From Jiangellaceae bacterium (lineage in GTDB: Bacteria; Actinomycetota; Actinomycetes; Jiangellales; Jiangellaceae): DNA of 64,000 bases. The notes under the pieces are model-generated. The model was not told where the DNA came from and made no database searches. It worked only from the letters and a program-made list of their open reading frames with translations. The DNA is taken from positions 2,429-66,428 of the forward strand of contig DASUUU010000157.1 in the NCBI GenBank assembly GCA_036373915.1, in the 5' to 3' direction. Below, one piece after another: positions 1 to 64,000 of the stretch (the first letter of the stretch is position 1; every line of letters begins with the position of its first letter). The position numbers and the translations under genes were made by a program.

Positions 1-168
1 CGCCTCGGCCTCGGGTGGAAGCGATACGGTCTGAAGGGCTTCGCGCAGTTCCGCGACTGCCCGCCGGGCGTCGTCGGTACCTACGTGGCCCTGTTGGACA
101 CCAACGTGCTGATTGCCGGCCACGTTGTTGATCACGCCGGCCGTCTGGTTGCGGATGTTGAAGGTCAC
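1..168 (-). CDS. hypothetical protein, N-terminal 56 codons only (gene runs off window start)
   Basis: Not in the ORF track because it has no stop in the window. GTG at 168-166 follows GGAGGA (182-177). Translates VTFNIRNQTAGVINNVAGNQHVGVQQGHVGTDDARRAVAELREAL. It lies 12 nt downstream of the FHA gene stop. Confidence 0.45.
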   Translation of the reverse strand, partial: MTFNIRNQTAGVINNVAGNQHVGVQQGHVGTDDARRAVAELREALQTVSLPPEAEA

Positions 169-180
169 GGTGGGATCCTC

Positions 181-1008
181 CTATTCCGTGAATCGCCAGG
201 ACGGCGGCTGTAGCGGCCATTCGCGCTCAACCCGTTTACGCCTCGACGTGGCCACAACGTGCAGAATGATGCCGATAACCAGCAGCACCGTGCCGGCGGC
301 TGCGAGGGCCCACCCCAGCAGCCCGGACGGGATGCCCGCTACGGACTGGCCAAATGGATCTGCTGGTGGTCCGAGATTGCCGCTTTCGATGGCATTGACG
401 CCTTGACTGATGAAGCCGAGAACGCCGGCAGCGAAGAGTGCGAAACCCGCCACGTACATCAGAAGTCCTAACCAGACGAGCCACCGAGCCTTCGTCTTGG
501 TGGCCGCGACGTCGCGTAGGAAGCTGTCGCGCTGACGGATATACGCGTTGTACTGGTCGCGCCCGACATTGTTGATCACGCGGCCGTGCTGGTCGCGAAC
601 GTCGTAATGCGCAGCAGAGAGAGGGCCGGCATGGGGATCACCAGCCTGGACGCGTCGGCCCGCTGACGTTGAGACCGTCGGTTCGTCGACTTCGGGGCCG
701 CCGTGGTACACAAGATCCACCGCCGCCAGCGACACCACGTCGCCGGGCTTGAGTCGGTGCGATTCCGCTATCCGGACGCCGTTGACCTTCGTCCCTCCGC
801 TTGAACCCAGGTCTTGCACGAACACCCCATCGCCCTGGCGCTGCAACACCGCATGGGTGCGGCTCACATGCGGCTCATCGAGGCGGATGTCGCTGTCAGG
901 ACCACGCCCGACCACGATTCGGTCGCGAGACAGGATCACTCGCTGCCCGCGCAACGCACCGGGCCGCACGACCTGCAAGAACGGCTCGTCAGCAGTACCG
1001 TCCTGCAT
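181..1008 (-). CDS. FHA domain-containing membrane protein
   Basis: FHA core GRGPDSDIRLDEPHVSRTHAVLQRQGDGVFVQDLGSSGGTKVNG, plus two C-terminal hydrophobic helices. Start moved from the track start (1227) to ATG 1008, which has GGAGG 8 nt upstream. The 5' extension looks non-coding. Confidence 0.8.
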   Translation of the reverse strand: MQDGTADEPFLQVVRPGALRGQRVILSRDRIVVGRGPDSDIRLDEPHVSRTHAVLQRQGDGVFVQDLGSSGGTKVNGVRIAESHRLKPGDVVSLAAVDLVYHGGPEVDEPTVSTSAGRRVQAGDPHAGPLSAAHYDVRDQHGRVINNVGRDQYNAYIRQRDSFLRDVAATKTKARWLVWLGLLMYVAGFALFAAGVLGFISQGVNAIESGNLGPPADPFGQSVAGIPSGLLGWALAAAGTVLLVIGIILHVVATSRRKRVEREWPLQPPSWRFTE

Positions 1009-1300
1009 CCTCATCACCTCCCGTGTGCGGGCGCCGGGTCCCCGGGCGACCGCTGTCCAGTACGGACTTGCGAGGTACAAGACGTCGGCGTCGGGTCGTA
1101 GCGATGGCCCCGTTGATCGAGCCTTCGCGGAAAGTCGCTCGACAATGAAGAGAGAGGCCGGCTCACGTGTCTGATACACGCAATAGACTCCGGTCCCGAC
1201 TTCTGGTTTCAGGAGACCGTCAGGCACAGCGCTCTCGGTTGTTCGTCGGATACCCGGTGTGATTTAGGCACGGTGCCGTAGTCTGCACGAACAGTTCCAG

Positions 1301-2845
1301 GTGGTGCGTGAACTGGAATATGCAGGAGGTGCTCCTGTGCGGGATCTCGCGTTCGTGACTCGAGGGCTGCGTAAGAGGTGGGCGCAGGTGGTATTCCACG
1401 CTGCGGCGGCAGTGTTCCTTGTGGCGTGCAGCGTTGACGAGGACGGGTCAGGCGAGCCGGCATCCGAAGGCGTGAGCGCCAACTCCGGGTCGACGTCCGG
1501 TTCGGCCGAGCCTACGCCGGGCGGCAAGGTATCAGCCTCGTCAGGAAGTAGTGCGGTGATGCGGGACCCGATCGTTCCCGAGGCAGGCAATGACGGGTAC
1601 GACGTCGCGCACTATCAATGGGACCTCACGATCGATCCCACACGCGGGTCATTGCGGGCACACGGCATCATCGACGCTGTTGCCACAACTGACCTGGCCA
1701 GCGTCCAGCTGGACTATTCCGGAGCGCCATTGGCCTCGTTACGGGTGGACGGCGCCAACGCCGAGCACTCGTACACGGACAGCAAGCTCGTCATCGAAGC
1801 GAACCTGGCTGCGGGCAGCCGCTTCGAGATCGCCTTTGATTACGACGGAACGCCCGAGCGTAGCGTGGCACAGGGCCGGCTGGGCCGCTTCGGCTGGATC
1901 GCCCAGAACGAGACGGTCCACACCGAGGTCTTGTTGCCCGGCGACATGGCGACGATCCTGCCGCTGAACGACACGCCGCAAGACCCGGCGACGTACGCAC
2001 TGGATATCACTGTGCCGACGGGGTACGTCGCGACTGCGAGCGGGCACCTTGACGGTGTGCGTGAGCAGGACGGGAGCGCGACATATTCGTGGCGCGTCGA
2101 CAGTCCAGTTTCCGAGATCACACTGGCCGTGGGCGAGTATTTCATCGAGAGTGTGCCAGCCCCGCCCAAGCTCGACGTGGAGATCAGCGTTGCACTGTCA
2201 GCGGATGACCTGGCCAGGCTTGACGACTTCGGGGTGGTTCCCGACATCATCGGCTTCTTCCAAGCGGGTCTTGGCCCGTTTCCGTATCAGAACCTGGGAT
2301 TCACGATGGTCGACGGGCTGGGCGGAGCGGGCGATAGCACTCCGGCGCGGATTCATCTGGCGCACACCGGTGAGTCCGGTCTGGTTCACGAGCTGGCGCA
2401 TCAATGGATGGGTGGGGTTGTCGGGACGGCGTCCAGTGCTGACTCGTGGCTCCGTGAGGGATTTCCTCGCTTCATGGAGATGCTCTGGCTTGACCAGACC
2501 GGTGCCGCTGAGCTCGATGTTCTTATCGCGGCCAGTCGCGATCTGCTCGGGGACACGACCCGGCCCCCGCTTGAGGTGACGCGGGCTTCCCAGCGCGGTG
2601 ACGACGTGACGTACGAGCGAGGGGCGCTCACGTTCCACGCCCTCTACGCCGAACTCGGGGACGAGTTGTTCTGGCAATCGATGGCAACATTCTTCGACGA
2701 CTTCGCCGGAACAAGCGCCAGCACGGACGATTTCATCCAGACCGTCGAACGAGTCAGTGACCAGCAGCTGGCCAACCTTTTCGACGCGTGGCTTCGGCGA
2801 CCGGAGCTGCCACCGACGACCCAGAGCACCAGCGCTGCAGATTGA
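1301..2845 (+). CDS. M1 family metallopeptidase (aminopeptidase N-like), lipoprotein-like N-terminus
   Basis: HELAHQWMGG zinc motif with downstream WLREGF. N-terminal AAAVFLVACS lipobox-like signal. Exact start uncertain (1301 or the GTG near 1337). Confidence 0.85.
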   Translation: MVRELEYAGGAPVRDLAFVTRGLRKRWAQVVFHAAAAVFLVACSVDEDGSGEPASEGVSANSGSTSGSAEPTPGGKVSASSGSSAVMRDPIVPEAGNDGYDVAHYQWDLTIDPTRGSLRAHGIIDAVATTDLASVQLDYSGAPLASLRVDGANAEHSYTDSKLVIEANLAAGSRFEIAFDYDGTPERSVAQGRLGRFGWIAQNETVHTEVLLPGDMATILPLNDTPQDPATYALDITVPTGYVATASGHLDGVREQDGSATYSWRVDSPVSEITLAVGEYFIESVPAPPKLDVEISVALSADDLARLDDFGVVPDIIGFFQAGLGPFPYQNLGFTMVDGLGGAGDSTPARIHLAHTGESGLVHELAHQWMGGVVGTASSADSWLREGFPRFMEMLWLDQTGAAELDVLIAASRDLLGDTTRPPLEVTRASQRGDDVTYERGALTFHALYAELGDELFWQSMATFFDDFAGTSASTDDFIQTVERVSDQQLANLFDAWLRRPELPPTTQSTSAAD

Positions 2846-2846
2846 C

Positions 2847-2866
2847 GCTGCCGAGGCATCGGCAGC
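2847..2866 (+). terminator. stem-loop immediately after the M1 peptidase stop
   Basis: GCTGCCGA-ggca-TCGGCAGC, a perfect 8-bp stem starting 2 nt after the TGA at 2843-2845. No T-tract. Confidence 0.45.
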
Positions 2867-2993
2867 TGCAGTCCGGCCGCCGACCAAGCGGGACGGGGTA
2901 CAGCCAACCGCACAGCGGACAGGTAACCATCATCGGACGTTGCGTATGACCCGACTCGCGTCAGATGAGTGCGTACGGAGTCCGCTGGTTTGA

Positions 2994-3674
2994 TCAACGG
3001 TCGGGTCTGTGGGCCTGAATGGCGAGCACGTCTGGGGTTGGTTCGCCCGCTTCGATGACCATGTCCAGGACCAGCCCGGCCCCGGTCACCGCGGCGACCA
3101 AGTCACCGAGTGGGAGATGGGTGGCACCTACCCGCGCCCGCACGCCGTTGGATGACCAGGCGTCGAACCGCCGCTCGCGACGCCAATACCCAGGGCTCGT
3201 GATTAGGTGTTCTCCGTTCGAGCGGTCGACGAACGCGCCACAGAAGCACGGATGCACGCCGACATGGGCGAACCGACCACCCGCGACCAGGGCAGTCGCC
3301 GCAGCCCGGCACAGCGCGGCATAGTCATCCACATCGGTGTGGCACAGAACCGACGCGACCGCGGCAACGCTACCGGGCCGGACCACCAACCGGGTGGCGT
3401 CGGCAACCGCAACCGGCATCTGCGTGGCGGCGTAGCGTAGCTGGGCGATCGAGATGTCCGTGCCGATCGGGATCCAGCCCAGCTGCCTGATCCGATCTGC
3501 GTAAGCGCCGGTGCCGCACGCCATGTCCCAGCACACGCCGTGCCCGCGGCCAAGCACCCGGCGCAACGCCTCACCCGCACGATCGGTGAAAGCCGCCGCG
3601 GCACCGGTGACATAGTCCGCGTACCAATGTGCGATCGCGTCATAAGCGGGCGGGTCACCAACCTGATCAACCAC
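2994..3674 (-). CDS. class I SAM-dependent methyltransferase
   Basis: Motif I VCWDMACGTGAYADRI. GTG start. Confidence 0.8.
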   Translation of the reverse strand: MVDQVGDPPAYDAIAHWYADYVTGAAAAFTDRAGEALRRVLGRGHGVCWDMACGTGAYADRIRQLGWIPIGTDISIAQLRYAATQMPVAVADATRLVVRPGSVAAVASVLCHTDVDDYAALCRAAATALVAGGRFAHVGVHPCFCGAFVDRSNGEHLITSPGYWRRERRFDAWSSNGVRARVGATHLPLGDLVAAVTGAGLVLDMVIEAGEPTPDVLAIQAHRPDR

Positions 3675-4254
3675 CCTCGCAGCGTAACGCCGCGCAGGTC
3701 AACGACCTTCCAACGTCACCTACGCCGACAGCGGAACATTCACGACCGGCGGCAGAAGAGTGTATTTGTGCCCGACTATCTTTGGGGACCAAGCTTCGCA
3801 GTCGAGTTTGGCAGGCCAATCTTCGTCCGCGAGATCACCACACGCGCTGGGACGTCGCGCCAGTCACTCTTCGCGAGCTCCACAGAACTGCGAATCCGGG
3901 ACAGGCGGCCGCCGCGCGCGCAGGTCGACGGCTGCCACGGCAGGCGCATCGGCGGCGGGATTCGATACCGAGGCATGCCACCTCGACGGTCGGCGAGGAG
4001 ATTGGGCGGCGCCTGCGCGCACGATTCCGGCGGCCCTGCGTGGATCCCATCCGCCTGCGTCGGATGCTGGCGTGGGGCCGTTGGTGGTGCGCATTCTCGA
4101 GGTGCCGCTGGCCTGCCGGCCCACTCCTGGCGAGGCGATCAAGTATCCGACGTTGCGCCGAAGCATCCGTGCAGCGCTGGAGCATGCTAACCGTGCCGGT
4201 TGCCCACCAAATCCGCGGAACCTGGCATTCGGGACTGCCCGCTAAGGGTCACGG

Positions 4255-4569
4255 TCATGCGGTCGTGGGAGCGAACAGTGCGGCCAAGGCTGGGATGGAC
4301 TCCATCCCGTAGGCGACCGAGCCGACGGGAACCCGGTCACCGACCGCCTGCAGCACGAGCGCGGTGGTGGGCGGCCCGAAGGCGCCGCACAGCTCGATCG
4401 ACTGCGCGCCGTTCTCGACCAGCTCGATGGCGACCTGCACCGCAGACTCCCGGTCAGGCACGGCCACAATCGTTGTGGTGAGACCCCCACGCTGGATCAC
4501 GGCCCGGTCCACCGCGGGATCCTCACTGCCCAGGCCGAGATAGATGAACCCCCAACTGTTGAACGCCAT
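4255..4569 (-). CDS. small conserved hypothetical protein, divergent from the MarR gene
   Basis: 104-aa ORF with an ATG start and GC3-rich codons (MAFNSWGFIYLGLGSEDPAVDRAV...). I do not recognise a catalytic motif. Confidence 0.6.
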   Translation of the reverse strand: MAFNSWGFIYLGLGSEDPAVDRAVIQRGGLTTTIVAVPDRESAVQVAIELVENGAQSIELCGAFGPPTTALVLQAVGDRVPVGSVAYGMESIPALAALFAPTTA

Positions 4570-4589
4570 CGCGGTCAGCTCCTGTCATG

Positions 4590-4628
4590 TAGCTTGGTAT
4601 TAAGCTACTTTAGCTTAGCACCAAGCTA
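4590..4628. promoter_or_regulatory. inverted-repeat operator in the MarR divergent promoter
   Basis: TAGCTTGGTATTAAGCTA-ctt-TAGCTTAGCACCAAGCTA. The 18-bp arms match at 16/18 positions. It lies between the divergent genes at 4569 and 4642. Confidence 0.6.
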
Positions 4629-4641
4629 TACTGGCGTCGCC

Positions 4642-5136
4642 ATGGCAACCGACTCCATCGACCGGATCATCCAGGCCTGGGCCCGCCGCGACCCCCGCGT
4701 CGACGCCCGCCCGCTGCAGGTCATCGGGCGCCTGCTGCTGTGCGCCGAGCACTGCAAGCGGGACCTGATAGCCGCCCTGCAGCCGTTGGGCTTGAGCTTT
4801 GGCGACTTCGACGTGCTCAACACGCTGCGCCGACGCGGCGAGACACAAGGCAGTAAGCCCAGCGACCTGGCCGCCTCGTCCCTGATCACCACCGGCGCGA
4901 TGACCGCACGGCTGGACCGACTGCAACGCGCCGGACTAATCCGGCGCACGCCCGACCCTGCAGACGGCCGCGGCGTGCGGGTCCGGCTAACCACGCGGGG
5001 CGAGCGGCTTGCCAAGCAAGCCCTCCAAGCAGTCATCGCCGCAGACGAGGCGTTCCTACAGCCGCTGGACCAACGCCAGCGTGATCAGGTCGCCCAGGCA
5101 CTCAAGCAGCTCCTACTGCCCCACGAAGCCGACTGA
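4642..5136 (+). CDS. MarR family transcriptional regulator
   Basis: Winged-helix region LSFGDFDVLNTLRRRGETQGSKPSDLAASSLITTGAMTARLDRLQRAGLIRR. ATG 4642 preferred over the track's TTG 4594, which lies inside the operator. Confidence 0.85.
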   Translation: MATDSIDRIIQAWARRDPRVDARPLQVIGRLLLCAEHCKRDLIAALQPLGLSFGDFDVLNTLRRRGETQGSKPSDLAASSLITTGAMTARLDRLQRAGLIRRTPDPADGRGVRVRLTTRGERLAKQALQAVIAADEAFLQPLDQRQRDQVAQALKQLLLPHEAD

Positions 5137-5538
5137 CCGACTCACCCTGGCCGCGCCATGGCGCCGGCGGTCACCCCGTACTCGGATGAGCAACGTTCCT
5201 GTCATCGGTGCGACCGCGCGACCAGGGTCATGTGAGGACGTTGTCTGAGTCACTCAGAAGGGCCTTGGACGAGCTGCCGAAGATGACTGATCTCCGCAGT
5301 CAGCGCGTCCCGCTTCTCTTTGGTCAGCAATCGAATCTGAGCTGGGCAGATGGGCGCACCATGACGGCGCCCGAGATTACGCCCTGCTTGACACCCGCCG
5401 CCATAGAAGAGAGCCCATGAGAGTGCATTGAGACTGCAGGATCAGCGCCTGCATAGTGGGTCTGATCGCCCGGCCGGTGGTGTCGGCGCCAGGCGGGATG
5501 ATCTGGGAGGGAAGTGGTCAGCACAATGCCGCCTCCTG

Positions 5539-5578
5539 CAAGGTAACTTGACGCATCTCGAGTTGACAAGGTAACTTG
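5539..5578. promoter_or_regulatory. two 12-bp direct repeats (CAAGGTAACTTG) abutting the start of the small two-gene operon
   Basis: Identical copies at 5539-5550 and 5567-5578. TTGACG/TTGACA -35-like hexamers sit between them. Confidence 0.4.
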
Positions 5579-5580
5579 TG

Positions 5581-5814
5581 ATGGAGCATGACGAACCGCT
5601 CGTGCTTGATAGCGCCAGACGCCATGGCGTCAGCGAGGCGGATGCGCTGCATGCCTGGGCGTTCGCGATCGACGCGTATCGGGTTGGTGATGGCATGGTG
5701 ATGTACATCGGTCCAAGCCGTTCCGGCCACCTGCTGGAAGTCGGCGTCGTGGACTGGCACGGCATCTTGGCCATCGCCCACGCCATGCCCGCCCGAGACA
5801 AGTTCCTGAGGTGA
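5581..5814 (+). CDS. small uncharacterised protein, toxin-like position in a two-gene module
   Basis: 77 aa (MEHDEPLVLDSARRHGVSEADALHAW...AHAMPARDKFLR), 6 nt upstream of the next small ORF. Family assignment is from memory only. Confidence 0.5.
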   Translation: MEHDEPLVLDSARRHGVSEADALHAWAFAIDAYRVGDGMVMYIGPSRSGHLLEVGVVDWHGILAIAHAMPARDKFLR

Positions 5815-5820
5815 CTATCG

Positions 5821-6087
5821 ATGCCCCGATCTATCGACGAGTTGATCGCTCGAGCTGACGAGATCGCCGACCAGTTCGAAAGCTACGACCCACGCAACGA
5901 AGACCGGCACGAACCAGCCCTGATGACACTGCGTCGGATCGCGTACCGCCGAGCCTTGGTCGAACGTGAACTCGCCAACGCCGTGCGGGACGCCCGAAAG
6001 GCCGGCGCATCATGGGCAAAGATCGGTCACGAACTCGGCACTTCAGGCGAAGCTGCGCGACAGCGATACAACGACCGAGTGGCCTGA
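5821..6087 (+). CDS. small HTH protein, antitoxin-like partner
   Basis: 88 aa with a C-terminal HTH-like motif, GASWAKIGHELGTSGEAARQRYN. Confidence 0.5.
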   Translation: MPRSIDELIARADEIADQFESYDPRNEDRHEPALMTLRRIAYRRALVERELANAVRDARKAGASWAKIGHELGTSGEAARQRYNDRVA

Positions 6088-6272
6088 CGTCCACAAGCGA
6101 TCGCCTTCGTCAGACAACTTGACCCGGTGTTTCGACTCTTCGGTGCCACCACTGTCCTCGCCCGTTGTCGCCCCACCTCCGTCACTCTGCGCGGCGTGAT
6201 CGGACGTCACGCGACCCGACTCGGGTCATGACTGGCGTTGGCGTTAGCCCGCTTGAGGCTGCCGGGCTTCGG

Positions 6273-7067
6273 CTAGTTGAGAGTGCTGACTTGGTCGATG
6301 ATACGGACCAGGGCGGTGTGGGTGTGCTGGTCAGCAGCGGCGACCAACCCGCCCACTCCTGTGTGGAGTGGCTGTCCGTGCAGTCCGGTGACGATGCAGC
6401 CCGCGGCCTGACACAGCGCGATGCCAGCAGCGACGTGCACACTGTCCCGCAGGTCGCCATCGGTCACGTAGCCAGCGCGCCTTCCTGCGGCCACCCAGGC
6501 AACGGCGAGGGTGGTGGAAACGACCCGAGGTCCGAACTGCCGGGTGAACGCCGGCGAGCTCAGCATTCGCACCGTCGTGAGCTCATGCGCCTGCCCGGGC
6601 GGGGCGTCGAGGTTGAGATCGACCAACGCCGAGTCCGCCGACGGAGCGAGTGGTACGTCGCCCTCGTCGGTCCGTACCCAGGCGGTCTCGCCATCGGTCC
6701 AGAAGACCTCCCCGGCCGTGGGATCGGCCGAGGCAGCCGCGGTGACTGCGGTGCCGGTTCGCAGCGCCACATTGACCGCCATCAGCGGTGTCTGCGCCGC
6801 GAAGTTCAGCGTGCCGCACAACGGATCGACCAACCAGGTGCGATCGGCCGGAGCGCTGGCACCTAACTCCTCCCCGACGAACCCATCGTCCGGGCGGGCG
6901 GTCCGCACGATCTCGCGCACGGTCACCTCAGCCTCGATGTCTGCGTCCGTCGCGAAGTCGTTCCCCGTCTTTCGGTGGCGTACGAACGCTGATCCGTACC
7001 GCTGTCGGAGCACCTCGGCCCCCGCCCCAGCAGCCGCGATCGCCACCTCGGCATCACTGGATACCAC
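6273..7067 (-). CDS. inositol monophosphatase family protein
   Basis: Motifs DFATDADIEAE, GEELG and WLVDPLCGTLNF (the WxxDPxDGTxNF signature). Confidence 0.85.
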   Translation of the reverse strand: MVSSDAEVAIAAAGAGAEVLRQRYGSAFVRHRKTGNDFATDADIEAEVTVREIVRTARPDDGFVGEELGASAPADRTWLVDPLCGTLNFAAQTPLMAVNVALRTGTAVTAAASADPTAGEVFWTDGETAWVRTDEGDVPLAPSADSALVDLNLDAPPGQAHELTTVRMLSSPAFTRQFGPRVVSTTLAVAWVAAGRRAGYVTDGDLRDSVHVAAGIALCQAAGCIVTGLHGQPLHTGVGGLVAAADQHTHTALVRIIDQVSTLN

Positions 7068-7189
7068 CCGGTGACGCTACCAGGACCCGTGGCGTGCGAT
7101 GTAGCGGATCATCCCCTCCTGCAAGACCCTAACGCGCATACCCACCGCGGCATGACCGGGCATGGTGGCTGACCCCTGAGGCTTGTGCG

Positions 7190-8018
7190 TTAGGTGAAGT
7201 CGGCGCGGTGGTCACGTATCCAGGCGATCTCGATGGCGTCCTGTTCGAGGGCGCCCTGGGAAACCCACGTCCGCTGGGGTTCCTGGCCTAACTCGGCGAG
7301 GTGGCTGACGAGGTCGCTGACTGCTTGCATCCGACCTACCACGACTTCAGCGACGTCGAAGTCGGGCAGGTCGCCGTAAGCGTCTAGGAAGACTTCCATG
7401 CGGTGTCGACGGTCTGGGATCTCGGGGAAGTGATGCCATTCGCGTACGAACTCGTCGCAGCGCAGCGGGATGAACCACCGGAGGGCGTACGCGACGTCGG
7501 AGATTCGGGGCGCGGGATGAAGGTAATCCCAGTCGATCAGCCCGATGGCCTCGTTGTCTTGCCAGACGAGGTTCCACGGCCCTGGGTCGCCGTGGCAGTA
7601 CACAAGACCCTCACCGTTTTGGGCCTGGACGGCGGGTGCTCCCCACTCAGCGTTTGGGGGTGGCGTCCACGTCGTCGTCGCATCGTGGACGCGGCGCAGG
7701 AGGCGGGCCGCCGAAGCCAACCCCTCATCGGTGTGCTGGTGATACCAAGCATCACCCCCGGAGTCCTCCTTCGATGAACCGCACAGTCTCGGTGTCCCCG
7801 TCTCGACGCAGTAGTTCGGGTACGCCGAGAATTCCTTGGTGTCTGAGGTGCTGTAAGAGGTCGTGGATCGTGGCAGCGTTGGCTGGGGCGGGGCGGATCA
7901 CGGTGTCGCCGTCGATGGTCACCGGCCTGGCATCGCGGTTGACCTCCTCGGCGCCGTCAACACCGTCCAGTGGTTCGTCCATACCCCGACCCTCCCGACC
8001 GGATCCGGAGCTTGGCAA
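7190..8018 (-). pseudogene. aminoglycoside/choline-kinase-type phosphotransferase (APH family), split by a frameshift
   Basis: The N-terminal lobe (7752-8018) and the catalytic part (7190-7720, YCHGDPGPWNLVW...GLIDWDY) lie in different frames. Removing one base from the C5 run at 7755-7759 joins them (..RFIEGGLRG|DAWYHQHTDEGLASAARLL..). Confidence 0.7.
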
Positions 8019-8261
8019 CCGAAATACGCCCTTGACGACGTTGCCCTGACAACCCGACCCTCGACGCCCTCATCTCGGCATGGGCGGAGGTGCGGACACC
8101 GAGTTTCTGGGGAACGCGAGGAGGGAGTCGGATACGGCCAGATTGCATGGCGGAGCCGATGCGTTCATTGTCGTCTCCAATGTCGAGTGACCGTGGCCCT
8201 GGCCTGCCTCCGCACTCGTTCTTCGGGTGGTTCGTGGTGCGCACACGAATTGCCCGCCTTC

Positions 8262-9230
8262 TTAGGCAGTAGCGGTGATCACCAGCTCCTCGCCGACCCG
8301 CAGCGTCCGGTAGCGGTCGGCGAAGGTCTGCGCGAACGCGTCCAGCGTCCACTGCGAGCTGTCGTGACCCGACAACGCGACCAGGCCGGGCCCGCGTTCG
8401 CGGATGGCCGCGATCACCGCCCGCGCGTCACCCTCGGTGATGGGCCGCCACGGCCAGTTCGGATTGCCGAGCACGGCCTGCGGCACCAGTGGCGTGCCCA
8501 TGGCGTGTACCGGAAGGTGCAGGCCCCCGATAACCGCATACACGGGCGCATCCACCACCCGTTCCGCGGTGGCGAGGGTGCGCTCGATCTCCGGGTGCCC
8601 GCAGCCGGTGACGACCACCAGGCCGCGGCCCCGCACGTTGACCACCAGCGCCTGCTCAGCGATCGGCCCCAGCCAGAACACCATGCGCGGCAATGGCGGC
8701 AGCACGGCCACACCGGGCCCGATCACCCGCGCCTCCTGGACGACGCTGACGTCCGCGTGCGGGTGGCTCATCTCGGTCGGCACGTACGACGGAAGTGAAC
8801 GCGGCACCGGCTGCTCGGACCCCAGACTGAACGTGTGGCGGAACTGCGACGCGGCTCCTCCCACATGGTCGGCGTGCAGGTGCGAGATCACCAGGCAGTC
8901 CAAGTCGTCGAATCGCACCCCGAGGTTCTCGGCGTTGGTCTCGAGTGCCGTCCGGCCGCGACGGAGGCCCAGGCCCGAGTCGAACAGTAGGGTCAGCCCG
9001 TCGGCCCGGATCAGGTACGAGACGCCGGCCTCACCGCGAAGCGTCTCCGTAGCGGTGTGCCGCTCAACCAGCGGCAGGATCGATAACCTGTCGACCGCGC
9101 CGAGGTCGGTGAGCCGACTGTCGAGCTCCGCCCTTGTCTGCCTTTCCTCTGTCCGGCGTCCGGCCGCATACCGTCCAGCCAGCACCGCGGCCACGGACGC
9201 CGTAACCGCAAGCGCGCTACCTCCACGCAT
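8262..9230 (-). CDS. MBL-fold metallo-hydrolase
   Basis: ISHLHADHVGG metal-binding motif. Hydrophobic N-terminus. Confidence 0.8.
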   Translation of the reverse strand: MRGGSALAVTASVAAVLAGRYAAGRRTEERQTRAELDSRLTDLGAVDRLSILPLVERHTATETLRGEAGVSYLIRADGLTLLFDSGLGLRRGRTALETNAENLGVRFDDLDCLVISHLHADHVGGAASQFRHTFSLGSEQPVPRSLPSYVPTEMSHPHADVSVVQEARVIGPGVAVLPPLPRMVFWLGPIAEQALVVNVRGRGLVVVTGCGHPEIERTLATAERVVDAPVYAVIGGLHLPVHAMGTPLVPQAVLGNPNWPWRPITEGDARAVIAAIRERGPGLVALSGHDSSQWTLDAFAQTFADRYRTLRVGEELVITATA

Positions 9231-9373
9231 CGTTGGCCACCTCCCGGCTTCCAGCCTCTGAGCCGCGAGATCCGGCGAGCCAGGGGCAAAGGTCCTAGGG
9301 CGTCCTGCCAGCAGGCGCCCGTATCAGTTCAGTAGCGTGTCACCGACAAACTGCCCCATGGCCGGAGGTGCAC

Positions 9374-9811
9374 ATGTCTGCCGCCGTCGACGCGTTCTTC
9401 GAGTCCTATCGGGCCGAGTACGAGCGGGGTGATGCTTCGGCGATCAGTGCTCACTTTGCCTTTCCGCTACACGTCACAAGCGACCCCGGTGAGGACGGCA
9501 ACGCCGAAGTTGAGGTCGTCCTGGCCCATGTCGCGTCCCGGGACGAGTGGGTCTCACAAATCAACCGACTCCTGGCCGCTTACACCAAGATCGGGGTCGG
9601 CTCGGCACGCATCGCCGAGCAGGCTACCCACAAGTTGTCGCCGCGACTGTTCCAGGCGGTACTGCGCTGGGAGCTTCACGATGCCCACGGTGACCTGCTG
9701 TACCACTTCGACGCCGCCTACACGCTGGCAGCGATCGACGGCTCCCTGCGCATCACCGCCCTCGCTCACAACGAGCAACCCAAACTGCTGGCACTTCTTG
9801 CCCACCAGTGA
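9374..9811 (+). CDS. hypothetical protein (possibly NTF2/SnoaL-like fold)
   Basis: ATG 9374 lies 4 nt after GGAGGTG. 145 aa. The fold guess rests only on size and the N-terminal FFESYRAEYERGDASAISAHF pattern. Confidence 0.5.
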   Translation: MSAAVDAFFESYRAEYERGDASAISAHFAFPLHVTSDPGEDGNAEVEVVLAHVASRDEWVSQINRLLAAYTKIGVGSARIAEQATHKLSPRLFQAVLRWELHDAHGDLLYHFDAAYTLAAIDGSLRITALAHNEQPKLLALLAHQ

Positions 9812-9881
9812 CGCTAATCCGCGCGACACGAGGGCGCGCAGCGCCGCAGGTCTCGTTCGACAATCCCCGCGCGTCGTCTGC

Positions 9882-10520
9882 TCACACATCTGAACCCCGC
9901 GGAATGCCCAGCGTTGCCAGCAGGTCCTCGTGGAACTGAATCCACACGGTGTGGCAGGAGTCGAGCTCGGGACCGTCCACCCAATGCCGCTGGCCGGCGT
10001 CGACCTTCGCCAGTGCGGCGGAGTACCGGTCGGCATAGCCGGCGAACCGCTGCAAGCAGGCTGTCAGGCGGGTGCACAACTGGCTGAACGACCGGTTCAG
10101 TGCTGCAAGCGTCCGAAGGACTCGTTCGTCCCATCTCCAGTCGGTGTGATCGTTGAACGCCATCGGGTCGGCCCTGGTCGGGCGGATCTGCCAGTTGGTG
10201 CATGCGATGCCGAACCGCTGGTTGAGCGGGACGAACTCGGCATGGGCGCGCGTGACGGCATCACGGGCGCCGGCTTGATCGAGCTCGATCGCCAGGCGTC
10301 GCTCATTCTCGACCCGGCCCGCGCCGGTCAGGGACCAACCCGAATCACCAGCGAAGCTCGAGTGGCTGACCCATCCTCGTGCCTCGAAGTCCAGCAGCGC
10401 CTCGTCGACCACGCCGGCGTCGAGCCCGAACCGTGCGGCGATCCGATTTGCCGATGCGAAACCGAGCACCCGCGCCCCGTGCACCGCTAGATCCTCTGGG
10501 CGGGAGACATACGCCCTCAT
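9882..10520 (-). CDS. hypothetical protein with a putative winged-helix N-terminus
   Basis: Start moved to ATG 10520, one nt after the upstream gene's TGA. The track's 5' extension overlaps that gene. Confidence 0.5.
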   Translation of the reverse strand: MRAYVSRPEDLAVHGARVLGFASANRIAARFGLDAGVVDEALLDFEARGWVSHSSFAGDSGWSLTGAGRVENERRLAIELDQAGARDAVTRAHAEFVPLNQRFGIACTNWQIRPTRADPMAFNDHTDWRWDERVLRTLAALNRSFSQLCTRLTACLQRFAGYADRYSAALAKVDAGQRHWVDGPELDSCHTVWIQFHEDLLATLGIPRGSDV

Positions 10521-10521
10521 C

Positions 10522-10923
10522 TCAGGACTCCGAGCGAGACTCGACGCGACCGGTGAGGCGGTCATATCGCTGTAGGGCCGCTTGAGCGGAGCCAAGGCCC
10601 ATCTCGCGCGCAATACGCGCCCACGACAAGCCCTGCGCGCGGGCGGCGAACAGCATCCCCGTTTCAAGCTGGTCCATCTCCGCCCGGGCAGCCGGAATCA
10701 GCGCGAGGGCGGCCTCGACCTCGTCGTCGGCCAGAGTCCCGCTCTGGCTGCGCCAAACCGCGAACCGGACGAGGTCGGTCGAATACGGTGGTTGCGCAGG
10801 GTGCAGCCACGGGGCCCGCGGTAGTCCCGAGGCGCCCGCATGCAGCAGGCGCTGGCATGCGCTGTGCTCGCGGGCTGCACGCTGCTGGTCTGGATCGGTC
10901 GGCATGCCGCCAGCATGAGACAT
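10522..10923 (-). CDS. small HTH protein
   Basis: C-terminal GLSWARIAREMGLGSAQAALQRYD motif, related to the one in 5821-6087. Start uncertain (10923 or 10905). Confidence 0.5.
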   Translation of the reverse strand: MSHAGGMPTDPDQQRAAREHSACQRLLHAGASGLPRAPWLHPAQPPYSTDLVRFAVWRSQSGTLADDEVEAALALIPAARAEMDQLETGMLFAARAQGLSWARIAREMGLGSAQAALQRYDRLTGRVESRSES

Positions 10924-10950
10924 CAACAATCTGTTGTCAACAATCTGTTG
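10924..10950. promoter_or_regulatory. two tandem 13-bp palindromes (CAACAATCTGTTG) directly upstream of the HTH gene
   Basis: Identical copies at 10924-10936 and 10938-10950. An AT-rich island in GC-rich DNA. Confidence 0.45.
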
Positions 10951-11061
10951 ATAGAGACGGAAAGTCCTCAATGCCGGCGATCGAGCTTCTGTGCGATTGC
11001 GGCATCGACGGTCCTAGGGGACGAAGCAATTCGCTATGACGGAGCCATCTAAGGTTGGCCC

Positions 11062-11871
11062 ATGATCGAGGTCTGCTTCTCCGGCGTCACAGGGTGGACG
11101 GCCACACCGATAGTCGCGGCGATCGACGCAGCTGATGATCTGCAGTTGAGGTGCGGCGTATCCAGGTCGGCAGCCGGGCGAACGCTGGCCGACGCGGTGG
11201 GCTCCAGCAGCGACGGACCCGTCTACGCCTCCGTCGCCGAGGCGCTGCGATCCGCTAAGCCGGACGTCCTCGTCGACTACACGAGCGCCTCAGCGGTGCG
11301 AGAGAACGTCTGGACTGCGGTGCGCGCCGGCGTGAATGTGGTCGTCGGGTCCAGCGGCCTGACGGCGGACGACTACGCAGAGCTGGACCGGCTGGCGCGC
11401 GACCACGGTGTGGGCGTGATCGCCGCAGGCAACTTCTCCATCATGGCCGCGGTTCTGCAACGGGCCGCAGCGATGGCGGCTGAACGCTTGGATCATTGGG
11501 AGATCGTCGACTACGCCAGTGCGGGCAAGCCGGATGTCCCCAGCGGAACGTCAAGGGAGCTGGCCGAGACCATGGCCCAAGTCCGCGTTTCTGCCTCTGC
11601 GCGACCGCTGTCGGAGCTACACGGGCCGGTCGAGGCACGGGGAGCCGAGGTGGGAGGTACCCGGATCCACTCCGTGCGGCTGCCGAGCTTCGTGGCAACC
11701 ACGGAGGTCATCTTCGGCGGTACCGGCGAGCGGCTGACCATGCGGCACGACGCGGGCGGGGGCCCCGAACCCTACGTGGCCGGCACCTTACTCGCCATCC
11801 GCCGGGTAGCCGACATGCCCGGCGTACGCAGAGGGCTCAGCTCGCTGCTGTTCGACGACGGCTCGCACTGA
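11062..11871 (+). CDS. dihydrodipicolinate reductase (DapB) family protein
   Basis: N-terminal GVTGWTA nucleotide-binding loop, then VVGSSGL...IAAGNFSIMA and DVPSGTSRELAE, as in DapB-type reductases. Confidence 0.7.
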   Translation: MIEVCFSGVTGWTATPIVAAIDAADDLQLRCGVSRSAAGRTLADAVGSSSDGPVYASVAEALRSAKPDVLVDYTSASAVRENVWTAVRAGVNVVVGSSGLTADDYAELDRLARDHGVGVIAAGNFSIMAAVLQRAAAMAAERLDHWEIVDYASAGKPDVPSGTSRELAETMAQVRVSASARPLSELHGPVEARGAEVGGTRIHSVRLPSFVATTEVIFGGTGERLTMRHDAGGGPEPYVAGTLLAIRRVADMPGVRRGLSSLLFDDGSH

Positions 11872-11884
11872 GATCGTCGAGGTG

Positions 11885-12307
11885 TCAGGCCTCACACCGG
11901 GCCTTGAGGCCGCGGACCTCGATGTCAAGGTATTCGTTGGTGAGCCGCTTAGTCAGCGTGCCCATCAACGGTCCGAGCAGCCCGGCCTGCTCAAGCGAGG
12001 CGGTCGCCGTGGCTCGACCGTCCCCGCCCAACGGAGTGACCACGTGGCTGCCGGTGGAGACGACTCCTGGACCCCGCGCCACCCAGGTGAACGAGCGGTC
12101 GGGCACCAACTCGGTGACCTCCCAGACCGCCGCAGGAAGGCGCGGCTGCCTGATCCGGGCACGAGAACCGACCCGCAGCGGACCGTCGTCCAACCGCTCG
12201 ACACTCGTCACGCTCTTCGTCCATTCCGGCCAGCGCTCGACGTCGCTGTAGACGGCGAAGACGCGTTCGGCAGGGGCCGCAATTTCGATCGAGGCCTCAA
12301 ATCGCAT
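11885..12307 (-). CDS. SRPBCC (polyketide cyclase/dehydrase-like) family protein
   Basis: MRFEASIEIAAPAERVFAVYSDVERWPEWTKSV. Start moved to ATG 12307. Confidence 0.75.
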   Translation of the reverse strand: MRFEASIEIAAPAERVFAVYSDVERWPEWTKSVTSVERLDDGPLRVGSRARIRQPRLPAAVWEVTELVPDRSFTWVARGPGVVSTGSHVVTPLGGDGRATATASLEQAGLLGPLMGTLTKRLTNEYLDIEVRGLKARCEA

Positions 12308-12365
12308 GTGGTGACCATACGCGCAAGGGTGCTGCCCCTTACGCGCCGGAGGTAGGTTTCCGAGG

Positions 12366-12800
12366 ATGGAGCAACGCATCAGCCTGATCACACTTGGTGT
12401 CGCCGACGTGGGCCGGGCCAAGGAGTTTTATGAGCGGCTCGGCTGGCAGGGCCAGGAGGTCGAGGAGACCGTGTTCTTCCAAGCGGGCGGCACCGTTGTC
12501 GTTCTATGGGGGCGCGACAAGCTCGCCGACGATGCAGGGATCGACGATGTGAATCGCGGGGGCTTCGGCGGAATCGCCATAGCGCACAACGTCCGGTCCC
12601 GGGCCGAGGTCGACGACGTGCTGGCCGATGCAGCGGACGCCGGGGCCGCGATCACACGAGCCGCGCGGGAGACCTTCTACGGCGGCTTTGCGGGCTGCTT
12701 CACCGACCCGGACGGCCATGTGTGGGAGATCGCCTACAACCCGGGGTTTACCTTCGGGCCGGATGGTTCGGTCATCCTCCCCGACTTCGGGGGAACGTAG
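12366..12800 (+). CDS. VOC (glyoxalase/bleomycin-resistance) family protein
   Basis: ISLITLGVADVGRAKEFYERLGW and a C-terminal DPDGHVWEIAYNP. Confidence 0.8.
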   Translation: MEQRISLITLGVADVGRAKEFYERLGWQGQEVEETVFFQAGGTVVVLWGRDKLADDAGIDDVNRGGFGGIAIAHNVRSRAEVDDVLADAADAGAAITRAARETFYGGFAGCFTDPDGHVWEIAYNPGFTFGPDGSVILPDFGGT

Positions 12801-12863
12801 CAGCGTCTATCGCCGCGACATGTAAGGCGTCTAGAGTGCCTTCACTGGTATGAAGGAGGGGGC

Positions 12864-14393
12864 ATGATCAGCTTCCATAACAAGACGATGACCGGCGCAG
12901 CAGCCGCGCTGGTAGCCGTCGGAGCACTCGCGATCTCCGGAGGTGCAGCAGCGGCTCCAGAGACCACGGGTGAGCCACGGTACACAGAAGGGGCCGCCGG
13001 CGCCGGCGACGCGTACTTTCCGTACTCGGGCAATGGCGGGTACGACGTGCAGCACTACGACCTGGACATCACCTACACCCCGCCGGACCCGGAACCGGCG
13101 CCGATCGAAGGACAGCTCGAGGGAGTTGTCACCATCGACCTCGTCGCGACACAGGATCTCGACCGGTTCAACCTGGACCTGCGCGGCATGACGGTCCGGT
13201 CGATGACGATCAATGGCAAACCCGCGGAGGGAATCACGCCGCCGGACGCGGGCGTCGAGGTGGAAGGCCGAGCGTACTGGCAGGTGCAGGACGATGCCGC
13301 CCGGATCTGGGAACTGACCGTTCAGCCGCGGCCCAAGATCAAGACGGGTGAGAGCGCTCGGCTCGTCATCGAGTACGGCGGAACGACGATCCGGCCAGAA
13401 GACATCGACGGCTTCTTGTACGGCTGGGTGACGACCCGTGACGGCGCCATGGTCGTCAGTGAGCCCGAAGGCGCTATGACCTGGTACCCGGTCAGCGACC
13501 ACCAGACCGACAAGGCGACCTATAGCTTCGAGATCACCGTGCCAGAGGGCAAGGTGGCGGTGGCCAACGGCCTGCCGGCCAAGGACCCGGAAACGCAGGA
13601 CGGTTGGACGACGTGGTACTGGGACGCACCCGACCTGCAGGCCAGCTACCTGACGACGGCATCGGTCGGCGACTTCGACCTGCGCGAGACGCACTACTCG
13701 TCCAGCGGTGTCCCGATCATCGACGCCGTCGATACCAAGCTTTCGACGAGCGCATTGGACACAACGAACAACAGCCTGGCCCTTCAGGGCGACATGATCG
13801 ACTTTTTTGAGGGCCGGTTCGGTGACTACCCGTTCAACTCGTACGGTTCGATCGTCGACGACGACAGCGTCGGCTATGCGCTCGAGACGCAGACCCGGCC
13901 GGTGTACTCGAGGGTGGCGCGCGAAGGCACGGTCGCCCACGAACTCGCCCACCAGTGGCTCGGCAACGCGGTGAGTCCCGAGCGCTGGCATTCCATCTGG
14001 CTCAATGAGGGTTGGGCCACTTACGCGACCTGGCTGTGGAACGAAGAACGTGGTATCCGGACCGCGCAGCAGTCCTACAACAACTGGTACGCCCCAGCCC
14101 GCACCCCCGGCTACTGGTCGTTCCAGATCGGTGATCCGGGACCGCACGGGCTGTTCAACGGCCAGGTCTACGACCGAGGCGCAGCGACGCTGCATGCGCT
14201 GCGGGTCGAAGTAGGCGACGAAGCGTTCTTCGACGCCGCGCGATTGTGGGTGGAGCGCTACGACGACTCCGCAGCAACGTCCGAGGACTTCCAGGCCGTG
14301 TACGAAGAGGTCTCAGGTGAGGATTTGGACTGGTTCTTCGAGATCTGGCTGTGGGACCAGGTGAAGCCGCCGGCCACCTGGACGCTTCCGTAA
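12864..14393 (+). CDS. M1 family metallopeptidase, secreted
   Basis: HELAHQWLGN plus WLNEGWATY. N-terminal signal peptide. Paralogue of 1301-2845. Confidence 0.85.
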   Translation: MISFHNKTMTGAAAALVAVGALAISGGAAAAPETTGEPRYTEGAAGAGDAYFPYSGNGGYDVQHYDLDITYTPPDPEPAPIEGQLEGVVTIDLVATQDLDRFNLDLRGMTVRSMTINGKPAEGITPPDAGVEVEGRAYWQVQDDAARIWELTVQPRPKIKTGESARLVIEYGGTTIRPEDIDGFLYGWVTTRDGAMVVSEPEGAMTWYPVSDHQTDKATYSFEITVPEGKVAVANGLPAKDPETQDGWTTWYWDAPDLQASYLTTASVGDFDLRETHYSSSGVPIIDAVDTKLSTSALDTTNNSLALQGDMIDFFEGRFGDYPFNSYGSIVDDDSVGYALETQTRPVYSRVAREGTVAHELAHQWLGNAVSPERWHSIWLNEGWATYATWLWNEERGIRTAQQSYNNWYAPARTPGYWSFQIGDPGPHGLFNGQVYDRGAATLHALRVEVGDEAFFDAARLWVERYDDSAATSEDFQAVYEEVSGEDLDWFFEIWLWDQVKPPATWTLP

Positions 14394-14402
14394 GTGGCGA
14401 CA

Positions 14403-14439
14403 CCGCCGCGTCAGGGATCACCGGACCCTGACGCGGCGG
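14403..14439. terminator. bidirectional terminator hairpin between convergent genes
   Basis: CCGCCGCGTCAGGG-9 nt-CCCTGACGCGGCGG, a perfect 14-bp stem. Confidence 0.7.
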
Positions 14440-14449
14440 TCTGGCTTGC

Positions 14450-16828
14450 CTAGCTCACCGGCGGCACGTAGATCGACACCAGTGCACTCGCGGTGTCGGA
14501 GTTGCCGTCCGCGTCCCACACCTCCAGCGTGACGGTGTAGTTCTTGTTGCCGACGTACGCATGTCCGTCGAACTCTGCCGTGAAGGTGGAGCAGTCCTGC
14601 TCGGTGCCGGACTCTTCTGGACTGTTGGCGCCGGCGCACAGCACGACGTCCTCGTCCCCGCCGCTCGACACGGTCCAGCGGAAGTACGTCCCGTCGATCG
14701 GTGTGCCGTCGCCGTCCACGGCCGACCCGACGAAGCTCACCTCAGGTGCCACGCCGGGCGGCGCCGGGTAAACGGCTCCCGACTCGGGCGCGGTGATCGT
14801 CGCAGTCGGATGGTAGTCGGGCCTCGGCTCGGCCGTAATACCGATCGAATGGCTGTCGGACTCCACGTTGTCGTGACCCGTGAAGGTGATCTGGTAGGTC
14901 CCGGGGACCATGAGCGAACCGGGGACCGTGAGGTTGTGGCCGTCGCCGGTATGGACGACCGCACCGCCGCGGACGACCTCCCACGACACCTGATCGTCCG
15001 GCAGCGTGGCGAGTCCGACCTGGCTCTGCCCGTTCAGTTCCAGCGACTCGCCCGCCCACATGGTCTCGTTGTCGTCCGGGCTGACGATCTCGACGTCCGG
15101 TGCCTCGTAACTGATCTCGACGGTGACCTCGTCCTGCGCCTGCTGGCCGCCGGAGTCCGTCGTCGTGGCGACGATCGTGTGCGTACCGGCCGGCAGCGAG
15201 TCGTCGAACACGGCGTGCCTGCCACCGACGCCGGGCTGAGTCTCCACGTCCACGCCCGGGAACTCCCAGATGATCGGCAACGGCTCGCCACTCGCGTCCC
15301 GCGCCTCGGCTTCGAAGAGGATCTCGGTGCCGAGTGCGAAGCTCGTGCCGTCGTTCGGGTCGGAGATGGTCAGGGTTGGTCCCTCGCCGACGCAGCGGTA
15401 CTCGGGATCGAACAGGTCGTAGTCATCGGCCACCTCGGCAGCGGCGACCTCGGCGGCGATGTCGCGTAGCAGCCCCGTCAACGCACCCAATGCGGCATCG
15501 GTTGCGCTCGCATTCATCGCGATCGCCACGTTGATCTCGTCGTCAGGGGCGTCGTCGAACCGTCCTGGTAGGAACTTCATGACGGCCGACGTCCCACCCA
15601 GCAGCCGGCCGTTCTTGTAGCGCTCGTTGCCACCGGTTCGCCAGTCCCAGCCATGCGGTCTGTCGGGGTGCGCGTCCGGGAACGGGATGCTCTGCATCTC
15701 GGTCACGGTGTCCGGCTCGAGCAGGCGAAGGTTGTTGCTGGTCTGGTCGATCCCGCACATGATCCGAGCCAGGTTGCGCGCCGACGCCGACCAGCCACCG
15801 GTGGCCTGGAAGTATGCGGGCTTGTTCGGATCCAGTTGACCTCCGTGCGGCCAGGCATCCAGCCCGTCGTCGATGTGTGTGTTGTTCGGGACGACGTCGT
15901 GCAGGCCGAGCTTGTCGAGCACGTGCTGCTTGGTGTAGTCCCAGTAGCCGTTGTACCTAGGACCGTCACTCGCCTCTTCGACGATGTGGCCAAGCAGGCC
16001 GAAACCGTGGTTGGAATAGCTCTCCGCAGTGCCGGGCTCGAACCTCAACGGCGCGAGGCGGTTGCCGTCGTCGTCCTTGATCATCCCTTTCAGCACGGCG
16101 AGGTGGACGCCACGGTAATCGCGCATTTCCCGGCCGTAGTACGCGTCGACATCCTCTCGGTCGCCGCTGCGCAGGAAGCCGGCCGTGTGGGTGAGCAGGT
16201 GGCGTACGGTGATCTGGCTCGCCCACTCTCGAACCTTGTTCATCTCTGCGTGGACGTAGTTCGCATGATTCAACTCGACCACGCCATCGCGCATCGCCGC
16301 CCAGTACATGCCCGGATCTTTGAGGACGGGGAAGGGGTTCACCCACTGACCCATGTCGGCCGGGGGCCATTGGGTATTGAGATCCTTGAACGGGCCAGGG
16401 TCGCCGTAGATCGGCTGGTCGAGATCGAGCTTGCCCTCCTCGGCGAGGCGCATGACCGAGATCGTGGTGAGGATCTTGGAGACGCTCCCGATCTTGCTAC
16501 GCTGCCACGGCTCCATCCTGGTCTGCTCGTCGAGCTTGGCATAGCCGTAACCCTTCGACCAGACGAGCCGGCTGCCACGCGTCACGGCAAGCGTGGCTCC
16601 GGGTAGTTGGTTGTCGTCCAGGTACTCGAGCACGAGGGCATCCACACCGTTGCCGATCGTTTGCGCCCCCTCGCCGGTAACGGGCAGCTCGCCGAGCTGG
16701 GCCGGCAGGTTTGCCTGCTGGTCCGCCTTGCAGCCGCTGACCGTGACGCTCGCCGCGGCGAGGGCCGCCAACAGCAGCGTCCGGATCCGTGCTGGCCGCC
16801 GCCGAGTTCGCTGATTCGTTCTGTCCAT
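14450..16828 (-). CDS. serine hydrolase (beta-lactamase/PBP4-like family) lipoprotein with C-terminal PKD/Ig-like repeats
   Basis: SxxK motif (GSVSKIL). Lipobox LAAASVTVSGC after an RRRP N-terminus. The C-terminal ~300 aa form beta-rich repeats. Start moved to ATG 16828. Confidence 0.8.
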   Translation of the reverse strand: MDRTNQRTRRRPARIRTLLLAALAAASVTVSGCKADQQANLPAQLGELPVTGEGAQTIGNGVDALVLEYLDDNQLPGATLAVTRGSRLVWSKGYGYAKLDEQTRMEPWQRSKIGSVSKILTTISVMRLAEEGKLDLDQPIYGDPGPFKDLNTQWPPADMGQWVNPFPVLKDPGMYWAAMRDGVVELNHANYVHAEMNKVREWASQITVRHLLTHTAGFLRSGDREDVDAYYGREMRDYRGVHLAVLKGMIKDDDGNRLAPLRFEPGTAESYSNHGFGLLGHIVEEASDGPRYNGYWDYTKQHVLDKLGLHDVVPNNTHIDDGLDAWPHGGQLDPNKPAYFQATGGWSASARNLARIMCGIDQTSNNLRLLEPDTVTEMQSIPFPDAHPDRPHGWDWRTGGNERYKNGRLLGGTSAVMKFLPGRFDDAPDDEINVAIAMNASATDAALGALTGLLRDIAAEVAAAEVADDYDLFDPEYRCVGEGPTLTISDPNDGTSFALGTEILFEAEARDASGEPLPIIWEFPGVDVETQPGVGGRHAVFDDSLPAGTHTIVATTTDSGGQQAQDEVTVEISYEAPDVEIVSPDDNETMWAGESLELNGQSQVGLATLPDDQVSWEVVRGGAVVHTGDGHNLTVPGSLMVPGTYQITFTGHDNVESDSHSIGITAEPRPDYHPTATITAPESGAVYPAPPGVAPEVSFVGSAVDGDGTPIDGTYFRWTVSSGGDEDVVLCAGANSPEESGTEQDCSTFTAEFDGHAYVGNKNYTVTLEVWDADGNSDTASALVSIYVPPVS

Positions 16829-16962
16829 CGTCGCTCCTCCGTCGCGTGCCCGGCACGCTGCCGGACACCGGCATGAGCAACGGGAGGCGGAAATGCCAAC
16901 AACTTTTCGATGGCGTAGCGTCGAAGCTGGCCGTTCAGCCATCCGGAGCTGTTGGAGGACCG

Positions 16963-17937
16963 GTGGAGCGCACGATCGACTGGGACGCCGGGACGGTCGT
17001 GACCGTCGACCAGGGGCTGCTACCCCACGAGCGCCGGACGATCCGGTTGACGACCGTGGACGAGCTGATCGAGGCGATCCAACGGCTGGCGATCCGCGGC
17101 GCCCCGGCGCTCGGCGCGGCCGGTGCTCTCGGCGTCGCGCTGTCGGCTCACCGCCACCGCGGAGACGACACCACGGTGCGCGCGGAGGCCGCTCGGCTGG
17201 CCGCCGCCCGGCCCACTGCGGTTAACCTGGCCTGGGGTGTGCAACGCGCGCTCGCCCAGCTGCCCGAGGGCCGGGACGCCGTGCTGGCCGAGGCGCTCGC
17301 CGTCCTGGACGAGGACGAGCAGGTCAACCGGGAGGCGTCGCAACGCGCTGCCGACCTCGTACTGCAGCTGTGTCGGCGCAGGCCGCTTCGCGTGCTGACC
17401 CATTGCAACACCGGCCGGCTCGCCACGGTCGCGTGGGGAACGGCGCTCGGGACCGTACGCCATCTCGCGGCGGCCGATCAGATCGAGTACGTGCTGGCCA
17501 ACGAGACCCGGCCACTACTGCAGGGCAGCCGGCTCACCGCCTATGAACTGGCCGAAGCCGGCATTCCCTACCGGGTGTGCCCTGATTCGGCGGCGTCAGT
17601 GGCGATTGCTCAAGGACTTGTCGACTGCGTGCTCGTCGGCGCCGATCGGATCGCTGGCAACGGCGATGTGGCGAACAAGGTCGGTACGTACGCCGTCGCA
17701 CTGGCCGCGGCGCGGCACGGCATCCCCTTCGTCGTGGTGGCGCCCGAATCGACCTTCGACCCGTCGCTTCCGGACGGCGGCGCGATACCCATCGAGGAGC
17801 GTGCGGCCGAGGAGGTCACGCATGTCGGCGGGCGGCCGGTCGCTCCTGCGGGGGCGGACGCGTTCAACCCGGCGTTCGACGTGACGCCGGCTGATCTGGT
17901 GACCGCGATCGTCACCGAGCGCCGCATCGTCAGGTGA
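16963..17937 (+). CDS. mtnA: S-methyl-5-thioribose-1-phosphate isomerase
   Basis: IDWDAGTVVTVDQGLLPHE...IRGAPALGAAGALGVAL, CNTGRLAT and GADRIAGNGDVANKVGTY. GTG 16963 follows GGAGGA. The track start overlaps the divergent gene. Confidence 0.8.
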   Translation: MERTIDWDAGTVVTVDQGLLPHERRTIRLTTVDELIEAIQRLAIRGAPALGAAGALGVALSAHRHRGDDTTVRAEAARLAAARPTAVNLAWGVQRALAQLPEGRDAVLAEALAVLDEDEQVNREASQRAADLVLQLCRRRPLRVLTHCNTGRLATVAWGTALGTVRHLAAADQIEYVLANETRPLLQGSRLTAYELAEAGIPYRVCPDSAASVAIAQGLVDCVLVGADRIAGNGDVANKVGTYAVALAAARHGIPFVVVAPESTFDPSLPDGGAIPIEERAAEEVTHVGGRPVAPAGADAFNPAFDVTPADLVTAIVTERRIVR

Positions 17938-18577
17938 CCTCACGCCGGGACGCTCCGTACTCGGCGATCTTGTGAGACACCTTCTCGATCTCCTCCGCTG
18001 GAAGCAGTCGCGGCCGGCCATGAGCGCTCGCCCGCAACCACACGTCGCACAGCCACTCCAGGTAAACCGCTCTCGTGTACGCCTCGGCAAGCGTGTCACC
18101 GATGGCGACAGTCCCGTGGTTGCCGAGAATGCACGCGGTACGTCCGTCGAGCGCTTCGATGGCACGCGCCGCAAGCTCGCCGGTGCCGTATGTCGCGTAC
18201 GGGGCGACCCGGACGGGGCCGCCGAACATGGCGATCAGGTAGTGGATCGGCGGCAGTTCATCGGCGAGCGTGGACACGGCCGTGGCCGCTGTGGAGTGGG
18301 TGTGCACGACGGCTCGCGTCCCGGTCCCTTCGTACACCGCCAAGTGCATCGGCATCTCGGTTGTCGGTGCGAATGGTGCCTCGACCGGTGTGCCGTCGAG
18401 CCGGTGGACGCCCACCTGATCCGGCGTCAACTCGTCGTAGTCGACCCCACTCGGCGTCACCGCCACCAGATCACCGGACCGGACCGAGATGTTGCCCGAC
18501 GTTGCGACCACGAGGCCATCTGGACGCAGCCTGCGACAGTACGCGACGATCTCGCGCCGCCCGTCCTCCAGCACCAT
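17930..18577 (-). CDS. class II aldolase/adducin family protein (possible methylthioribulose-1-phosphate dehydratase)
   Basis: VVHTHSTAATAVS zinc-ligand region. Convergent 8-nt overlap with mtnA. Confidence 0.7.
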   Translation of the reverse strand: MVLEDGRREIVAYCRRLRPDGLVVATSGNISVRSGDLVAVTPSGVDYDELTPDQVGVHRLDGTPVEAPFAPTTEMPMHLAVYEGTGTRAVVHTHSTAATAVSTLADELPPIHYLIAMFGGPVRVAPYATYGTGELAARAIEALDGRTACILGNHGTVAIGDTLAEAYTRAVYLEWLCDVWLRASAHGRPRLLPAEEIEKVSHKIAEYGASRREVT

Positions 18578-18705
18578 GACCGCATCGTCTCAGCTCACCC
18601 CTGATGGGCGGCTATCCACGCAGCCTATGAACTCTCTCGCGATACGGGACGTGCCCGCCGGGTACATATCCAGCGGGCCAAGGGGCGAGCGAAGGGGCAC
18701 GGGCG

Positions 18706-19734
18706 GTGCGGCTGCGACGATGGGACCCGACCGGCCCGGCGATATCTCGTCGTCGCCGGGGCCGGGGATTCAGCTACACCGACCCCGACGGTCGAAAGAT
18801 CACGGATAAGGCGGTGCTCGAGCGGATCGCCGGCCTGGTGATCCCGCCGGCATGGCGTGACGTGCGGATCTGCCCGTGGCCGAACGGCCACTTGCAGGCG
18901 ATCGGGACGGACGACGCCGGCCGCCGCCAGTACCTCTACCACCCGGCCTGGCGCGAACGCCGTGACAAAGAGAAGTTCTACCGGATCCGCACGTTCGCTG
19001 AGCGACTCCCCGCGGCGCGGGCTCAGATCGCAGCCGATCTCGCAACCCGGGGCCTCAACCGGCGTCGCGTGCTGGCCGCCGCGGCCAGGTTGCTCGACAT
19101 CGGGTTCTTCCGGATCGGTGGTGAGGAGTACGCGGAGGACAACGGCTCGTACGGGCTCGCGACGGTGCTGCGCGAACACGTCAGCGCGGCGGGGAACGGG
19201 ACGATCGTCTTCGACTACCCGGCGAAGTGGGGCATGCAGCGAATCCACGCGATCGCGGACCAGACGGTCGTGTCCGTCATCCAGGCACTCCGCCGCCGCC
19301 GCGAACCTGGCGAGTCGCTGCTCGCGTACTACGAGGAACGCCAGTGGAAACGCATCCGGTCCGAAGACATCAACGAGTACCTGAAAGAGATCTTCGGCAC
19401 CGAAGTCACGGCGAAGGACTTCCGTACCTGGCATGCGACAGTGCTCGCCGCGGTGTCGTTGGCGATCGTCCAGCCGACAGGTTCGCGCACGAGCCGCAAG
19501 CGGGCCCTGGCCCACACCATGCGTGAGGTGTCGCACTACCTCGGCAACACACCGGCGGTGTCCCGCTCGTCGTACGTCGACCCGCACGTGGTCGATGCGT
19601 TCGAACAGGGCGAGACCATCGCCTGGGCACTCGACGGACTGGGCGACACCGCCGCGGGCGAACTCGCGACTCACGGCGGGGTCGAGGAGGCCGTGCTGAA
19701 GTTGCTGACCGGCAGGCACGCCGCGGGAGTTTGA
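18706..19734 (+). CDS. DNA topoisomerase IB
   Basis: GRGFSYTDPDGRKITDKAVLERIAGLVIPPAWRDVRICPWPNGHLQAIGTDDAGRRQYLYHPAW, plus C-terminal FRTWHAT and LGNTPAVSRSSYVDP (catalytic Tyr region). Confidence 0.8.
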   Translation: MRLRRWDPTGPAISRRRRGRGFSYTDPDGRKITDKAVLERIAGLVIPPAWRDVRICPWPNGHLQAIGTDDAGRRQYLYHPAWRERRDKEKFYRIRTFAERLPAARAQIAADLATRGLNRRRVLAAAARLLDIGFFRIGGEEYAEDNGSYGLATVLREHVSAAGNGTIVFDYPAKWGMQRIHAIADQTVVSVIQALRRRREPGESLLAYYEERQWKRIRSEDINEYLKEIFGTEVTAKDFRTWHATVLAAVSLAIVQPTGSRTSRKRALAHTMREVSHYLGNTPAVSRSSYVDPHVVDAFEQGETIAWALDGLGDTAAGELATHGGVEEAVLKLLTGRHAAGV

Positions 19735-19762
19735 CCGGCCACGGCCGGGGCAGTCGCCTGCC

Positions 19763-21025
19763 ATGACATCGCGGCGCGTCGCGGTCCTGGACAGCACGGC
19801 ATCGCTACTTGCCACCGGCTTCTCCTGGCTGCCCAGCCGGTGGCGGCGCAGCGGGCAGTCGGCCGTCCGTGCCCGGCTGCTCGGCAAGCCCGCGATCGCG
19901 CTGCGCGGGCCGGATGCGATCCCGTACTTCTACGACGAGCAGCGCGTGCGGCGCAGTGGCGCCGTGCCCAAGGCGGTGCAGAAGACGCTGTTCGGTGAAG
20001 GCGCGGTGCAAACACTGGACGGTGATGAGCATCGCGTCCGCAAGGCGATGTTCCTCGGCATCCTGACCGATCCCAATCGGGTGGACGCTCTCGTCCGGCG
20101 CACCGCCGAGGCCTGGGACGATGCGGCACAGCGCTGGATCTCCGAACCGAGCGTCGTGCTGTTCGACGAAGCCGCGCAGGTCCACCCGCGCCGTCTGCGG
20201 GTGGGCGGGCGTCCCGCTCGACGACAAGGACGTACCGCTGTGGGCGAAGCAGTTCGTCGCAACAGTCGACGGCTTCGCCACCCCGTCCCTGCGGCACATG
20301 CAGGCCAGGCTCGCCCGGAAGCGACTCGAAAGCTGGCTCACGAGGCTCATCGTGGCGACGCGCAACGGTGCGGCCGGGAGCCTCTCCGACACCACCGGAA
20401 CCGAGTCGGTCGTCGAACTCGTGGCTCACCACCGCGACGCCGGAGGCGGGTTGCTCAAGCCTCGCATCGCGGCCGTGGAGCTGCTCAACATTCTCAGGCT
20501 GACCGTCGCCGTGTCGTGTTCGTCACGTTTGCCGCACATGCCATGCACCGGTGGCCGGAACAACGCCAACGTGTCCAGGAGGGCGATGCCGACTACCTCG
20601 AGGCATTCGCTCAGGAGGTCCGGCGCTTCTATCCCTTCGCGCCCTTTGTCGGCGGCCGGGCGACGATGGCGCAGATCTGGCGCGAGCAGCAGATTCCAGC
20701 AGGTGGGATGGTGCTACTCGACCTGTACGGGCAGAACCACGACGCAGCCCTGTGGCCGGAGCCGTACACCTTCAGCCCTGATCGCTTCCTGCACCGACAG
20801 TTGGACTCGAACGAACTCGTGCCACAGGGTGGTGGGGATCCAGCGGCTGGCCACCGCTGCCCAGGCGAGCAGATCACCGTCGAGCTGATCAAGGTACTGG
20901 CGGCCAAGCTCGCCGCAATGCAGTACGACGTGCCCGACCAGGACCTGCGCATCTCGCTCACGCGCATCCCCACCCGCCCGCGCAGTGGATTCGTCATGAC
21001 GAACGTCCGTCCTCCGGACCGCTGA
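19763..21025 (+). pseudogene. CYP152-family P450 (fatty-acid peroxygenase-like) with two compensating frameshifts
   Basis: The ends read in frame (LLGKPAIALRG..., FAQEVRRFYPFAPF, LLDLYGQNHD, PQGGGDPAAGHRCPGE). The conserved middle (AVCGWAGVPL...AAVELLNILRLTVAVS) is only readable in the +1 frame (track ORF 20121-20888). The in-frame translation there is Arg-rich nonsense. Confidence 0.7.
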
Positions 21026-21110
21026 ATCCAACTGAACCGTCGTGTTTCGGTGCCATCGGCCCGGGCAAGCCCCGGTTGTACGAGAACAGACTGCAAGGAG
21101 GTACGAAGAC

Positions 21111-21686
21111 ATGGCACCGCAGATAAAGGGCAAGAAGATCGCATTCCTGATGGCCGACGAAGGAGTCGAGCAGGTCGAGTTCACTCGCCCGTGGGAGGCC
21201 GTCGAGCAGGCCGGCGGGCAGCCCGAACTCGTCACGCCGGAGGGTGGCAAGGTGCAGGCCTTCAACCACCTGGACAAGGGCGACACCTTCAGCGCCGACA
21301 AGAAGGTCTCCGAGGCGAACCCGGCCGACTACGACGGTCTCGTGCTGCCCGGTGGGGTCGCGAACCCCGACCGGCTGCGGATGGATGAGTCGGCAGTCCA
21401 GTTCGTACGGGCGTTCTTCGAGGCCGGCAAGCCGGTCGCTGCGATCTGCCACGCTCCGTGGATGCTCGTCGAGGCCGGCGTGGTCCAGGGCCGAACGCTA
21501 ACTTCGTGGCCGAGCTTGCAGACCGACCTTCGCAACGCCGGCGCGACCTGGGTGGACGAAGAGGTCCACGTCGACAGCGGACTGGTCACTAGCCGAAAGC
21601 CGGATGACCTGAAGGCGTTCTGCGACAAGGCGATCGAAGAGTTCGCCGAGGGCCGCCACGAGGGACAGCAGGCGGCGACCAGGTAG
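21111..21686 (+). CDS. DJ-1/PfpI family protein
   Basis: KKIAFLMADEGVEQVEF...LVLPGG...AAICHAPWML (nucleophile elbow Cys-His). ATG 21111 follows AAGGAGG. Confidence 0.85.
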   Translation: MAPQIKGKKIAFLMADEGVEQVEFTRPWEAVEQAGGQPELVTPEGGKVQAFNHLDKGDTFSADKKVSEANPADYDGLVLPGGVANPDRLRMDESAVQFVRAFFEAGKPVAAICHAPWMLVEAGVVQGRTLTSWPSLQTDLRNAGATWVDEEVHVDSGLVTSRKPDDLKAFCDKAIEEFAEGRHEGQQAATR

Positions 21687-21730
21687 TTCGTGGTGCCAGG
21701 CCCGGGCCGGGCCCGGGCCGTCGGCATGTG

Positions 21731-21798
21731 AAGATCAAGTGGTCACGACACGCCGAGCCGATGCGCGCGGTTCCGGCGTGTCATGACCACTTGATCTT
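21731..21798. terminator. very long hairpin (24-bp stem, 20-nt loop) between convergent genes
   Basis: AAGATCAAGTGGTCACGACACGCC...GGCGTGTCATGACCACTTGATCTT. The single mismatch becomes a G-U pair on the minus-strand transcript. Confidence 0.55.
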
Positions 21799-21836
21799 GC
21801 GAACCCCAGCACGCCTCAACCGACTCCGCGGCCCGA

Positions 21837-22472
21837 TTACGACGGAGGGGTGGTGTAGAACGCGATGGATCGTTCGGCCGCTGCGCGAGCGCTCTCCTCG
21901 TCCGTACCGAAGGCGATGTCGGACTCGCACCACCGCTGTGCGCTGAGGGTGGCGAACTGCTTGCCCTCGGGCGAAAGCATCCACTCCTGAGCCTCCTGCG
22001 GATCGACCGGAGGCGCGCCGGCCAGATGCCGCGCCAGGCCCACCAGTGCCCCGTCCCAGCCAATGCCGGTGGCGCTTGGCCCGAACTGGGCCCACAACTC
22101 GTCGCTGACGTGGGCGACATGTTCGAGCTCGAAGCGGGTGCGGCCCTCACCCTCCGGGGTAAGGCGCACCTCGATCCAGCTGATCTGGCCGCCGAACTCC
22201 CAGGTGGCGGCGAAGCTCTTCGGCGGATCGCACCGCTCGACGACCCCGCTCGCGTTGCCCTCGAGGTGGTACCGGCCGTGCAGCTGGAGGTCGCCGCTTA
22301 TCGGCAGAAACCAGCGCGGAATACGGTCGGGGTTGGTGCAGGCGTCCCAGACGTCTTCGACCGTGGCGTCATACGACTGGCTGATGGTGCTGACTCGCGC
22401 CTCACCTGCTTCGAGCATGCGGCTGCCTATCTGCCGCCGTACTGCGTTGATCTGCTGGGTGACATCGATCAT
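21837..22472 (-). CDS. SRPBCC/AHSA1 (activator of Hsp90 ATPase homologue-like) domain protein
   Basis: VEDVWDACTNPDRIPRWF...FAATWEFGG. A 4-nt overlap couples it to the upstream ArsR gene. Confidence 0.7.
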   Translation of the reverse strand: MIDVTQQINAVRRQIGSRMLEAGEARVSTISQSYDATVEDVWDACTNPDRIPRWFLPISGDLQLHGRYHLEGNASGVVERCDPPKSFAATWEFGGQISWIEVRLTPEGEGRTRFELEHVAHVSDELWAQFGPSATGIGWDGALVGLARHLAGAPPVDPQEAQEWMLSPEGKQFATLSAQRWCESDIAFGTDEESARAAAERSIAFYTTPPS

Positions 22473-22831
22473 GAGGTACTCCCCTGGTCAGGTTGACTAC
22501 TACGCAGGCGCCGCTCGCGCTTGCCGCGGGCGAGCTCGGTCGCCAAGGCCTCCAGCGGTGGCGTCCAGAACCGCCGAAACCTGTCGAGCCACACATCGAC
22601 GTCTCGCAGTGGCGCGGAGTTCACCGCGTACAGACGCCGAGCACCTTCCGGGCGGACCGTCGCGAATCCAGCATCGCGCAACACCTTGAGGTGCTGAGAG
22701 ACCGCCGGTTGGGTGATGCCGAACTCGCCCTGGATGACCGCGGACACCTCACCCGAGCTCAGCTCGCCGTCGGCGAGCAACTCGAGGATGCGCCTGCGTA
22801 CCGGGTCACCCAGGACGTCGAACGCGTGCAT
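22469..22831 (-). CDS. ArsR/SmtB family transcriptional regulator
   Basis: LGDPVRRRILELLADGELSSGEVSAVIQGEFGITQPAVSQHLKVLRDAGF. Confidence 0.85.
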   Translation of the reverse strand: MHAFDVLGDPVRRRILELLADGELSSGEVSAVIQGEFGITQPAVSQHLKVLRDAGFATVRPEGARRLYAVNSAPLRDVDVWLDRFRRFWTPPLEALATELARGKRERRLRSSQPDQGSTS

Positions 22832-22850
22832 GGCGGCAATGTATCAGCAG

Positions 22851-22866
22851 TGGCTTATATAAGCCA
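22851..22866. promoter_or_regulatory. perfect 16-bp palindrome upstream of the ArsR operon
   Basis: TGGCTTATATAAGCCA, 20 bp upstream of the ArsR ATG. An AT-rich island. Confidence 0.55.
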
Positions 22867-22962
22867 GCGTCTATCTCCCGAGGACGCTCGAGTCACCAGG
22901 TGGTCGTTTGGGCGCCCGCCGAGCAGATAGCCCGCGGCGCCCGACCGAGCCAACCCTCTCGG

Positions 22963-23457
22963 CTACAGCGCGCGCGCCTCGATTGCGAGGCGTCCGGTGC
23001 CGAGATTCACCGTGCCCTCGTTGACGACGACGGTCCGGTTCAAGCGGTCGAATCGCGGATCCGCGGTTCGCATGAGTGCAGTGGCCAGCACTCGGAAGTC
23101 CAGGTCTGGGAACTCGAACCCAGGCGATGCGAGCACCTCGAGCGGCGGCATCTCCAGGCCCTCGGGCGGCAGAACGTAACCACGTATGTCAAAGGCCACG
23201 CGGGCACCCGCGCCTTCGACGACCTCGTGCGCCACGATCACTCCGACACCGTCGGGGCGCACCATGAACTGGTCGAGCCCAAAGATGCGCCCGCCTGCGA
23301 ACGGTCCTTCCACGATGTCCGCGCTGAAGTCGTTGTGAAATCTCAGGCCCTCCGGGAACAACCCGATCGGGTAGAGATCGGCGAGGCTGCCTTCGAGACG
23401 GTAGACCAGTTCTGTGTCGGCTCGCCCGTGCGAGCGCTGGCTTGTCAGGGTCTGCAT
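22963..23457 (-). CDS. hypothetical protein (DUF3237-like beta-barrel, tentative)
   Basis: ATG 23457 follows AAAGGAG. FPEGLRFHNDFSADIVEGPFAGGRIFGLDQFMVRPDG pattern. Family assignment is from memory. Confidence 0.55.
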   Translation of the reverse strand: MQTLTSQRSHGRADTELVYRLEGSLADLYPIGLFPEGLRFHNDFSADIVEGPFAGGRIFGLDQFMVRPDGVGVIVAHEVVEGAGARVAFDIRGYVLPPEGLEMPPLEVLASPGFEFPDLDFRVLATALMRTADPRFDRLNRTVVVNEGTVNLGTGRLAIEARAL

Positions 23458-23510
23458 GGTGATCTCCTTTTCGTGACGTACAGATGGTTGATCGGCGTGC
23501 AACGGCGCAC

Positions 23511-23765
23511 TCAGGCCTCGATGACCAGTCCCGTGCCGGCGGCGGGAAGGAGTGGGCCCACTCGTTCGCCAGCCGCCAGGAGGGTGACGCCGAGCAACTC
23601 GCCGACCAGCTCCTCGGCGAAGTGGGCGCGGCCGTCGTGCCCGACCGTCCGGGTGACGTCTCGCCGGCCGCCACCCGCCAGTTCGAATCGGGCGGTGACG
23701 GGCTCGCCGTAGACCTCGTTGCCGCTCCCGTCGACGACGCTCACCGCGAACATCGTCCTTGTCAT
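23511..23765 (-). CDS. small hypothetical protein (84 aa)
   Basis: ATG 23765 follows GAAGGAAG. The track ORF (to 24044) is an unsupported 5' extension that overlaps the divergent TetR gene. Confidence 0.45.
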   Translation of the reverse strand: MTRTMFAVSVVDGSGNEVYGEPVTARFELAGGGRRDVTRTVGHDGRAHFAEELVGELLGVTLLAAGERVGPLLPAAGTGLVIEA

Positions 23766-23942
23766 GTCGGACCTGCTTCCTTCTCGACTTTTCGTCGCAC
23801 GCCTGTGTGCGATGAAAAATCTATGGGACGACACCCGGTTGCGCAAGTTCATGCTACAGGGTCGTTCAGTGAAATGAGTCACAGTGCAGTTGAGAGGAGT
23901 ACGTGGCGAACGTTCGACCGAACGCTCCTGTACGATCAATGC

Positions 23943-24548
23943 ATGCCAAACTCGACGACAGGCCGGGCGTACCACATGCGCAAGCGGCGCGAGGATGTAG
24001 AGCAGACCCGACAGCGCATCGTGGAGGCCGCGGTAGAACTGCACGGCACTGTCGGACCGGTCAACACGACCTTCTCAGCAGTAGCCGAGCGGGCAGGCGT
24101 ACAGCGCTCCACGGTCTACCGCCACTTCTCCGACGAGGCCGCCCTCTTCGGTGCCTGCACGAGCCACTGGCTGGCCGGGCATCCCTGGCCTCAGCCGGAA
24201 GACTGGCGGCGCGAGACCGATCCCGTCGCCCGCCTCCGGCGCGCCCTGACCGAGTTGTACGGCTACTACGCCGCCAATACACAGATGCTGTCCAACTCGT
24301 TCCGCGACATCGACGTCATGCCCGCCTTCGTCGGCGAGTTCATCCGTGCGCAGTTGCAGAACATGCACACGACCCTGGTCGAGGCCTGGCCGGAAGACTC
24401 CCGCGACCTGGCCGTGGCCATCGCCCACGCGATCGACTTCCGATCCTGGCAGTCGCTGTCGTCCCAATCGCTCCCGCCGGAACGCGCTGCACAGCTCATG
24501 ACCGAGATGGTGGCCGGAAGCGTCCGCGCACGGACGTCACGGACGTAA
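23943..24548 (+). CDS. TetR/AcrR family transcriptional regulator
   Basis: TRQRIVEAAVELHGTVGPVNTTFSAVAERAGVQRSTVYRHFSDEAALF. Start moved to ATG 23943. Confidence 0.8.
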   Translation: MPNSTTGRAYHMRKRREDVEQTRQRIVEAAVELHGTVGPVNTTFSAVAERAGVQRSTVYRHFSDEAALFGACTSHWLAGHPWPQPEDWRRETDPVARLRRALTELYGYYAANTQMLSNSFRDIDVMPAFVGEFIRAQLQNMHTTLVEAWPEDSRDLAVAIAHAIDFRSWQSLSSQSLPPERAAQLMTEMVAGSVRARTSRT

Positions 24549-24558
24549 GTCAGAAGCG

Positions 24559-25188
24559 TCACGCGCACAACTGCGCGCGCAGGGTGTCGAACGTCCACCG
24601 CTCCCATTCCTCGGGAGACCAGCCGCGGACGTCAACGAGCAGCAGGAATAGCTCCGTGCTCAACAGAGCGAACAGGATGTCCGCAACCCGTTCGGCCGTC
24701 ACGCCGGGGGCGATGCCTAGTTTGGTGACCAGGACCTCCGCCGCGGCTTCGTGCACCTCGTACCGGGGACGTTCTCCCTCAGGCCAGAGTGCCGCCACGT
24801 CGGCGTCCGTGGCCGCCGCGGTGTCGACCATCCTGACCAGCGGCGCGACCCGCTCGAGGATAGCCCGGGCGCCCCGGACATGCGCCCGCAACTGGGCGTC
24901 CGCGGACTCAGCGGCGACGACCTCGCGGAACCACGGCTGCTCCGTCGTCGCGATCGGCTCGTCGTCGCCGGCGATGGTGATGTCCACCAGCTCTTTGAGC
25001 AGCGTCCGTTTGTTGCCGAAGACGAAGTAGATCGTCTGGACGGCGACACCCGCTCGGTCGGCGACGTCCTGCAACGGCGTCGCTCCGTAGCCGCGCTCGA
25101 TGAACAGGTCGCGGGCAGCGTCGATGATGCGCCGGCGCGTCTCACTCGCCTTCTCGGCCCGTTTATTCACTCGCTTGACATCGGCCAC
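24559..25188 (-). CDS. TetR/AcrR family transcriptional regulator
   Basis: TRRRIIDAARDLFIERGYGATPLQDVADRAGVAVQTIYFVFGNKRTLL. Confidence 0.85.
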   Translation of the reverse strand: MADVKRVNKRAEKASETRRRIIDAARDLFIERGYGATPLQDVADRAGVAVQTIYFVFGNKRTLLKELVDITIAGDDEPIATTEQPWFREVVAAESADAQLRAHVRGARAILERVAPLVRMVDTAAATDADVAALWPEGERPRYEVHEAAAEVLVTKLGIAPGVTAERVADILFALLSTELFLLLVDVRGWSPEEWERWTFDTLRAQLCA

Positions 25189-25201
25189 ACCCGTACTGTA
25201 T

Positions 25202-25236
25202 CTCTAGAGTTCGTCACTAGAGTACGACTCTAGAGA
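25202..25236. promoter_or_regulatory. operator region with three CTAGAG half-sites at 13-bp spacing
   Basis: CTCTAGAGT..CACTAGAGTacgACTCTAGAGAG. It contains the perfect inverted repeat CTAGAGT-acg-ACTCTAG (25217-25233). It lies between the divergent tetR gene and the ABC operon. Confidence 0.5.
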
Positions 25237-25250
25237 GAGGTTACAGTGCA

Positions 25251-26216
25251 ATGCAGTTTGCAGTTGAGGCCGCGGGCCTGGTCAAGGCGTTCGGCGAGAC
25301 GCGGGCCGTCGACGGGGTTGATCTGACCGTTCCTGCCGGCCGCGTCTTCGGCTTGCTCGGTCCGAACGGCGCCGGCAAGACCACCGCGCTCCGAATGCTC
25401 GCCACCCTCCTTGCGCCGGACGGCGGGACCGCGCGGGTGTTCGGGCACGACGTCGTCACCGAGGCGGATGCCGTCCGGTCCCGGATCAGCCTGACGGGGC
25501 AGTTCGCCTCGATCGACGAGGATCTGACCGGTGGCGAGAACCTGGCCATCCTCGCCCGCCTCTTCGGGTATTCGCGGTCCGCCGCCAGAGCGCGGGCAGA
25601 CGAGTTGCTTACGGCGTTCGATCTTGCGGACGCGGCCGGCCGCACCGTGAAGACCTACTCCGGAGGCATGCGCCGCCGGCTGGACATCGCGGCCAGCATC
25701 GTCGTCACGCCCGAGTTGCTCTTCCTGGACGAGCCGACGACGGGGCTGGACCCGCGCAGCCGCAACCAGGTCTGGGACATCGTCCGGACCCTCGTGGCCG
25801 AAGGCACCACCGTGCTGCTGACGACCCAGTACCTGGACGAGGCCGACCAACTCGCCGACCGGATCGCCGTCATCGACCACGGCCGGGTCATCGCGGACGG
25901 CACGCCGAGCGAGCTCAAGGCTTCGACGGGTTCCGGGACCCTGCACATCCGGCTGCTCGATCCGGCCCGCCGGGCGGACGCGCAGCAGGTCGTGGCCGGC
26001 GCCCTCACGACCGCCGTCCGTCTCGAGTCCGACGAGGCCGTCCTGACCGCTCGGGCCGACGACCCCTCCCGGGCGTCGGTCGCACTGGCCGAACTGGCTC
26101 GGGCCGGCATCGACGTCCACTCGTTCGCGCTCGGCCAACCCAGCCTCGACGAGGTGTTCCTCGCCCTCACCGGCCATCGCGCCGTGACCGATTCAATCCA
26201 GAAGGACGCAGCATGA
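25251..26216 (+). CDS. ABC transporter ATP-binding protein (DrrA/ABC-2 type)
   Basis: Walker [10 protein letters not shown], signature YSGGMRRRL, Walker [13 protein letters not shown]. Confidence 0.9.
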
Positions 26217-27058
26217 CGAGCACACCACTGACCCATCCCGACCCCGCCCTGACCGGCCCGGCGTTGCGCGACACCATCGAACGTCGGCCCCGGCCGCCGC
26301 GAGCCACAGCAGCGTCCGCGTCGCTGACGTTCGCTACCCGGGCGCTGTTGAGGATCAAGCACGTGCCTGAGCAGATGGCCGATGCGATCATGATCCCGAT
26401 CCTGTTCACGGTGATGTTCACCTACCTGTTCGGGGGCGCGCTGGCTGGCTCCACCAGCGACTACCTGCAGTTCCTGTTGCCCGGAACCATGGTGTTCGCC
26501 GTACTGCTCATCACCGTGTACGCCGGAGTCAACCTCAACACGGACATCACCAAGGGCGTCCTCGATCGTTTCCGGTCGATGCCGATCTGGCGGCCGGCTC
26601 TTATCGTGGGAGGTCTGGTCAGCGACGCCGGACGCAACCTGTTGGCGGCCGGGCTGGTCGTGGGTCTGGGCCTGGCGATGGGCTTTCGGCCGGACGCCGG
26701 GGTGACAGGGGTGCTTGCCGCAATCGGGTTGCTGCTGGTGTTCGCCTTCGGAGTGTCCTGGATCTGGGCCACCCTCGGCCTAGTGCTGCGGACGCCGACG
26801 TCGGTGACGATGGTGAGCTTCCTCGTCCAGTTCCCCCTCACGTTCGCGAGCAACGTGTTCGTGGACCCCGCGACAATGCCCGGTTGGCTGCGGACGTTCG
26901 TCGAGGCCAACCCGGTCAGTCTGCTCGTCGACACCGTCCGCGGGCTGATGCACGGCACCGCGACATCGACCCAGGTCGGCGGCGTGTTGTTAGCCTCGGC
27001 CGCGATCGTCGCCGTCTTCGGGCCGCTGACGATGCGTCTCTACCGGACACGAACGTGA
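26213..27058 (+). CDS. ABC-2 type transporter permease
   Basis: Six hydrophobic segments. A 4-nt overlap with the ATPase gene. Confidence 0.85.
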
Positions 27059-27531
27059 GCGGGGATGTTGTGGAGCACGTCATACGGCCGGTCGGAGTCG
27101 TCCGAAATGGGCGCACCGACATCGCGATGACCGACAACTGGGGCGAGGTGACCAGCACGATCGTCGTCGGCGAGCGGTTCGGGGATGACTGCCTGCTCGG
27201 CTTGGACGAGTTCTCCCACGTCGACGTGCTGTTCCTGTTCGATCAGACGACCGATCGGCCGGACTACTCGCCGCGGCGGCCGCGGGGGCGAGCAGACCTG
27301 CCCAAGGTGGGCCTGTTCGCCGACCGTGGCCCCCGCCGGCCGAATCTGATCGGCGTGACGACGTGCCGGATCGCGTCCGTCGACGGGCGCTCGCTGGAGG
27401 TTGTCGGACTGGATGCAGTCGACGGGACGCCCGTCGTAGATCTCAAGCCGACCATGCTCGAGTTCCTGCCGGCAGACGTCCGGCAGCCGGAATGGGTCAG
27501 CCGGCTGATGGCTGACTACTTCCGGCCATGA
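27055..27531 (+). CDS. TsaA/TrmO-like (YaeB family) SAM-dependent methyltransferase
   Basis: IRPVGVVRN...FSHVDVLFLFD...RRPNLIGVTTCRI...DAVDGTPVVDLKP. GTG 27055 overlaps the permease TGA (GTGA). Confidence 0.7.
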   Translation: MSGDVVEHVIRPVGVVRNGRTDIAMTDNWGEVTSTIVVGERFGDDCLLGLDEFSHVDVLFLFDQTTDRPDYSPRRPRGRADLPKVGLFADRGPRRPNLIGVTTCRIASVDGRSLEVVGLDAVDGTPVVDLKPTMLEFLPADVRQPEWVSRLMADYFRP

Positions 27532-28631
27532 GCTCGTCGTCCGCCCAACGGAGGCCGTCCATATCGTGCTGCCACCCCGCCGGCAGCACGAGCCCGGGCG
27601 CCTGCGGCAGCGGCCAGTCCTGACGCTCGGGTTCTACGGGACCCTTACCCGGCACGTCCTTCCACCACTTCACCGGTTCCGGCCTGGGCGGATGGTCGCT
27701 GAACATGGCACGCGCCTTGACCACCAGCGGCTCGCGGTTCGGGTGGGCGTCGGGCCATCCGTACCGGAGCAGGTCGAGCCCGAGCCGGCGCAACTGGAAC
27801 TCCCGCTCCGGCTGGGCTCGGACGATCTGCGACGCATCATCGCGATTGTCATACTTCACGGCGCCGTCGCCTTCGTAACCCCACCAGTGCCACGGCAACA
27901 GGCCGTCCAACCTCCATTCCGGACGATCACGGCCGACCCAGGCATTGGTGACCGGCATCGGCAGGTCGTACTCGATGAAGGCGAACCGGCCCAAGGTCTC
28001 CAGTGGGCTCTCAATCGTCGGCTCGGCGCGCCTTGCCACCCACGCTGCCCTGTTGATGCCCGGCCAACGCTGCATGTGCGGCAGTACGCCGGCCAGGTCG
28101 AGCCCCCGACGAGCCGCTTCGTCGGCCACGACGAGTGAATCGGGCAACCGGGCCGTCCGCGCCAGATCGACGACAGCCCACTCATCACTGGTCACCAGCA
28201 GGCCGTCCGAGGTGCCAGCGGTGTTCCGGCGGGAGATTGGCTACGACTACTCGGCCACCCGTTCCGGTGAATTGCTTGCGTGACCCGTCCTTCGGTCGTA
28301 CGACCGTCGCCAGCCTCGGCGGAGGGCCGAGGGTCGGGAAATCGCGTACGGCTGCGCAGCCCCATCCGGTCAGGAAGGAGCCTGGGCCGCACAGGAGCGC
28401 AAAGGCCCGCGCCTCCGACATGAAGCGCTGCCACTCGTCAAGCTCGCCGAACGCCTTGGCGTCCACGTATGCACCGTGAGTGAGCCGCCGGAGCTTGCCG
28501 GCCGCTGTGAGCCGCCGGAGTCGGGCCTCGGAGAGACCCGCCTGCTTCGCGTCGGCGGCGAGCAGGACTCCGCGATTCCGGCGAAGCAGTTCACGTACGT
28601 CCCGCGGGAGGTCATCGGCTGGATTGGGCAT
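27497..28631 (-). pseudogene. AbiEi-antitoxin-like/DUF559-like protein, split by a frameshift
   Basis: The N-terminal part (28185-28631, LLRRNRGVLLAADAKQAGLSEARLRRLTAAGKLRRLTHGAYV) and the C-terminal part (27497-28195, VTSDEWAVVDLARTA...) are in different frames. They overlap by 11 nt and join as ..NLPPEH/TAGTSDGLLVTSDEW.. with one indel near 28195-28230. Confidence 0.6.
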
Positions 28632-28827
28632 GGTGATCAGGGTGCCGCGATCGAGGCGTCGACCGTCCCGCCGAAGCCGGACTGTGGATATCCAGGTGGC
28701 GGCCGGCCAGGGTGTGGACAGCCACCCGCGCCCCGACCCTCCCGACATACCTGTCCACGCTCGTCACCCCCGTGGCCCGACGCCACACCAGCCCAAGATC
28801 GCCTGCTGCCCGCCCCGACCAGGCCAG

Positions 28828-28914
28828 GAAAACCGCTCCTCGCTGATCAAACCGTCGGCAGACCCGTGGTAATCGCGTGATCGCCGACGGTTTGATCAGC
28901 GAGGAGCGGTTTTC
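28828..28914. repeat. perfect 32-bp inverted repeat with a 23-nt spacer
   Basis: GAAAACCGCTCCTCGCTGATCAAACCGTCGGC (28828-28859) is the exact reverse complement of 28883-28914. It is centred in a 484-bp divergent intergenic region. Confidence 0.9.
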
Positions 28915-29115
28915 GTGGCGTGATCGTCCCGCTTCCCGAGAGCATTCGCCCGAAATTCCTGAGATGTGCCGCCCGGCGGAAGAGGCCGACGAGCCGATCC
29001 ACCCACCAGCGAGCGGCGCCACCCCCAGACCATGGCGGAGGGCGCATTGGCGGGGAGTCGCGGCGGCGACATAGCCTGACACCGACACCGGGCACGACAC
29101 CGAGCGAGGCTGCGC

Positions 29116-29907
29116 ATGGCGTTCGACATCAGGGAACACACTGATCGAGCGTCCGCGATAACTCCTGACGACGTCGACCTCGCCGCGTTTCGCGACCGAC
29201 CACTTGGCTCGCACACGATTCGCTGGCTTCAGTACCTGCGCAACGTCGAGCGGTACACGATCAGGCACCTGCGCGATCTGCTCGTGACGCCGTCCCACAC
29301 CGAGCCCGTGGTCACAGAGTTCCTGACCGGGTGGGCATACCAGGAGTTCTGGCTCGGCGAGACACTCGATGCGATCATCGCCCAGCACGAGCCGCGCCAC
29401 GTGAGCGCGCCGGGCTCGAGCACCGTGCAGCGTGCCGTCCAGGAGATTCGCGACCGGATCGGACCGGTGCGCCAGTCATTGCTGGCCAACCTGATCGGCG
29501 AAGACTTCGTGGCCATCCACATGGCTTGGGCGTACGTCGACGCGGGCGTGATGAGCGCCGCATACCGAAGCGCAGCGGGCAACGGCGATCACCGGCAACT
29601 TGCCGAGATCGCGCGACGGGCCGCCGGCCTGAAGGAGTCGCACCGCGACTTCTACGCCGGCCAGGCCGTCGCGAGGCTCGGCAGATCGGCGCGGGCCAGG
29701 ACGCTCGCCCGGCGAACTCTGACCTATCTGTGGCGGCCGCCCGGTGCGGCGCTTCACCAGCGGAAAGAGACCAAGTTCGTCCTGAACCACCTGTTCGACG
29801 CCGTCGAGGCTCGGTCCCTTGACGAGACACTCGACACCTTGCCGGGCCTGGAGGGGCTCCGGATAGTGTCATCGGCCATGGCGACCTTCGGGGTGATCCG
29901 CTCATGA
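29116..29907 (+). CDS. hypothetical protein, first gene of a five-gene operon
   Basis: 263 aa, all-helical in appearance, with no motif I recognise. Its stop overlaps the next start (ATGA). Confidence 0.6.
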   Translation: MAFDIREHTDRASAITPDDVDLAAFRDRPLGSHTIRWLQYLRNVERYTIRHLRDLLVTPSHTEPVVTEFLTGWAYQEFWLGETLDAIIAQHEPRHVSAPGSSTVQRAVQEIRDRIGPVRQSLLANLIGEDFVAIHMAWAYVDAGVMSAAYRSAAGNGDHRQLAEIARRAAGLKESHRDFYAGQAVARLGRSARARTLARRTLTYLWRPPGAALHQRKETKFVLNHLFDAVEARSLDETLDTLPGLEGLRIVSSAMATFGVIRS

Positions 29908-32216
29908 GCGACCATCTGGACGGCAAGCACGTTCTGCTCACCGGGGTCACCGGGTTTCTCGGCCAGGCCACACTGGAGAAGCTGCTGTCGACCTACCCGA
30001 CGACGCGAATCTCGGTGCTGATCCGACCGAAGGGCAGCCAGCCGGCGGCGAACCGCTTGCCCGGGCTGCTCCGAAAGGACGTGTTCAAGAACTGGCGCGA
30101 GCGGGTCGGAGACGAGGTCGCCGAGCAGACCGTCGCTGAGCGCGTCACCGTGGTCGAGGGCGACCTCGGGGTCGACCAGCCGCCGCGACTCCCCGACGAT
30201 CTCGACGTGGTCGTGCACAGTGCCTCGATCGTGTCGTTCGATCCGCCGATCGACGAGGCGTTTCGTACCAACGTCGTGGGGGTCACACGGCTTTACGACG
30301 CCATCAAGGCCTCCGGCGGTGATCCCCACGTTGTACACATCTCGACCGCTTACGTAGCCGGCGTCCGCAAGGGCGTCGTGCACGAGGCGCCGCTGGCGCA
30401 TGACGTCGACTGGCGAGCCGAGGCCGCTGCGGCAGCCGCTGCCCGCGCCGAGGTCGAGACCCAGTCGCGCCGCCCCGAGATCCTCCGCAAGGCGATGGAC
30501 GCGGCCCGTGCCGAACACGGCAAGGCCGGACCGCAGGCCGTCGTCCAGGCCGCCGAACCATCCCGGCGCGAGTGGGTCAACGACCGGCTGGTCGACTACG
30601 GCCGGGTTCGTGCGCAGAGCCTCGGCTGGCCCGACGTCTACACGTTGACCAAGGCGCTCGGCGAGCGGGCCGCAGAGGAGCTGTGGGGCGAGGCCGGGCA
30701 TCGCCTGTCGATCCTGCGGCCGGCCATCGTCGAGAGCTCCCTGGCGCACCCCTTCCCGGGCTGGATCGACGGCTTCAAGATGGCCGACCCGCTGATCCTC
30801 GCGTACGGGCGCGGCATCCTGCCGGAGTTTCCCGGACTGCCGGACAGCGTGCTCGACTTGATCCCCGTCGATCTTGTCGTCAACGCGACCCTGGCCGTCG
30901 CCGCCGACCCGCCCGAGCCCAGCAAGCCCCAGTACTTCCACGTCAGCTCCGGGGCCCGGAACCCGCTGCCGTTCCGGGCCATGTACGAGCACGTTCACGA
31001 GTACTTCCGGCGCCATCCCATGCCGGACTCCGAACGGGGACATATCCAGGTGCCGGCGTGGAGATTCCCCGGCAGCACTCAGGTGCTGCGGATGCTACGC
31101 ACCGGCGAAAAGGCGGTCGAGTACGCAGAGAAGGTGCTGCTGCACATCCCGGCGAGCGACCGCACGCGCAAGCTGCAGAGCGACGTCTACCGCCGGCAGC
31201 AGGAACTCGAGGTCTTGCGCAAGTACGCCGATCTCTACCAGGCCTACACCCAGGCCGAGGTCATCTACGACGACCGCCGCACGCTCGCCCTGCACCGCTC
31301 GCTGCCACCCGACCGGCAGGCCGAGCACGGGTTCGATTCGGCCGTCATCGACTGGAAGCACTACCTGCAGGAGGTGCACTACCCCAGCGTCACCGAACTC
31401 ATGCGCTCGTTCTCCGGGCGGCCGCGGGCCAAGAGCAAGGCCGACCGGGCCTTGCCGCAGTCCACCGACGCCGCGGCGGTCTTCGACCTCGAGGGCACGG
31501 TCGTCGCGTCCAATACCGTCGAGCAGTACCTGTGGACCCGGCTGGCCAGCCTGCCCCGGTCGCAGTGGCCGCGCGAGCTCAGCGACCTGCTCCGTAACCT
31601 GCCCCGCTACCTGCGCGCCGAGCGCCGGGACAGGGGCGATTTCATCCGGACCTTCATGCGGCGCTACGAAGGAGTGGACGAAGCCGAACTGCGCCGCCTC
31701 GTGGAGGATTCCATCGGTGACGCCCTGTTGCAGCGAGCCATGCCCGAGGCGATCCGGCGGATCCGGGCCCATCGGGCTGCCGGGCACCGGACCGTCCTGA
31801 TCACCGGCACCATCGACACCCTTGTCGAGCCGTTCGCGCCGCTGTTCGACGAGGTGGTCGCCGGACGGATGCACACCCGGGAAGGTGTGTGGACCGGCTA
31901 CCTGGACCGCCCGCCGCTGGTTGACGAGGCCCGCGCGGCCTGGCTGAGGGGCTACGCCGAGACGGCCGGCGTCGACCTGGCCCAGTCGTACGCCTACGGC
32001 GACAGCCATTCCGACCGAGCCTGGCTCGAGTTGGTGGGTCACCCGCAGGCGGTCAACCCGGACGCCGCGCTGTACCGGCACGCCAAGCGCAAGCGCTGGC
32101 AGATCCACAGTTGGGGTACGCACACTCGCGGCCGGCTCGCCGCACTGTCCGGGGTCGTCACGACGCCCGCCGCCGGCCCTGGGGATACGCCGAGTCTGTT
32201 GGAGGTGCGCCGGTGA
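29904..32216 (+). CDS. fatty acyl-CoA/ACP reductase (SDR, male-sterility type) fused to a HAD-IB hydrolase
   Basis: N-terminal LLTGVTGFLGQATLEKLL Rossmann motif with an STAYV..K region. C-terminal HAD motifs AAVFDLEGTVV, ITGTID and YGDSHSDRAWLE. Confidence 0.8.
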   Translation: MSDHLDGKHVLLTGVTGFLGQATLEKLLSTYPTTRISVLIRPKGSQPAANRLPGLLRKDVFKNWRERVGDEVAEQTVAERVTVVEGDLGVDQPPRLPDDLDVVVHSASIVSFDPPIDEAFRTNVVGVTRLYDAIKASGGDPHVVHISTAYVAGVRKGVVHEAPLAHDVDWRAEAAAAAAARAEVETQSRRPEILRKAMDAARAEHGKAGPQAVVQAAEPSRREWVNDRLVDYGRVRAQSLGWPDVYTLTKALGERAAEELWGEAGHRLSILRPAIVESSLAHPFPGWIDGFKMADPLILAYGRGILPEFPGLPDSVLDLIPVDLVVNATLAVAADPPEPSKPQYFHVSSGARNPLPFRAMYEHVHEYFRRHPMPDSERGHIQVPAWRFPGSTQVLRMLRTGEKAVEYAEKVLLHIPASDRTRKLQSDVYRRQQELEVLRKYADLYQAYTQAEVIYDDRRTLALHRSLPPDRQAEHGFDSAVIDWKHYLQEVHYPSVTELMRSFSGRPRAKSKADRALPQSTDAAAVFDLEGTVVASNTVEQYLWTRLASLPRSQWPRELSDLLRNLPRYLRAERRDRGDFIRTFMRRYEGVDEAELRRLVEDSIGDALLQRAMPEAIRRIRAHRAAGHRTVLITGTIDTLVEPFAPLFDEVVAGRMHTREGVWTGYLDRPPLVDEARAAWLRGYAETAGVDLAQSYAYGDSHSDRAWLELVGHPQAVNPDAALYRHAKRKRWQIHSWGTHTRGRLAALSGVVTTPAAGPGDTPSLLEVRR

Positions 32217-33424
32217 TCCTCTCACTCCAGTACCAGCGCTCCCCCGCTCGTTACCTGGCGTCCCGCGGCATCACGTCGGTCAGGGCCGGGCGCCGGTTCG
32301 CCGGCATGGTCGCGGGCAACATGTCGCCGCTGCGGCTGGTGAACCTGCCGGCGCCGGACGTTCCGGACGAGGGCTGGACGAGGGTGGCTCCCATCCTTTC
32401 CGGCATCTGCGGATCCGACCTGGGGCTGCTCACCGGGCAGTCGTCGCCATACCTGTCGCCGGTGACGTCAATGCCTTTCGTGCCTGGTCACGAGGTCGTC
32501 GGCGAGACCCTCGATGACCTGCCGGGCCTGCCCCGCGGAACGCGCGTGGTGCTGGACCCCGTCCTGTCCTGCGAGCCCCGAGGAACCAAGCAGTGCAGGT
32601 GGTGCGCCGCCGGCCGGCACAGCCGCTGCGACCACGTCACCACGGGACGGATCGCGGCCGGCCTACAGACCGGGTTCTGCGCCGATACCGGCGGCGGTTG
32701 GAGCCGTCGCTTCGTGGCGCACCAGAGCCAGTTGCACGTTGTGCCCGACGGGCTGACGAACGAGCGTGCCGTGCTGGTCGAGCCGCTGGCCTGCGCGGTC
32801 CACTCGGTCCGGCGGGTGGACGTCGCGCCCAACTCGACGGTGGCCATCATCGGCGCCGGGACGGTCGGGCTGATGACGCTGCTGGCGTTGAAGGAACTCG
32901 CACCGGACGTCCCGGTCCATGTCGTTGCCAAGCACAAGCACCAGCAGGACCGCGCCCTCGCACTCGGTGCCGCCGCCGTCCACCAGCCGGACCGCGCGGC
33001 GCGGGCGATCCGCCGCACGACGACGGCCCGGATGCACGTCCCGGAGTTCGGCAACGAGTTCCTACTCGGCGGTGTCGACGTCGTGTTCGAGTGCACCGGC
33101 GGCGCATCGGGCCTGGACACCGCGCTACGGCTGACCCGCGCTGGCGGGACTGTCGTGGTGTCGGGCATGCCGTCCGGCAGCGTCGACCTCACGCCCCTGT
33201 GGTTCCGTGAGCTGAAGCTCGTCGGTGCGTACGCCAGCGGCAGCCCGTCCCCAGACTCTCCCCCTGATTTCGAGGTCGCCATGTCACTGGCGGGCTCGGC
33301 ACCGCTGGACGACTGGGTCGAGCCGCCCTACCCGCTCCGGCGCTGGCGCGAGGCTTTGGGCCATGCGGCGGAGGCCGGCAAGCTCGGCAGCGTCAAGATC
33401 GCCTTTGCGCCAGGAAAGGACTGA
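32213..33424 (+). CDS. zinc-binding alcohol dehydrogenase (MDR) family protein
   Basis: GICGSDL, GHEVVGE and the IIGAGTVGL NAD loop. GTG 32213 overlaps the upstream TGA. Confidence 0.8.
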   Translation: MILSLQYQRSPARYLASRGITSVRAGRRFAGMVAGNMSPLRLVNLPAPDVPDEGWTRVAPILSGICGSDLGLLTGQSSPYLSPVTSMPFVPGHEVVGETLDDLPGLPRGTRVVLDPVLSCEPRGTKQCRWCAAGRHSRCDHVTTGRIAAGLQTGFCADTGGGWSRRFVAHQSQLHVVPDGLTNERAVLVEPLACAVHSVRRVDVAPNSTVAIIGAGTVGLMTLLALKELAPDVPVHVVAKHKHQQDRALALGAAAVHQPDRAARAIRRTTTARMHVPEFGNEFLLGGVDVVFECTGGASGLDTALRLTRAGGTVVVSGMPSGSVDLTPLWFRELKLVGAYASGSPSPDSPPDFEVAMSLAGSAPLDDWVEPPYPLRRWREALGHAAEAGKLGSVKIAFAPGKD

Positions 33425-33428
33425 GAAC

Positions 33429-35006
33429 ATGAGCAGACCAGGGTTCGTCCTCTCTGTTGACGAGCGCACCCCGCCGCTGCTGGTCCACCAGGGCGAAGGC
33501 TTCCGGCTTGAACGGCTGCCGCTGGGCACGAACGTGATCTACCCGCCGGACTCGCTACCGGGCATCCGAAACCTGGACGCCGCGATCGCGAAGGCGATCC
33601 ACAACCCGATCGGGATCGAGCCACTGCCCGAACTGCTCAAGCCCGGGATGCGGTTGACGATCGTGTTCGACGACTTGTCCCTGCCGCTACCTCCCATGCA
33701 GACGCCGGACGTGCGGCAGCGGGTCATCGAACAGGTCCTCGAGCTGGCCGCCCGGGCCGGCGTCGACGACGTCGAGCTGATCGCGGCCAACTCGCTGCAC
33801 CGGCGGATGACACCGGCCGAGCTCAAGCGAGCCGTCGGTGAGCGGGTGTTCCGTTCGTTCTTCCCCGACCACCTGGGCAACCACGATGCCGAAGACCGCG
33901 AGAATCTCGTCGAGCTCGGCAAGACCGAGCACGGCGAGGTCGTCGAGCTCAACCGGCGGGCCATGGAGAGTGACCTCGTCGTCTACGTCAACATCACGCT
34001 GACCTCGATGAGCGGTGGGCCCAAGTCGTTGTCGGTCGGGCTGGCGAGCTATCGCAGCCTGCGGCACCACCACAACGTGCACACCCTGCGGCATTCGCGC
34101 TCGTTCAACGACCCGCCGAACTCGGCCATGCACCACTCGTACGAGCGAATGAAGGACCTGATCGGCGAGCACGTGAAGGTCTTCCAGATCGAGACCACCC
34201 TCAACAACGACACATTCCCGTCGTCGATGGGTTTTCTTAACAAGCGCGAGTGGGAGTGGAACCTCGCCGACCAGGCCGCATACCTGGCGGTCAAGCGGGG
34301 CAACGAGTTGCTTCCAACGCGGGCGCGGCGCAAGATCTGGCAGTCCACGGTGGCGCCGTACGGAGTGACGGGTGTCAACGCGGGGATCCCGTCGCAGGTC
34401 CACGAGATAACGCTGGCCAACGTCCACCGTCAGCAGCTCACCGAGGTCGACGGACAGGCCGACGTGGCGATCTTCGGACTGCCCTACATCTGCCCGTACA
34501 ACGTCAACTCGATCATGAACCCCATCCTGGTGATGTCGCTCGGGCTCGGGTATTTCTTCAATCTCTACAAGAACAGGCCGATCGTCCGCCAGGGTGGAGC
34601 AGCCATCTTCTACCACCCGGTGCCGCACGAGTTCCACCCGGTGCACCACCCGAGCTACATCGACTTCTTCGACGAGGTGCTGACCGAGTCCACGGACCCC
34701 GTGGTGCTGGAGACGAAGTACGAGGAGCAGTTCGCCACCGACCCGTGGTATATCCAGCTGTACCGCAAGAGCTACGCGTACCACGGCGTGCACCCGTTCT
34801 ACATGTGGTACTGGGGCGCGCACGCGCTCGAGCACCTGGGCGAAGTGATCTTTGTGGGTGGCAACCGGAAGACAACGGCGCGCATGGGCTTCAAGGCCGC
34901 GTCCACGCTCGCCGATGCCCTCGAGATCGCATCCAACACGGTCGGCCGCTCGCCGTCGATCACCTACCAGCATGCCCCGCCTCTGGTAATGGCGGACGTC
35001 CGGTGA
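33429..35006 (+). CDS. LarA-like (lactate racemase N-terminal domain/DUF2088) protein
   Basis: IVFDDLSLPLPP, LIAANSLHRRMTPAEL and SMSGGPKS resemble LarA-family blocks. ATG lies 5 nt after the ADH stop. Confidence 0.65.
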   Translation: MSRPGFVLSVDERTPPLLVHQGEGFRLERLPLGTNVIYPPDSLPGIRNLDAAIAKAIHNPIGIEPLPELLKPGMRLTIVFDDLSLPLPPMQTPDVRQRVIEQVLELAARAGVDDVELIAANSLHRRMTPAELKRAVGERVFRSFFPDHLGNHDAEDRENLVELGKTEHGEVVELNRRAMESDLVVYVNITLTSMSGGPKSLSVGLASYRSLRHHHNVHTLRHSRSFNDPPNSAMHHSYERMKDLIGEHVKVFQIETTLNNDTFPSSMGFLNKREWEWNLADQAAYLAVKRGNELLPTRARRKIWQSTVAPYGVTGVNAGIPSQVHEITLANVHRQQLTEVDGQADVAIFGLPYICPYNVNSIMNPILVMSLGLGYFFNLYKNRPIVRQGGAAIFYHPVPHEFHPVHHPSYIDFFDEVLTESTDPVVLETKYEEQFATDPWYIQLYRKSYAYHGVHPFYMWYWGAHALEHLGEVIFVGGNRKTTARMGFKAASTLADALEIASNTVGRSPSITYQHAPPLVMADVR

Positions 35007-35055
35007 TCAGCCGCAGCCCACGCGCCCAGGACGATCCTGCGGGAGGTCTGATCTG

Positions 35056-35988
35056 ATGAGTATCCGCGACGAGATCCAATTGCTCCGTCACGGACGCGAC
35101 TGGCGGGGACGCTCGACCGTACCCCGCTCTGCCGACCCCTACGTGCTCGACGACCGCGAGCAGGAGTTCCCGACCGACTGGGCCCGCAGCCGGGCGGGCA
35201 AGATGGCGCGATCTGTCCTTCAGCGCGGCCTGCTCAAGCCGGTGACATGGAGCCAGACCCGCCCGGTCGTCGAAGGGCTGGAGTATCTGGACAACGTGCA
35301 GGGGCCGGTCGTCTTCGTGGCGAACCACTCATCTCATCTCGACACACCGCTGATCGTCGGATCGGTGCCGCGGCGGTTCGCTGACAAGCTGGCGGTCGGG
35401 GCCGCTGCCGACTACTTCTTCGACGCTCGGTGGCGGGCGATCACAACGGCCCTGTTCTTCAACACCTTCCCCGTCGAGCGCCACGGGCAGCGCCGGCTGC
35501 GCTCGCAGGCGGTCGAGTTGCTGGACGAGGGGTGGAGCCTGCTGTTGTTCCCCGAAGGCACTCGGTCCGAGGACGGCTGGATGAGCGCGTTCAAGTCGGG
35601 CACGGCGCAGCTGTGTGTGAGCCGCAGGGTGCCTGTCGTACCGATCGCGATCCGAGGCGCGTACGCCGCCATGCCTCGGGGCCGGAACTGGCCGGTGCCC
35701 GGACGCCCGCGGATCGCCGTGCGGTACGGCCGCCCGCTGCTCCCGGTCGAGGGTGAAGGCTTCCGCGAGCTGCGTGAGCGGATGATGCGGGCGGTGTCCC
35801 GACTGGCCGCCGAAGAGGATCTCGGCTGGTACGGCGCGCTGCGGGCGGACGCCGACGACACGCTGCCGACGCCGACCCGCCGTGAGACCGCCGGTGCCCC
35901 GGCCGCCCCTCCGCCCGGCTGGCGCCGTATCTGGGAATCGACCCGCCCCCTGGAGGATCGCCGCCGTCGCCGCGTCTGGACCTGGTGA
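35056..35988 (+). CDS. lysophospholipid (PlsC/AGPAT-type) acyltransferase
   Basis: HX4D motif VANHSSHLD and FPEGTRS. Confidence 0.8.
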   Translation: MSIRDEIQLLRHGRDWRGRSTVPRSADPYVLDDREQEFPTDWARSRAGKMARSVLQRGLLKPVTWSQTRPVVEGLEYLDNVQGPVVFVANHSSHLDTPLIVGSVPRRFADKLAVGAAADYFFDARWRAITTALFFNTFPVERHGQRRLRSQAVELLDEGWSLLLFPEGTRSEDGWMSAFKSGTAQLCVSRRVPVVPIAIRGAYAAMPRGRNWPVPGRPRIAVRYGRPLLPVEGEGFRELRERMMRAVSRLAAEEDLGWYGALRADADDTLPTPTRRETAGAPAAPPPGWRRIWESTRPLEDRRRRRVWTW

Positions 35989-36131
35989 CGTTCGATCACG
36001 TTCGGCAGGCGGCCCGACGTACCTACATGGCCGCATGCATGAAGATACGTAGCTACCACTGGTGGGCGGCCCACCGGCATTCGCAGCTGTAGCCCGGCGC
36101 GACTGCCGGGTCTTGCAGGACGGGCGGGGCA

Positions 36132-36290
36132 GCCTTGAGCGCTTGCTGACGCGTTTCCTCGCCCGCCCTTTGCAATGCACACGTATGGGAAGCGCGGCAT
36201 TCGCCTACCCGTGTGAGGGTGCTCGTTCGGGCGGCTTTGGATGCTCGGCCCAGCCGAGCGTGGCGCTTCCGATTGGTGTGCATTGCAAGG
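36132..36290. repeat. REP-like palindromic element, copy A (expanded loop)
   Basis: Blocks GCCTTGAGCGC, CTTTGCAATGCACAC, GGAAGCGCGG ... GCGCTTCC, ATTGGTGTGCATTGCAA. The same blocks recur at 47144-47218. Confidence 0.7.
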
Positions 36291-36299
36291 GAGCAGCGG

Positions 36300-36445
36300 C
36301 ACCGCGGAAGCTCGGTGCCGACCACCCGCCACACTATGGAAGCTCGGTGCCGAGCGCGCGTATCACCGCGGAAGCTCGGTGTCGCTAGAGCAACACCGCG
36401 GAAGCATGGTGCCGGCCGCCCGCCGCACTGTGGAAGCTCGGTGCG
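36300..36445. repeat. five tandem 20-nt units at 32/32/30/32-bp spacing
   Basis: CACCGCGGAAGCTCGGTGCC-type units start at 36300, 36332, 36364, 36394 and 36426. GGAAGC is invariant. Each unit can form a CACCG/CGGTG hairpin. Confidence 0.85.
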
Positions 36446-36490
36446 GGCGCCCGCCGCAGTACCCGACGGCTCCAAGGCGCTCGGGGACGT

Positions 36491-37291
36491 CTACATTCCG
36501 AGGACGCGGCGCAGCTCGCGGGCCTGCCGGCGCGACACCTCCACCCGGCTGCGCTGCCGGTCGTCCATGACGAGCACGAGCGAGCCCTTGAAGTCGGGCA
36601 CCAGCTCGCGGACGTGGTCGAGGTTCACCAGATACGACCGGTGGGTCCGGAAGAAATGACCACGCAACCGGCGCTCCAGTTCGTTCAACGAAAAGCTCAC
36701 CAGCACTCGCTCGTCGGCGAGCTGAAGGTACGAGTATCCACGCGCGGCGCTCGCGTAGATGATCGAGGCCTGGTCGACAAGGACCGTCCGGCCGTCACGC
36801 TGCACGGGGATACGCCCGAGTGGTTCGGCAGGCGACCCGGGCCCAGCACCCACGCCGCCGAGGCCAACACCAGCCGGTCCTGCGCCGGCGGCGACTGCGT
36901 GTGGTTCCGACTCGTCCGGAGCACCCCCGAGCGCCCGGTCAAGGGCGCGGCGCAGCCGGTCGGCGTCGAACGGCTTGACCAGGTAGTCCACAGCCTCCAG
37001 GTCGAAGGCCTCGACCGCGTAGTCGGGATACGCCGTCGTGAAGATCACCTTGGGACAGTGCGGCAGCCCCCGCAGGGCGGCGGCGATGTCAAGCCCGGTA
37101 CCGCCCGGCATCCGGATGTCCAGCAACACCACGTCGTACGTGAGCGACCGGAGCAGGACGAGAGCCTCCTCCACGTTGGTCGCCTCCCCGACGACCTGGA
37201 CGTGTTCGAACTCGTCGAGCAGGTAGCGCAGTTCTGCGCGCGCCGGGGCTTCATCGTCGACGATGAGGGCACGGGCACGCATAGCGGTCAC
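36491..37291 (-). CDS. LytR/AlgR family response regulator (REC + LytTR)
   Basis: REC domain (LIVDDE...VLLDIRMPGGTG). C-terminal LytTR block (FFRTHRSYLVNLDHV). Gly/Ala/Pro-rich linker. Confidence 0.85.
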   Translation of the reverse strand: MTAMRARALIVDDEAPARAELRYLLDEFEHVQVVGEATNVEEALVLLRSLTYDVVLLDIRMPGGTGLDIAAALRGLPHCPKVIFTTAYPDYAVEAFDLEAVDYLVKPFDADRLRRALDRALGGAPDESEPHAVAAGAGPAGVGLGGVGAGPGSPAEPLGRIPVQRDGRTVLVDQASIIYASAARGYSYLQLADERVLVSFSLNELERRLRGHFFRTHRSYLVNLDHVRELVPDFKGSLVLVMDDRQRSRVEVSRRQARELRRVLGM

Positions 37292-38592
37292 CGTAACGGG
37301 ATGCGAAGATCGATCACAGTGCCCGTGCCTTCGGCGGACTGCACGTCGAGCCGGTAGCGCTCGCCGAACAGCGTCTCGAGCCGCTCGGAGATATTGCGCA
37401 ACCCGACCCCGACACTGGCGCCCAGCTCGCCAGAAGTGATCTTGTCGAGGACGGCGGGCGGAATTCCGACGCCGTCGTCTGCGACCTGGATCGCCGTCGT
37501 GCGGGTCAGGGGGTCGACGCGGGCCTTCAACGTCACGGTCCCGCCCTCGAGCTTGTCGGCCAGCCCGTGCTTGACGGCGTTCTCGACGAGCGGCTGGATA
37601 GTCAGCACTGGCACGTGTGCGGTCAGCACCTGCGGGTCGATGTCGTACTTGACCCGGACCCGATCGCCATACCGCGCCTGCTCCAGCGCCAGGTAGGTAC
37701 GGACGAAGAAGTACTCCTGCCCGAACTCGGCGAAGTGCCCGTCCTGGCGCACCGCGTAGCGGAAGAAGTCCGAAAGCCGCAGCAGCAGCTGGCGGGCCTC
37801 CTCGGGATCGGTTCGGGCCTTCGAGGCGATCGTATTGAGGATGTTGAACAGAAAGTGCGGGTTGATCTGCGCTCGCAACGCGTCGAGCTTTGCGTCCGCG
37901 GCCAGGTTCCGCTCACGGTCGAGCTCGGCGAGTTCGAGGTGCAGCGACAGGATCCCCGCCATGCCTTCGACCAGGTCGCGGGCGGGCGGGTCGGCGTAGA
38001 CCCGGTAGACCTTGAGCGTCCCGACGATCCGTTTGCCGATCGCGAGCGGCGCGACGACAGCCGACTGGAGCGGGCAGTTCGGCTCGCGGCAGGCGAGCTT
38101 CTGGCGCTGCCGCACCACGACCGTCCGCCCACCCGCCAGCACTCGCGCCGTCGCTTCGGTCTGCGGCGGGTCGCCGACCGTGTGGTGATCCTCGCCGGGC
38201 CCGACGAAGGCCAGCACCCGCTCCCGATCAGTGATCGCCACTGCGTCGCTGCCTAGCAGGGGGCGCAGCAGCTGAACGGTACGACGCGCGGCGTCCGCGG
38301 TGAGCCCGGACCGAAGCGGCATCGGCCGGCCCACTGCGGCCAGTGTCCGGGTCGATCCAGAGTTCGGTCCGCGGCGGGTCCGGGGCAGTCGCGACGCACG
38401 CGCCGGACGCGACACCCGTGGCCCACGCAGAGCCGACGGGTAACCCAACGTGAGCAGAAGGGTCAGGATCACTCCGGCCACCAGCGTCGTACCGACTCCC
38501 AGCGGCGGGTCGGCGAATACTTGCGTGACGAGGTACACCAGACCCCAGGTGGCGGCGATGGCGGCTGCCAGCGGCAGGCTACCGCTGCGCAT
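37288..38592 (-). CDS. LytS-type sensor histidine kinase (2 TM, GAF-like domain, His_kinase, HATPase)
   Basis: LRAQINPHFLFNILNTI phospho-acceptor block and QPLVENAVKHG / DDGVGI ATPase blocks. ATG 38592 follows GGGAGGAG. GTGA overlap with the response regulator gene. Confidence 0.85.
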   Translation of the reverse strand: MRSGSLPLAAAIAATWGLVYLVTQVFADPPLGVGTTLVAGVILTLLLTLGYPSALRGPRVSRPARASRLPRTRRGPNSGSTRTLAAVGRPMPLRSGLTADAARRTVQLLRPLLGSDAVAITDRERVLAFVGPGEDHHTVGDPPQTEATARVLAGGRTVVVRQRQKLACREPNCPLQSAVVAPLAIGKRIVGTLKVYRVYADPPARDLVEGMAGILSLHLELAELDRERNLAADAKLDALRAQINPHFLFNILNTIASKARTDPEEARQLLLRLSDFFRYAVRQDGHFAEFGQEYFFVRTYLALEQARYGDRVRVKYDIDPQVLTAHVPVLTIQPLVENAVKHGLADKLEGGTVTLKARVDPLTRTTAIQVADDGVGIPPAVLDKITSGELGASVGVGLRNISERLETLFGERYRLDVQSAEGTGTVIDLRIPLR

Positions 38593-40288
38593 CGCCGCTC
38601 CTCCCATCCCTCCGCTGCCGATCCACCCCTGCGATGGTAAGCCGGGCCAGGCGCATGGCCTGCCGGTCGGCGGCTGTCCCGTGCATCTTGAGCCAGAGCA
38701 GCTCAAGATCTTGGGGCACCGCGGTGCGTCGCGACACCACCACTGTGACGGCCGCCGCCAGCGGTGCGGCGACCATGGTCGGCGTCATCAGCATCTCGCC
38801 GAGCCCGCGGTCGCCGATCACCACTCCGGCTACGAACATCGCGACTGCGGCCAGCGCGCCGACGACCATGCCCGCGACGGCGCCGGCCGCCGTGGTCCGC
38901 CGCCACCAGATGGCCAGGATGAAGACCGGTGTAAGCGCCGACCCGGCCAGCGCGAAGGCCCACGTGACCATGGTGGCGACGATCGACGGCAGCAGCGCCG
39001 TCCATGATTCGGGCCGCAGCCCGAGCGCCAGCCCGGCCGAGGCGAAGGCGACGACCACGACGGTCGCGCGACCCGCCCACACCGCCTGCCGCTGGGTCGC
39101 CCGTGGGTTGATGTGCCGCTCGTACACGTCGTGGCCCCACGAAGCGGCGGAAGCCAGCAAGAGGCCCGCGATCGTGGACATGACGGCGATCAGGGCACCT
39201 GTCGCCACCAGCCCGAGGCCCGCCTCTCCCCCATAGATCCGGCCGAGCACGGGCAGTGCATGTTCGGGGACGCGCAGCACGCCGTCTACCGTCAACTCAT
39301 CAAGCCACGGGTGGTCGTCGACGGCGGCCGGAATGAGCGTCCGGGCGGCCGTCCCGAGCATTACCGCCAGCGCGTAGAAGAGCCCGGCCAGACCCAACAC
39401 CCACACCGTCGTCATCCGGGCAGCGGTACCCGTCGGGCTGGTGAAGTAGCGGTTCATCACGTGTGGAAGTCCTGCCGTGCCCATTACCAGCGTGATGATC
39501 AACGCGAACTGGCCGAGCCCGCCGTAGCGCGCGCCAGGTTCACCGAAACTGGCCGGCGATTCGGCTTCGAGCCGGTTCGGCGTGGTCGCCAGATCCCATT
39601 GGCCGTCCACGTTGACCGGGTTGACCAGCGGCTCGGCCGCCAGGTCGGCGACTGCTGCCCCGTAGTTGAACCCGGATGCGAGCACGGCGATGGCCAGCCA
39701 GACAAGTGCCGCCAGCAACAGAAGGAACTGAACGGCCTGCGTCCACGTCGTTCCGCGCATGCCACCGAAGGCCACCAGGCCCGTGATCGCGGCGGTGGAG
39801 ATGATCACGCCGGTCACGTAGGGCGACAGTCCGCCAATGCCTTGACCGACGAGCAACTGCCAGGTGATCCCGCTACCTACGGCTTGCGGCACTAGATAGG
39901 ACAGGATGATCAGTTGCACGACGCCGACCGCCACCAGCCGCACCCCGTCCGAGGCCAGTCTGCGCCCCAGGAAGTCGGGAATCGAGAACTCGCCGAACCG
40001 GCGTAGCGGCGCGGCGACGAACAACAGCACCGGCACGAACCCGGCGGCGAACCCTGTCGCGTACCACACGCCGTCGAGCCCTGAAACGTACACTGCGGCC
40101 GCGACGCCCAGGAACGAGGCCGCGGAGAAGTAGTCGCCACAAATGGCGCTCGCGTTGGTCGCGACGCCCACCCGCTGCCCTGCGAGGTAGAAGTCCAGCG
40201 TGGACACGCCGCGCGGACGGATGGCCAGCGCCAGCCCGCCGACGATGATCAGCAAGGAAAGCAGTACGACAAGGCTTGCGGTGTTCAC
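38579..40288 (-). CDS. sodium:solute symporter (cation/acetate symporter ActP-like)
   Basis: About 13 TM helices. FYLAGQRVG...AICGDYFSAASFLG SSF signature. The 3' end overlaps the kinase start by 14 nt. Confidence 0.85.
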   Translation of the reverse strand: MNTASLVVLLSLLIIVGGLALAIRPRGVSTLDFYLAGQRVGVATNASAICGDYFSAASFLGVAAAVYVSGLDGVWYATGFAAGFVPVLLFVAAPLRRFGEFSIPDFLGRRLASDGVRLVAVGVVQLIILSYLVPQAVGSGITWQLLVGQGIGGLSPYVTGVIISTAAITGLVAFGGMRGTTWTQAVQFLLLLAALVWLAIAVLASGFNYGAAVADLAAEPLVNPVNVDGQWDLATTPNRLEAESPASFGEPGARYGGLGQFALIITLVMGTAGLPHVMNRYFTSPTGTAARMTTVWVLGLAGLFYALAVMLGTAARTLIPAAVDDHPWLDELTVDGVLRVPEHALPVLGRIYGGEAGLGLVATGALIAVMSTIAGLLLASAASWGHDVYERHINPRATQRQAVWAGRATVVVVAFASAGLALGLRPESWTALLPSIVATMVTWAFALAGSALTPVFILAIWWRRTTAAGAVAGMVVGALAAVAMFVAGVVIGDRGLGEMLMTPTMVAAPLAAAVTVVVSRRTAVPQDLELLWLKMHGTAADRQAMRLARLTIAGVDRQRRDGRSGDAQR

Positions 40289-40602
40289 CGGTGCTCAGCC
40301 TCGGTCGTATCCTCGTCCGGGCCGCCGAGCATCCGCGACTCTACGGCGGTGGACAGCGTGGCGGCCGCCAACCCGATGACGAAGAAGAAGACGTACAGCC
40401 CGAACGCCGCCATCACGAAACTCGGGCTCATACCGCCGATGAGCCGGCCCTGTGACCACCAGTCCAGCAGCAGCGTGAGACCCGGCACCCCGCCGATGGC
40501 CACCAGGAACACGATGAAGTAGCCGACGGCCACCCGCCGCAGTGTGCGAACGGTGGCGTCCACCTCGGCGGGGGTGTCGTGCTCGTCCGCGTCGCCGTTC
40601 AT
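40285..40602 (-). CDS. small 2-TM membrane protein (in the position of a DUF485/YjcH-type symporter partner)
   Basis: 105 aa with two hydrophobic helices. A 4-nt overlap with the symporter gene. Confidence 0.55.
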   Translation of the reverse strand: MNGDADEHDTPAEVDATVRTLRRVAVGYFIVFLVAIGGVPGLTLLLDWWSQGRLIGGMSPSFVMAAFGLYVFFFVIGLAAATLSTAVESRMLGGPDEDTTEAEHR

Positions 40603-40643
40603 TGTCGCGAAACCTTACGGGACGCTCATCCGCGGAGGAAGAA

Positions 40644-41075
40644 CTAGGCCGTCGACCAGATCCGGTACCCGGTACGCAGCAGGATCACCGCGCCGCCCGC
40701 CACCATCACCAGTCCAATGCCTGGCAGCAACTGCCCCCAACTGCCGGTAGTGGCGCTCAGCTCGACGAGCCGCACCGACTGCCAGCCGACGATCCCGGCG
40801 ATTACGACGCCGGGGCCGAGCGCATGTGCGAGTGCGACCCGCCGGTACGGCAGCAGCGCGCCGGCTAGCGCAAGGAAGCCCATGCTCAATGTCCACAGAC
40901 CCGGGCCCGCCGTCCCCGACAACGACCCGAGCGGCGTCGACACCCACGGCAGCAACGATCCGACGACGCTGATCAGGCCGCCGACGATCATGCCGGCACT
41001 ACCCACGTGCAGGACCCGGCGCCTCACGACGGGGGAATTCGGGGCGCTCGCGCTGCTGGCGTGGGATGTCGACAT
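40644..41075 (-). CDS. hypothetical membrane protein (4 TM)
   Basis: 143 aa, hydrophobic throughout. First gene of the minus-strand operon. Confidence 0.55.
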   Translation of the reverse strand: MSTSHASSASAPNSPVVRRRVLHVGSAGMIVGGLISVVGSLLPWVSTPLGSLSGTAGPGLWTLSMGFLALAGALLPYRRVALAHALGPGVVIAGIVGWQSVRLVELSATTGSWGQLLPGIGLVMVAGGAVILLRTGYRIWSTA

Positions 41076-41338
41076 GCCCGGATGGTATGCGCGAAACCTG
41101 CCGTTAACCCAGCCCCTCGTCCGCGAGCGGTCGCAATGCGAGCACGGACGGTCCAGGAGGCCGTCCTAACGGTCAGGGCGGCCCTGTCCGACCGGTCGAC
41201 TGCCGGTAACGACCGTTCGCAACAAGAGACGCGCCGCCCGCTGATCGGCCCTTGCGATGGGGAACCGACGTCCCTTTCGCTTCGCAGAAACGGGGGCTTG
41301 GCAACTGACCATAGGTCAGCCACCGAAGGGAGCCCGGT

Positions 41339-41668
41339 ATGGCGGAAACGGAACGAGCTAGCGAGGGTCGCGGCGAGGAGTCCCCGCCCGTCGACGACTC
41401 GTGGCGCAAGGAGTACTGGCGGCGAAATCTCCGCCTCATGGTGATCCTGCTGAGCATCTGGTTCACGGTCTCGTTCGTGTGCGGAATCCTGCTCGTGGAT
41501 CAGTTGAACGAGATCGAGATCAACGGCTTCCCGTTGGGCTTCTGGTTCGCCCAGCAGGGATCCATCTACACCTTCGTGCTGCTCATCCTCGTCTACGCGC
41601 TGCGGATGGACCGGCTGGACGACGAGTACGGCGTCAGTGAGCGCGACGGGAACGGGAGGCGGTTGTGA
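41339..41668 (+). CDS. DUF4212-type small subunit of a solute:sodium symporter
   Basis: YWRRNLRLMVILLSIWFTVSF...GFPLGFWFAQQGSIYTFVLLILVYA. A 4-nt overlap with the symporter gene. Confidence 0.75.
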   Translation: MAETERASEGRGEESPPVDDSWRKEYWRRNLRLMVILLSIWFTVSFVCGILLVDQLNEIEINGFPLGFWFAQQGSIYTFVLLILVYALRMDRLDDEYGVSERDGNGRRL

Positions 41669-43353
41669 GCAGCATTCAGGTCTGGACCTTTGTCTTCATC
41701 GCCCTTTCGTTCGGGACGTACATCTTCATCGCCTGGCGGAGCCGGGTGAGGGAGACCTCGGGGTTCTACGTCGCCGATCAGGGAATCCCGACCGTCGCCA
41801 ACGGCGCCGCCGTGGCCGCGGACTGGATGTCGGCTGCCTCGTTCATCTCGATGGCCGGGCTCATAGCGTTCCTCGGCTCGGACGGCTCGATCTACCTGAT
41901 GGGCTGGACCGGCGGGTACGTGCTGTTGGCCCTGCTGCTCGCACCGTACCTGCGCAAGTGGGGCAAGTACACGGTGCCGGAGTTCGTCGGCGACCGGTAC
42001 TCAGAGCTGGTCAGGACGATCGCCGCCGTCGCCGCGATCATCGTCTCGTTCACCTACGTCGTCGGCCAGATGCGCGGCGGCGGCATCGTGTTCAGCCGGT
42101 TCCTCGACCTGGAGATCACCGGCGGCGTCATGGTGGCCGCGGCGATCATCTTTCTCTACGCGGTGCTGGGTGGCATGAAGGGCATCACCTGGACTCAGGT
42201 GGCGCAGTACACGGTGCTGATCATCGCGTACCTGATCCCGGCGTTCGCGGTGGCCCAGCAGATGACCGGTTTCCCCGTGCCCCAGGTGACCTTCGGCCAG
42301 ATCCTCGACGAACTCAACGCGATCAGCGCCGAGTTCGGTCTCGCCGAGTACACCCAGGCGTTCACCAACCGGCCACAACTCGACGTGTTCCTGGTGGCCA
42401 TGTCGCTGATGATCGGGACGGCCGGCCTGCCGCACGTGATCATCCGCTTCTACACGACGAAGAGCGTGCGCGGAGCGCGTTACTCGGCGTTCTGGGCGCT
42501 GTTCTTCATCGCTCTGCTGTACACCACCGCTCCCGCGGTGGGCGCGTTCACCAAGTTGAACCTGCTCCAGGACGTCCAGGGGGTGCCGGCGAACGAGTTG
42601 CCCTCATGGATCGACAACTGGGCGGCCACCGGGTTGGTGACCGTTGCCGAAGGAGCCGACACCATCGAGACGGTGGCCAATAACCCGGCCTCCGGCGCCG
42701 ACCTGACGGTCAACAACGACATCCTCGTGCTGGCCAGCCCGGAGATCGCCGGGTTGCCCGCACCCATCGTCGGGCTCGTCGCTGCGGGCGGTCTGGCGGC
42801 GGCCATGTCGACCGCGGCGGGGCTGCTGCTGGTGATCTCCTCGTCGGTTTCGCACGACCTGTACTTCCGGCGGATCCAGAGGACCGCCACCGATGCACAG
42901 CGGCTCCGGGCCGGGCGGATCGCGATGGCCGGCGCTGTGCTGGTCGCGGTCTACGGCGGGATCAACCCGCCCGCGTTCGTCGCGCAGGTGGTCGCCTTCG
43001 CATTCGGGATGGCGGCGGCCAGCTTCTTCCCGATCATCGTGCTCGGCATCTTCTGGAAGCGGTGCAACGCCGTCGGCGCCGCGTCCGGCATGGTGGCCGG
43101 GTTGGTGTTCACGATCACCTACATGGTCTACACACTTCCGGTGTTCGGTACGTCGGCGAACGACCACATCTTCGACATCAGCCCCGAAGGCATCGGGACG
43201 ATCGGCGCAATCGTCAATTTCACCGTGACGATCGTGGTGTCGAAGCTGACTCCGCCGCCGCCGAAGCACCTCATCGAGATGGTCGAGAACATCCGGTACC
43301 CGGCGGCCCGCCGGGTCAGGGCCGGCGCCGTCGTTGAAGGCGAACGGGACTGA
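41665..43353 (+). CDS. sodium:solute symporter (VC_2705-like large subunit)
   Basis: About 13 TM helices. FYVADQGIP...AADWMSAASFISMAG SSF signature. Confidence 0.85.
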   Translation: MSSIQVWTFVFIALSFGTYIFIAWRSRVRETSGFYVADQGIPTVANGAAVAADWMSAASFISMAGLIAFLGSDGSIYLMGWTGGYVLLALLLAPYLRKWGKYTVPEFVGDRYSELVRTIAAVAAIIVSFTYVVGQMRGGGIVFSRFLDLEITGGVMVAAAIIFLYAVLGGMKGITWTQVAQYTVLIIAYLIPAFAVAQQMTGFPVPQVTFGQILDELNAISAEFGLAEYTQAFTNRPQLDVFLVAMSLMIGTAGLPHVIIRFYTTKSVRGARYSAFWALFFIALLYTTAPAVGAFTKLNLLQDVQGVPANELPSWIDNWAATGLVTVAEGADTIETVANNPASGADLTVNNDILVLASPEIAGLPAPIVGLVAAGGLAAAMSTAAGLLLVISSSVSHDLYFRRIQRTATDAQRLRAGRIAMAGAVLVAVYGGINPPAFVAQVVAFAFGMAAASFFPIIVLGIFWKRCNAVGAASGMVAGLVFTITYMVYTLPVFGTSANDHIFDISPEGIGTIGAIVNFTVTIVVSKLTPPPPKHLIEMVENIRYPAARRVRAGAVVEGERD

Positions 43354-43423
43354 TCGACCAACCGGCTGGATCGACTCGGGTCGGAAGAAGCATTAGCTGA
43401 GCTGCTGATCGGAGGTACGCAAG

Positions 43424-43455
43424 GGAGGGGCGCCCCGCAGGCGTGGCGCCCCTCC
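43424..43455. terminator. bidirectional terminator hairpin
   Basis: GGAGGGGCGCC-10 nt-GGCGCCCCTCC, a perfect 11-bp stem followed by TGCTTTG. It lies between convergent genes. Confidence 0.7.
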
Positions 43456-43513
43456 TGCTTTGCCCCGCACAGCCAACCGCCTGTCCTGGCGCCGCTTGGC
43501 CGGTGCACCGAGC

Positions 43514-45091
43514 TCACCTGCGATGGCGGATGACCTGGCCGGCGGGAGTTCCGGTCGGCACACCATCGGCCAGCACCGGCACGCCGGTCAGCAGCGTGTA
43601 CTTGACGCCGGTCGCAAGCTGCCACGGATCGTCGAACGTCGCGTTGTCGCGGACGGTTTCCGGGTCCAACGCCACGAGGTCCGCCACTGCCCCCGCCCGC
43701 ACGACTCCGCGCTCCGACCACCCGAGTCGGGACGCCGGCAGCGAGGTCATGCGCCGCACCGCCTCCGGCAGATCGACAAGTCCCTCGTCACGGCGGTAGT
43801 GGCCGAGCATCCGCGCGAACGTACCGAAGCTGCGCGGGTGCGGCCGTCCCTCCCCTGGGCACTCCAGTACCCAGCCGTCGCTCGCCACCGCAACGTACGG
43901 ACGGCTCATGACCTGCCGGACGTCCGCCTCGTCCATCGAGTGATGAACGACGCTCACCTGTGCCTGCTGGGCGCGCAGGATCTCCACCAACGCCCGGCCC
44001 GGCCCGAAGCCCCGTTCGGTGGCGACGTCCATGACCGTCCGGCCGACGTACGTGTCGTACGGGCCGGGCGGAGTATGCGCGATCACCGTCCGGTCCGGCC
44101 AGTAGGTGTGCTGGAACTCGGCATCGAGTTCGGCGACTATGCGCTCGGTCTCCACCGGATCGGCGAGCCGGGCAAGTAACGCCGGAGCCCCGCCGTCCAT
44201 CGCCCACGCGGGAAGGGACGCGGTCATTGTCGTGCTCGAGGCCGTGTAGGGATACTGGTCGGCGCCGACGTCCAGGCCGGTCCGGCGAGCGTCCTCGATC
44301 AGCTCGAGCGCCTGAACCACAGTGCCCCAGGCCGCCTTGCCAGCCGCTTTCAGATGTGAGATCTCCAGGCGGATCCCGCTACGCCGCGAGATGTTGAGTG
44401 CCTCCTTCACCGCCTCGGCCAGCTTGGTGCCCTCGTTGCGCAGGTGGGTGGAGTAGAGCAGGCCCGCGCCTGCCGCCTCGGTGGCGATCGCCACCAACTC
44501 GTCGGTAGTGGCGAAGGTTCCCGGCGCGTAGATGAGTCCGGTCGAGAAGCCGACCACCCCGGCGCGCGCGGCGTCGCGCACAAGCGCCAGCATCCGGTCC
44601 AGCTCGGCCTCCGTCGGCGGCCGGTCGGCCGATCCCATCGCCGCAATGCGCAGGGCGCCGTGGCCGACTTGCAGCGCCAGGTTGACACCCAGCGGTAGGG
44701 CATCGACCGCCTCGGCGTACTCCCCTGCCGACCACCAGTCCCACGCTCCGTCACCGGTCAGCAGCCGGTGGCTGAGCAGCTCGTCCCTGTGCTCCGGCGT
44801 GATCGGGAACGGGGAGAAGCCGCAGTTGCCGGTAACGAGCGTCGTGACTCCCTGCGTGACCTGCGTGACGGCCTCCGGCGCTCCGAACACGGTGAAGTCC
44901 GCGTGCGAATGCAGGTCGATGAAGCCAGGGCTCACCACCAGGCCAGAGACGTCGATCTCGGTGCCACCGCCGGCGACGGCAGCACCGACTTCGGTGATAT
45001 GGCCGTCACTTACGGCTACGTCGGCGCGGCGCGCGGCTGCTCCCGTGCCGTCGACGACCATGCCGCCACGCAGGACTAGGTCGCTGGTCAT
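43514..45091 (-). CDS. N-acyl-D-amino-acid deacylase (D-aminoacylase) family amidohydrolase
   Basis: LVLRGGMVVDGTG...VSPGFIDLHSHADF. Start moved to ATG 45091, which overlaps the upstream TGA (ATGA). Confidence 0.8.
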   Translation of the reverse strand: MTSDLVLRGGMVVDGTGAAARRADVAVSDGHITEVGAAVAGGGTEIDVSGLVVSPGFIDLHSHADFTVFGAPEAVTQVTQGVTTLVTGNCGFSPFPITPEHRDELLSHRLLTGDGAWDWWSAGEYAEAVDALPLGVNLALQVGHGALRIAAMGSADRPPTEAELDRMLALVRDAARAGVVGFSTGLIYAPGTFATTDELVAIATEAAGAGLLYSTHLRNEGTKLAEAVKEALNISRRSGIRLEISHLKAAGKAAWGTVVQALELIEDARRTGLDVGADQYPYTASSTTMTASLPAWAMDGGAPALLARLADPVETERIVAELDAEFQHTYWPDRTVIAHTPPGPYDTYVGRTVMDVATERGFGPGRALVEILRAQQAQVSVVHHSMDEADVRQVMSRPYVAVASDGWVLECPGEGRPHPRSFGTFARMLGHYRRDEGLVDLPEAVRRMTSLPASRLGWSERGVVRAGAVADLVALDPETVRDNATFDDPWQLATGVKYTLLTGVPVLADGVPTGTPAGQVIRHRR

Positions 45092-45603
45092 GACGACGCG
45101 ATTACGGTCTCGAGGCGCCCGGTGTCGACGTCGTAGACGAATCCGCCCACCGCCAGCCCGGCCGGTAGGAACGGCCACGACCGGATCGCCTGGACGTCCC
45201 GCTCCAGCGTCGATCGTTGGTCGATGATCAGGTGGAAGTCCAGGCTGCGGGCGTCGATGCCGGACTGCTCGGCGATGAGCTGCTCCACTTCCTCCTGAGT
45301 CGTGCTGGCCATCTTGCACTTGGTGTGCGCGACGACCATCACCCGCGTGACGCCCAGGGCATGTGTCGCCAGCACGAGCGTACGCAGGACGTCCGGCGTA
45401 ACGCGTGCACCTGCATTCCGGATGATCTTCGCGTCGCCGGGCCGGAGCCCGAGCATCTCAAGCGGCTCGATCCGCGAGTCCATGCATGTGACGATCGCCA
45501 GCCCGCGACCCGCGACCGCCGGCAGGCCCGCCAACTCGAACGACACCGCATAGCCGCGGTTAGCCTCAAGCACATCGGCGAAGTCGGCAGGATCGTCGAT
45601 CAC
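45088..45603 (-). CDS. beta-class carbonic anhydrase
   Basis: VTCMDSRIEP and VVAHTKCKM zinc-ligand blocks. GTG start. Confidence 0.8.
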   Translation of the reverse strand: MIDDPADFADVLEANRGYAVSFELAGLPAVAGRGLAIVTCMDSRIEPLEMLGLRPGDAKIIRNAGARVTPDVLRTLVLATHALGVTRVMVVAHTKCKMASTTQEEVEQLIAEQSGIDARSLDFHLIIDQRSTLERDVQAIRSWPFLPAGLAVGGFVYDVDTGRLETVIASS

Positions 45604-45709
45604 TCTCGCTGGCTCCTTACATCCCGGTGCAGGCTGGCCTCTAGGCTAGCGGCCTGCCTGGTCGGGCCGGCCGCGTACGGCGGGACAGCACGGGGACGAA
45701 GGGATCACG

Positions 45710-47116
45710 ATGCAGACGACTGACGACACGGGGGCCGAGCAACCGGTGCAAGTGCGCTTTCCCGACGGCTTCGTGTGGGGCGCGGCCACCGCGTCGTACC
45801 AGATCGAGGGAGCCGCTGCTGAGGACGGCCGGGCGCCGTCGATCTGGGACACCTTCAGCCACGCTCCGGGCAAGACCCACAACGGCGACACCGGCGACGT
45901 GGCGTGTGATCACTACCACCGCTATGCCGAGGACGTCGACCTGATGGCCGGCCTCGGCCTGCAGGCATACCGGTTCTCGGTGGCCTGGCCCCGCATCGTC
46001 CCGGCCGGCGTCGGCGAGCCCAACCCGGCCGGGCTCGACTTCTACGACCGACTGGTCGACGCACTCGTGGCGCACCACATCGAGCCGATCGTCACCCTCT
46101 ACCACTGGGACCTGCCCCAAGCGCTCGAGGACGTAGGCGGCTGGCGGTCACGCGAAACCGCGTACCGATTCGCCGAGTACGCGGTTCACGTCTACGACCG
46201 CATCGGCGACCGGGTCGGCCGGTGGCTCACCCTCAACGAACCGTGGTGCTCGGCGTTCCTGGGCCATGCGGCGGGCGTCCACGCGCCGGGGCATAGAGAC
46301 CCGGCGAAGGCCTTCGCGGCCGTCCACCACCTGCTGCTCGGCCACGGGGAAGCGGTGCGGACGCTCCGGTCGGCAGGGGCGGCCAGCGTCGGGATCACCG
46401 TCAATCCGGCTTCCGTCCGGCCGGCGGACGCCGAATCGGACGCCGACGTCGCGGCAGCCCGGCTGGTGGACGGGCTGCACAACCGCATCTTCCTCGATCC
46501 GATCTTCGGCCGCGGCTACCCGGACGACGTGCTCGAGGTGATCGGCCGCCACGGCGGCACGGACTGGCTGCGCGAGGGCGACCAGGACCGCATCGGCGCG
46601 GCGATCGACCTGCTCGGCGTCAATTACTACTATCCGACTGTCGTGGCGTCCGCACCCGGCGCGGCAGCCGTCCCGGAGTACCCCGGAACGGAAGGCATTG
46701 CGCTACCGCGCGCATCCGGTCCCGTCACCGCGATGGGCTGGCCGATCGAGCCGGCGAGCTTCACCGACCTGCTGGTCCGCCTGGCGACCGACTACCCCGG
46801 CGTCCCGTTGTGGATCACCGAGAACGGCGCTGCCTTCGACGACACGCCGTCCGCCGACGGTCGCGTGCCCGACCCGGATCGGATCAACTACCTCGACGGA
46901 CACCTTCGCGCCGTCCACGCCGCAATCGGGCGGGGCGCCGATGTGCGCGGCTACCTCGTCTGGTCGCTGATGGACAATTTCGAGTGGGCCAAGGGGTTCA
47001 GCAAGCGGTTCGGCATCGTCCGTGTCGACTACGACACGCAGGCGCGCATGCCGAAGGACAGCGCCTACTGGTACCGGGACGTCATCGCGCGAAACGGCCT
47101 CACCGCCACCGACTGA
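45710..47116 (+). CDS. GH1 beta-glucosidase
   Basis: FVWGAATASYQIEGA, TLNEPW (acid/base Glu) and ITENGAAF (nucleophile Glu). Confidence 0.9.
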   Translation: MQTTDDTGAEQPVQVRFPDGFVWGAATASYQIEGAAAEDGRAPSIWDTFSHAPGKTHNGDTGDVACDHYHRYAEDVDLMAGLGLQAYRFSVAWPRIVPAGVGEPNPAGLDFYDRLVDALVAHHIEPIVTLYHWDLPQALEDVGGWRSRETAYRFAEYAVHVYDRIGDRVGRWLTLNEPWCSAFLGHAAGVHAPGHRDPAKAFAAVHHLLLGHGEAVRTLRSAGAASVGITVNPASVRPADAESDADVAAARLVDGLHNRIFLDPIFGRGYPDDVLEVIGRHGGTDWLREGDQDRIGAAIDLLGVNYYYPTVVASAPGAAAVPEYPGTEGIALPRASGPVTAMGWPIEPASFTDLLVRLATDYPGVPLWITENGAAFDDTPSADGRVPDPDRINYLDGHLRAVHAAIGRGADVRGYLVWSLMDNFEWAKGFSKRFGIVRVDYDTQARMPKDSAYWYRDVIARNGLTATD

Positions 47117-47143
47117 TCCGCCGGCACGCGCTGGGCCTTGGTT

Positions 47144-47218
47144 GCCTTTGAGCGCCTTTGCAATGCACACCTCAGGGAAGCGCGGATCTGCGCTTCCCAT
47201 TGGTGTGCATTGCAAAGG
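47144..47218. repeat. REP-like palindromic element, copy B (compact hairpin)
   Basis: GCCTTTGAGCGC then CTTTGCAATGCACAC-ctcag-GGAAGCGC-ggatct-GCGCTTCC-cattg-GTGTGCATTGCAAAG. It lies between convergent genes. Confidence 0.75.
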
Positions 47219-47284
47219 GCGCGAAGAGGTGGGTGCCCTGGCCTCGTGAAATTCCTGCGGGGACGGCGCTCAGCGGCCGGGGCG

Positions 47285-47635
47285 TCATTGCCGCAACAGC
47301 CAGCGGATCCGGTCGAGCGCGAACACATGGTGGATCACATTGAGTGCGCCGAGGACGATTGCGATCACCGGAGCACCGCCGAGCCAGAACATCACGCAGC
47401 CGCCGCCCAGCACGAGCACCTCGATGACAAGGCGCACCGGCCCGCTGACGGCGACCGGTGCCCGCCCGCCGCGGCTCGGGTCGTGAGCAACCGCGAACGC
47501 CCCCCACGCCACCACCGTCAGCACCAGCAGGCCGAGCCCCAGCGGCCACGAGCCAAGCTGCCAACCACCCCAGGCGAAGCCGGTCCACGCGGCCAATTCG
47601 AGCAGGAATCGAAGCGCCAGGTTCCAGCCCGGCAT
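47285..47635 (-). CDS. DUF2568/YrdB-like small membrane protein
   Basis: WNLALRFLLELAAWTGFAWGGW... with four hydrophobic helices. ATG 47635 preferred. The track's GTG 47698 would add the AEPNGQ repeats. Confidence 0.6.
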   Translation of the reverse strand: MPGWNLALRFLLELAAWTGFAWGGWQLGSWPLGLGLLVLTVVAWGAFAVAHDPSRGGRAPVAVSGPVRLVIEVLVLGGGCVMFWLGGAPVIAIVLGALNVIHHVFALDRIRWLLRQ

Positions 47636-47696
47636 CTGTCCGTTGGGTTCAGCCACGATCTGTCCGTTGGGTTCAGCCTGTCCGTTGGGTTCAGCC
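47636..47696. repeat. three tandem copies of CTGTCCGTTGGGTTCAGCC (24- and 18-nt periods)
   Basis: Copies at 47636-47654, 47660-47678 and 47679-47696. They are in frame with the downstream gene and would encode AEPNGQ three times. Confidence 0.85.
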
Positions 47697-47769
47697 ACGA
47701 TCGCCGAGCGTAACCGCGCTGAGCCGGACGGGCCGAGCCGATCCCGGCTGGCAGAAAATAGGTTGTGAA

Positions 47770-47779
47770 TGAGTACTCA
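47770..47779. promoter_or_regulatory. palindrome TGAGTACTCA upstream of the TetR gene
   Basis: A perfect 10-bp palindrome 21 bp upstream of the GTG at 47800. Confidence 0.4.
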
Positions 47780-47799
47780 CTCAGTTAGACTCTTACATC

Positions 47800-48387
47800 G
47801 TGCTGGAGACCAAGCGCTCGTCCCGAGCGGCGCCGATGCGTCCCGGGGAGCGACGCGCGGCGATCATCACAGCGACCGTGCCGCTCGTCAGAGAGCATGG
47901 GTTCGACGTGAGCACCCGGCAGATCGCCGAGGCCGCCGGCATCGCGGAGGGCACGATCTTCCGGGTCTTCGAGACCAAGGACGAGCTGTTGCAGGAGGCC
48001 GTCCGGGCCGCGCTCGACCCGTCCGAAACCGAGGAGAAGATGCGCGCCATCGACCCTGACCTGCCACTTGAACAGCGGATCGAGGCCGCGGCAACGCTTC
48101 TGCAACGGCAGATGGCAAACAACGTGCAGCTCGTGGCGGCCGTCGGCCTGGCACGCATTCCGCACGAGGCCCACGCCGACCGGCAGAACCGGCACGCGCA
48201 ACACATCGAGCTGCTGAGCCGGCTGTTCGAGCCTGACCGGGCCGAGCTGTCGTGCGAACCTCGCGACGCGGCGCGGTATTTCCAGATCCTCGCGCTCGGC
48301 GGATCACACCCGCATCTGTCCGGCGGACGCACCTTGACGCCGGCAGAGATCACCTCCCTCCTCCTGAACGGCATACACCGCCGATGA
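47800..48387 (+). CDS. TetR/AcrR family transcriptional regulator
   Basis: [47 protein letters not shown]. Confidence 0.85.
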
Positions 48388-48412
48388 CCATCGAAGAACC
48401 GGAGCGCCCCCG

Positions 48413-50146
48413 TTGCTGATCGACCTGCTGCGAACCTACCTGCGCCCGTACCGGCGGTGGCTGGCCGGCGTCATAGCGTTGCAACTCGCCGGAACGCTCG
48501 CCGCCTTGTACCTGCCGAGCCTCAACGCCGACATCATCGACAACGGCATCGCCCGCGGCAACACCGGCTACATCGTCTCGACCGGCGGCTGGATGCTGAT
48601 CGTGACGCTCGTGCAGGGGGTCAGCATCGTGGGCGGCGTGTACTGCGGCGCCCGGGCGGCGATGGCCTTCGGCAGGGACGTGCGCGCGGCGGTTTTCGCC
48701 CGCGTCGGCACCTTCTCCACCCGGGAGGTCGCGCAGTTCGGGGCGCCGTCGCTGATCACCCGCAACACCAACGACGTGCAGCAGGTCCAGATGCTCGTGG
48801 TGGTCACGACGACCATGCTGGTGATGGCACCGATCATGGGCATCGGCGGCATCATCATGGCACTTCAGCAGGACGTTGGGCTCTCCTGGTTGCTGCTGGT
48901 TTCCGTACCGGCGCTGCTGTTCGGCATGCTGCTGATCGTCCGCGAGATGCTCCCGGCCTTCCGGGCGATGCAGAGCCGGATCGACAACGTCAACCGTGTC
49001 ATGCGCGAGCAGATCACCGGAATCCGCGTCGTGCGGGCGTTCGTCCGCGAGCGGGACGAATCCAGAAGGTTCGCCGACGCCAACGCAGCCCTGACGGAGA
49101 CCGCCCTGCGGGTGGGCCGGCTGATGGCGTTGGTCTTCCCGTTCATCGTTATCGTGCTCAACGCCTCGAGCGTCGCGGTGCTGTGGTTCGGGGGCTTACG
49201 CGTCGAGGCCGGTCAGATGCAGGTCGGGGCGCTGACGGCGTTCCTCACCTACCTGATGCACATCCTCATGGCTGTCATGATGGCGACCTTCATGCTCGTG
49301 ATGGTGCCGCGAGCCGCGGTCTCCGCCGAACGGATCAGCGAGGTTCTGGCGACCCGCTCGTCGGTAATCCCACCGGCCGAACCGGTCACCGAGCTTCCGG
49401 CGCCAGGCACCGTGGAGTTGCGCGCCGCCGGGTTCGCCTATCCGGGTGCGGAGGAGCCGGTGCTCCGCGACATCACCTTCAGCGCCGTAGCCGGCCAGCG
49501 GACGGCGATCATTGGCAGCACGGGTGCGGGCAAGTCCACGCTGCTGAACCTGATCCCCCGGCTGATGGACGCCACATCGGGCGAGGTACGCGTCGGCGGC
49601 GTCGACGTACGCCGGCTCGACCCCCGCGTGCTGCACGCCCAGATCGGTCTGGTCCCGCAGAAGGCGTTCCTGTTCACCGGGACGGTGGCGAGCAACCTGC
49701 GTTACGGCGATCCCGACGTCAACGACGACGACCTCTGGGCGGCGCTCGACGTCGCGCAAGCACGGCAGTTCGTCGAAGCACTGCCGGCCGGCCTCGACTC
49801 GCCCGTCGCCCAAGGTGGCACGAACTTCTCCGGCGGCCAACGCCAGCGGCTCGCAATCGCCAGGGCGCTGGTCAAGCGTCCGGCGATCTACTTGTTCGAC
49901 GACTCGTTCTCAGCGCTCGACGTCGGGACGGACGCCCGCCTGCGCGCGGACCTGCGACCCTGGACGGCCGAAGCCGCCGTGCTGATCGTCGCCCAGCGGG
50001 TTGCCACGATCATCGACGCCGACCAGATCGTCGTGCTCGACGACGGCGCGGTGGTAGGGATCGGCACGCACGAGGAACTCGTCGAGACCTGCCCGACCTA
50101 CGCCGAGATCGTCTCGTCCCAACTCGCTGCCGCGGAGGCCGCCTGA
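48413..50146 (+). CDS. ABC transporter, fused permease/ATP-binding subunit (type I exporter half-transporter)
   Basis: Six N-terminal TM helices. [24 protein letters not shown] and [12 protein letters not shown]. Confidence 0.9.
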
Positions 50147-52152
50147 TGAGTGCTCACCAACAGCACAGTCCGACGCCGCCCGCCGGTGCGCCGGCGCGCC
50201 CGGCGACGATGCCGATCGGACCGCGCCCGGGTGGCCCGCTCGGCGGCATGGCCGGGCCGCCGCAGAAAGCACTCAACTTCGGCCCGTCTGCCCGTCGACT
50301 GCTCGGCCGGCTGCGTCCGGAACGGACCGGGCTCATCGCGGTCGTGACCCTGACCATCGCAAGCATCGTGCTCAACGTTCTGGGTCCGCGGATCTTGGGG
50401 CACGCGACCGACTTGATCTTCTCCGGCGCCATGGGCAATCAGCTGCCGGCCGGGCTGACCAAAGAGGAGGCTCTCGAGCGCCTGCGCGCCGACGGGCAGG
50501 GCCAGCTCGCCGACATGTTGTCCGGCATGGACGTCGTTCCGGGCCAAGGCATCGACTTCGGTGCGCTGCGTTGGGTGCTGGCCGGATTACTGGCGCTGTA
50601 CGTCGGTGCCGCGTTGTTCATGTGGGTACAGGGTTACCTGCTGGCCGGCATCGTGCAGCGAAGTATGTACCGGCTGCGGTCCGACGTCGAGGACAAGCTA
50701 CACCGACTCCCGCTGGGCTACTTCGACCGCACTCAGCGCGGCGATGTGCTCAGCCGGGTGACCAACGACATCGACAACGTCGGTCAAAGCCTCCAGCAGA
50801 CGCTCAGCCAGTTGCTCACCTCGCTGCTGACCATCATCGGCGTACTGACGATGATGGTCATCATCTCACCGCTGCTCGCGGTGATCGCCATTGTCACGGT
50901 CCCGCTCTCGATCGCCGTCACCACGCTGATCGCCAAACGGTCCCAACCGCAATTCGTCGCCCAGTGGGCGCGGACCGGCACGCTCAATGCCCGGATCGAG
51001 GAGACCTACACCGGCCACGAGGTCGTGCGGGTGTTCGGTCGGCAGGCCGAGACGCAGGCGGCTTTCGACCGCGAGAACGAGGAGCTCTACGAGTCGAGCT
51101 TCAGGGCGCAGTTCATCTCGGGGCTGATCCGGCCGGCGATGATGTTCCTGGGCAGCGCCAACTACGTCGCCATTGCCGTGATCGGTGGCCTACGGGTGGC
51201 CTCGGGCTCGATGAGCCTGGGAGAGGTGCAGGCGTTCATCCAGTACACGCAGCACTTCACCCAGCCGCTGACCCAGCTGGCGGCGATGGCGAACCTCGTC
51301 CAGTCGGGCGTCGCGTCCGCAGAGCGGGTCTTCGAGTTCCTCGACGAGCCGGAGGAGCGCCCGGACGCAGATCCCGCGACCGACGGCCTCGGCAACGGGG
51401 CGCCGGTACGCGGAAGGGTCACCTTCGAGAGCATCTCGTTCCGGTATGAGCCGGACGCACCGCTCATCGACGACCTGTCCCTCACCGTCGAGCCAGGGCA
51501 GACGGTTGCCATCGTCGGGCCCACCGGTGCCGGCAAGACGACCCTGGTCAACTTGATCATGCGCTTCTATGAGCTGGACGCGGGACGGATCACGCTCGAA
51601 GGGCGCGACATTGCCACAATGCCGCGCAGCGAGCTGCGATCGAGCGTCGGCATGGTACTTCAGGACACCTGGCTGTTCGGCGGGACGATCCGCGACAACA
51701 TCGCCTACGGCGACCCGACGGCCAGCGACGAGCAGATCCACGCCGCGGCGGCCGCCGCCCACGTGGATACGTACATCCACTCCCTGCCGGACGGGTACGA
51801 CACCGTCATCAACGAAGAGGCGGACAACATCAGCGCCGGCGAAAAGCAGCTGATCACGATTGCCCGCGCCTTCCTCACCGACCCGGCATTGCTCATCCTC
51901 GACGAGGCAACCAGCTCGGTCGACACCCGGACCGAGTTGCTCGTCCAGAAGGCGATGGCCGCCCTACGTGGGGATCGGACCAGCTTCGTCATCGCCCACC
52001 GGCTCTCCACAATCCGGGACGCCGATCTGATCCTTGTCATGCAGGACGGCGCCATCGTCGAGCAGGGTGACCACGCCGAACTGCTGGATCGCCGCGGCGC
52101 GTACTTCGAGCTCTACCAGAGCCAGTTCACGGGCCCCGCCGTCGACGCCTGA
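50146..52152 (+). CDS. ABC transporter, fused permease/ATP-binding subunit (partner half-transporter)
   Basis: ATG 50146 overlaps the upstream TGA by 1 nt. [24 protein letters not shown] and [12 protein letters not shown]. The track's 1231-aa ORF is a 5' shadow extension. Confidence 0.9.
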
Positions 52153-52240
52153 CCTGCGAAGATCACGTGGTCGGGACTGGCGCGACACGCCGGCCTGCCT
52201 CCGCAAGTCGAGTCCACGTGATCACGGAGTAAGGAGTTGC

Positions 52241-53146
52241 GTGCAAGACATCCTGGCGGCATTCGGAGCCCTGTGGGCGATCACCGCGCTCGGCTGGCTG
52301 ATCGGCCGTTACCGGCTGCTCGGCCCGGGCTCGGAAGTCGTGCTGGCCCGGCTGGTCTTCTTCGTGGCCGCGCCTGCGCTGTTGCTCTTCACGATTGCCA
52401 CTACGCCTGTCACCGGCATCTTCACCGCCGCATTCGTGCCGTTCCTCGGCAGCACTCTTGTCGCGGCCCTCATGACGATCGGCCTCGCCCGCTGGCGGTG
52501 GCGTCTCGGGCGCGGCGAGGGCATGGTGGCGACCCTCTGTGCCTCCTATGTCAACGCCGGCTACCTGGGAATCCCTATCGCGGCGTTCGTGCTCAACGAC
52601 GTGGCGTACGCGGTTCCGGTGATCCTGTTCCAGACCTTGCTGTTCGCACCGACCGCGTTGGCCGTGCTCGACAGCCGGCCAGGGATCAAGGGACTGCTCG
52701 CCGTGCCCGCGCGCAACCCGATAATTCCCGCCTGTGCGATCGGCCTGGTGATCACGTCGTCGGGGTGGTCGCCGCCGGCTGCCCTGCTGCGCCCGTTCGA
52801 GCTCGTGGGCTCGGCCGCGGTGCCGTTGGCGCTGCTGGCCCTCGGGCTGTCGCTGGGCGGAGCGCGGCCGCTGCACAACGGACCGGACGCCGAGATCCGA
52901 TACGGCGTCGTGGCCATCAAGGTGCTCGGCCAGCCAGCGGTGGCGTACCTCATTGCGCGTCTTCTTGGGCTCCACGGTGACCTGCTCCTCGCGGCAGTTG
53001 TGATGTCCGCGCTGCCCACCGCGCAGAACGTCTTCGTGTTCGCCACCCGGTTCAGGCGGGCGGCCGGCCTTGCACGCGACGCAGTGGTGCTCTCAACCCT
53101 CATCGGTGCGATCTCGCTGACCCTCGTCACCGTGTTGCTGCGCTAG
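52241..53146 (+). CDS. AEC (auxin efflux carrier) family transporter
   Basis: About 10 TM helices. GTG 52241 follows AAGGAG. The track's 5' extension overlaps the ABC gene. Confidence 0.8.
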   Translation: MQDILAAFGALWAITALGWLIGRYRLLGPGSEVVLARLVFFVAAPALLLFTIATTPVTGIFTAAFVPFLGSTLVAALMTIGLARWRWRLGRGEGMVATLCASYVNAGYLGIPIAAFVLNDVAYAVPVILFQTLLFAPTALAVLDSRPGIKGLLAVPARNPIIPACAIGLVITSSGWSPPAALLRPFELVGSAAVPLALLALGLSLGGARPLHNGPDAEIRYGVVAIKVLGQPAVAYLIARLLGLHGDLLLAAVVMSALPTAQNVFVFATRFRRAAGLARDAVVLSTLIGAISLTLVTVLLR

Positions 53147-53170
53147 CGAACCGGCCGTCGCGACACTAAC

Positions 53171-53842
53171 ATGTTAGATGTGAGCTCCCTTCCTCGGGTG
53201 TCGCGCACGCTGCTACGCGACACCGCCTACGAAGCGCTACGTGACGCCATTGTTCGCGGCGAGCTCACGCCCGGTTCCCACGTCCGTGACGCCGATCTCG
53301 CCGAGCAACTCGGGCTGTCCCGCGCACCGATTCGCAACGCGCTCGCCAGGCTCGCGGACGACGGCCTGGTGGAGACCAAGCCGCAGAGCTACACCCGGAT
53401 CGCACCCCTCGTTCTTCGTGACGTGCGCGAAGCCGCCGCGGTCGTGCGGGCGATGCACGAGTTGGCCACCAGGACGGCCGTGCCCATGCTCACAAACGCG
53501 GACGTCGCCGCAATGCGAAGGGCCAACCGCCGGTTCAAGACGGCGACCCGAAAGGGAGACGCCGTTTGCGCGATGACCGCGGACGATCAACTCCACGGAG
53601 TCCTCGTGCGAGCCTGCGGCAACCGTGCCGTCGCGGCCACCATAGAGCGCTACACACCGCTGATCCGGCGGCTGGAACTCCGCCAGTTCAGCGCGTCCGC
53701 CGCGCAGCGATCCGTGGAACGACATGAACAGCTCATCGCCGCCTGTGCCAGCGGCGACACCGACCGGGCCGTGAGCGTCACGGCCACCATCTGGCAAGCG
53801 CTCGAGAACCTTGCCGACGACGACCTGACAACCGAGGAGTGA
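53171..53842 (+). CDS. GntR family transcriptional regulator (FCD type)
   Basis: [50 protein letters not shown], plus a helical C-terminal domain. Confidence 0.85.
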
Positions 53843-53846
53843 CCCC

Positions 53847-54869
53847 ATGCCCGCCATCACGTCGTTCGACCGCTATCCACTGCTGTTCGGGCCGTCTCCA
53901 GTGCACCGGCTCGAGCGACTGTCCCAGCACCTCGGCGGTGCGGCCATCTGGGCCAAGCGCGAGGACTGCAACTCAGGGCTTGCGTACGGCGGCAACAAGA
54001 CCCGCAAGCTCGAGTATCTGGTGGCCGACGCGCTGGCCAAGGGCTGCGACACGCTGGTTTCGATCGGCGGCGTGCAGTCGAACCACACCAGGCAGGTGGC
54101 TGCGGTGGCGGCGCGGGCCGGACTCAAGTGCGTGCTCATCCAGGAGAGCTGGGTCGACTGGCCGGACGCGGTCTACGACAAGGTCGGCAACATCCTGCTC
54201 AGCCGGCTGACGGGGGCCGACGTCCGGCTGGTGCGAGCCGAGTTCGGCATCGGCTTCAAGGAGAGCTGGGAACAGGCGCTCCGCGAGATCGAGGAACGCG
54301 GCGGCAAAACGTACGCCATCCCGGCCGGGGCGTCCGACCACCCGCTCGGCGGCCTGGGCTTCGCCAACTGGGCCTACGAGGTGGCTGAGCAGGAGCGGGA
54401 CCTCGGCATCTTCTTCGACACGGTGATCGTATGCTCGGTGACCGGCAGCACCCAGGCCGGGATGATCGCCGGATTCGCCGCGCTGGCGGAGGCCGGCGGG
54501 CGGCCGCGCCGGGTGATCGGCATCGACGCGTCGGCCAAGCCGAAGGAGACCCATGCTCAGGTGGCCCGCATCGCACGCCAGACCGCGTCGCTGATCGGCG
54601 TCGAGCGCGACCTGCGGGACGACGAGATCGTGCTGGACGAGCACTACCACGCGGGTACGTACGGCATCCCCGACGAGGCCACCCTCGATGCGATTCGGCT
54701 CACCGCGCGGCTCGAGGGGATGATCACCGATCCGGTGTACGAGGGCAAGTCGATGGCCGGGCTGATCGACCTGGTGAACCGCGGCGAGATCGGATCCGAT
54801 TCGACGGTGCTCTACGCCCATCTGGGCGGGCAGCCGGCGCTAAACGGCTACAGCGCGCTGTTCTCCTGA
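53847..54869 (+). CDS. acdS: 1-aminocyclopropane-1-carboxylate deaminase
   Basis: [25 protein letters not shown]...[23 protein letters not shown]...[18 protein letters not shown]...[12 protein letters not shown]...[13 protein letters not shown]. The Lys, Ser, Tyr-Glu and Leu diagnostic positions appear to be present. Confidence 0.85.
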
Positions 54870-54891
54870 CCGGATCTGCAGTCCGCCTCCC

Positions 54892-54907
54892 GTAGTACAT
54901 GTGCTAC
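54892..54907. promoter_or_regulatory. imperfect palindrome upstream of the antitoxin gene
   Basis: GTAGTACATGTGCTAC (ACATGT core) 11 bp upstream of the ATG at 54918. Confidence 0.35.
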
Positions 54908-54917
54908 AGTCGGCACT

Positions 54918-55184
54918 ATGGCGAAGCCGGCGCGGATCCCTGTTCGTGAGCTTCGCAACCATGTGAGCGAGGTACTGCGGCGCGTCGAGGCCGGTGAGAC
55001 GCTCGAGGTCACGGTCAATAATCGCCCGGTCGCACTGCTCGTACCCACGCGCGCGCGGCCCCGCACGGTGTCGACCCGCCACCTCCTGGGAAGCATTCGA
55101 CAAGCCGACGCCGGGCTCCGCGATGACCTTGCCGCGGAGTTGACGCAGACGACTGACGATCTTTCGGATCCATGGCCGCAGTAG
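54918..55184 (+). CDS. type II antitoxin (Phd/YefM family)
   Basis: IPVRELRNHVSEVLRRVEAGETLEVTVNNRPVALLVP. It overlaps the PIN gene by 13 nt. Confidence 0.8.
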   Translation: MAKPARIPVRELRNHVSEVLRRVEAGETLEVTVNNRPVALLVPTRARPRTVSTRHLLGSIRQADAGLRDDLAAELTQTTDDLSDPWPQ

Positions 55185-55594
55185 CCCCGAATGCTGCTAC
55201 GCCGCCGCTGATCGGGCTGCTTGACACATCGGTCTTCATCGCCGAGGAATCGGGACGGCCGCTCGCCCAGGAGCGACTCCCAGAGCAATCCGCGGTCAGC
55301 GCCATCACGATCGGCGAACTTCGGTGGGGTGTCCTCCTGGCTGCCAATGACGAGGCGCGTTCGCAGCGGCTCGACACCCTCACTGATGCGTCACAGCTGG
55401 ATCCGGTGCCAGTTGACGAGCGGGTCGCCGCGGCCTGGGCGCTGCTTCGGCAGAAGCTGAGATCGGTCGGCGCGAAGATGGAGATCAACGACTCATGGAT
55501 TGCGGCCACCGCGATCGCATACCAATGGCCCGTCGTCACTCAGGACGACGGCTTTCCAAGCGAGATCCCAGAGCTCACAGTCATCAAGGTGTAG
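55172..55594 (+). CDS. vapC: type II toxin, PIN domain ribonuclease
   Basis: LLDTSVFIAEE, ITIGELRWGV and NDSWIAATAIAYQWPVVTQDDGF (acidic PIN residues). Confidence 0.8.
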   Translation: MAAVAPNAATPPLIGLLDTSVFIAEESGRPLAQERLPEQSAVSAITIGELRWGVLLAANDEARSQRLDTLTDASQLDPVPVDERVAAAWALLRQKLRSVGAKMEINDSWIAATAIAYQWPVVTQDDGFPSEIPELTVIKV

Positions 55595-55624
55595 CAGCAC
55601 CCGCGGCCCGTCGACGTCGCCACC

Positions 55625-56161
55625 TCAAGGGCCGGGTGCCAGTGGCAGCGCCATGAGCAGGTCGGTCTGCAACTCCGAGCCGAACCGGAAGGCGTGAGTG
55701 CCGACCTTTCTGTAACCGAGCCGCTCGTAGAATCTGATCGCTCTCGGGTTTTTCTCCCACACGCCGAGCCAGAGGACGTCGCAGTCCGCCCCCCGCGCAT
55801 GCTCGGCACAGGCATCGAGCAGTGCGCGCCCCAAGCCCCGGCCATGCTCACCCGAGTCGATGTAGAGCTGGTTCAGCTCGGCCGGCCGGGCGGCCACGAT
55901 GCCGTCCTCGGTGCTGCCGACGACCAGCTTTGCGAATCCGATGATGCGGCCCGCTTCCTCGGCGACGACGTAGGTGACGCTGGGATCGCGTAGCGCTCCC
56001 GAAATGGCCGGCTGGTTGTAGTTCTCGGCGATGTGCGCCGCCAGCTCCGCCGGATCGTTCGCGTGTCCGTAGGTGTCGCGGAACGTTCGCGCACCCAGGT
56101 CGACCAACGCGGCTACGTCGTGCTCGGTCGCTGAGCGAATCGTCACCTTGGGCGCCACCAT
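55625..56161 (-). CDS. GNAT family N-acetyltransferase
   Basis: QLYIDSGEHGRGLGRALLDA acetyl-CoA loop and NPRAIRFYERLGY. Confidence 0.85.
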   Translation of the reverse strand: MVAPKVTIRSATEHDVAALVDLGARTFRDTYGHANDPAELAAHIAENYNQPAISGALRDPSVTYVVAEEAGRIIGFAKLVVGSTEDGIVAARPAELNQLYIDSGEHGRGLGRALLDACAEHARGADCDVLWLGVWEKNPRAIRFYERLGYRKVGTHAFRFGSELQTDLLMALPLAPGP

Positions 56162-56171
56162 GCGCGGCAGG

Positions 56172-58988
56172 CTAACCGATGCCGTCAGCGCCGAGCCCGA
56201 GGAGTTCGGCCAGGATCTCGAGCACGTGCCGGTACTGCCGGCCGGTGGCCCGGGTCATACCTATCTCGCAGGTGCGGTTGCACGACGCGTGGGCGGCCGC
56301 ATCGGCTGCGCTGATCTCGGCGGCCTGCTGCCTGGTTGCCGAGGCGGTCAGTTCAGGGTGGAGCATGCCGCGATCGCCGGCGAACGCGCAGCATCCCCAG
56401 GTGGTCGGCCGGAAGACCTGCCCTGCGACGGCAGCGGCGACGTTCGTCAAGGCGGCGTCCATGCCGAGCCGGGTGGACGAGCAGGTCGGGTGCAATGCGA
56501 GCACGGGCAGCTTCTCGGCGACGGCGGGCAGGCGAGGCAGGACCTCGGTGGCGACGAACTCGACAGCGTCCACCACCCGCAGCGAGCCACCGAGAGCGTG
56601 CCCGAGCCCCTCGGTGCAGGACGACGCGTCGCAGATCACCGGCAGCCGGCCATTGTCGGAGGCCGCGATCAACGCATCGCGGACGCGGCGCTTGATCAGT
56701 TCCGCTCCGCGAACGTGGCCCTTGGACGTCCAGGGAGTGCCGCAGCACAACGCGTCCACGCCGTCGGGCACGAGCAGGGTGATGCCCGCACGCTCGCACA
56801 ACGCCGCGAAAGCCGGCTGCACCCCCGCTCTCCCGCCGGCCGGGCCGAACATCGCGTTCACGCATGCCGGCAGGTAGACCGCGCGCGGGGCAGCGCTTGG
56901 AGCGGGACGGGCCCGGCGTCGGCCGCCGGACGGCAGGTCATCGCTCCACAGTGGAACGTTCTCGGCACCGAGGGCCCGGCGGGCCAGCCGGTTCGGCCCG
57001 CGCACGACCGGTGCCGGGGCGGTCGCCGCGGCCGTTAGTGCCGCCGACGCTGCCCTTGTCGTGCCCGACCAGTGCCGAGCGGCAGCCGCCCAGGCCCGGT
57101 CGGCGGTACGGCTGGCCGCCTCGGCCCGGAGCCGCTTGACGAGATCACCGGTGTTGATCGCCACCGGGCAGGCCGTCTGGCACATGCCGTCCACTGCGCA
57201 GGTCTGTACGCCGTCGTACTCGTAGGCCGTCTCGAGTTCGGCGACGAGCCCGGCGTCTCCCTCGGCCCGGGCCTGCGCGAGGGCACGGCGCACCACGATC
57301 CGCTGCCGGGGCGTGGTAGTCAGATCCCGGCTCGGGCAGACCGGCTCACAGAACCCGCACTCGACGCAGCGGTCGACCTCCGGCTCAACCCGCGGCGCCC
57401 ACTTGATGTGCCGGATATGGGCGTGCGGGTCGTCGTTCAGAATTATGCCCTGGTTGAGCATCCCGACCGGGTCGAACAGCCGCTTGACCTCGCGCATCAC
57501 CTCGTACAGTTCGTCGCCGTACTGGCGGCGTACGTACGGAGCCATGATCCGGCCGGTGCCGTGCTCGGCCTTGAGTGAGCCGCCCTCACCCAGCACCAGA
57601 TCGACCATGTCCCCGGTGAACCGGACGTACCGCTCCTGCGGCTCGGGCCGGTCGAACCGGTCGGTCAGCATGAAGTGCACGTTGCCGTCCTTCGCGTGAC
57701 CGAAGATCACGCTGCCGCCGTAGCCGTGCCTGTCGAAAAGCTCGGTCAACGACGCGCAGGTACGCGCCAGGGCGCCTACCGGGACGACGACGTCCTCCAG
57801 CAACGCGGTCGTCCCCTGCGGACGAGCACCAGAGATCGCGGCGTACAGGCCCTTGCGGACGTGCCACTGCCTGGCCCGGATCGCAGGATCGGATGTCAAC
57901 ACCGCCGGCACCGACAACGGCAAGCCATCGAGCACCCCAGCGCCGTCCGCCCTTATCGCTGCCAGCTGATCGGACGTCCCAGCCCGGTACTCGACCAGCA
58001 ATGCGGTATGCGAGCGCACGTCGATCGCCCGCAGGCTCCCGTCCGCCTTCGGGTCGGCCTGTGCGACCCGCAGCGATGCGGCGTCCAGCAACTCGATGGT
58101 CGCCGCACCCGTCGCCACCAGGTCGGGTAGCGCGCCGGTGGCAGCCGCCAGGTCGTCGAACACCAGCAATCCCGTCGCGGCGTGGGGCAGCACTGGAATC
58201 GTGCGGAAGACTGCCTCGGCGATGAAGCCCAGCGTCCCCTCACTGCCGACGATCAGGTGAGCAAGGATGTCGGCCGCCGAGTCGTGATCGACGAAAGCGT
58301 TGAGCGAGTAGCCCATCGTGTTCTTCATCGCGAACTGTCGCTCGATCGTGCGTACCGACGCCGGCGTGCCGCGCACGCGATCCCGCAGCCGCAGCAGCCC
58401 TTCGTACAGCTCGGGTTCGAGCGCTCGTAGCCGGTTGTCAGCGTCCGGCGCGCCGGTGTCGATCGCGGTGCCGGACGGCAGTACGACGGTCACCGACTCC
58501 AGGGTCTGGTAGGCGTTATCGACAGTCCCGCACGCCATTCCGGACGAGTTGTTCGCTACCACACCACCGACCGTGCAGGCCGACTCACTCGCCGGATCGG
58601 GCCCGAACTTGCGCCCGTACGGCGCCAGCCGCGCGTTCAACTGGCGCACAGTGATACCCGGCTGGACGCGGGCCCGCTTACCACCGTCCAGCACCTCGAC
58701 GTCGCGGAACCCGCGCCGGGTGTCCACCAGGATGCCGCCACTGACCGCCTGCCCCGACAGGCTCGTCCCACCGGACCGGAACGTCAGCGGAACCCCGTGC
58801 TCAGCACTAACCCGCAACAGGCGGCCCACTTCGGCGGCCTCGTTCGCCATCACAACGGCTCGTGGCACCAAGACGTAGTGGGACGCGTCGTTGGCCAGCG
58901 CGTAGCGGTCCAGCGCACGTAGGCGCACTTGATCCGGCGTACCCATCGCTGCGTTGAGCGCCTGCTCCAGCGTCTCTGTCGGGATCAC
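56172..58988 (-). CDS. FAD-binding oxidase fused to an Fe-S/CCG-domain protein (D-lactate/glycolate dehydrogenase-like)
   Basis: N-terminal FAD_binding_4 (FRSGGTSLSGQ). Central CVECGFCEPVCP and CAVDGMCQTACP ferredoxin motifs. C-terminal Cys-rich CCG repeats. Confidence 0.85.
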   Translation of the reverse strand: MIPTETLEQALNAAMGTPDQVRLRALDRYALANDASHYVLVPRAVVMANEAAEVGRLLRVSAEHGVPLTFRSGGTSLSGQAVSGGILVDTRRGFRDVEVLDGGKRARVQPGITVRQLNARLAPYGRKFGPDPASESACTVGGVVANNSSGMACGTVDNAYQTLESVTVVLPSGTAIDTGAPDADNRLRALEPELYEGLLRLRDRVRGTPASVRTIERQFAMKNTMGYSLNAFVDHDSAADILAHLIVGSEGTLGFIAEAVFRTIPVLPHAATGLLVFDDLAAATGALPDLVATGAATIELLDAASLRVAQADPKADGSLRAIDVRSHTALLVEYRAGTSDQLAAIRADGAGVLDGLPLSVPAVLTSDPAIRARQWHVRKGLYAAISGARPQGTTALLEDVVVPVGALARTCASLTELFDRHGYGGSVIFGHAKDGNVHFMLTDRFDRPEPQERYVRFTGDMVDLVLGEGGSLKAEHGTGRIMAPYVRRQYGDELYEVMREVKRLFDPVGMLNQGIILNDDPHAHIRHIKWAPRVEPEVDRCVECGFCEPVCPSRDLTTTPRQRIVVRRALAQARAEGDAGLVAELETAYEYDGVQTCAVDGMCQTACPVAINTGDLVKRLRAEAASRTADRAWAAAARHWSGTTRAASAALTAAATAPAPVVRGPNRLARRALGAENVPLWSDDLPSGGRRRARPAPSAAPRAVYLPACVNAMFGPAGGRAGVQPAFAALCERAGITLLVPDGVDALCCGTPWTSKGHVRGAELIKRRVRDALIAASDNGRLPVICDASSCTEGLGHALGGSLRVVDAVEFVATEVLPRLPAVAEKLPVLALHPTCSSTRLGMDAALTNVAAAVAGQVFRPTTWGCCAFAGDRGMLHPELTASATRQQAAEISAADAAAHASCNRTCEIGMTRATGRQYRHVLEILAELLGLGADGIG

Positions 58989-59268
58989 CGGGCCATCTTC
59001 GCAGGGCCTTGACCGTTAGCCGCGGTGGTGATCTGCCTTCAGGGGATGCCAGACCCCCCACTAGCACCCCCTGAAGGCGTTCGGTGACCTGCGCCCGGCC
59101 GAACGTTCGCGTCCGTGGACGCGGAACGCCGTTGCCAGCTACCGCTGACACCGGGCGCAGGCACCTTCCCTCCCCCGCCGGGCTTGTGTGCCGCCCCTTA
59201 GTCGACCTACAGAACGTCCGGAGTGGCGTTCTGATACATCGGACGGACGAAAGATTTCCGTGATCCTG

Positions 59269-59706
59269 CTAGAGCCTGACCCACTCGGTGATCACGTTGT
59301 CGTTGGCGGTCTGCAAGTGCAGCCGGAACATCGCGCTGGGCAGCGGCCTGATCGAGAACCAGCCGCTCTCGTCGACGGTAACCGCCTGGCTACCGCCCTC
59401 CTGGGTCTGGACCTCGATCGTTCCCGAGCGGGCGGGGACCAGCTGGCCCAACAGAGCGTCGGGCGTCACTTCCAGCTCTATCGAGATGTCACTCGCCAGG
59501 AAGCTGAGGGCCCGGACGGCCGCCCGCTCAGCCCTGACACCGGCAAGGGAGTCCACATCGCCGGCTTCGTGCGCGAGCGCCGCGAGTTCGGCATCGACGG
59601 TGCGCCAGGCGAAGGCCGCCTTACCCGCCGCGACGAACCCGGCGGGCACCTGCGCCACGGAGTTCAGCGCCTCACGTAGCTCGGCAAGTAGTTGCTCATC
59701 CGACAT
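59269..59706 (-). CDS. soluble hypothetical protein coupled to the ECF sigma (possible non-canonical anti-sigma)
   Basis: ATG 59706 lies 1 nt after the sigma TGA. 145 aa with no TM helix and no HxxxCxxC motif. Confidence 0.55.
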   Translation of the reverse strand: MSDEQLLAELREALNSVAQVPAGFVAAGKAAFAWRTVDAELAALAHEAGDVDSLAGVRAERAAVRALSFLASDISIELEVTPDALLGQLVPARSGTIEVQTQEGGSQAVTVDESGWFSIRPLPSAMFRLHLQTANDNVITEWVRL

Positions 59707-59707
59707 G

Positions 59708-60301
59708 TCACTCACCTGCCGTCCGTGGTTGCGTGCCCGCAATGGCGGCCAGGACCGGGCTCGCACGTAGCTTGCCCAGACACCGCTGCCGGGTGGGGCC
59801 TATCGCGCCGACCGGCATGCCGAGGATGGCGCTGATCTCGTCGTATGGCGTGACCGGATCCGCGAACAGCAGCTTGAGCAGTTGCCGGCAGCGCTCAGAC
59901 AGGTCGGCGTATGCGAGGCGTAGCGCGATGAGTCTCTCCTGTGCCAGCAGCCAGTCGTCGGCTGCGGGGTTCGTATCGTCGACCAGACGCTGGTTGTCTT
60001 CGACGGGGAGCTCGCGGTGCTTGGCCTGCAGCAAGCGGAGGCATTCGCGGCGAGTCGTCGTGGCCAGCCAACCGGGAAGAGCGGCCGGCTCGCGAATGGT
60101 GTCCAGCTTCTCCACCAGCCGCAGCCAGACGCAGGCGCCGACGTCGTCGGCGTCGGCACGAGTCAGGTGGTAGCGCTGGCACAGCGACCAGACCAGCGGG
60201 GCGTACCGGTCCACTATCTGGTCCCACGCCGTCTGATCGCCGTCCCTGGCTCGCTCGACCAAGTCGACGACCGAAAGGTCGTCATGCACAAGTCCAATCA
60301 T
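59708..60301 (-). CDS. ECF-type RNA polymerase sigma-70 family factor
   Basis: Region 2 (DQIVDRYAPLVWSLCQRY...ADDVGACVWLRLVEKL) and region 4 (LSERCRQLLKLLF...YDEISAILGMPVGAIGPTRQRCLGKLR). Start moved to ATG 60301. Confidence 0.85.
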   Translation of the reverse strand: MIGLVHDDLSVVDLVERARDGDQTAWDQIVDRYAPLVWSLCQRYHLTRADADDVGACVWLRLVEKLDTIREPAALPGWLATTTRRECLRLLQAKHRELPVEDNQRLVDDTNPAADDWLLAQERLIALRLAYADLSERCRQLLKLLFADPVTPYDEISAILGMPVGAIGPTRQRCLGKLRASPVLAAIAGTQPRTAGE

Positions 60302-60470
60302 GGCTGCCAGGAGGACCTGGTGACTACCTCCACCGGAGGGCACGTGACGCCCTCGAGATGCACAACCACATTCACCGACCGATCCTCCTGACCGCTCGTA
60401 TCCCCGTCGAGGCCAGCTGTGCCTCTGCTTATCGGAGGTGCAATGTGAGGAGTTGATACGTTCGCCGGAT

Positions 60471-61838
60471 TCAGATCCGGGGCAGGATCTCGACCTGCTT
60501 GCCGTACAGCGGCACCTCACGAGCACCTGCCAGCAAGCGTCGCTTGGCCTCGGTCGGTGTCACACCGTCATCTAAGGCGATCTTGGCGATCGCGCCGGCG
60601 ACCTGCGGGGCGGCGAACGAGGTGCCGCTCCACAACGCCCACGCGTTCTCCGGAAACTCTTCGCGCCGAGGATCAGTGACTGGAGACTCAATGCCCGGGA
60701 CGAACGTCGAACGCACGCCCTCACCTATTGTGCAGACGTCGACCCACGCTCCCCGACTCGACCACTCAGCCGGCGACAGATCCTGAGTGAGGGCTGCGAC
60801 AGCGGTGACAGTCGGAAACGCGGCTGGGTAGCACTCACGGGCGTGACCGAAGTTGCCGGCCGCCGCCACCACGAGGGCTTCATGCCCGGACTTACGGGAT
60901 TCTTCGTCAATGATCTCCAGCGCGACACCGAGCGCGACAGGACGCTCGTCATCTGCCGTCTCGGCTCCGAACGACAGATTCACGATCACTTCCTTGCCGT
61001 CCTCGAAGCCCTTGCGCACCCACTGAACTAACTCGACGGCGACCCTAAGTTCATCGACGAATCCGTCACTGTCGACGGAGTTGTACACGTTGATGTCCGC
61101 CGCGGGCGCGATCTGTTGGACGATGCCGGCACAGAAGGTGCCGTGCCCGGCAGCGGGGTCGAGGAAGCCGTCCCCACCCGGCGGTGAATCGTCGAGGACT
61201 TCACCATTGTCATCTGTCTCCAGGTCCTGCAGCCACCCGTCGCTCCTGCCCCGGCCAAAGACTCCGGTATCGATGATGACGACGCGGACTGGGGACTGCT
61301 GCGACTCGGCGGCTGAGGCGCTGTGAGGCTCCGGTTTCGGCCCGTCTGTATTCTCAGGGCTCGCTACCGACTTCACGCGCCCACCTAGCGGCGTCATGTA
61401 GTTAGCGGAAACCGAGACACCCTGCTTACGAAGGCTTGATGCGAGCTCAGCCAACATGACCGGACTCGCCTCGCCGGAGCTGTATGCGATGACTCTGCTG
61501 TCCAACCCCGTGACCGCTTGCCTGGTCAGGTTGTATCGCGGACCCTCGAGCAGCGGGCGCACACGTTCGTCGTCCTCAGCGCGTACCAATACTTGTTCTC
61601 TCGCTGCCGCCGCCAACGTGCTGCCGCCGTACTTGTCAGGGATCTGCTCGAACTGAACTCGATCGCTTCGGCCCACACGGCGCTGCTGGATATCGGAAAT
61701 CAGCCGGTCCTCGTAGGCAGGGTCGTCCCGAGTCGCCGTGATGGAACGGACCTGCCGCTGCACACGGCGGAGATCTGCCAGGCGGTCGGCGTCGGTGCGT
61801 CGGTCGGGCTGTCCAAAGCTGTGCTGATGATTTGGCAT
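60471..61838 (-). CDS. S8 family (subtilisin-like) serine peptidase, predicted cytoplasmic
   Basis: Asp VVIIDTGV, His HGTFCAG, Asn AAAGN, Ser SGTSFAAP. No signal peptide or TM. ATG 61838 follows GGAGGGGGA. Confidence 0.85.
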   Translation of the reverse strand: MPNHQHSFGQPDRRTDADRLADLRRVQRQVRSITATRDDPAYEDRLISDIQQRRVGRSDRVQFEQIPDKYGGSTLAAAAREQVLVRAEDDERVRPLLEGPRYNLTRQAVTGLDSRVIAYSSGEASPVMLAELASSLRKQGVSVSANYMTPLGGRVKSVASPENTDGPKPEPHSASAAESQQSPVRVVIIDTGVFGRGRSDGWLQDLETDDNGEVLDDSPPGGDGFLDPAAGHGTFCAGIVQQIAPAADINVYNSVDSDGFVDELRVAVELVQWVRKGFEDGKEVIVNLSFGAETADDERPVALGVALEIIDEESRKSGHEALVVAAAGNFGHARECYPAAFPTVTAVAALTQDLSPAEWSSRGAWVDVCTIGEGVRSTFVPGIESPVTDPRREEFPENAWALWSGTSFAAPQVAGAIAKIALDDGVTPTEAKRRLLAGAREVPLYGKQVEILPRI

Positions 61839-61896
61839 TGTGTATCCCCCTCCGGTCGGCGAGACTACCCTGAACCGATCACTTGCGGCATTTGCC

Positions 61897-64000
61897 ATGA
61901 CAGACACCCATGACGATCTCCTGATACGCGCCAAGGCGGCCTATCAGGATGCGATCAACGACCCGAAGTCCTTCCGAACCGGGGCCGCTGTCCTAGTCAT
62001 GGAAGCGCGAGACAGCGGCGAGGATCTCGCTCTCTGCCTCGCCCTCCGCGCCGCGGGCTGGGCCGAGCGCTACGCCTTGGAGCACCAGAACGCGCTTCGA
62101 CTGCTCAACGAAGCCGTTCGGATCGCGCAACGCAACCGGCTGGATCAGGTGCTTGGAGAGGTGCTCCTCACTCGTGGCGCTGTCGAGCATGAGCTTGGCC
62201 ACGTGTCAGCGGCCCGTCGCGACTTCGACGCTGCCGAAGCGCTGATCCCTCCCGAGGCCGCGGCGGAACTGACGCTCCAACGCGCCACCCTCGCCGACAA
62301 CCAGGGTGATCGCGTGCTGGCCTCCGGCCTCTACGCCCGATTGCTGAAGGATCCGACGCTCACGGCAGAGGTCCGCTTCAAAGCGGCGACGAACTTCGGA
62401 GTCCTTCAAGCTGAAAGCGGTCGGTTCCAGGAGGCGCTTGCCCTCTTTGACGTGGCAAGGTCCGCGGCTGACCAGGTGAGCCCCTTGTATGTAGCACTCG
62501 TCGCCGAGAACCGGGCCTGGACCACCGTACTGGCCGGCCGGCTGGCCGACGGTGTCGCACAGTTCGAAGCTGCAAAGGCGATGTTCGAGGAACTAGGACT
62601 CCCCCCGGGTGAACTCTTGAAGGAGTACTCGGAAGCGCTCATGCAGCTTCGCCTCCTCCCTGAAGCGCTCGAACATGCCCGCGAGGCAGTTGCGATCCTC
62701 GAGGCCAACGACGTCGACCTGATGGCCGCGGAGGCCCGCCTCAACTCCGCCTCACTGTCGCTGATGGCGAACCGGCTGGACGAAGCCGTGGCGGAGGCTG
62801 AAGCAGCGCGAAAGAGCTTCCGCCAGCAGCGGCGGCCCTGGGGTGTGGCGAGGGCGACTTCGATCGAGTTGGAGGCCCGGCTGCGGCTCGACGCGATCGG
62901 GCCGCGGGACGTCACCCGTGCCCGCCGGGCCGCCCAAGCCCTGGAGCAGGCAAGAATGCGCGCCCACGCGGTGCAGGCCCACCTGATCGCCGGCCAGGTC
63001 GCGATGGCCCGCGGCCGGGAAACCGACGCATTGGCTGCCTGGGCCCGGTCTCACGAACTCAGCCGCGGCCTCCCGTTGCTTGTTCGGCTGATGGGCACGC
63101 TGGCGGCGGCGCTCAGCGCCCAGCATCAGGGGCGCGCCGACCGCGTGCGGTCGCTCACCCGGTCGGGCCTCGACGACCTGGCGAAGCACCGGGCGGCACT
63201 CCCCTCGACGGAGCTGCGCGCACTCGCCTCAGGGCACGGCGAGGAACTCGGCCGGCTCGGGCTGGCGTCCCGAGTCGGCAAACAGCCCGCCGCTCGCGTC
63301 CTGGAGTGGATGGAGCGCACGCGCGCCGCCGCCCTGTCCGTCGTCGACGCAGAACCGAGCGAAGACATCAGCGACGACCTCGGAGAACTAAGGTCGGTGT
63401 ACGCCGAACTCGTCGCCGCCCGCCAGGACAGCGGCACCGAGCCGACCGGCCTCCGGGCCCGGCAGCGGCGGATCGAGCAGCGCATTCGCAGCGCCACCTG
63501 GAGCACCCGGTCGAGGGACGCGCAGGCCGGCGCCGCGGCTTCGGCTCCCGATCTCCGGAGAGCCCTGGACGGCCGAGTGCTCGTCGAGTTCGATGTGCTC
63601 GACGGCGATCTCATCGCGGCGGTGCTCGAGCCGCGCCGGACCCGGATCGTCCAGCTCGGACCGCTCGAAAGCGTGCAGCGCGACGCGGAGCGGCTGCTGT
63701 TCTACCTGCGGTACCTCACCAGGCCGCGGCCGGCGGCGACCGCCGTGCAGACTATGCAGTCCAACGCCAGGGAGGCCATTGCCCGGCTCGCCGGGACGCT
63801 CATCGAGCCGCTGAACGTCGCGCCTGACGCCGAGTTGGTCGTCGTGCCGGCCAGCGGGTTGCACTCGCTGCCGTGGGCCGCCTTGCATGCTGCGCCGGTC
63901 GCGCTGGCTCCGTCGGGGTCGATGTGGGCGCGCAGCCGCTACATACGGCCGTCCCCGACCGGCCAGGTGGTTCTCGCCGCCGGCCCCGAGCTGCCGGGAG
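61897..64000 (+). CDS. TPR repeat / CHAT domain protein, 5' 701 codons (runs off window end)
   Basis: Not in the ORF track. I read the frame from ATG 61897 to 64000 without finding a stop. Helical Ala/Leu/Arg-rich TPR-like repeats are followed by ELVVVPASGLHSLPWAAL, VALAPSGSMWA and VVLAAGPELPG, typical of the start of a CHAT domain. Start codon uncertain. Confidence 0.7.
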   Translation, partial: MTDTHDDLLIRAKAAYQDAINDPKSFRTGAAVLVMEARDSGEDLALCLALRAAGWAERYALEHQNALRLLNEAVRIAQRNRLDQVLGEVLLTRGAVEHELGHVSAARRDFDAAEALIPPEAAAELTLQRATLADNQGDRVLASGLYARLLKDPTLTAEVRFKAATNFGVLQAESGRFQEALALFDVARSAADQVSPLYVALVAENRAWTTVLAGRLADGVAQFEAAKAMFEELGLPPGELLKEYSEALMQLRLLPEALEHAREAVAILEANDVDLMAAEARLNSASLSLMANRLDEAVAEAEAARKSFRQQRRPWGVARATSIELEARLRLDAIGPRDVTRARRAAQALEQARMRAHAVQAHLIAGQVAMARGRETDALAAWARSHELSRGLPLLVRLMGTLAAALSAQHQGRADRVRSLTRSGLDDLAKHRAALPSTELRALASGHGEELGRLGLASRVGKQPAARVLEWMERTRAAALSVVDAEPSEDISDDLGELRSVYAELVAARQDSGTEPTGLRARQRRIEQRIRSATWSTRSRDAQAGAAASAPDLRRALDGRVLVEFDVLDGDLIAAVLEPRRTRIVQLGPLESVQRDAERLLFYLRYLTRPRPAATAVQTMQSNAREAIARLAGTLIEPLNVAPDAELVVVPASGLHSLPWAALHAAPVALAPSGSMWARSRYIRPSPTGQVVLAAGPELPG

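Follow-up and report, generated by a model that had tools for sequence, protein, structure and literature searches.

A conserved actinobacterial module in which an ECF54-type sigma factor is grouped with a TPR-CHAT protease, a subtilase and a small soluble protein, each predicted to be cytoplasmic

The window analysed here is a stretch of 64,000 nucleotides from a Jiangellaceae MAG, in which two protease genes stand beside the genes of an ECF sigma factor and of a small soluble protein. The question raised by this locus is whether the four genes work together and, if so, which product acts on the sigma factor and which is made under its control. An earlier note on the same DNA had suggested a proteolytic cascade controlling transcription, or an abortive-defence effector. 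The four genes were found as the note had described them, in their coordinates, in the gap of 58 bp between the protease genes, in the TGAcATG junction and in their domains. On the minus strand the gene order is the S8 subtilase (-1), the sigma factor and the 145-aa protein (+1), with the TPR-CHAT gene at -2, divergent from the subtilase. The hydropathy check revealed neither a signal peptide nor a TM helix in any of the four proteins, and a location in the cytoplasm is predicted for each.

The gene of the TPR-CHAT caspase-fold protease (61897-64000, plus strand) is cut by the window end after 701 of its 872 codons. These 701 residues were 100% identical over their whole length to P0001, an 872-aa 'CHAT domain-containing tetratricopeptide repeat protein' of a Jiangellaceae MAG, and the reading of the frame as TPR repeats followed by a partial CHAT domain was confirmed through this match. 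Pfam gave weak TPR matches only and no CHAT match on the 701-residue frame by itself; on full-length P0001 the CHAT profile (PF12770) spanned residues 627-870 (E 2.7e-31), and the window thus contains the first ~75 residues of the domain. The catalytic His744 (LACH) and Cys784 (AACES) are both located past the window end and were seen in the C-terminus of P0001. They were invariant among 18 homologues of 48-82% identity, so that the dyad on which the earlier note had made its proposal depend is present in the full-length protein. No PDB sequence matched the CHAT protein at E up to 1, though the PDB includes Csx29 structures, and no match was obtained for it in PADLOC-DB 2.0.

The S8 subtilase of 455 aa (60471-61838, minus strand) starts 58 bp from the CHAT start and carries Peptidase_S8 (PF00082) at residues 186-439 with an E value of 2e-19. 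D190 (DTG), N329 (AAGN) and S407 (GTSFAAP) were invariant among 19 S8 sequences, and H232 (HGT) was retained in all the S8 sequences compared except P0351, where it is replaced by Gln. P0351 is a homologue fused to a TIR domain; it is 56% identical, lies in a different gene context and has lost the catalytic His in this way. Neither a signal-peptide-like N-terminus nor a hydrophobic stretch was found in the window enzyme (maximum Kyte-Doolittle 19-residue mean 0.97), and the view of an intracellular subtilase with a complete Asp/His/Asn/Ser set is upheld. In the AlphaFold2 model the catalytic domain, which begins at ~186, is preceded by a helical hairpin at the N-terminus and then by an alpha/beta unit resembling a prodomain, given as about residues 16-145 or, more narrowly, as 63-145. 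Foldseek aligned this model with the unprocessed pro-subtilisins 3afg, 3whi and PCSK9 over 423-437 columns, with TM-scores of ~0.42 at a mean pLDDT of 69.6; the Inhibitor_I9 propeptide was not matched in the protein by Pfam. The extension aligns with that of pro-subtilisins and the enzyme may be a zymogen, as far as a model of mediocre confidence can indicate. In PADLOC-DB 2.0 the subtilase showed a generic 'subtilase' match (2e-8) and weak IetS matches only.

The ECF sigma factor (59708-60301, minus strand) has 197 aa when counted from its ATG, the exact start codon being uncertain, and consists of sigma2 and sigma4 only. Both regions had been recognised before and were recovered by profile, Sigma70_r2 at 7.5e-11 and r4 weakly at 1e-3, together with TIGR02937 (sigma70-ECF) at 1e-19; the protein was unmatched in PADLOC-DB 2.0. 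The gene of the 145-aa protein (59269-59706, minus strand) is coupled to the sigma stop, its start following directly at TGAcATG (59704-59710). This protein has no TM helix, as had been noticed earlier, and Pfam gave neither a zf-HC2 nor any other significant match for it. Across the four proteins, Pfam gave no match to zf-HC2, RskA or other anti-sigma families, and the HxxxCxxC motif was found in none of them.

In the structural model of the 145-aa protein, residues 3-47 form a helical hairpin and residues 66-140 a beta-sandwich of Ig/FN3-like type, joined by a disordered linker in which R58 is invariant; the sandwich was modelled confidently and the hairpin with moderate confidence only. The family comprises about 2900 cluster representatives, and weak CarboxypepD_reg (PF13620) matches in 11 of 28 members agree with the protein catalogued at +1 beside ECF54 sigma factors. 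No similarity to known anti-sigma domains was detected in Pfam, among PDB sequences or in a fold search, and PADLOC-DB 2.0 gave no match. The coupling of its gene to the sigma stop and the modelled arrangement of hairpin, R58-bearing linker and sandwich make this protein a plausible anti-sigma factor, soluble and non-canonical, and the best candidate of the module. The 'soluble partner' of the earlier note is better seen as an anti-sigma candidate than as an unexplained companion.

The association of these genes was analysed in 80 related loci, all from Actinomycetota. The S8 gene was present alongside the CHAT gene in 79 of the 80, which makes CHAT and S8 the most tightly linked pair of the module, and the two were divergent neighbours in 68. 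A sigma gene lay within 10 kb in 56 of the 80 loci, and the 145-aa gene immediately 3' of the sigma gene in 42. The four-gene grouping recurs in dozens of genomes of several actinobacterial families, which rules out an arrangement by chance; the sigma factor, the 145-aa protein, the S8 subtilase and the TPR-CHAT protease form a conserved functional module. No further neighbour was widely conserved around it in the 80 loci compared. About 14 loci with complete 10-kb flanks kept CHAT and S8 with no sigma or 145-aa gene close by, so that the CHAT-S8 core may function alone, or the sigma factor may be encoded elsewhere in these genomes.

The earlier note had been unable to match the locus to a characterised system, and this statement had to be given up, as the module is the catalogued context of the group ECF54, promoter included. 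With SFT86700.1, a Geodermatophilus amargosae protein that PMC8999054 names as its example of ECF54, the window sigma factor shared 50% identity (E 1e-48); an exact look-up identified SFT86700.1 as the sigma factor of one of the related loci (L061), which is of the same kind. The window protein is assigned to ECF54 by this identity, by promoter and by gene context, and not by the group's ECF Hub HMM. The group was catalogued by Huang, Pinto, Fritz & Mascher (2015) and by Casas-Pastor et al. (2021, NAR 49:986), and its published description gives its context as a carboxypeptidase-regulatory-like protein at +1, a subtilase at +2/-1 and a TPR-CHAT protein at +3/-2. In the published text available, ECF54 is described as confined to Actinobacteria, built of sigma2 and sigma4 only, without anti-sigma factor and without a studied member, with GTATCAG-Xn-CTCC as predicted target promoter. 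The window locus agrees with this description in host range, in the two-domain sigma factor, in the +1, subtilase and TPR-CHAT neighbours, in promoter and in the lack of a canonical anti-sigma factor; it shows no essential difference and adds to the group one more member, found in a Jiangellaceae MAG. Assignment to a described group had been one concern of the earlier note; a group does apply, and it is one whose mechanism has never been tested. Proteolytic regulation of ECF54 has already been suggested (PMC8999054), and the available group descriptions do not decide if the neighbouring genes regulate the sigma factor or are regulated by it.

The distribution of promoter motifs bears on this point. 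The motif was derived from sequences upstream of the sigma genes, independently of the published one, and the two agree; in its strict form it was present in at least 23-30 of the 56 loci. In the window the predicted, autoregulatory promoter of the sigma/145-aa operon (60432-60459, minus strand) reads GTATCA-N16-CTCCGA (GTATCAACTCCTCACATTGCACCTCC at 60459, minus strand), its -35 box beginning 12 nt past the S8 stop codon, and it was the second-best PWM match at 19.3 bits. The best match of the 64-kb window, at 22.9 bits, was the predicted promoter of the S8 gene (61900-61927, minus strand), a motif of the GTATCA-N16-CTCT type situated within the first 11 CHAT codons. CHAT codons 9-11 (CTG ATA CGC) are complementary to its -35 box GTATCA (61927-61922), and codons 2-3 to its -10 box GTCTGT (61905-61900). 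A motif of the same type, with fixed spacing, precedes S8 in about 40 of 79 loci, and of all motif matches in the 1.49 Mb scanned, half lay no more than 260 nt ahead of an S8, a sigma or a 145-aa gene.

The embedded promoter has left a trace in the coding sequence of CHAT. The in-frame TGATAC was present in 51 of the 80 CHAT genes and imposes the rare codon ATA, which accounts for 75 of the 1222 Ile codons of these genes; 51 of the 75 stand at the S8 -35 site, and elsewhere ATA makes up ~2% of Ile codons. The residues encoded at the site vary (LIR, VIH, VIR, LIQ) while the nucleotides stay. No ECF54-type motif was matched upstream of the CHAT gene itself. These two features, a group promoter of S8 inside the CHAT coding sequence and a CHAT gene without such a promoter, are new beyond the available ECF54 descriptions. 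As the S8 gene has an ECF54 promoter, it is more probable that the sigma factor controls the subtilase than that the subtilase acts as its gatekeeper. The lack of a motif at CHAT, together with its invariant dyad, suggests that CHAT is an input to the sigma factor rather than its target. The earlier proposal is supported in part; that two proteases gate the sigma factor is probably wrong as regards the subtilase.

The best working analogy for the way in which the module may operate is the craspase of type III-E CRISPR, in which the ECF sigma factor CASP-sigma is freed once Csx29, a TPR-CHAT protease, has cleaved its soluble inhibitor Csx30 (Strecker et al. 2022, PMC10028731). The two systems share a cytoplasmic TPR-CHAT protein with a His/Cys dyad, paired with an ECF-type sigma factor and with a soluble neighbour protein of two domains. 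The ECF54 module, however, is without Cas7-11, CRISPR array and Csx31 and has the S8 subtilase as an extra constant partner, and its 145-aa protein is a quarter the size of Csx30, with no sequence relative in the PDB. Membership in type III-E was rejected on the lack of a PDB match to Csx29 at E up to 1, of a PADLOC match and of any further conserved neighbour in the 80 loci. In DdvA-DdvS of Myxococcus xanthus an ECF sigma factor is controlled by an anti-sigma factor which itself carries a TPR-CHAT part of the separase/craspase type with His/Cys dyad, and signal-induced CHAT proteolysis has been proposed as the trigger (PMC11506125). DdvA is a single transmembrane anti-sigma factor with a zinc-binding anti-sigma domain in the cytoplasm and the TPR-CHAT part in the periplasm, whereas the TPR-CHAT of the window is a separate cytoplasmic protein of 872 aa with an actinobacterial distribution. 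An anti-sigma factor of the DdvA type was rejected, as TM helix, signal peptide and HxxxCxxC are absent and TPR-CHAT is on its own polypeptide. An anti-sigma role for the 145-aa protein and the role of activating protease for CHAT are inferred, with these systems as precedents.

The reading preferred overall, to which a probability of about 0.4 is given, is that CHAT cleaves the 145-aa protein, which releases the sigma factor and induces the pro-subtilase. The N-terminal helical hairpin of the 145-aa protein would hold the sigma factor as a soluble anti-sigma, and its Ig-like C-terminal domain with the conserved, disordered linker would serve as protease handle and cleavage site. TPR-CHAT, expressed independently of the sigma factor, would be the sensor-protease; on binding of a ligand by the TPR array, the His/Cys site would cut the 145-aa protein and set the sigma factor free. 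The sigma factor would then act at GTATCA-N16-CTCT promoters, those of the subtilase gene and of the sigma operon itself. The subtilase, made as a pro-enzyme, would be the conserved proteolytic output, as executioner or as feedback. Sigma activity may also lower CHAT expression, since the S8 promoter overlies the CHAT start codon.

The scheme would also include lineage-specific outputs: in Micromonosporaceae an adenylate cyclase, in Jiangellaceae a leader or structured RNA, and in three lineages a contractile-injection-system cluster. The motif was found before the adenylate cyclase gene in 10 of 11 cyclase loci, from Micromonosporaceae, and three loci have a contractile-injection-system cluster directly beside the module, with the motif at its tail-tube gene. 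A bolder form of the scheme, which we regard as speculative and rather unlikely, is that ECF54 is a CRISPR-independent craspase-like switch, in which TPR-CHAT senses a cellular or invader protein and cuts small soluble anti-sigma factors of a hitherto undescribed class, and the sigma factor then turns on a pro-subtilase executioner. If true, the response would extend in some lineages to cAMP signalling or to a contractile-injection system of the cytoplasm. The switch would then be a circuit through which multicellular Actinomycetota decide on regulated cell death or on development, with the executioner's promoter embedded in the first codons of the sensor gene.

The model of the ECF54 literature differs from the release of the sigma factor by CHAT in that no anti-sigma factor exists; the subtilase, CHAT or both would keep the sigma factor inactive through its degradation, and the 145-aa protein would serve these proteases as adaptor or regulator. 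It was put forward in PMC8999054 and in the group description, it agrees with the absence of a canonical anti-sigma domain, and if S8 is sigma-dependent, its degradation of the sigma factor would form a simple negative-feedback loop. This model is nevertheless considered unlikely, as the sigma factor has no evident degron and the 145-aa gene is positioned exactly like cognate anti-sigma genes (42 loci). The modelled two-part architecture with a flexible linker would moreover fit a cleavable inhibitor, and the known TPR-CHAT/ECF systems target the inhibitor and not the sigma factor.

Equally doubtful is a scheme in which both proteases are outputs or effectors and do not regulate. The pair of sigma factor and 145-aa protein would respond to an unrelated signal, and CHAT and S8 would together attack other targets in the cell, for instance after activation of the pro-subtilase by CHAT or the reverse. 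The CHAT-S8 linkage, tighter than any other and persisting where no sigma gene is near, argues for such a scheme, as do the sigma factor's promoter before S8 and the zymogen-like appearance of the S8 model. A precedent comes from type III-B SAVED-CHAT, where, in the available part of the report, CHAT heads a protease cascade and processes a second, zymogen-like protease (bioRxiv 10.1101/2023.06.23.546230); that system is described there as activated by cyclic oligoadenylate via SAVED, and the protease that comes second in it is caspase-like and not a subtilase. CHAT, however, lacks an ECF54 promoter and would not be co-induced with S8, and loci without a nearby sigma gene still have the GTATCA box before S8, which argues that a sigma factor is still involved.

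An anti-phage or abortive-infection system, in which TPR-CHAT senses a phage protein and the subtilase (in some lineages the contractile-injection or cyclic-nucleotide output) kills or arrests the cell, is the least probable of these readings and quite improbable in itself: the TIR-fused S8 homologue, the contractile-injection clusters of the three loci with their motif at the tail-tube gene and the recurrence of CHAT and ECF sigma factors in defence regulation keep this part of the earlier proposal alive, but PADLOC-DB 2.0 returned nothing convincing (no match for three of the proteins and generic subtilase matches for S8), no conserved defence genes lie near the module in the 80 loci, the window flanks look metabolic or housekeeping, and the TIR-bearing homologue stands in another context without its catalytic His.

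These flanks were judged by eye in the 64-kb window, and the profile scan covered the FAD-oxidase gene only. Towards this gene a third ECF54-like motif is directed (59209-59237, minus strand; GTATCA-N17-TTCTGT), which begins 32 nt past the 145-aa stop. It was found at the same place in two related loci (L001 and L008), with a similar motif further downstream in L006, and it may belong to the module. Downstream of it in this genome come a conserved structured leader and then the gene of the 938-aa FAD-oxidase/4Fe-4S protein (56172-58988). The leader includes a conserved strong RNA hairpin (59037-59078, minus strand) matched by no family in Rfam, and its 221 nt fold at -124.7 kcal/mol with a z of -4.6.

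The module is very likely (about 0.95) a new member of ECF54, a published group of ECF sigma factors. The sigma gene (59708-60301, minus strand; Sigma70_r2 and TIGR02937 matches) encodes a protein with 50% identity (E 1e-48) to SFT86700.1 of Geodermatophilus amargosae, the example given for the group (PMC8999054), and an exact look-up identified SFT86700.1 as the sigma of the related G. amargosae locus (L061). The group is 100% actinobacterial (Casas-Pastor et al., bioRxiv 10.1101/2019.12.11.873521, supplement files 4 and 6). In its description in the same preprint, the domain found "always in position +1" is carboxypeptidase-regulatory-like (0.61 per ECF), subtilases occupy +2 or -1 (0.68 per ECF), CHAT with TPR repeats occupies +3 or -2 (0.71 per ECF), and the promoter has GTATCAG as its -35 and CTCC as its -10 element; no putative anti-sigma is assigned, the entry on studied members is absent, unlike in neighbouring groups, and whether the neighbours are regulators or targets is explicitly left open. 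As later papers relate of Huang et al. (2015), the neighbourhood has been catalogued since 2015. The earlier note had found no match to a characterised system, and this has to be withdrawn for a neighbourhood catalogued for a decade; its reading is otherwise partly supported, the module being real, conserved and mechanistically unsolved. The note had also held that an ECF group with a described mechanism would speak against its reading; the group is described, the mechanism of the group is not. ECF54 is among the few ECF groups without a known regulator or studied member.

All four genes were confirmed in the window where the earlier note had placed them. The TPR-CHAT gene (61897-64000, plus strand) stays open for 701 codons up to the window end, and this part by itself gave sub-threshold TPR matches and no CHAT match in Pfam. 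A protein search retrieved P0001, the full-length TPR-CHAT protein of 872 aa, with 100% identity across all 701 residues; it is annotated at NCBI as a CHAT domain-containing TPR protein and comes from a Jiangellaceae MAG contig of 71,432 bp. The CHAT C-terminus beyond the window end was taken from P0001, and neighbourhoods were taken from 80 related loci. The CHAT domain spans residues 627-870 of P0001 (Pfam, E 2.7e-31), and the dyad His744 (LAHLACH) and Cys784 (LAACES), whose absence would have told against the earlier note's reading, is present and invariant in an alignment of 18 homologues of 48-82% identity. The search of PDB sequences returned no sequence-detectable relative of TPR-CHAT, and a claim of homology with DdvA, Csx29 or separase is therefore not made.

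The S8 subtilase gene (60471-61838, minus strand; 455 aa, Peptidase_S8 at residues 186-439 in Pfam) is preceded by the ribosome-binding site GGAGGGGG, and 58 bp separate its start from that of CHAT. Residues D190, H232, N329 and S407 are kept across 19 family members with the sole exception of P0351, a TIR-fused homologue in which H232 is replaced by Gln. P0351 (618 aa, L081 3155-5011) carries an N-terminal TIR domain, is 56% identical to S8, and its gene adjoins an Endonuclease_NS gene, not a CHAT gene. The predicted S8 model (pLDDT 69.6, pTM 0.80) begins with a hairpin of helices (residues 16-54), continues with an alpha/beta unit (63-145) and ends in the catalytic domain, and it aligned with unprocessed pro-subtilisins over 423-437 columns; with modest confidence, this suggests that S8 is a cytoplasmic zymogen. 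The 145-aa gene (59269-59706, minus strand) starts one base past the sigma stop (TGAcATG at 59704-59710). The proposal that the products are soluble and intracellular is supported by prediction: all four proteins lack both a signal-peptide-like N-terminus and a hydrophobic stretch (maximum Kyte-Doolittle 19-residue mean <=1.57).

To analyse the conservation of the module, each species was represented in the scan by one genome, and 246 species encode a TPR-CHAT relative; the best 80 loci, each the CHAT gene with up to 10 kb per side, were from Jiangellaceae, Pseudonocardiaceae, Micromonosporaceae, Geodermatophilaceae, Streptosporangiaceae, Cellulomonas and others. By tblastn with the proteins of the window, an S8 orthologue is present in 79 of the 80 loci (the exception is a 2.7-kb contig) and lies adjacent and divergent to CHAT in 68, a sigma lies within 10 kb in 56, and the 145-aa gene directly follows the sigma in 42. 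The four-gene neighbourhood is thus conserved among the best 80 actinobacterial loci, as the co-occurrence check proposed earlier had asked; about 14 loci with full flanks keep CHAT and S8 with no sigma nearby. The sigma/145-aa pair varies in place and orientation relative to the CHAT/S8 pair, and this variation speaks for a connection by function and not by inheritance alone. All-against-all ORF clustering of the 80 loci yielded, apart from shadow ORFs, the four genes only, with no further widely conserved neighbour. As it stands, the module is well conserved and already catalogued; what is new here is evidence, from a promoter embedded in codons, for the order of its components, together with a specific candidate for the anti-sigma and with possible outputs.

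The promoter motif GTATCA-N16-CTC(T/C) was obtained by two-block enumeration upstream of sigma genes before the ECF54 description was read, and it agrees with the published ECF54 promoter. A weight matrix derived from the loci other than the window picked out exactly two strong sites in the 64-kb window, one for S8 (22.9 bits) and one for the sigma operon (19.3 bits; 60459-60432, minus strand, its -35 box beginning 12 nt past the S8 stop). The motif precedes S8 at fixed spacing in about 40 of 79 loci. The S8 promoter lies on the minus strand and falls within the CHAT gene. CHAT codons 9-11 (CTG ATA CGC) hold its -35 box (61922-61927) in reverse complement, and codons 2-3 hold its -10 box as the complement. 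The codon ATA is rare in these genomes; in the 80 CHAT genes it accounts for 75 of 1222 Ile codons, and 51 of these 75 fall at the -35-box site alone. At this site TGATAC is kept while the residues on either side vary (LIR, VIH, VIR, LIQ, VIQ), which indicates selection on DNA, not protein, and is strong evidence for a functional box. The motif has 126 hits across 1.49 Mb, of which 64 fall <=260 nt upstream of an S8, sigma or 145-aa gene and none lies upstream of CHAT. Because of this motif placement, codon footprint and enrichment, S8 is predicted with good confidence to be a target of the sigma, and CHAT would stand outside its regulon. The ECF54 question of input versus output is made testable by this promoter evidence, and a synonymous ATA to ATC change at CHAT codon 10 is predicted to uncouple S8 from CHAT. 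For CHAT itself, the scan for sigma-70 promoters and terminators gave nothing; a plus-strand GTATC (61842-61846) was rejected as its promoter, since it runs into the ribosome-binding site of S8 and lacks conservation, reading GCATC in L001 and L008, two Jiangellaceae loci.

In the AlphaFold2 model of the 145-aa protein (28 sequences, mean pLDDT 79) three parts can be told apart, namely a helical hairpin (residues 3-47), a disordered stretch (about residues 39-60) holding the invariant R58, and an Ig/FN3-like sandwich (residues 66-140, pLDDT >90). Foldseek of the model against the PDB gave generic Ig/FN3 sandwiches only (E >0.01) and nothing specific, and the profile search of PDB sequences gave no match. 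Searched with a profile, 1.84 billion representatives yielded 2908 relatives, the best 150 of which are all stand-alone proteins of ~150 aa and show no informative fusion. Weak CarboxypepD_reg matches in 11 of 28 family members identify the protein as the "+1" protein of the ECF54 description. The gene position and modelled architecture are as would be expected of a cleavable soluble anti-sigma, and the chance that this candidate is the anti-sigma is put at roughly even. Copies of the family near CHAT in two loci (L031 1604-2026 and L041 8611-9018) had no sigma detected within the flanks examined, and extra paralogues (L015 4471-4977, L041 3676-4134) have their own ECF54-type motif upstream.

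The best-supported reading is a chain from a TPR-CHAT sensor through anti-sigma cleavage and the sigma to a pro-subtilase. TPR-CHAT would be expressed independently of the sigma as a sensor-protease and would cleave the 145-aa anti-sigma; the sigma thus set free would induce the operon that encodes it, as well as the pro-subtilase and outputs particular to each lineage, and its activity may in turn interfere with CHAT expression, since the promoter of S8 and the start of CHAT overlap. The precedent for cleavage and release is the type III-E craspase, in which the TPR-CHAT protein Csx29 cleaves the soluble inhibitor Csx30 and frees an ECF sigma, and a second precedent for a CHAT/sigma link is DdvA of Myxococcus, an anti-sigma bearing a TPR-CHAT domain. 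The 145-aa protein as substrate of CHAT is a tentative proposal, rather doubtful than probable. Should it prove an anti-sigma that TPR-CHAT cuts, a new and widespread class of soluble anti-sigma would be defined, and the CHAT-to-sigma logic of craspase would also exist outside CRISPR. The view in the literature is a rival, in which an anti-sigma is absent and the proteases degrade the sigma itself. In another rival both proteases are effectors, CHAT and S8 forming a cascade. The third rival, an abortive-defence system, has only indirect hints in the TIR-S8 homologue P0351, though in other context and with the catalytic His lost, and in contractile-injection clusters adjoining the module in three loci, and PADLOC on the four proteins gave no convincing defence-system match, S8 alone matching as a generic subtilase.

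The candidate outputs of the chain from TPR-CHAT to the sigma differ between lineages. In 11 Micromonosporaceae loci (L018, L024, L030, L032, L037, L042, L043, L050, L053, L076 and L077; about 12620-13330) a class III adenylate/guanylate cyclase gene (PF00211, ~200 aa) directly follows the CHAT stop, with the motif ~34 nt upstream in 10 of them. In three unrelated loci the CHAT/S8 module adjoins a contractile-injection-system (phage-tail-like) cluster (L048 13321-20595; L064 877-8359; L074 about 12980-20268) encoding tail tube gp19, gp25, Baseplate_J, a hub resembling VgrG and a zinc-ribbon/NADase_transloc protein, and in each of the three the tail-tube gene is preceded, at 32-34 nt, by the ECF54-type motif GTATCT-N16/17-CTCT. 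A link of Streptomyces contractile-injection systems to sigma or CHAT was not found in PMC10020575. The cyclase and contractile-injection links suggest possible outputs, including regulated cell death. The motif was also observed 29-88 nt upstream of a ~700-aa protein without Pfam match (L031 7185-9299, L041 9348-11462, L059 1-1939), which may be another lineage-specific target.

Downstream of the module, a third ECF54-like motif (59237-59209, minus strand, 17-nt spacer) starts 32 nt past the stop of the 145-aa gene and is kept at the same place in L001 and L008. It is followed by a strongly folded conserved leader/hairpin (z -4.6; CCUUCAGGGGGUGCUAG...CUGGCAUCCCCUGAAGG, 59037-59237, minus strand), and the motif and leader together are common to the window, L001 and L008; in the related locus L006 the hairpin is kept and a similar motif lies farther downstream. 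Rfam on 58700-62100 gave nothing real and no family for the leader, which could be a sigma-dependent small RNA or 5' leader. The next gene directly downstream (56172-58988, minus strand) encodes a 938-aa FAD-linked oxidase/4Fe-4S protein with FAD_binding_4, FAD-oxidase_C, 4Fe-4S dicluster and CCG domains. A 4Fe-4S protein near ECF54 is mentioned by Casas-Pastor et al.; the 938-aa gene was rejected as part of the module, being absent from all 80 loci. Beyond it, translations inspected by eye gave a GNAT-like acetyltransferase ORF (55625-56161) adjoining an overlapping pair (54918-55594) of a Phd/YefM-type antitoxin-like protein (88 aa) followed by a VapC/PIN toxin-like protein (140 aa).
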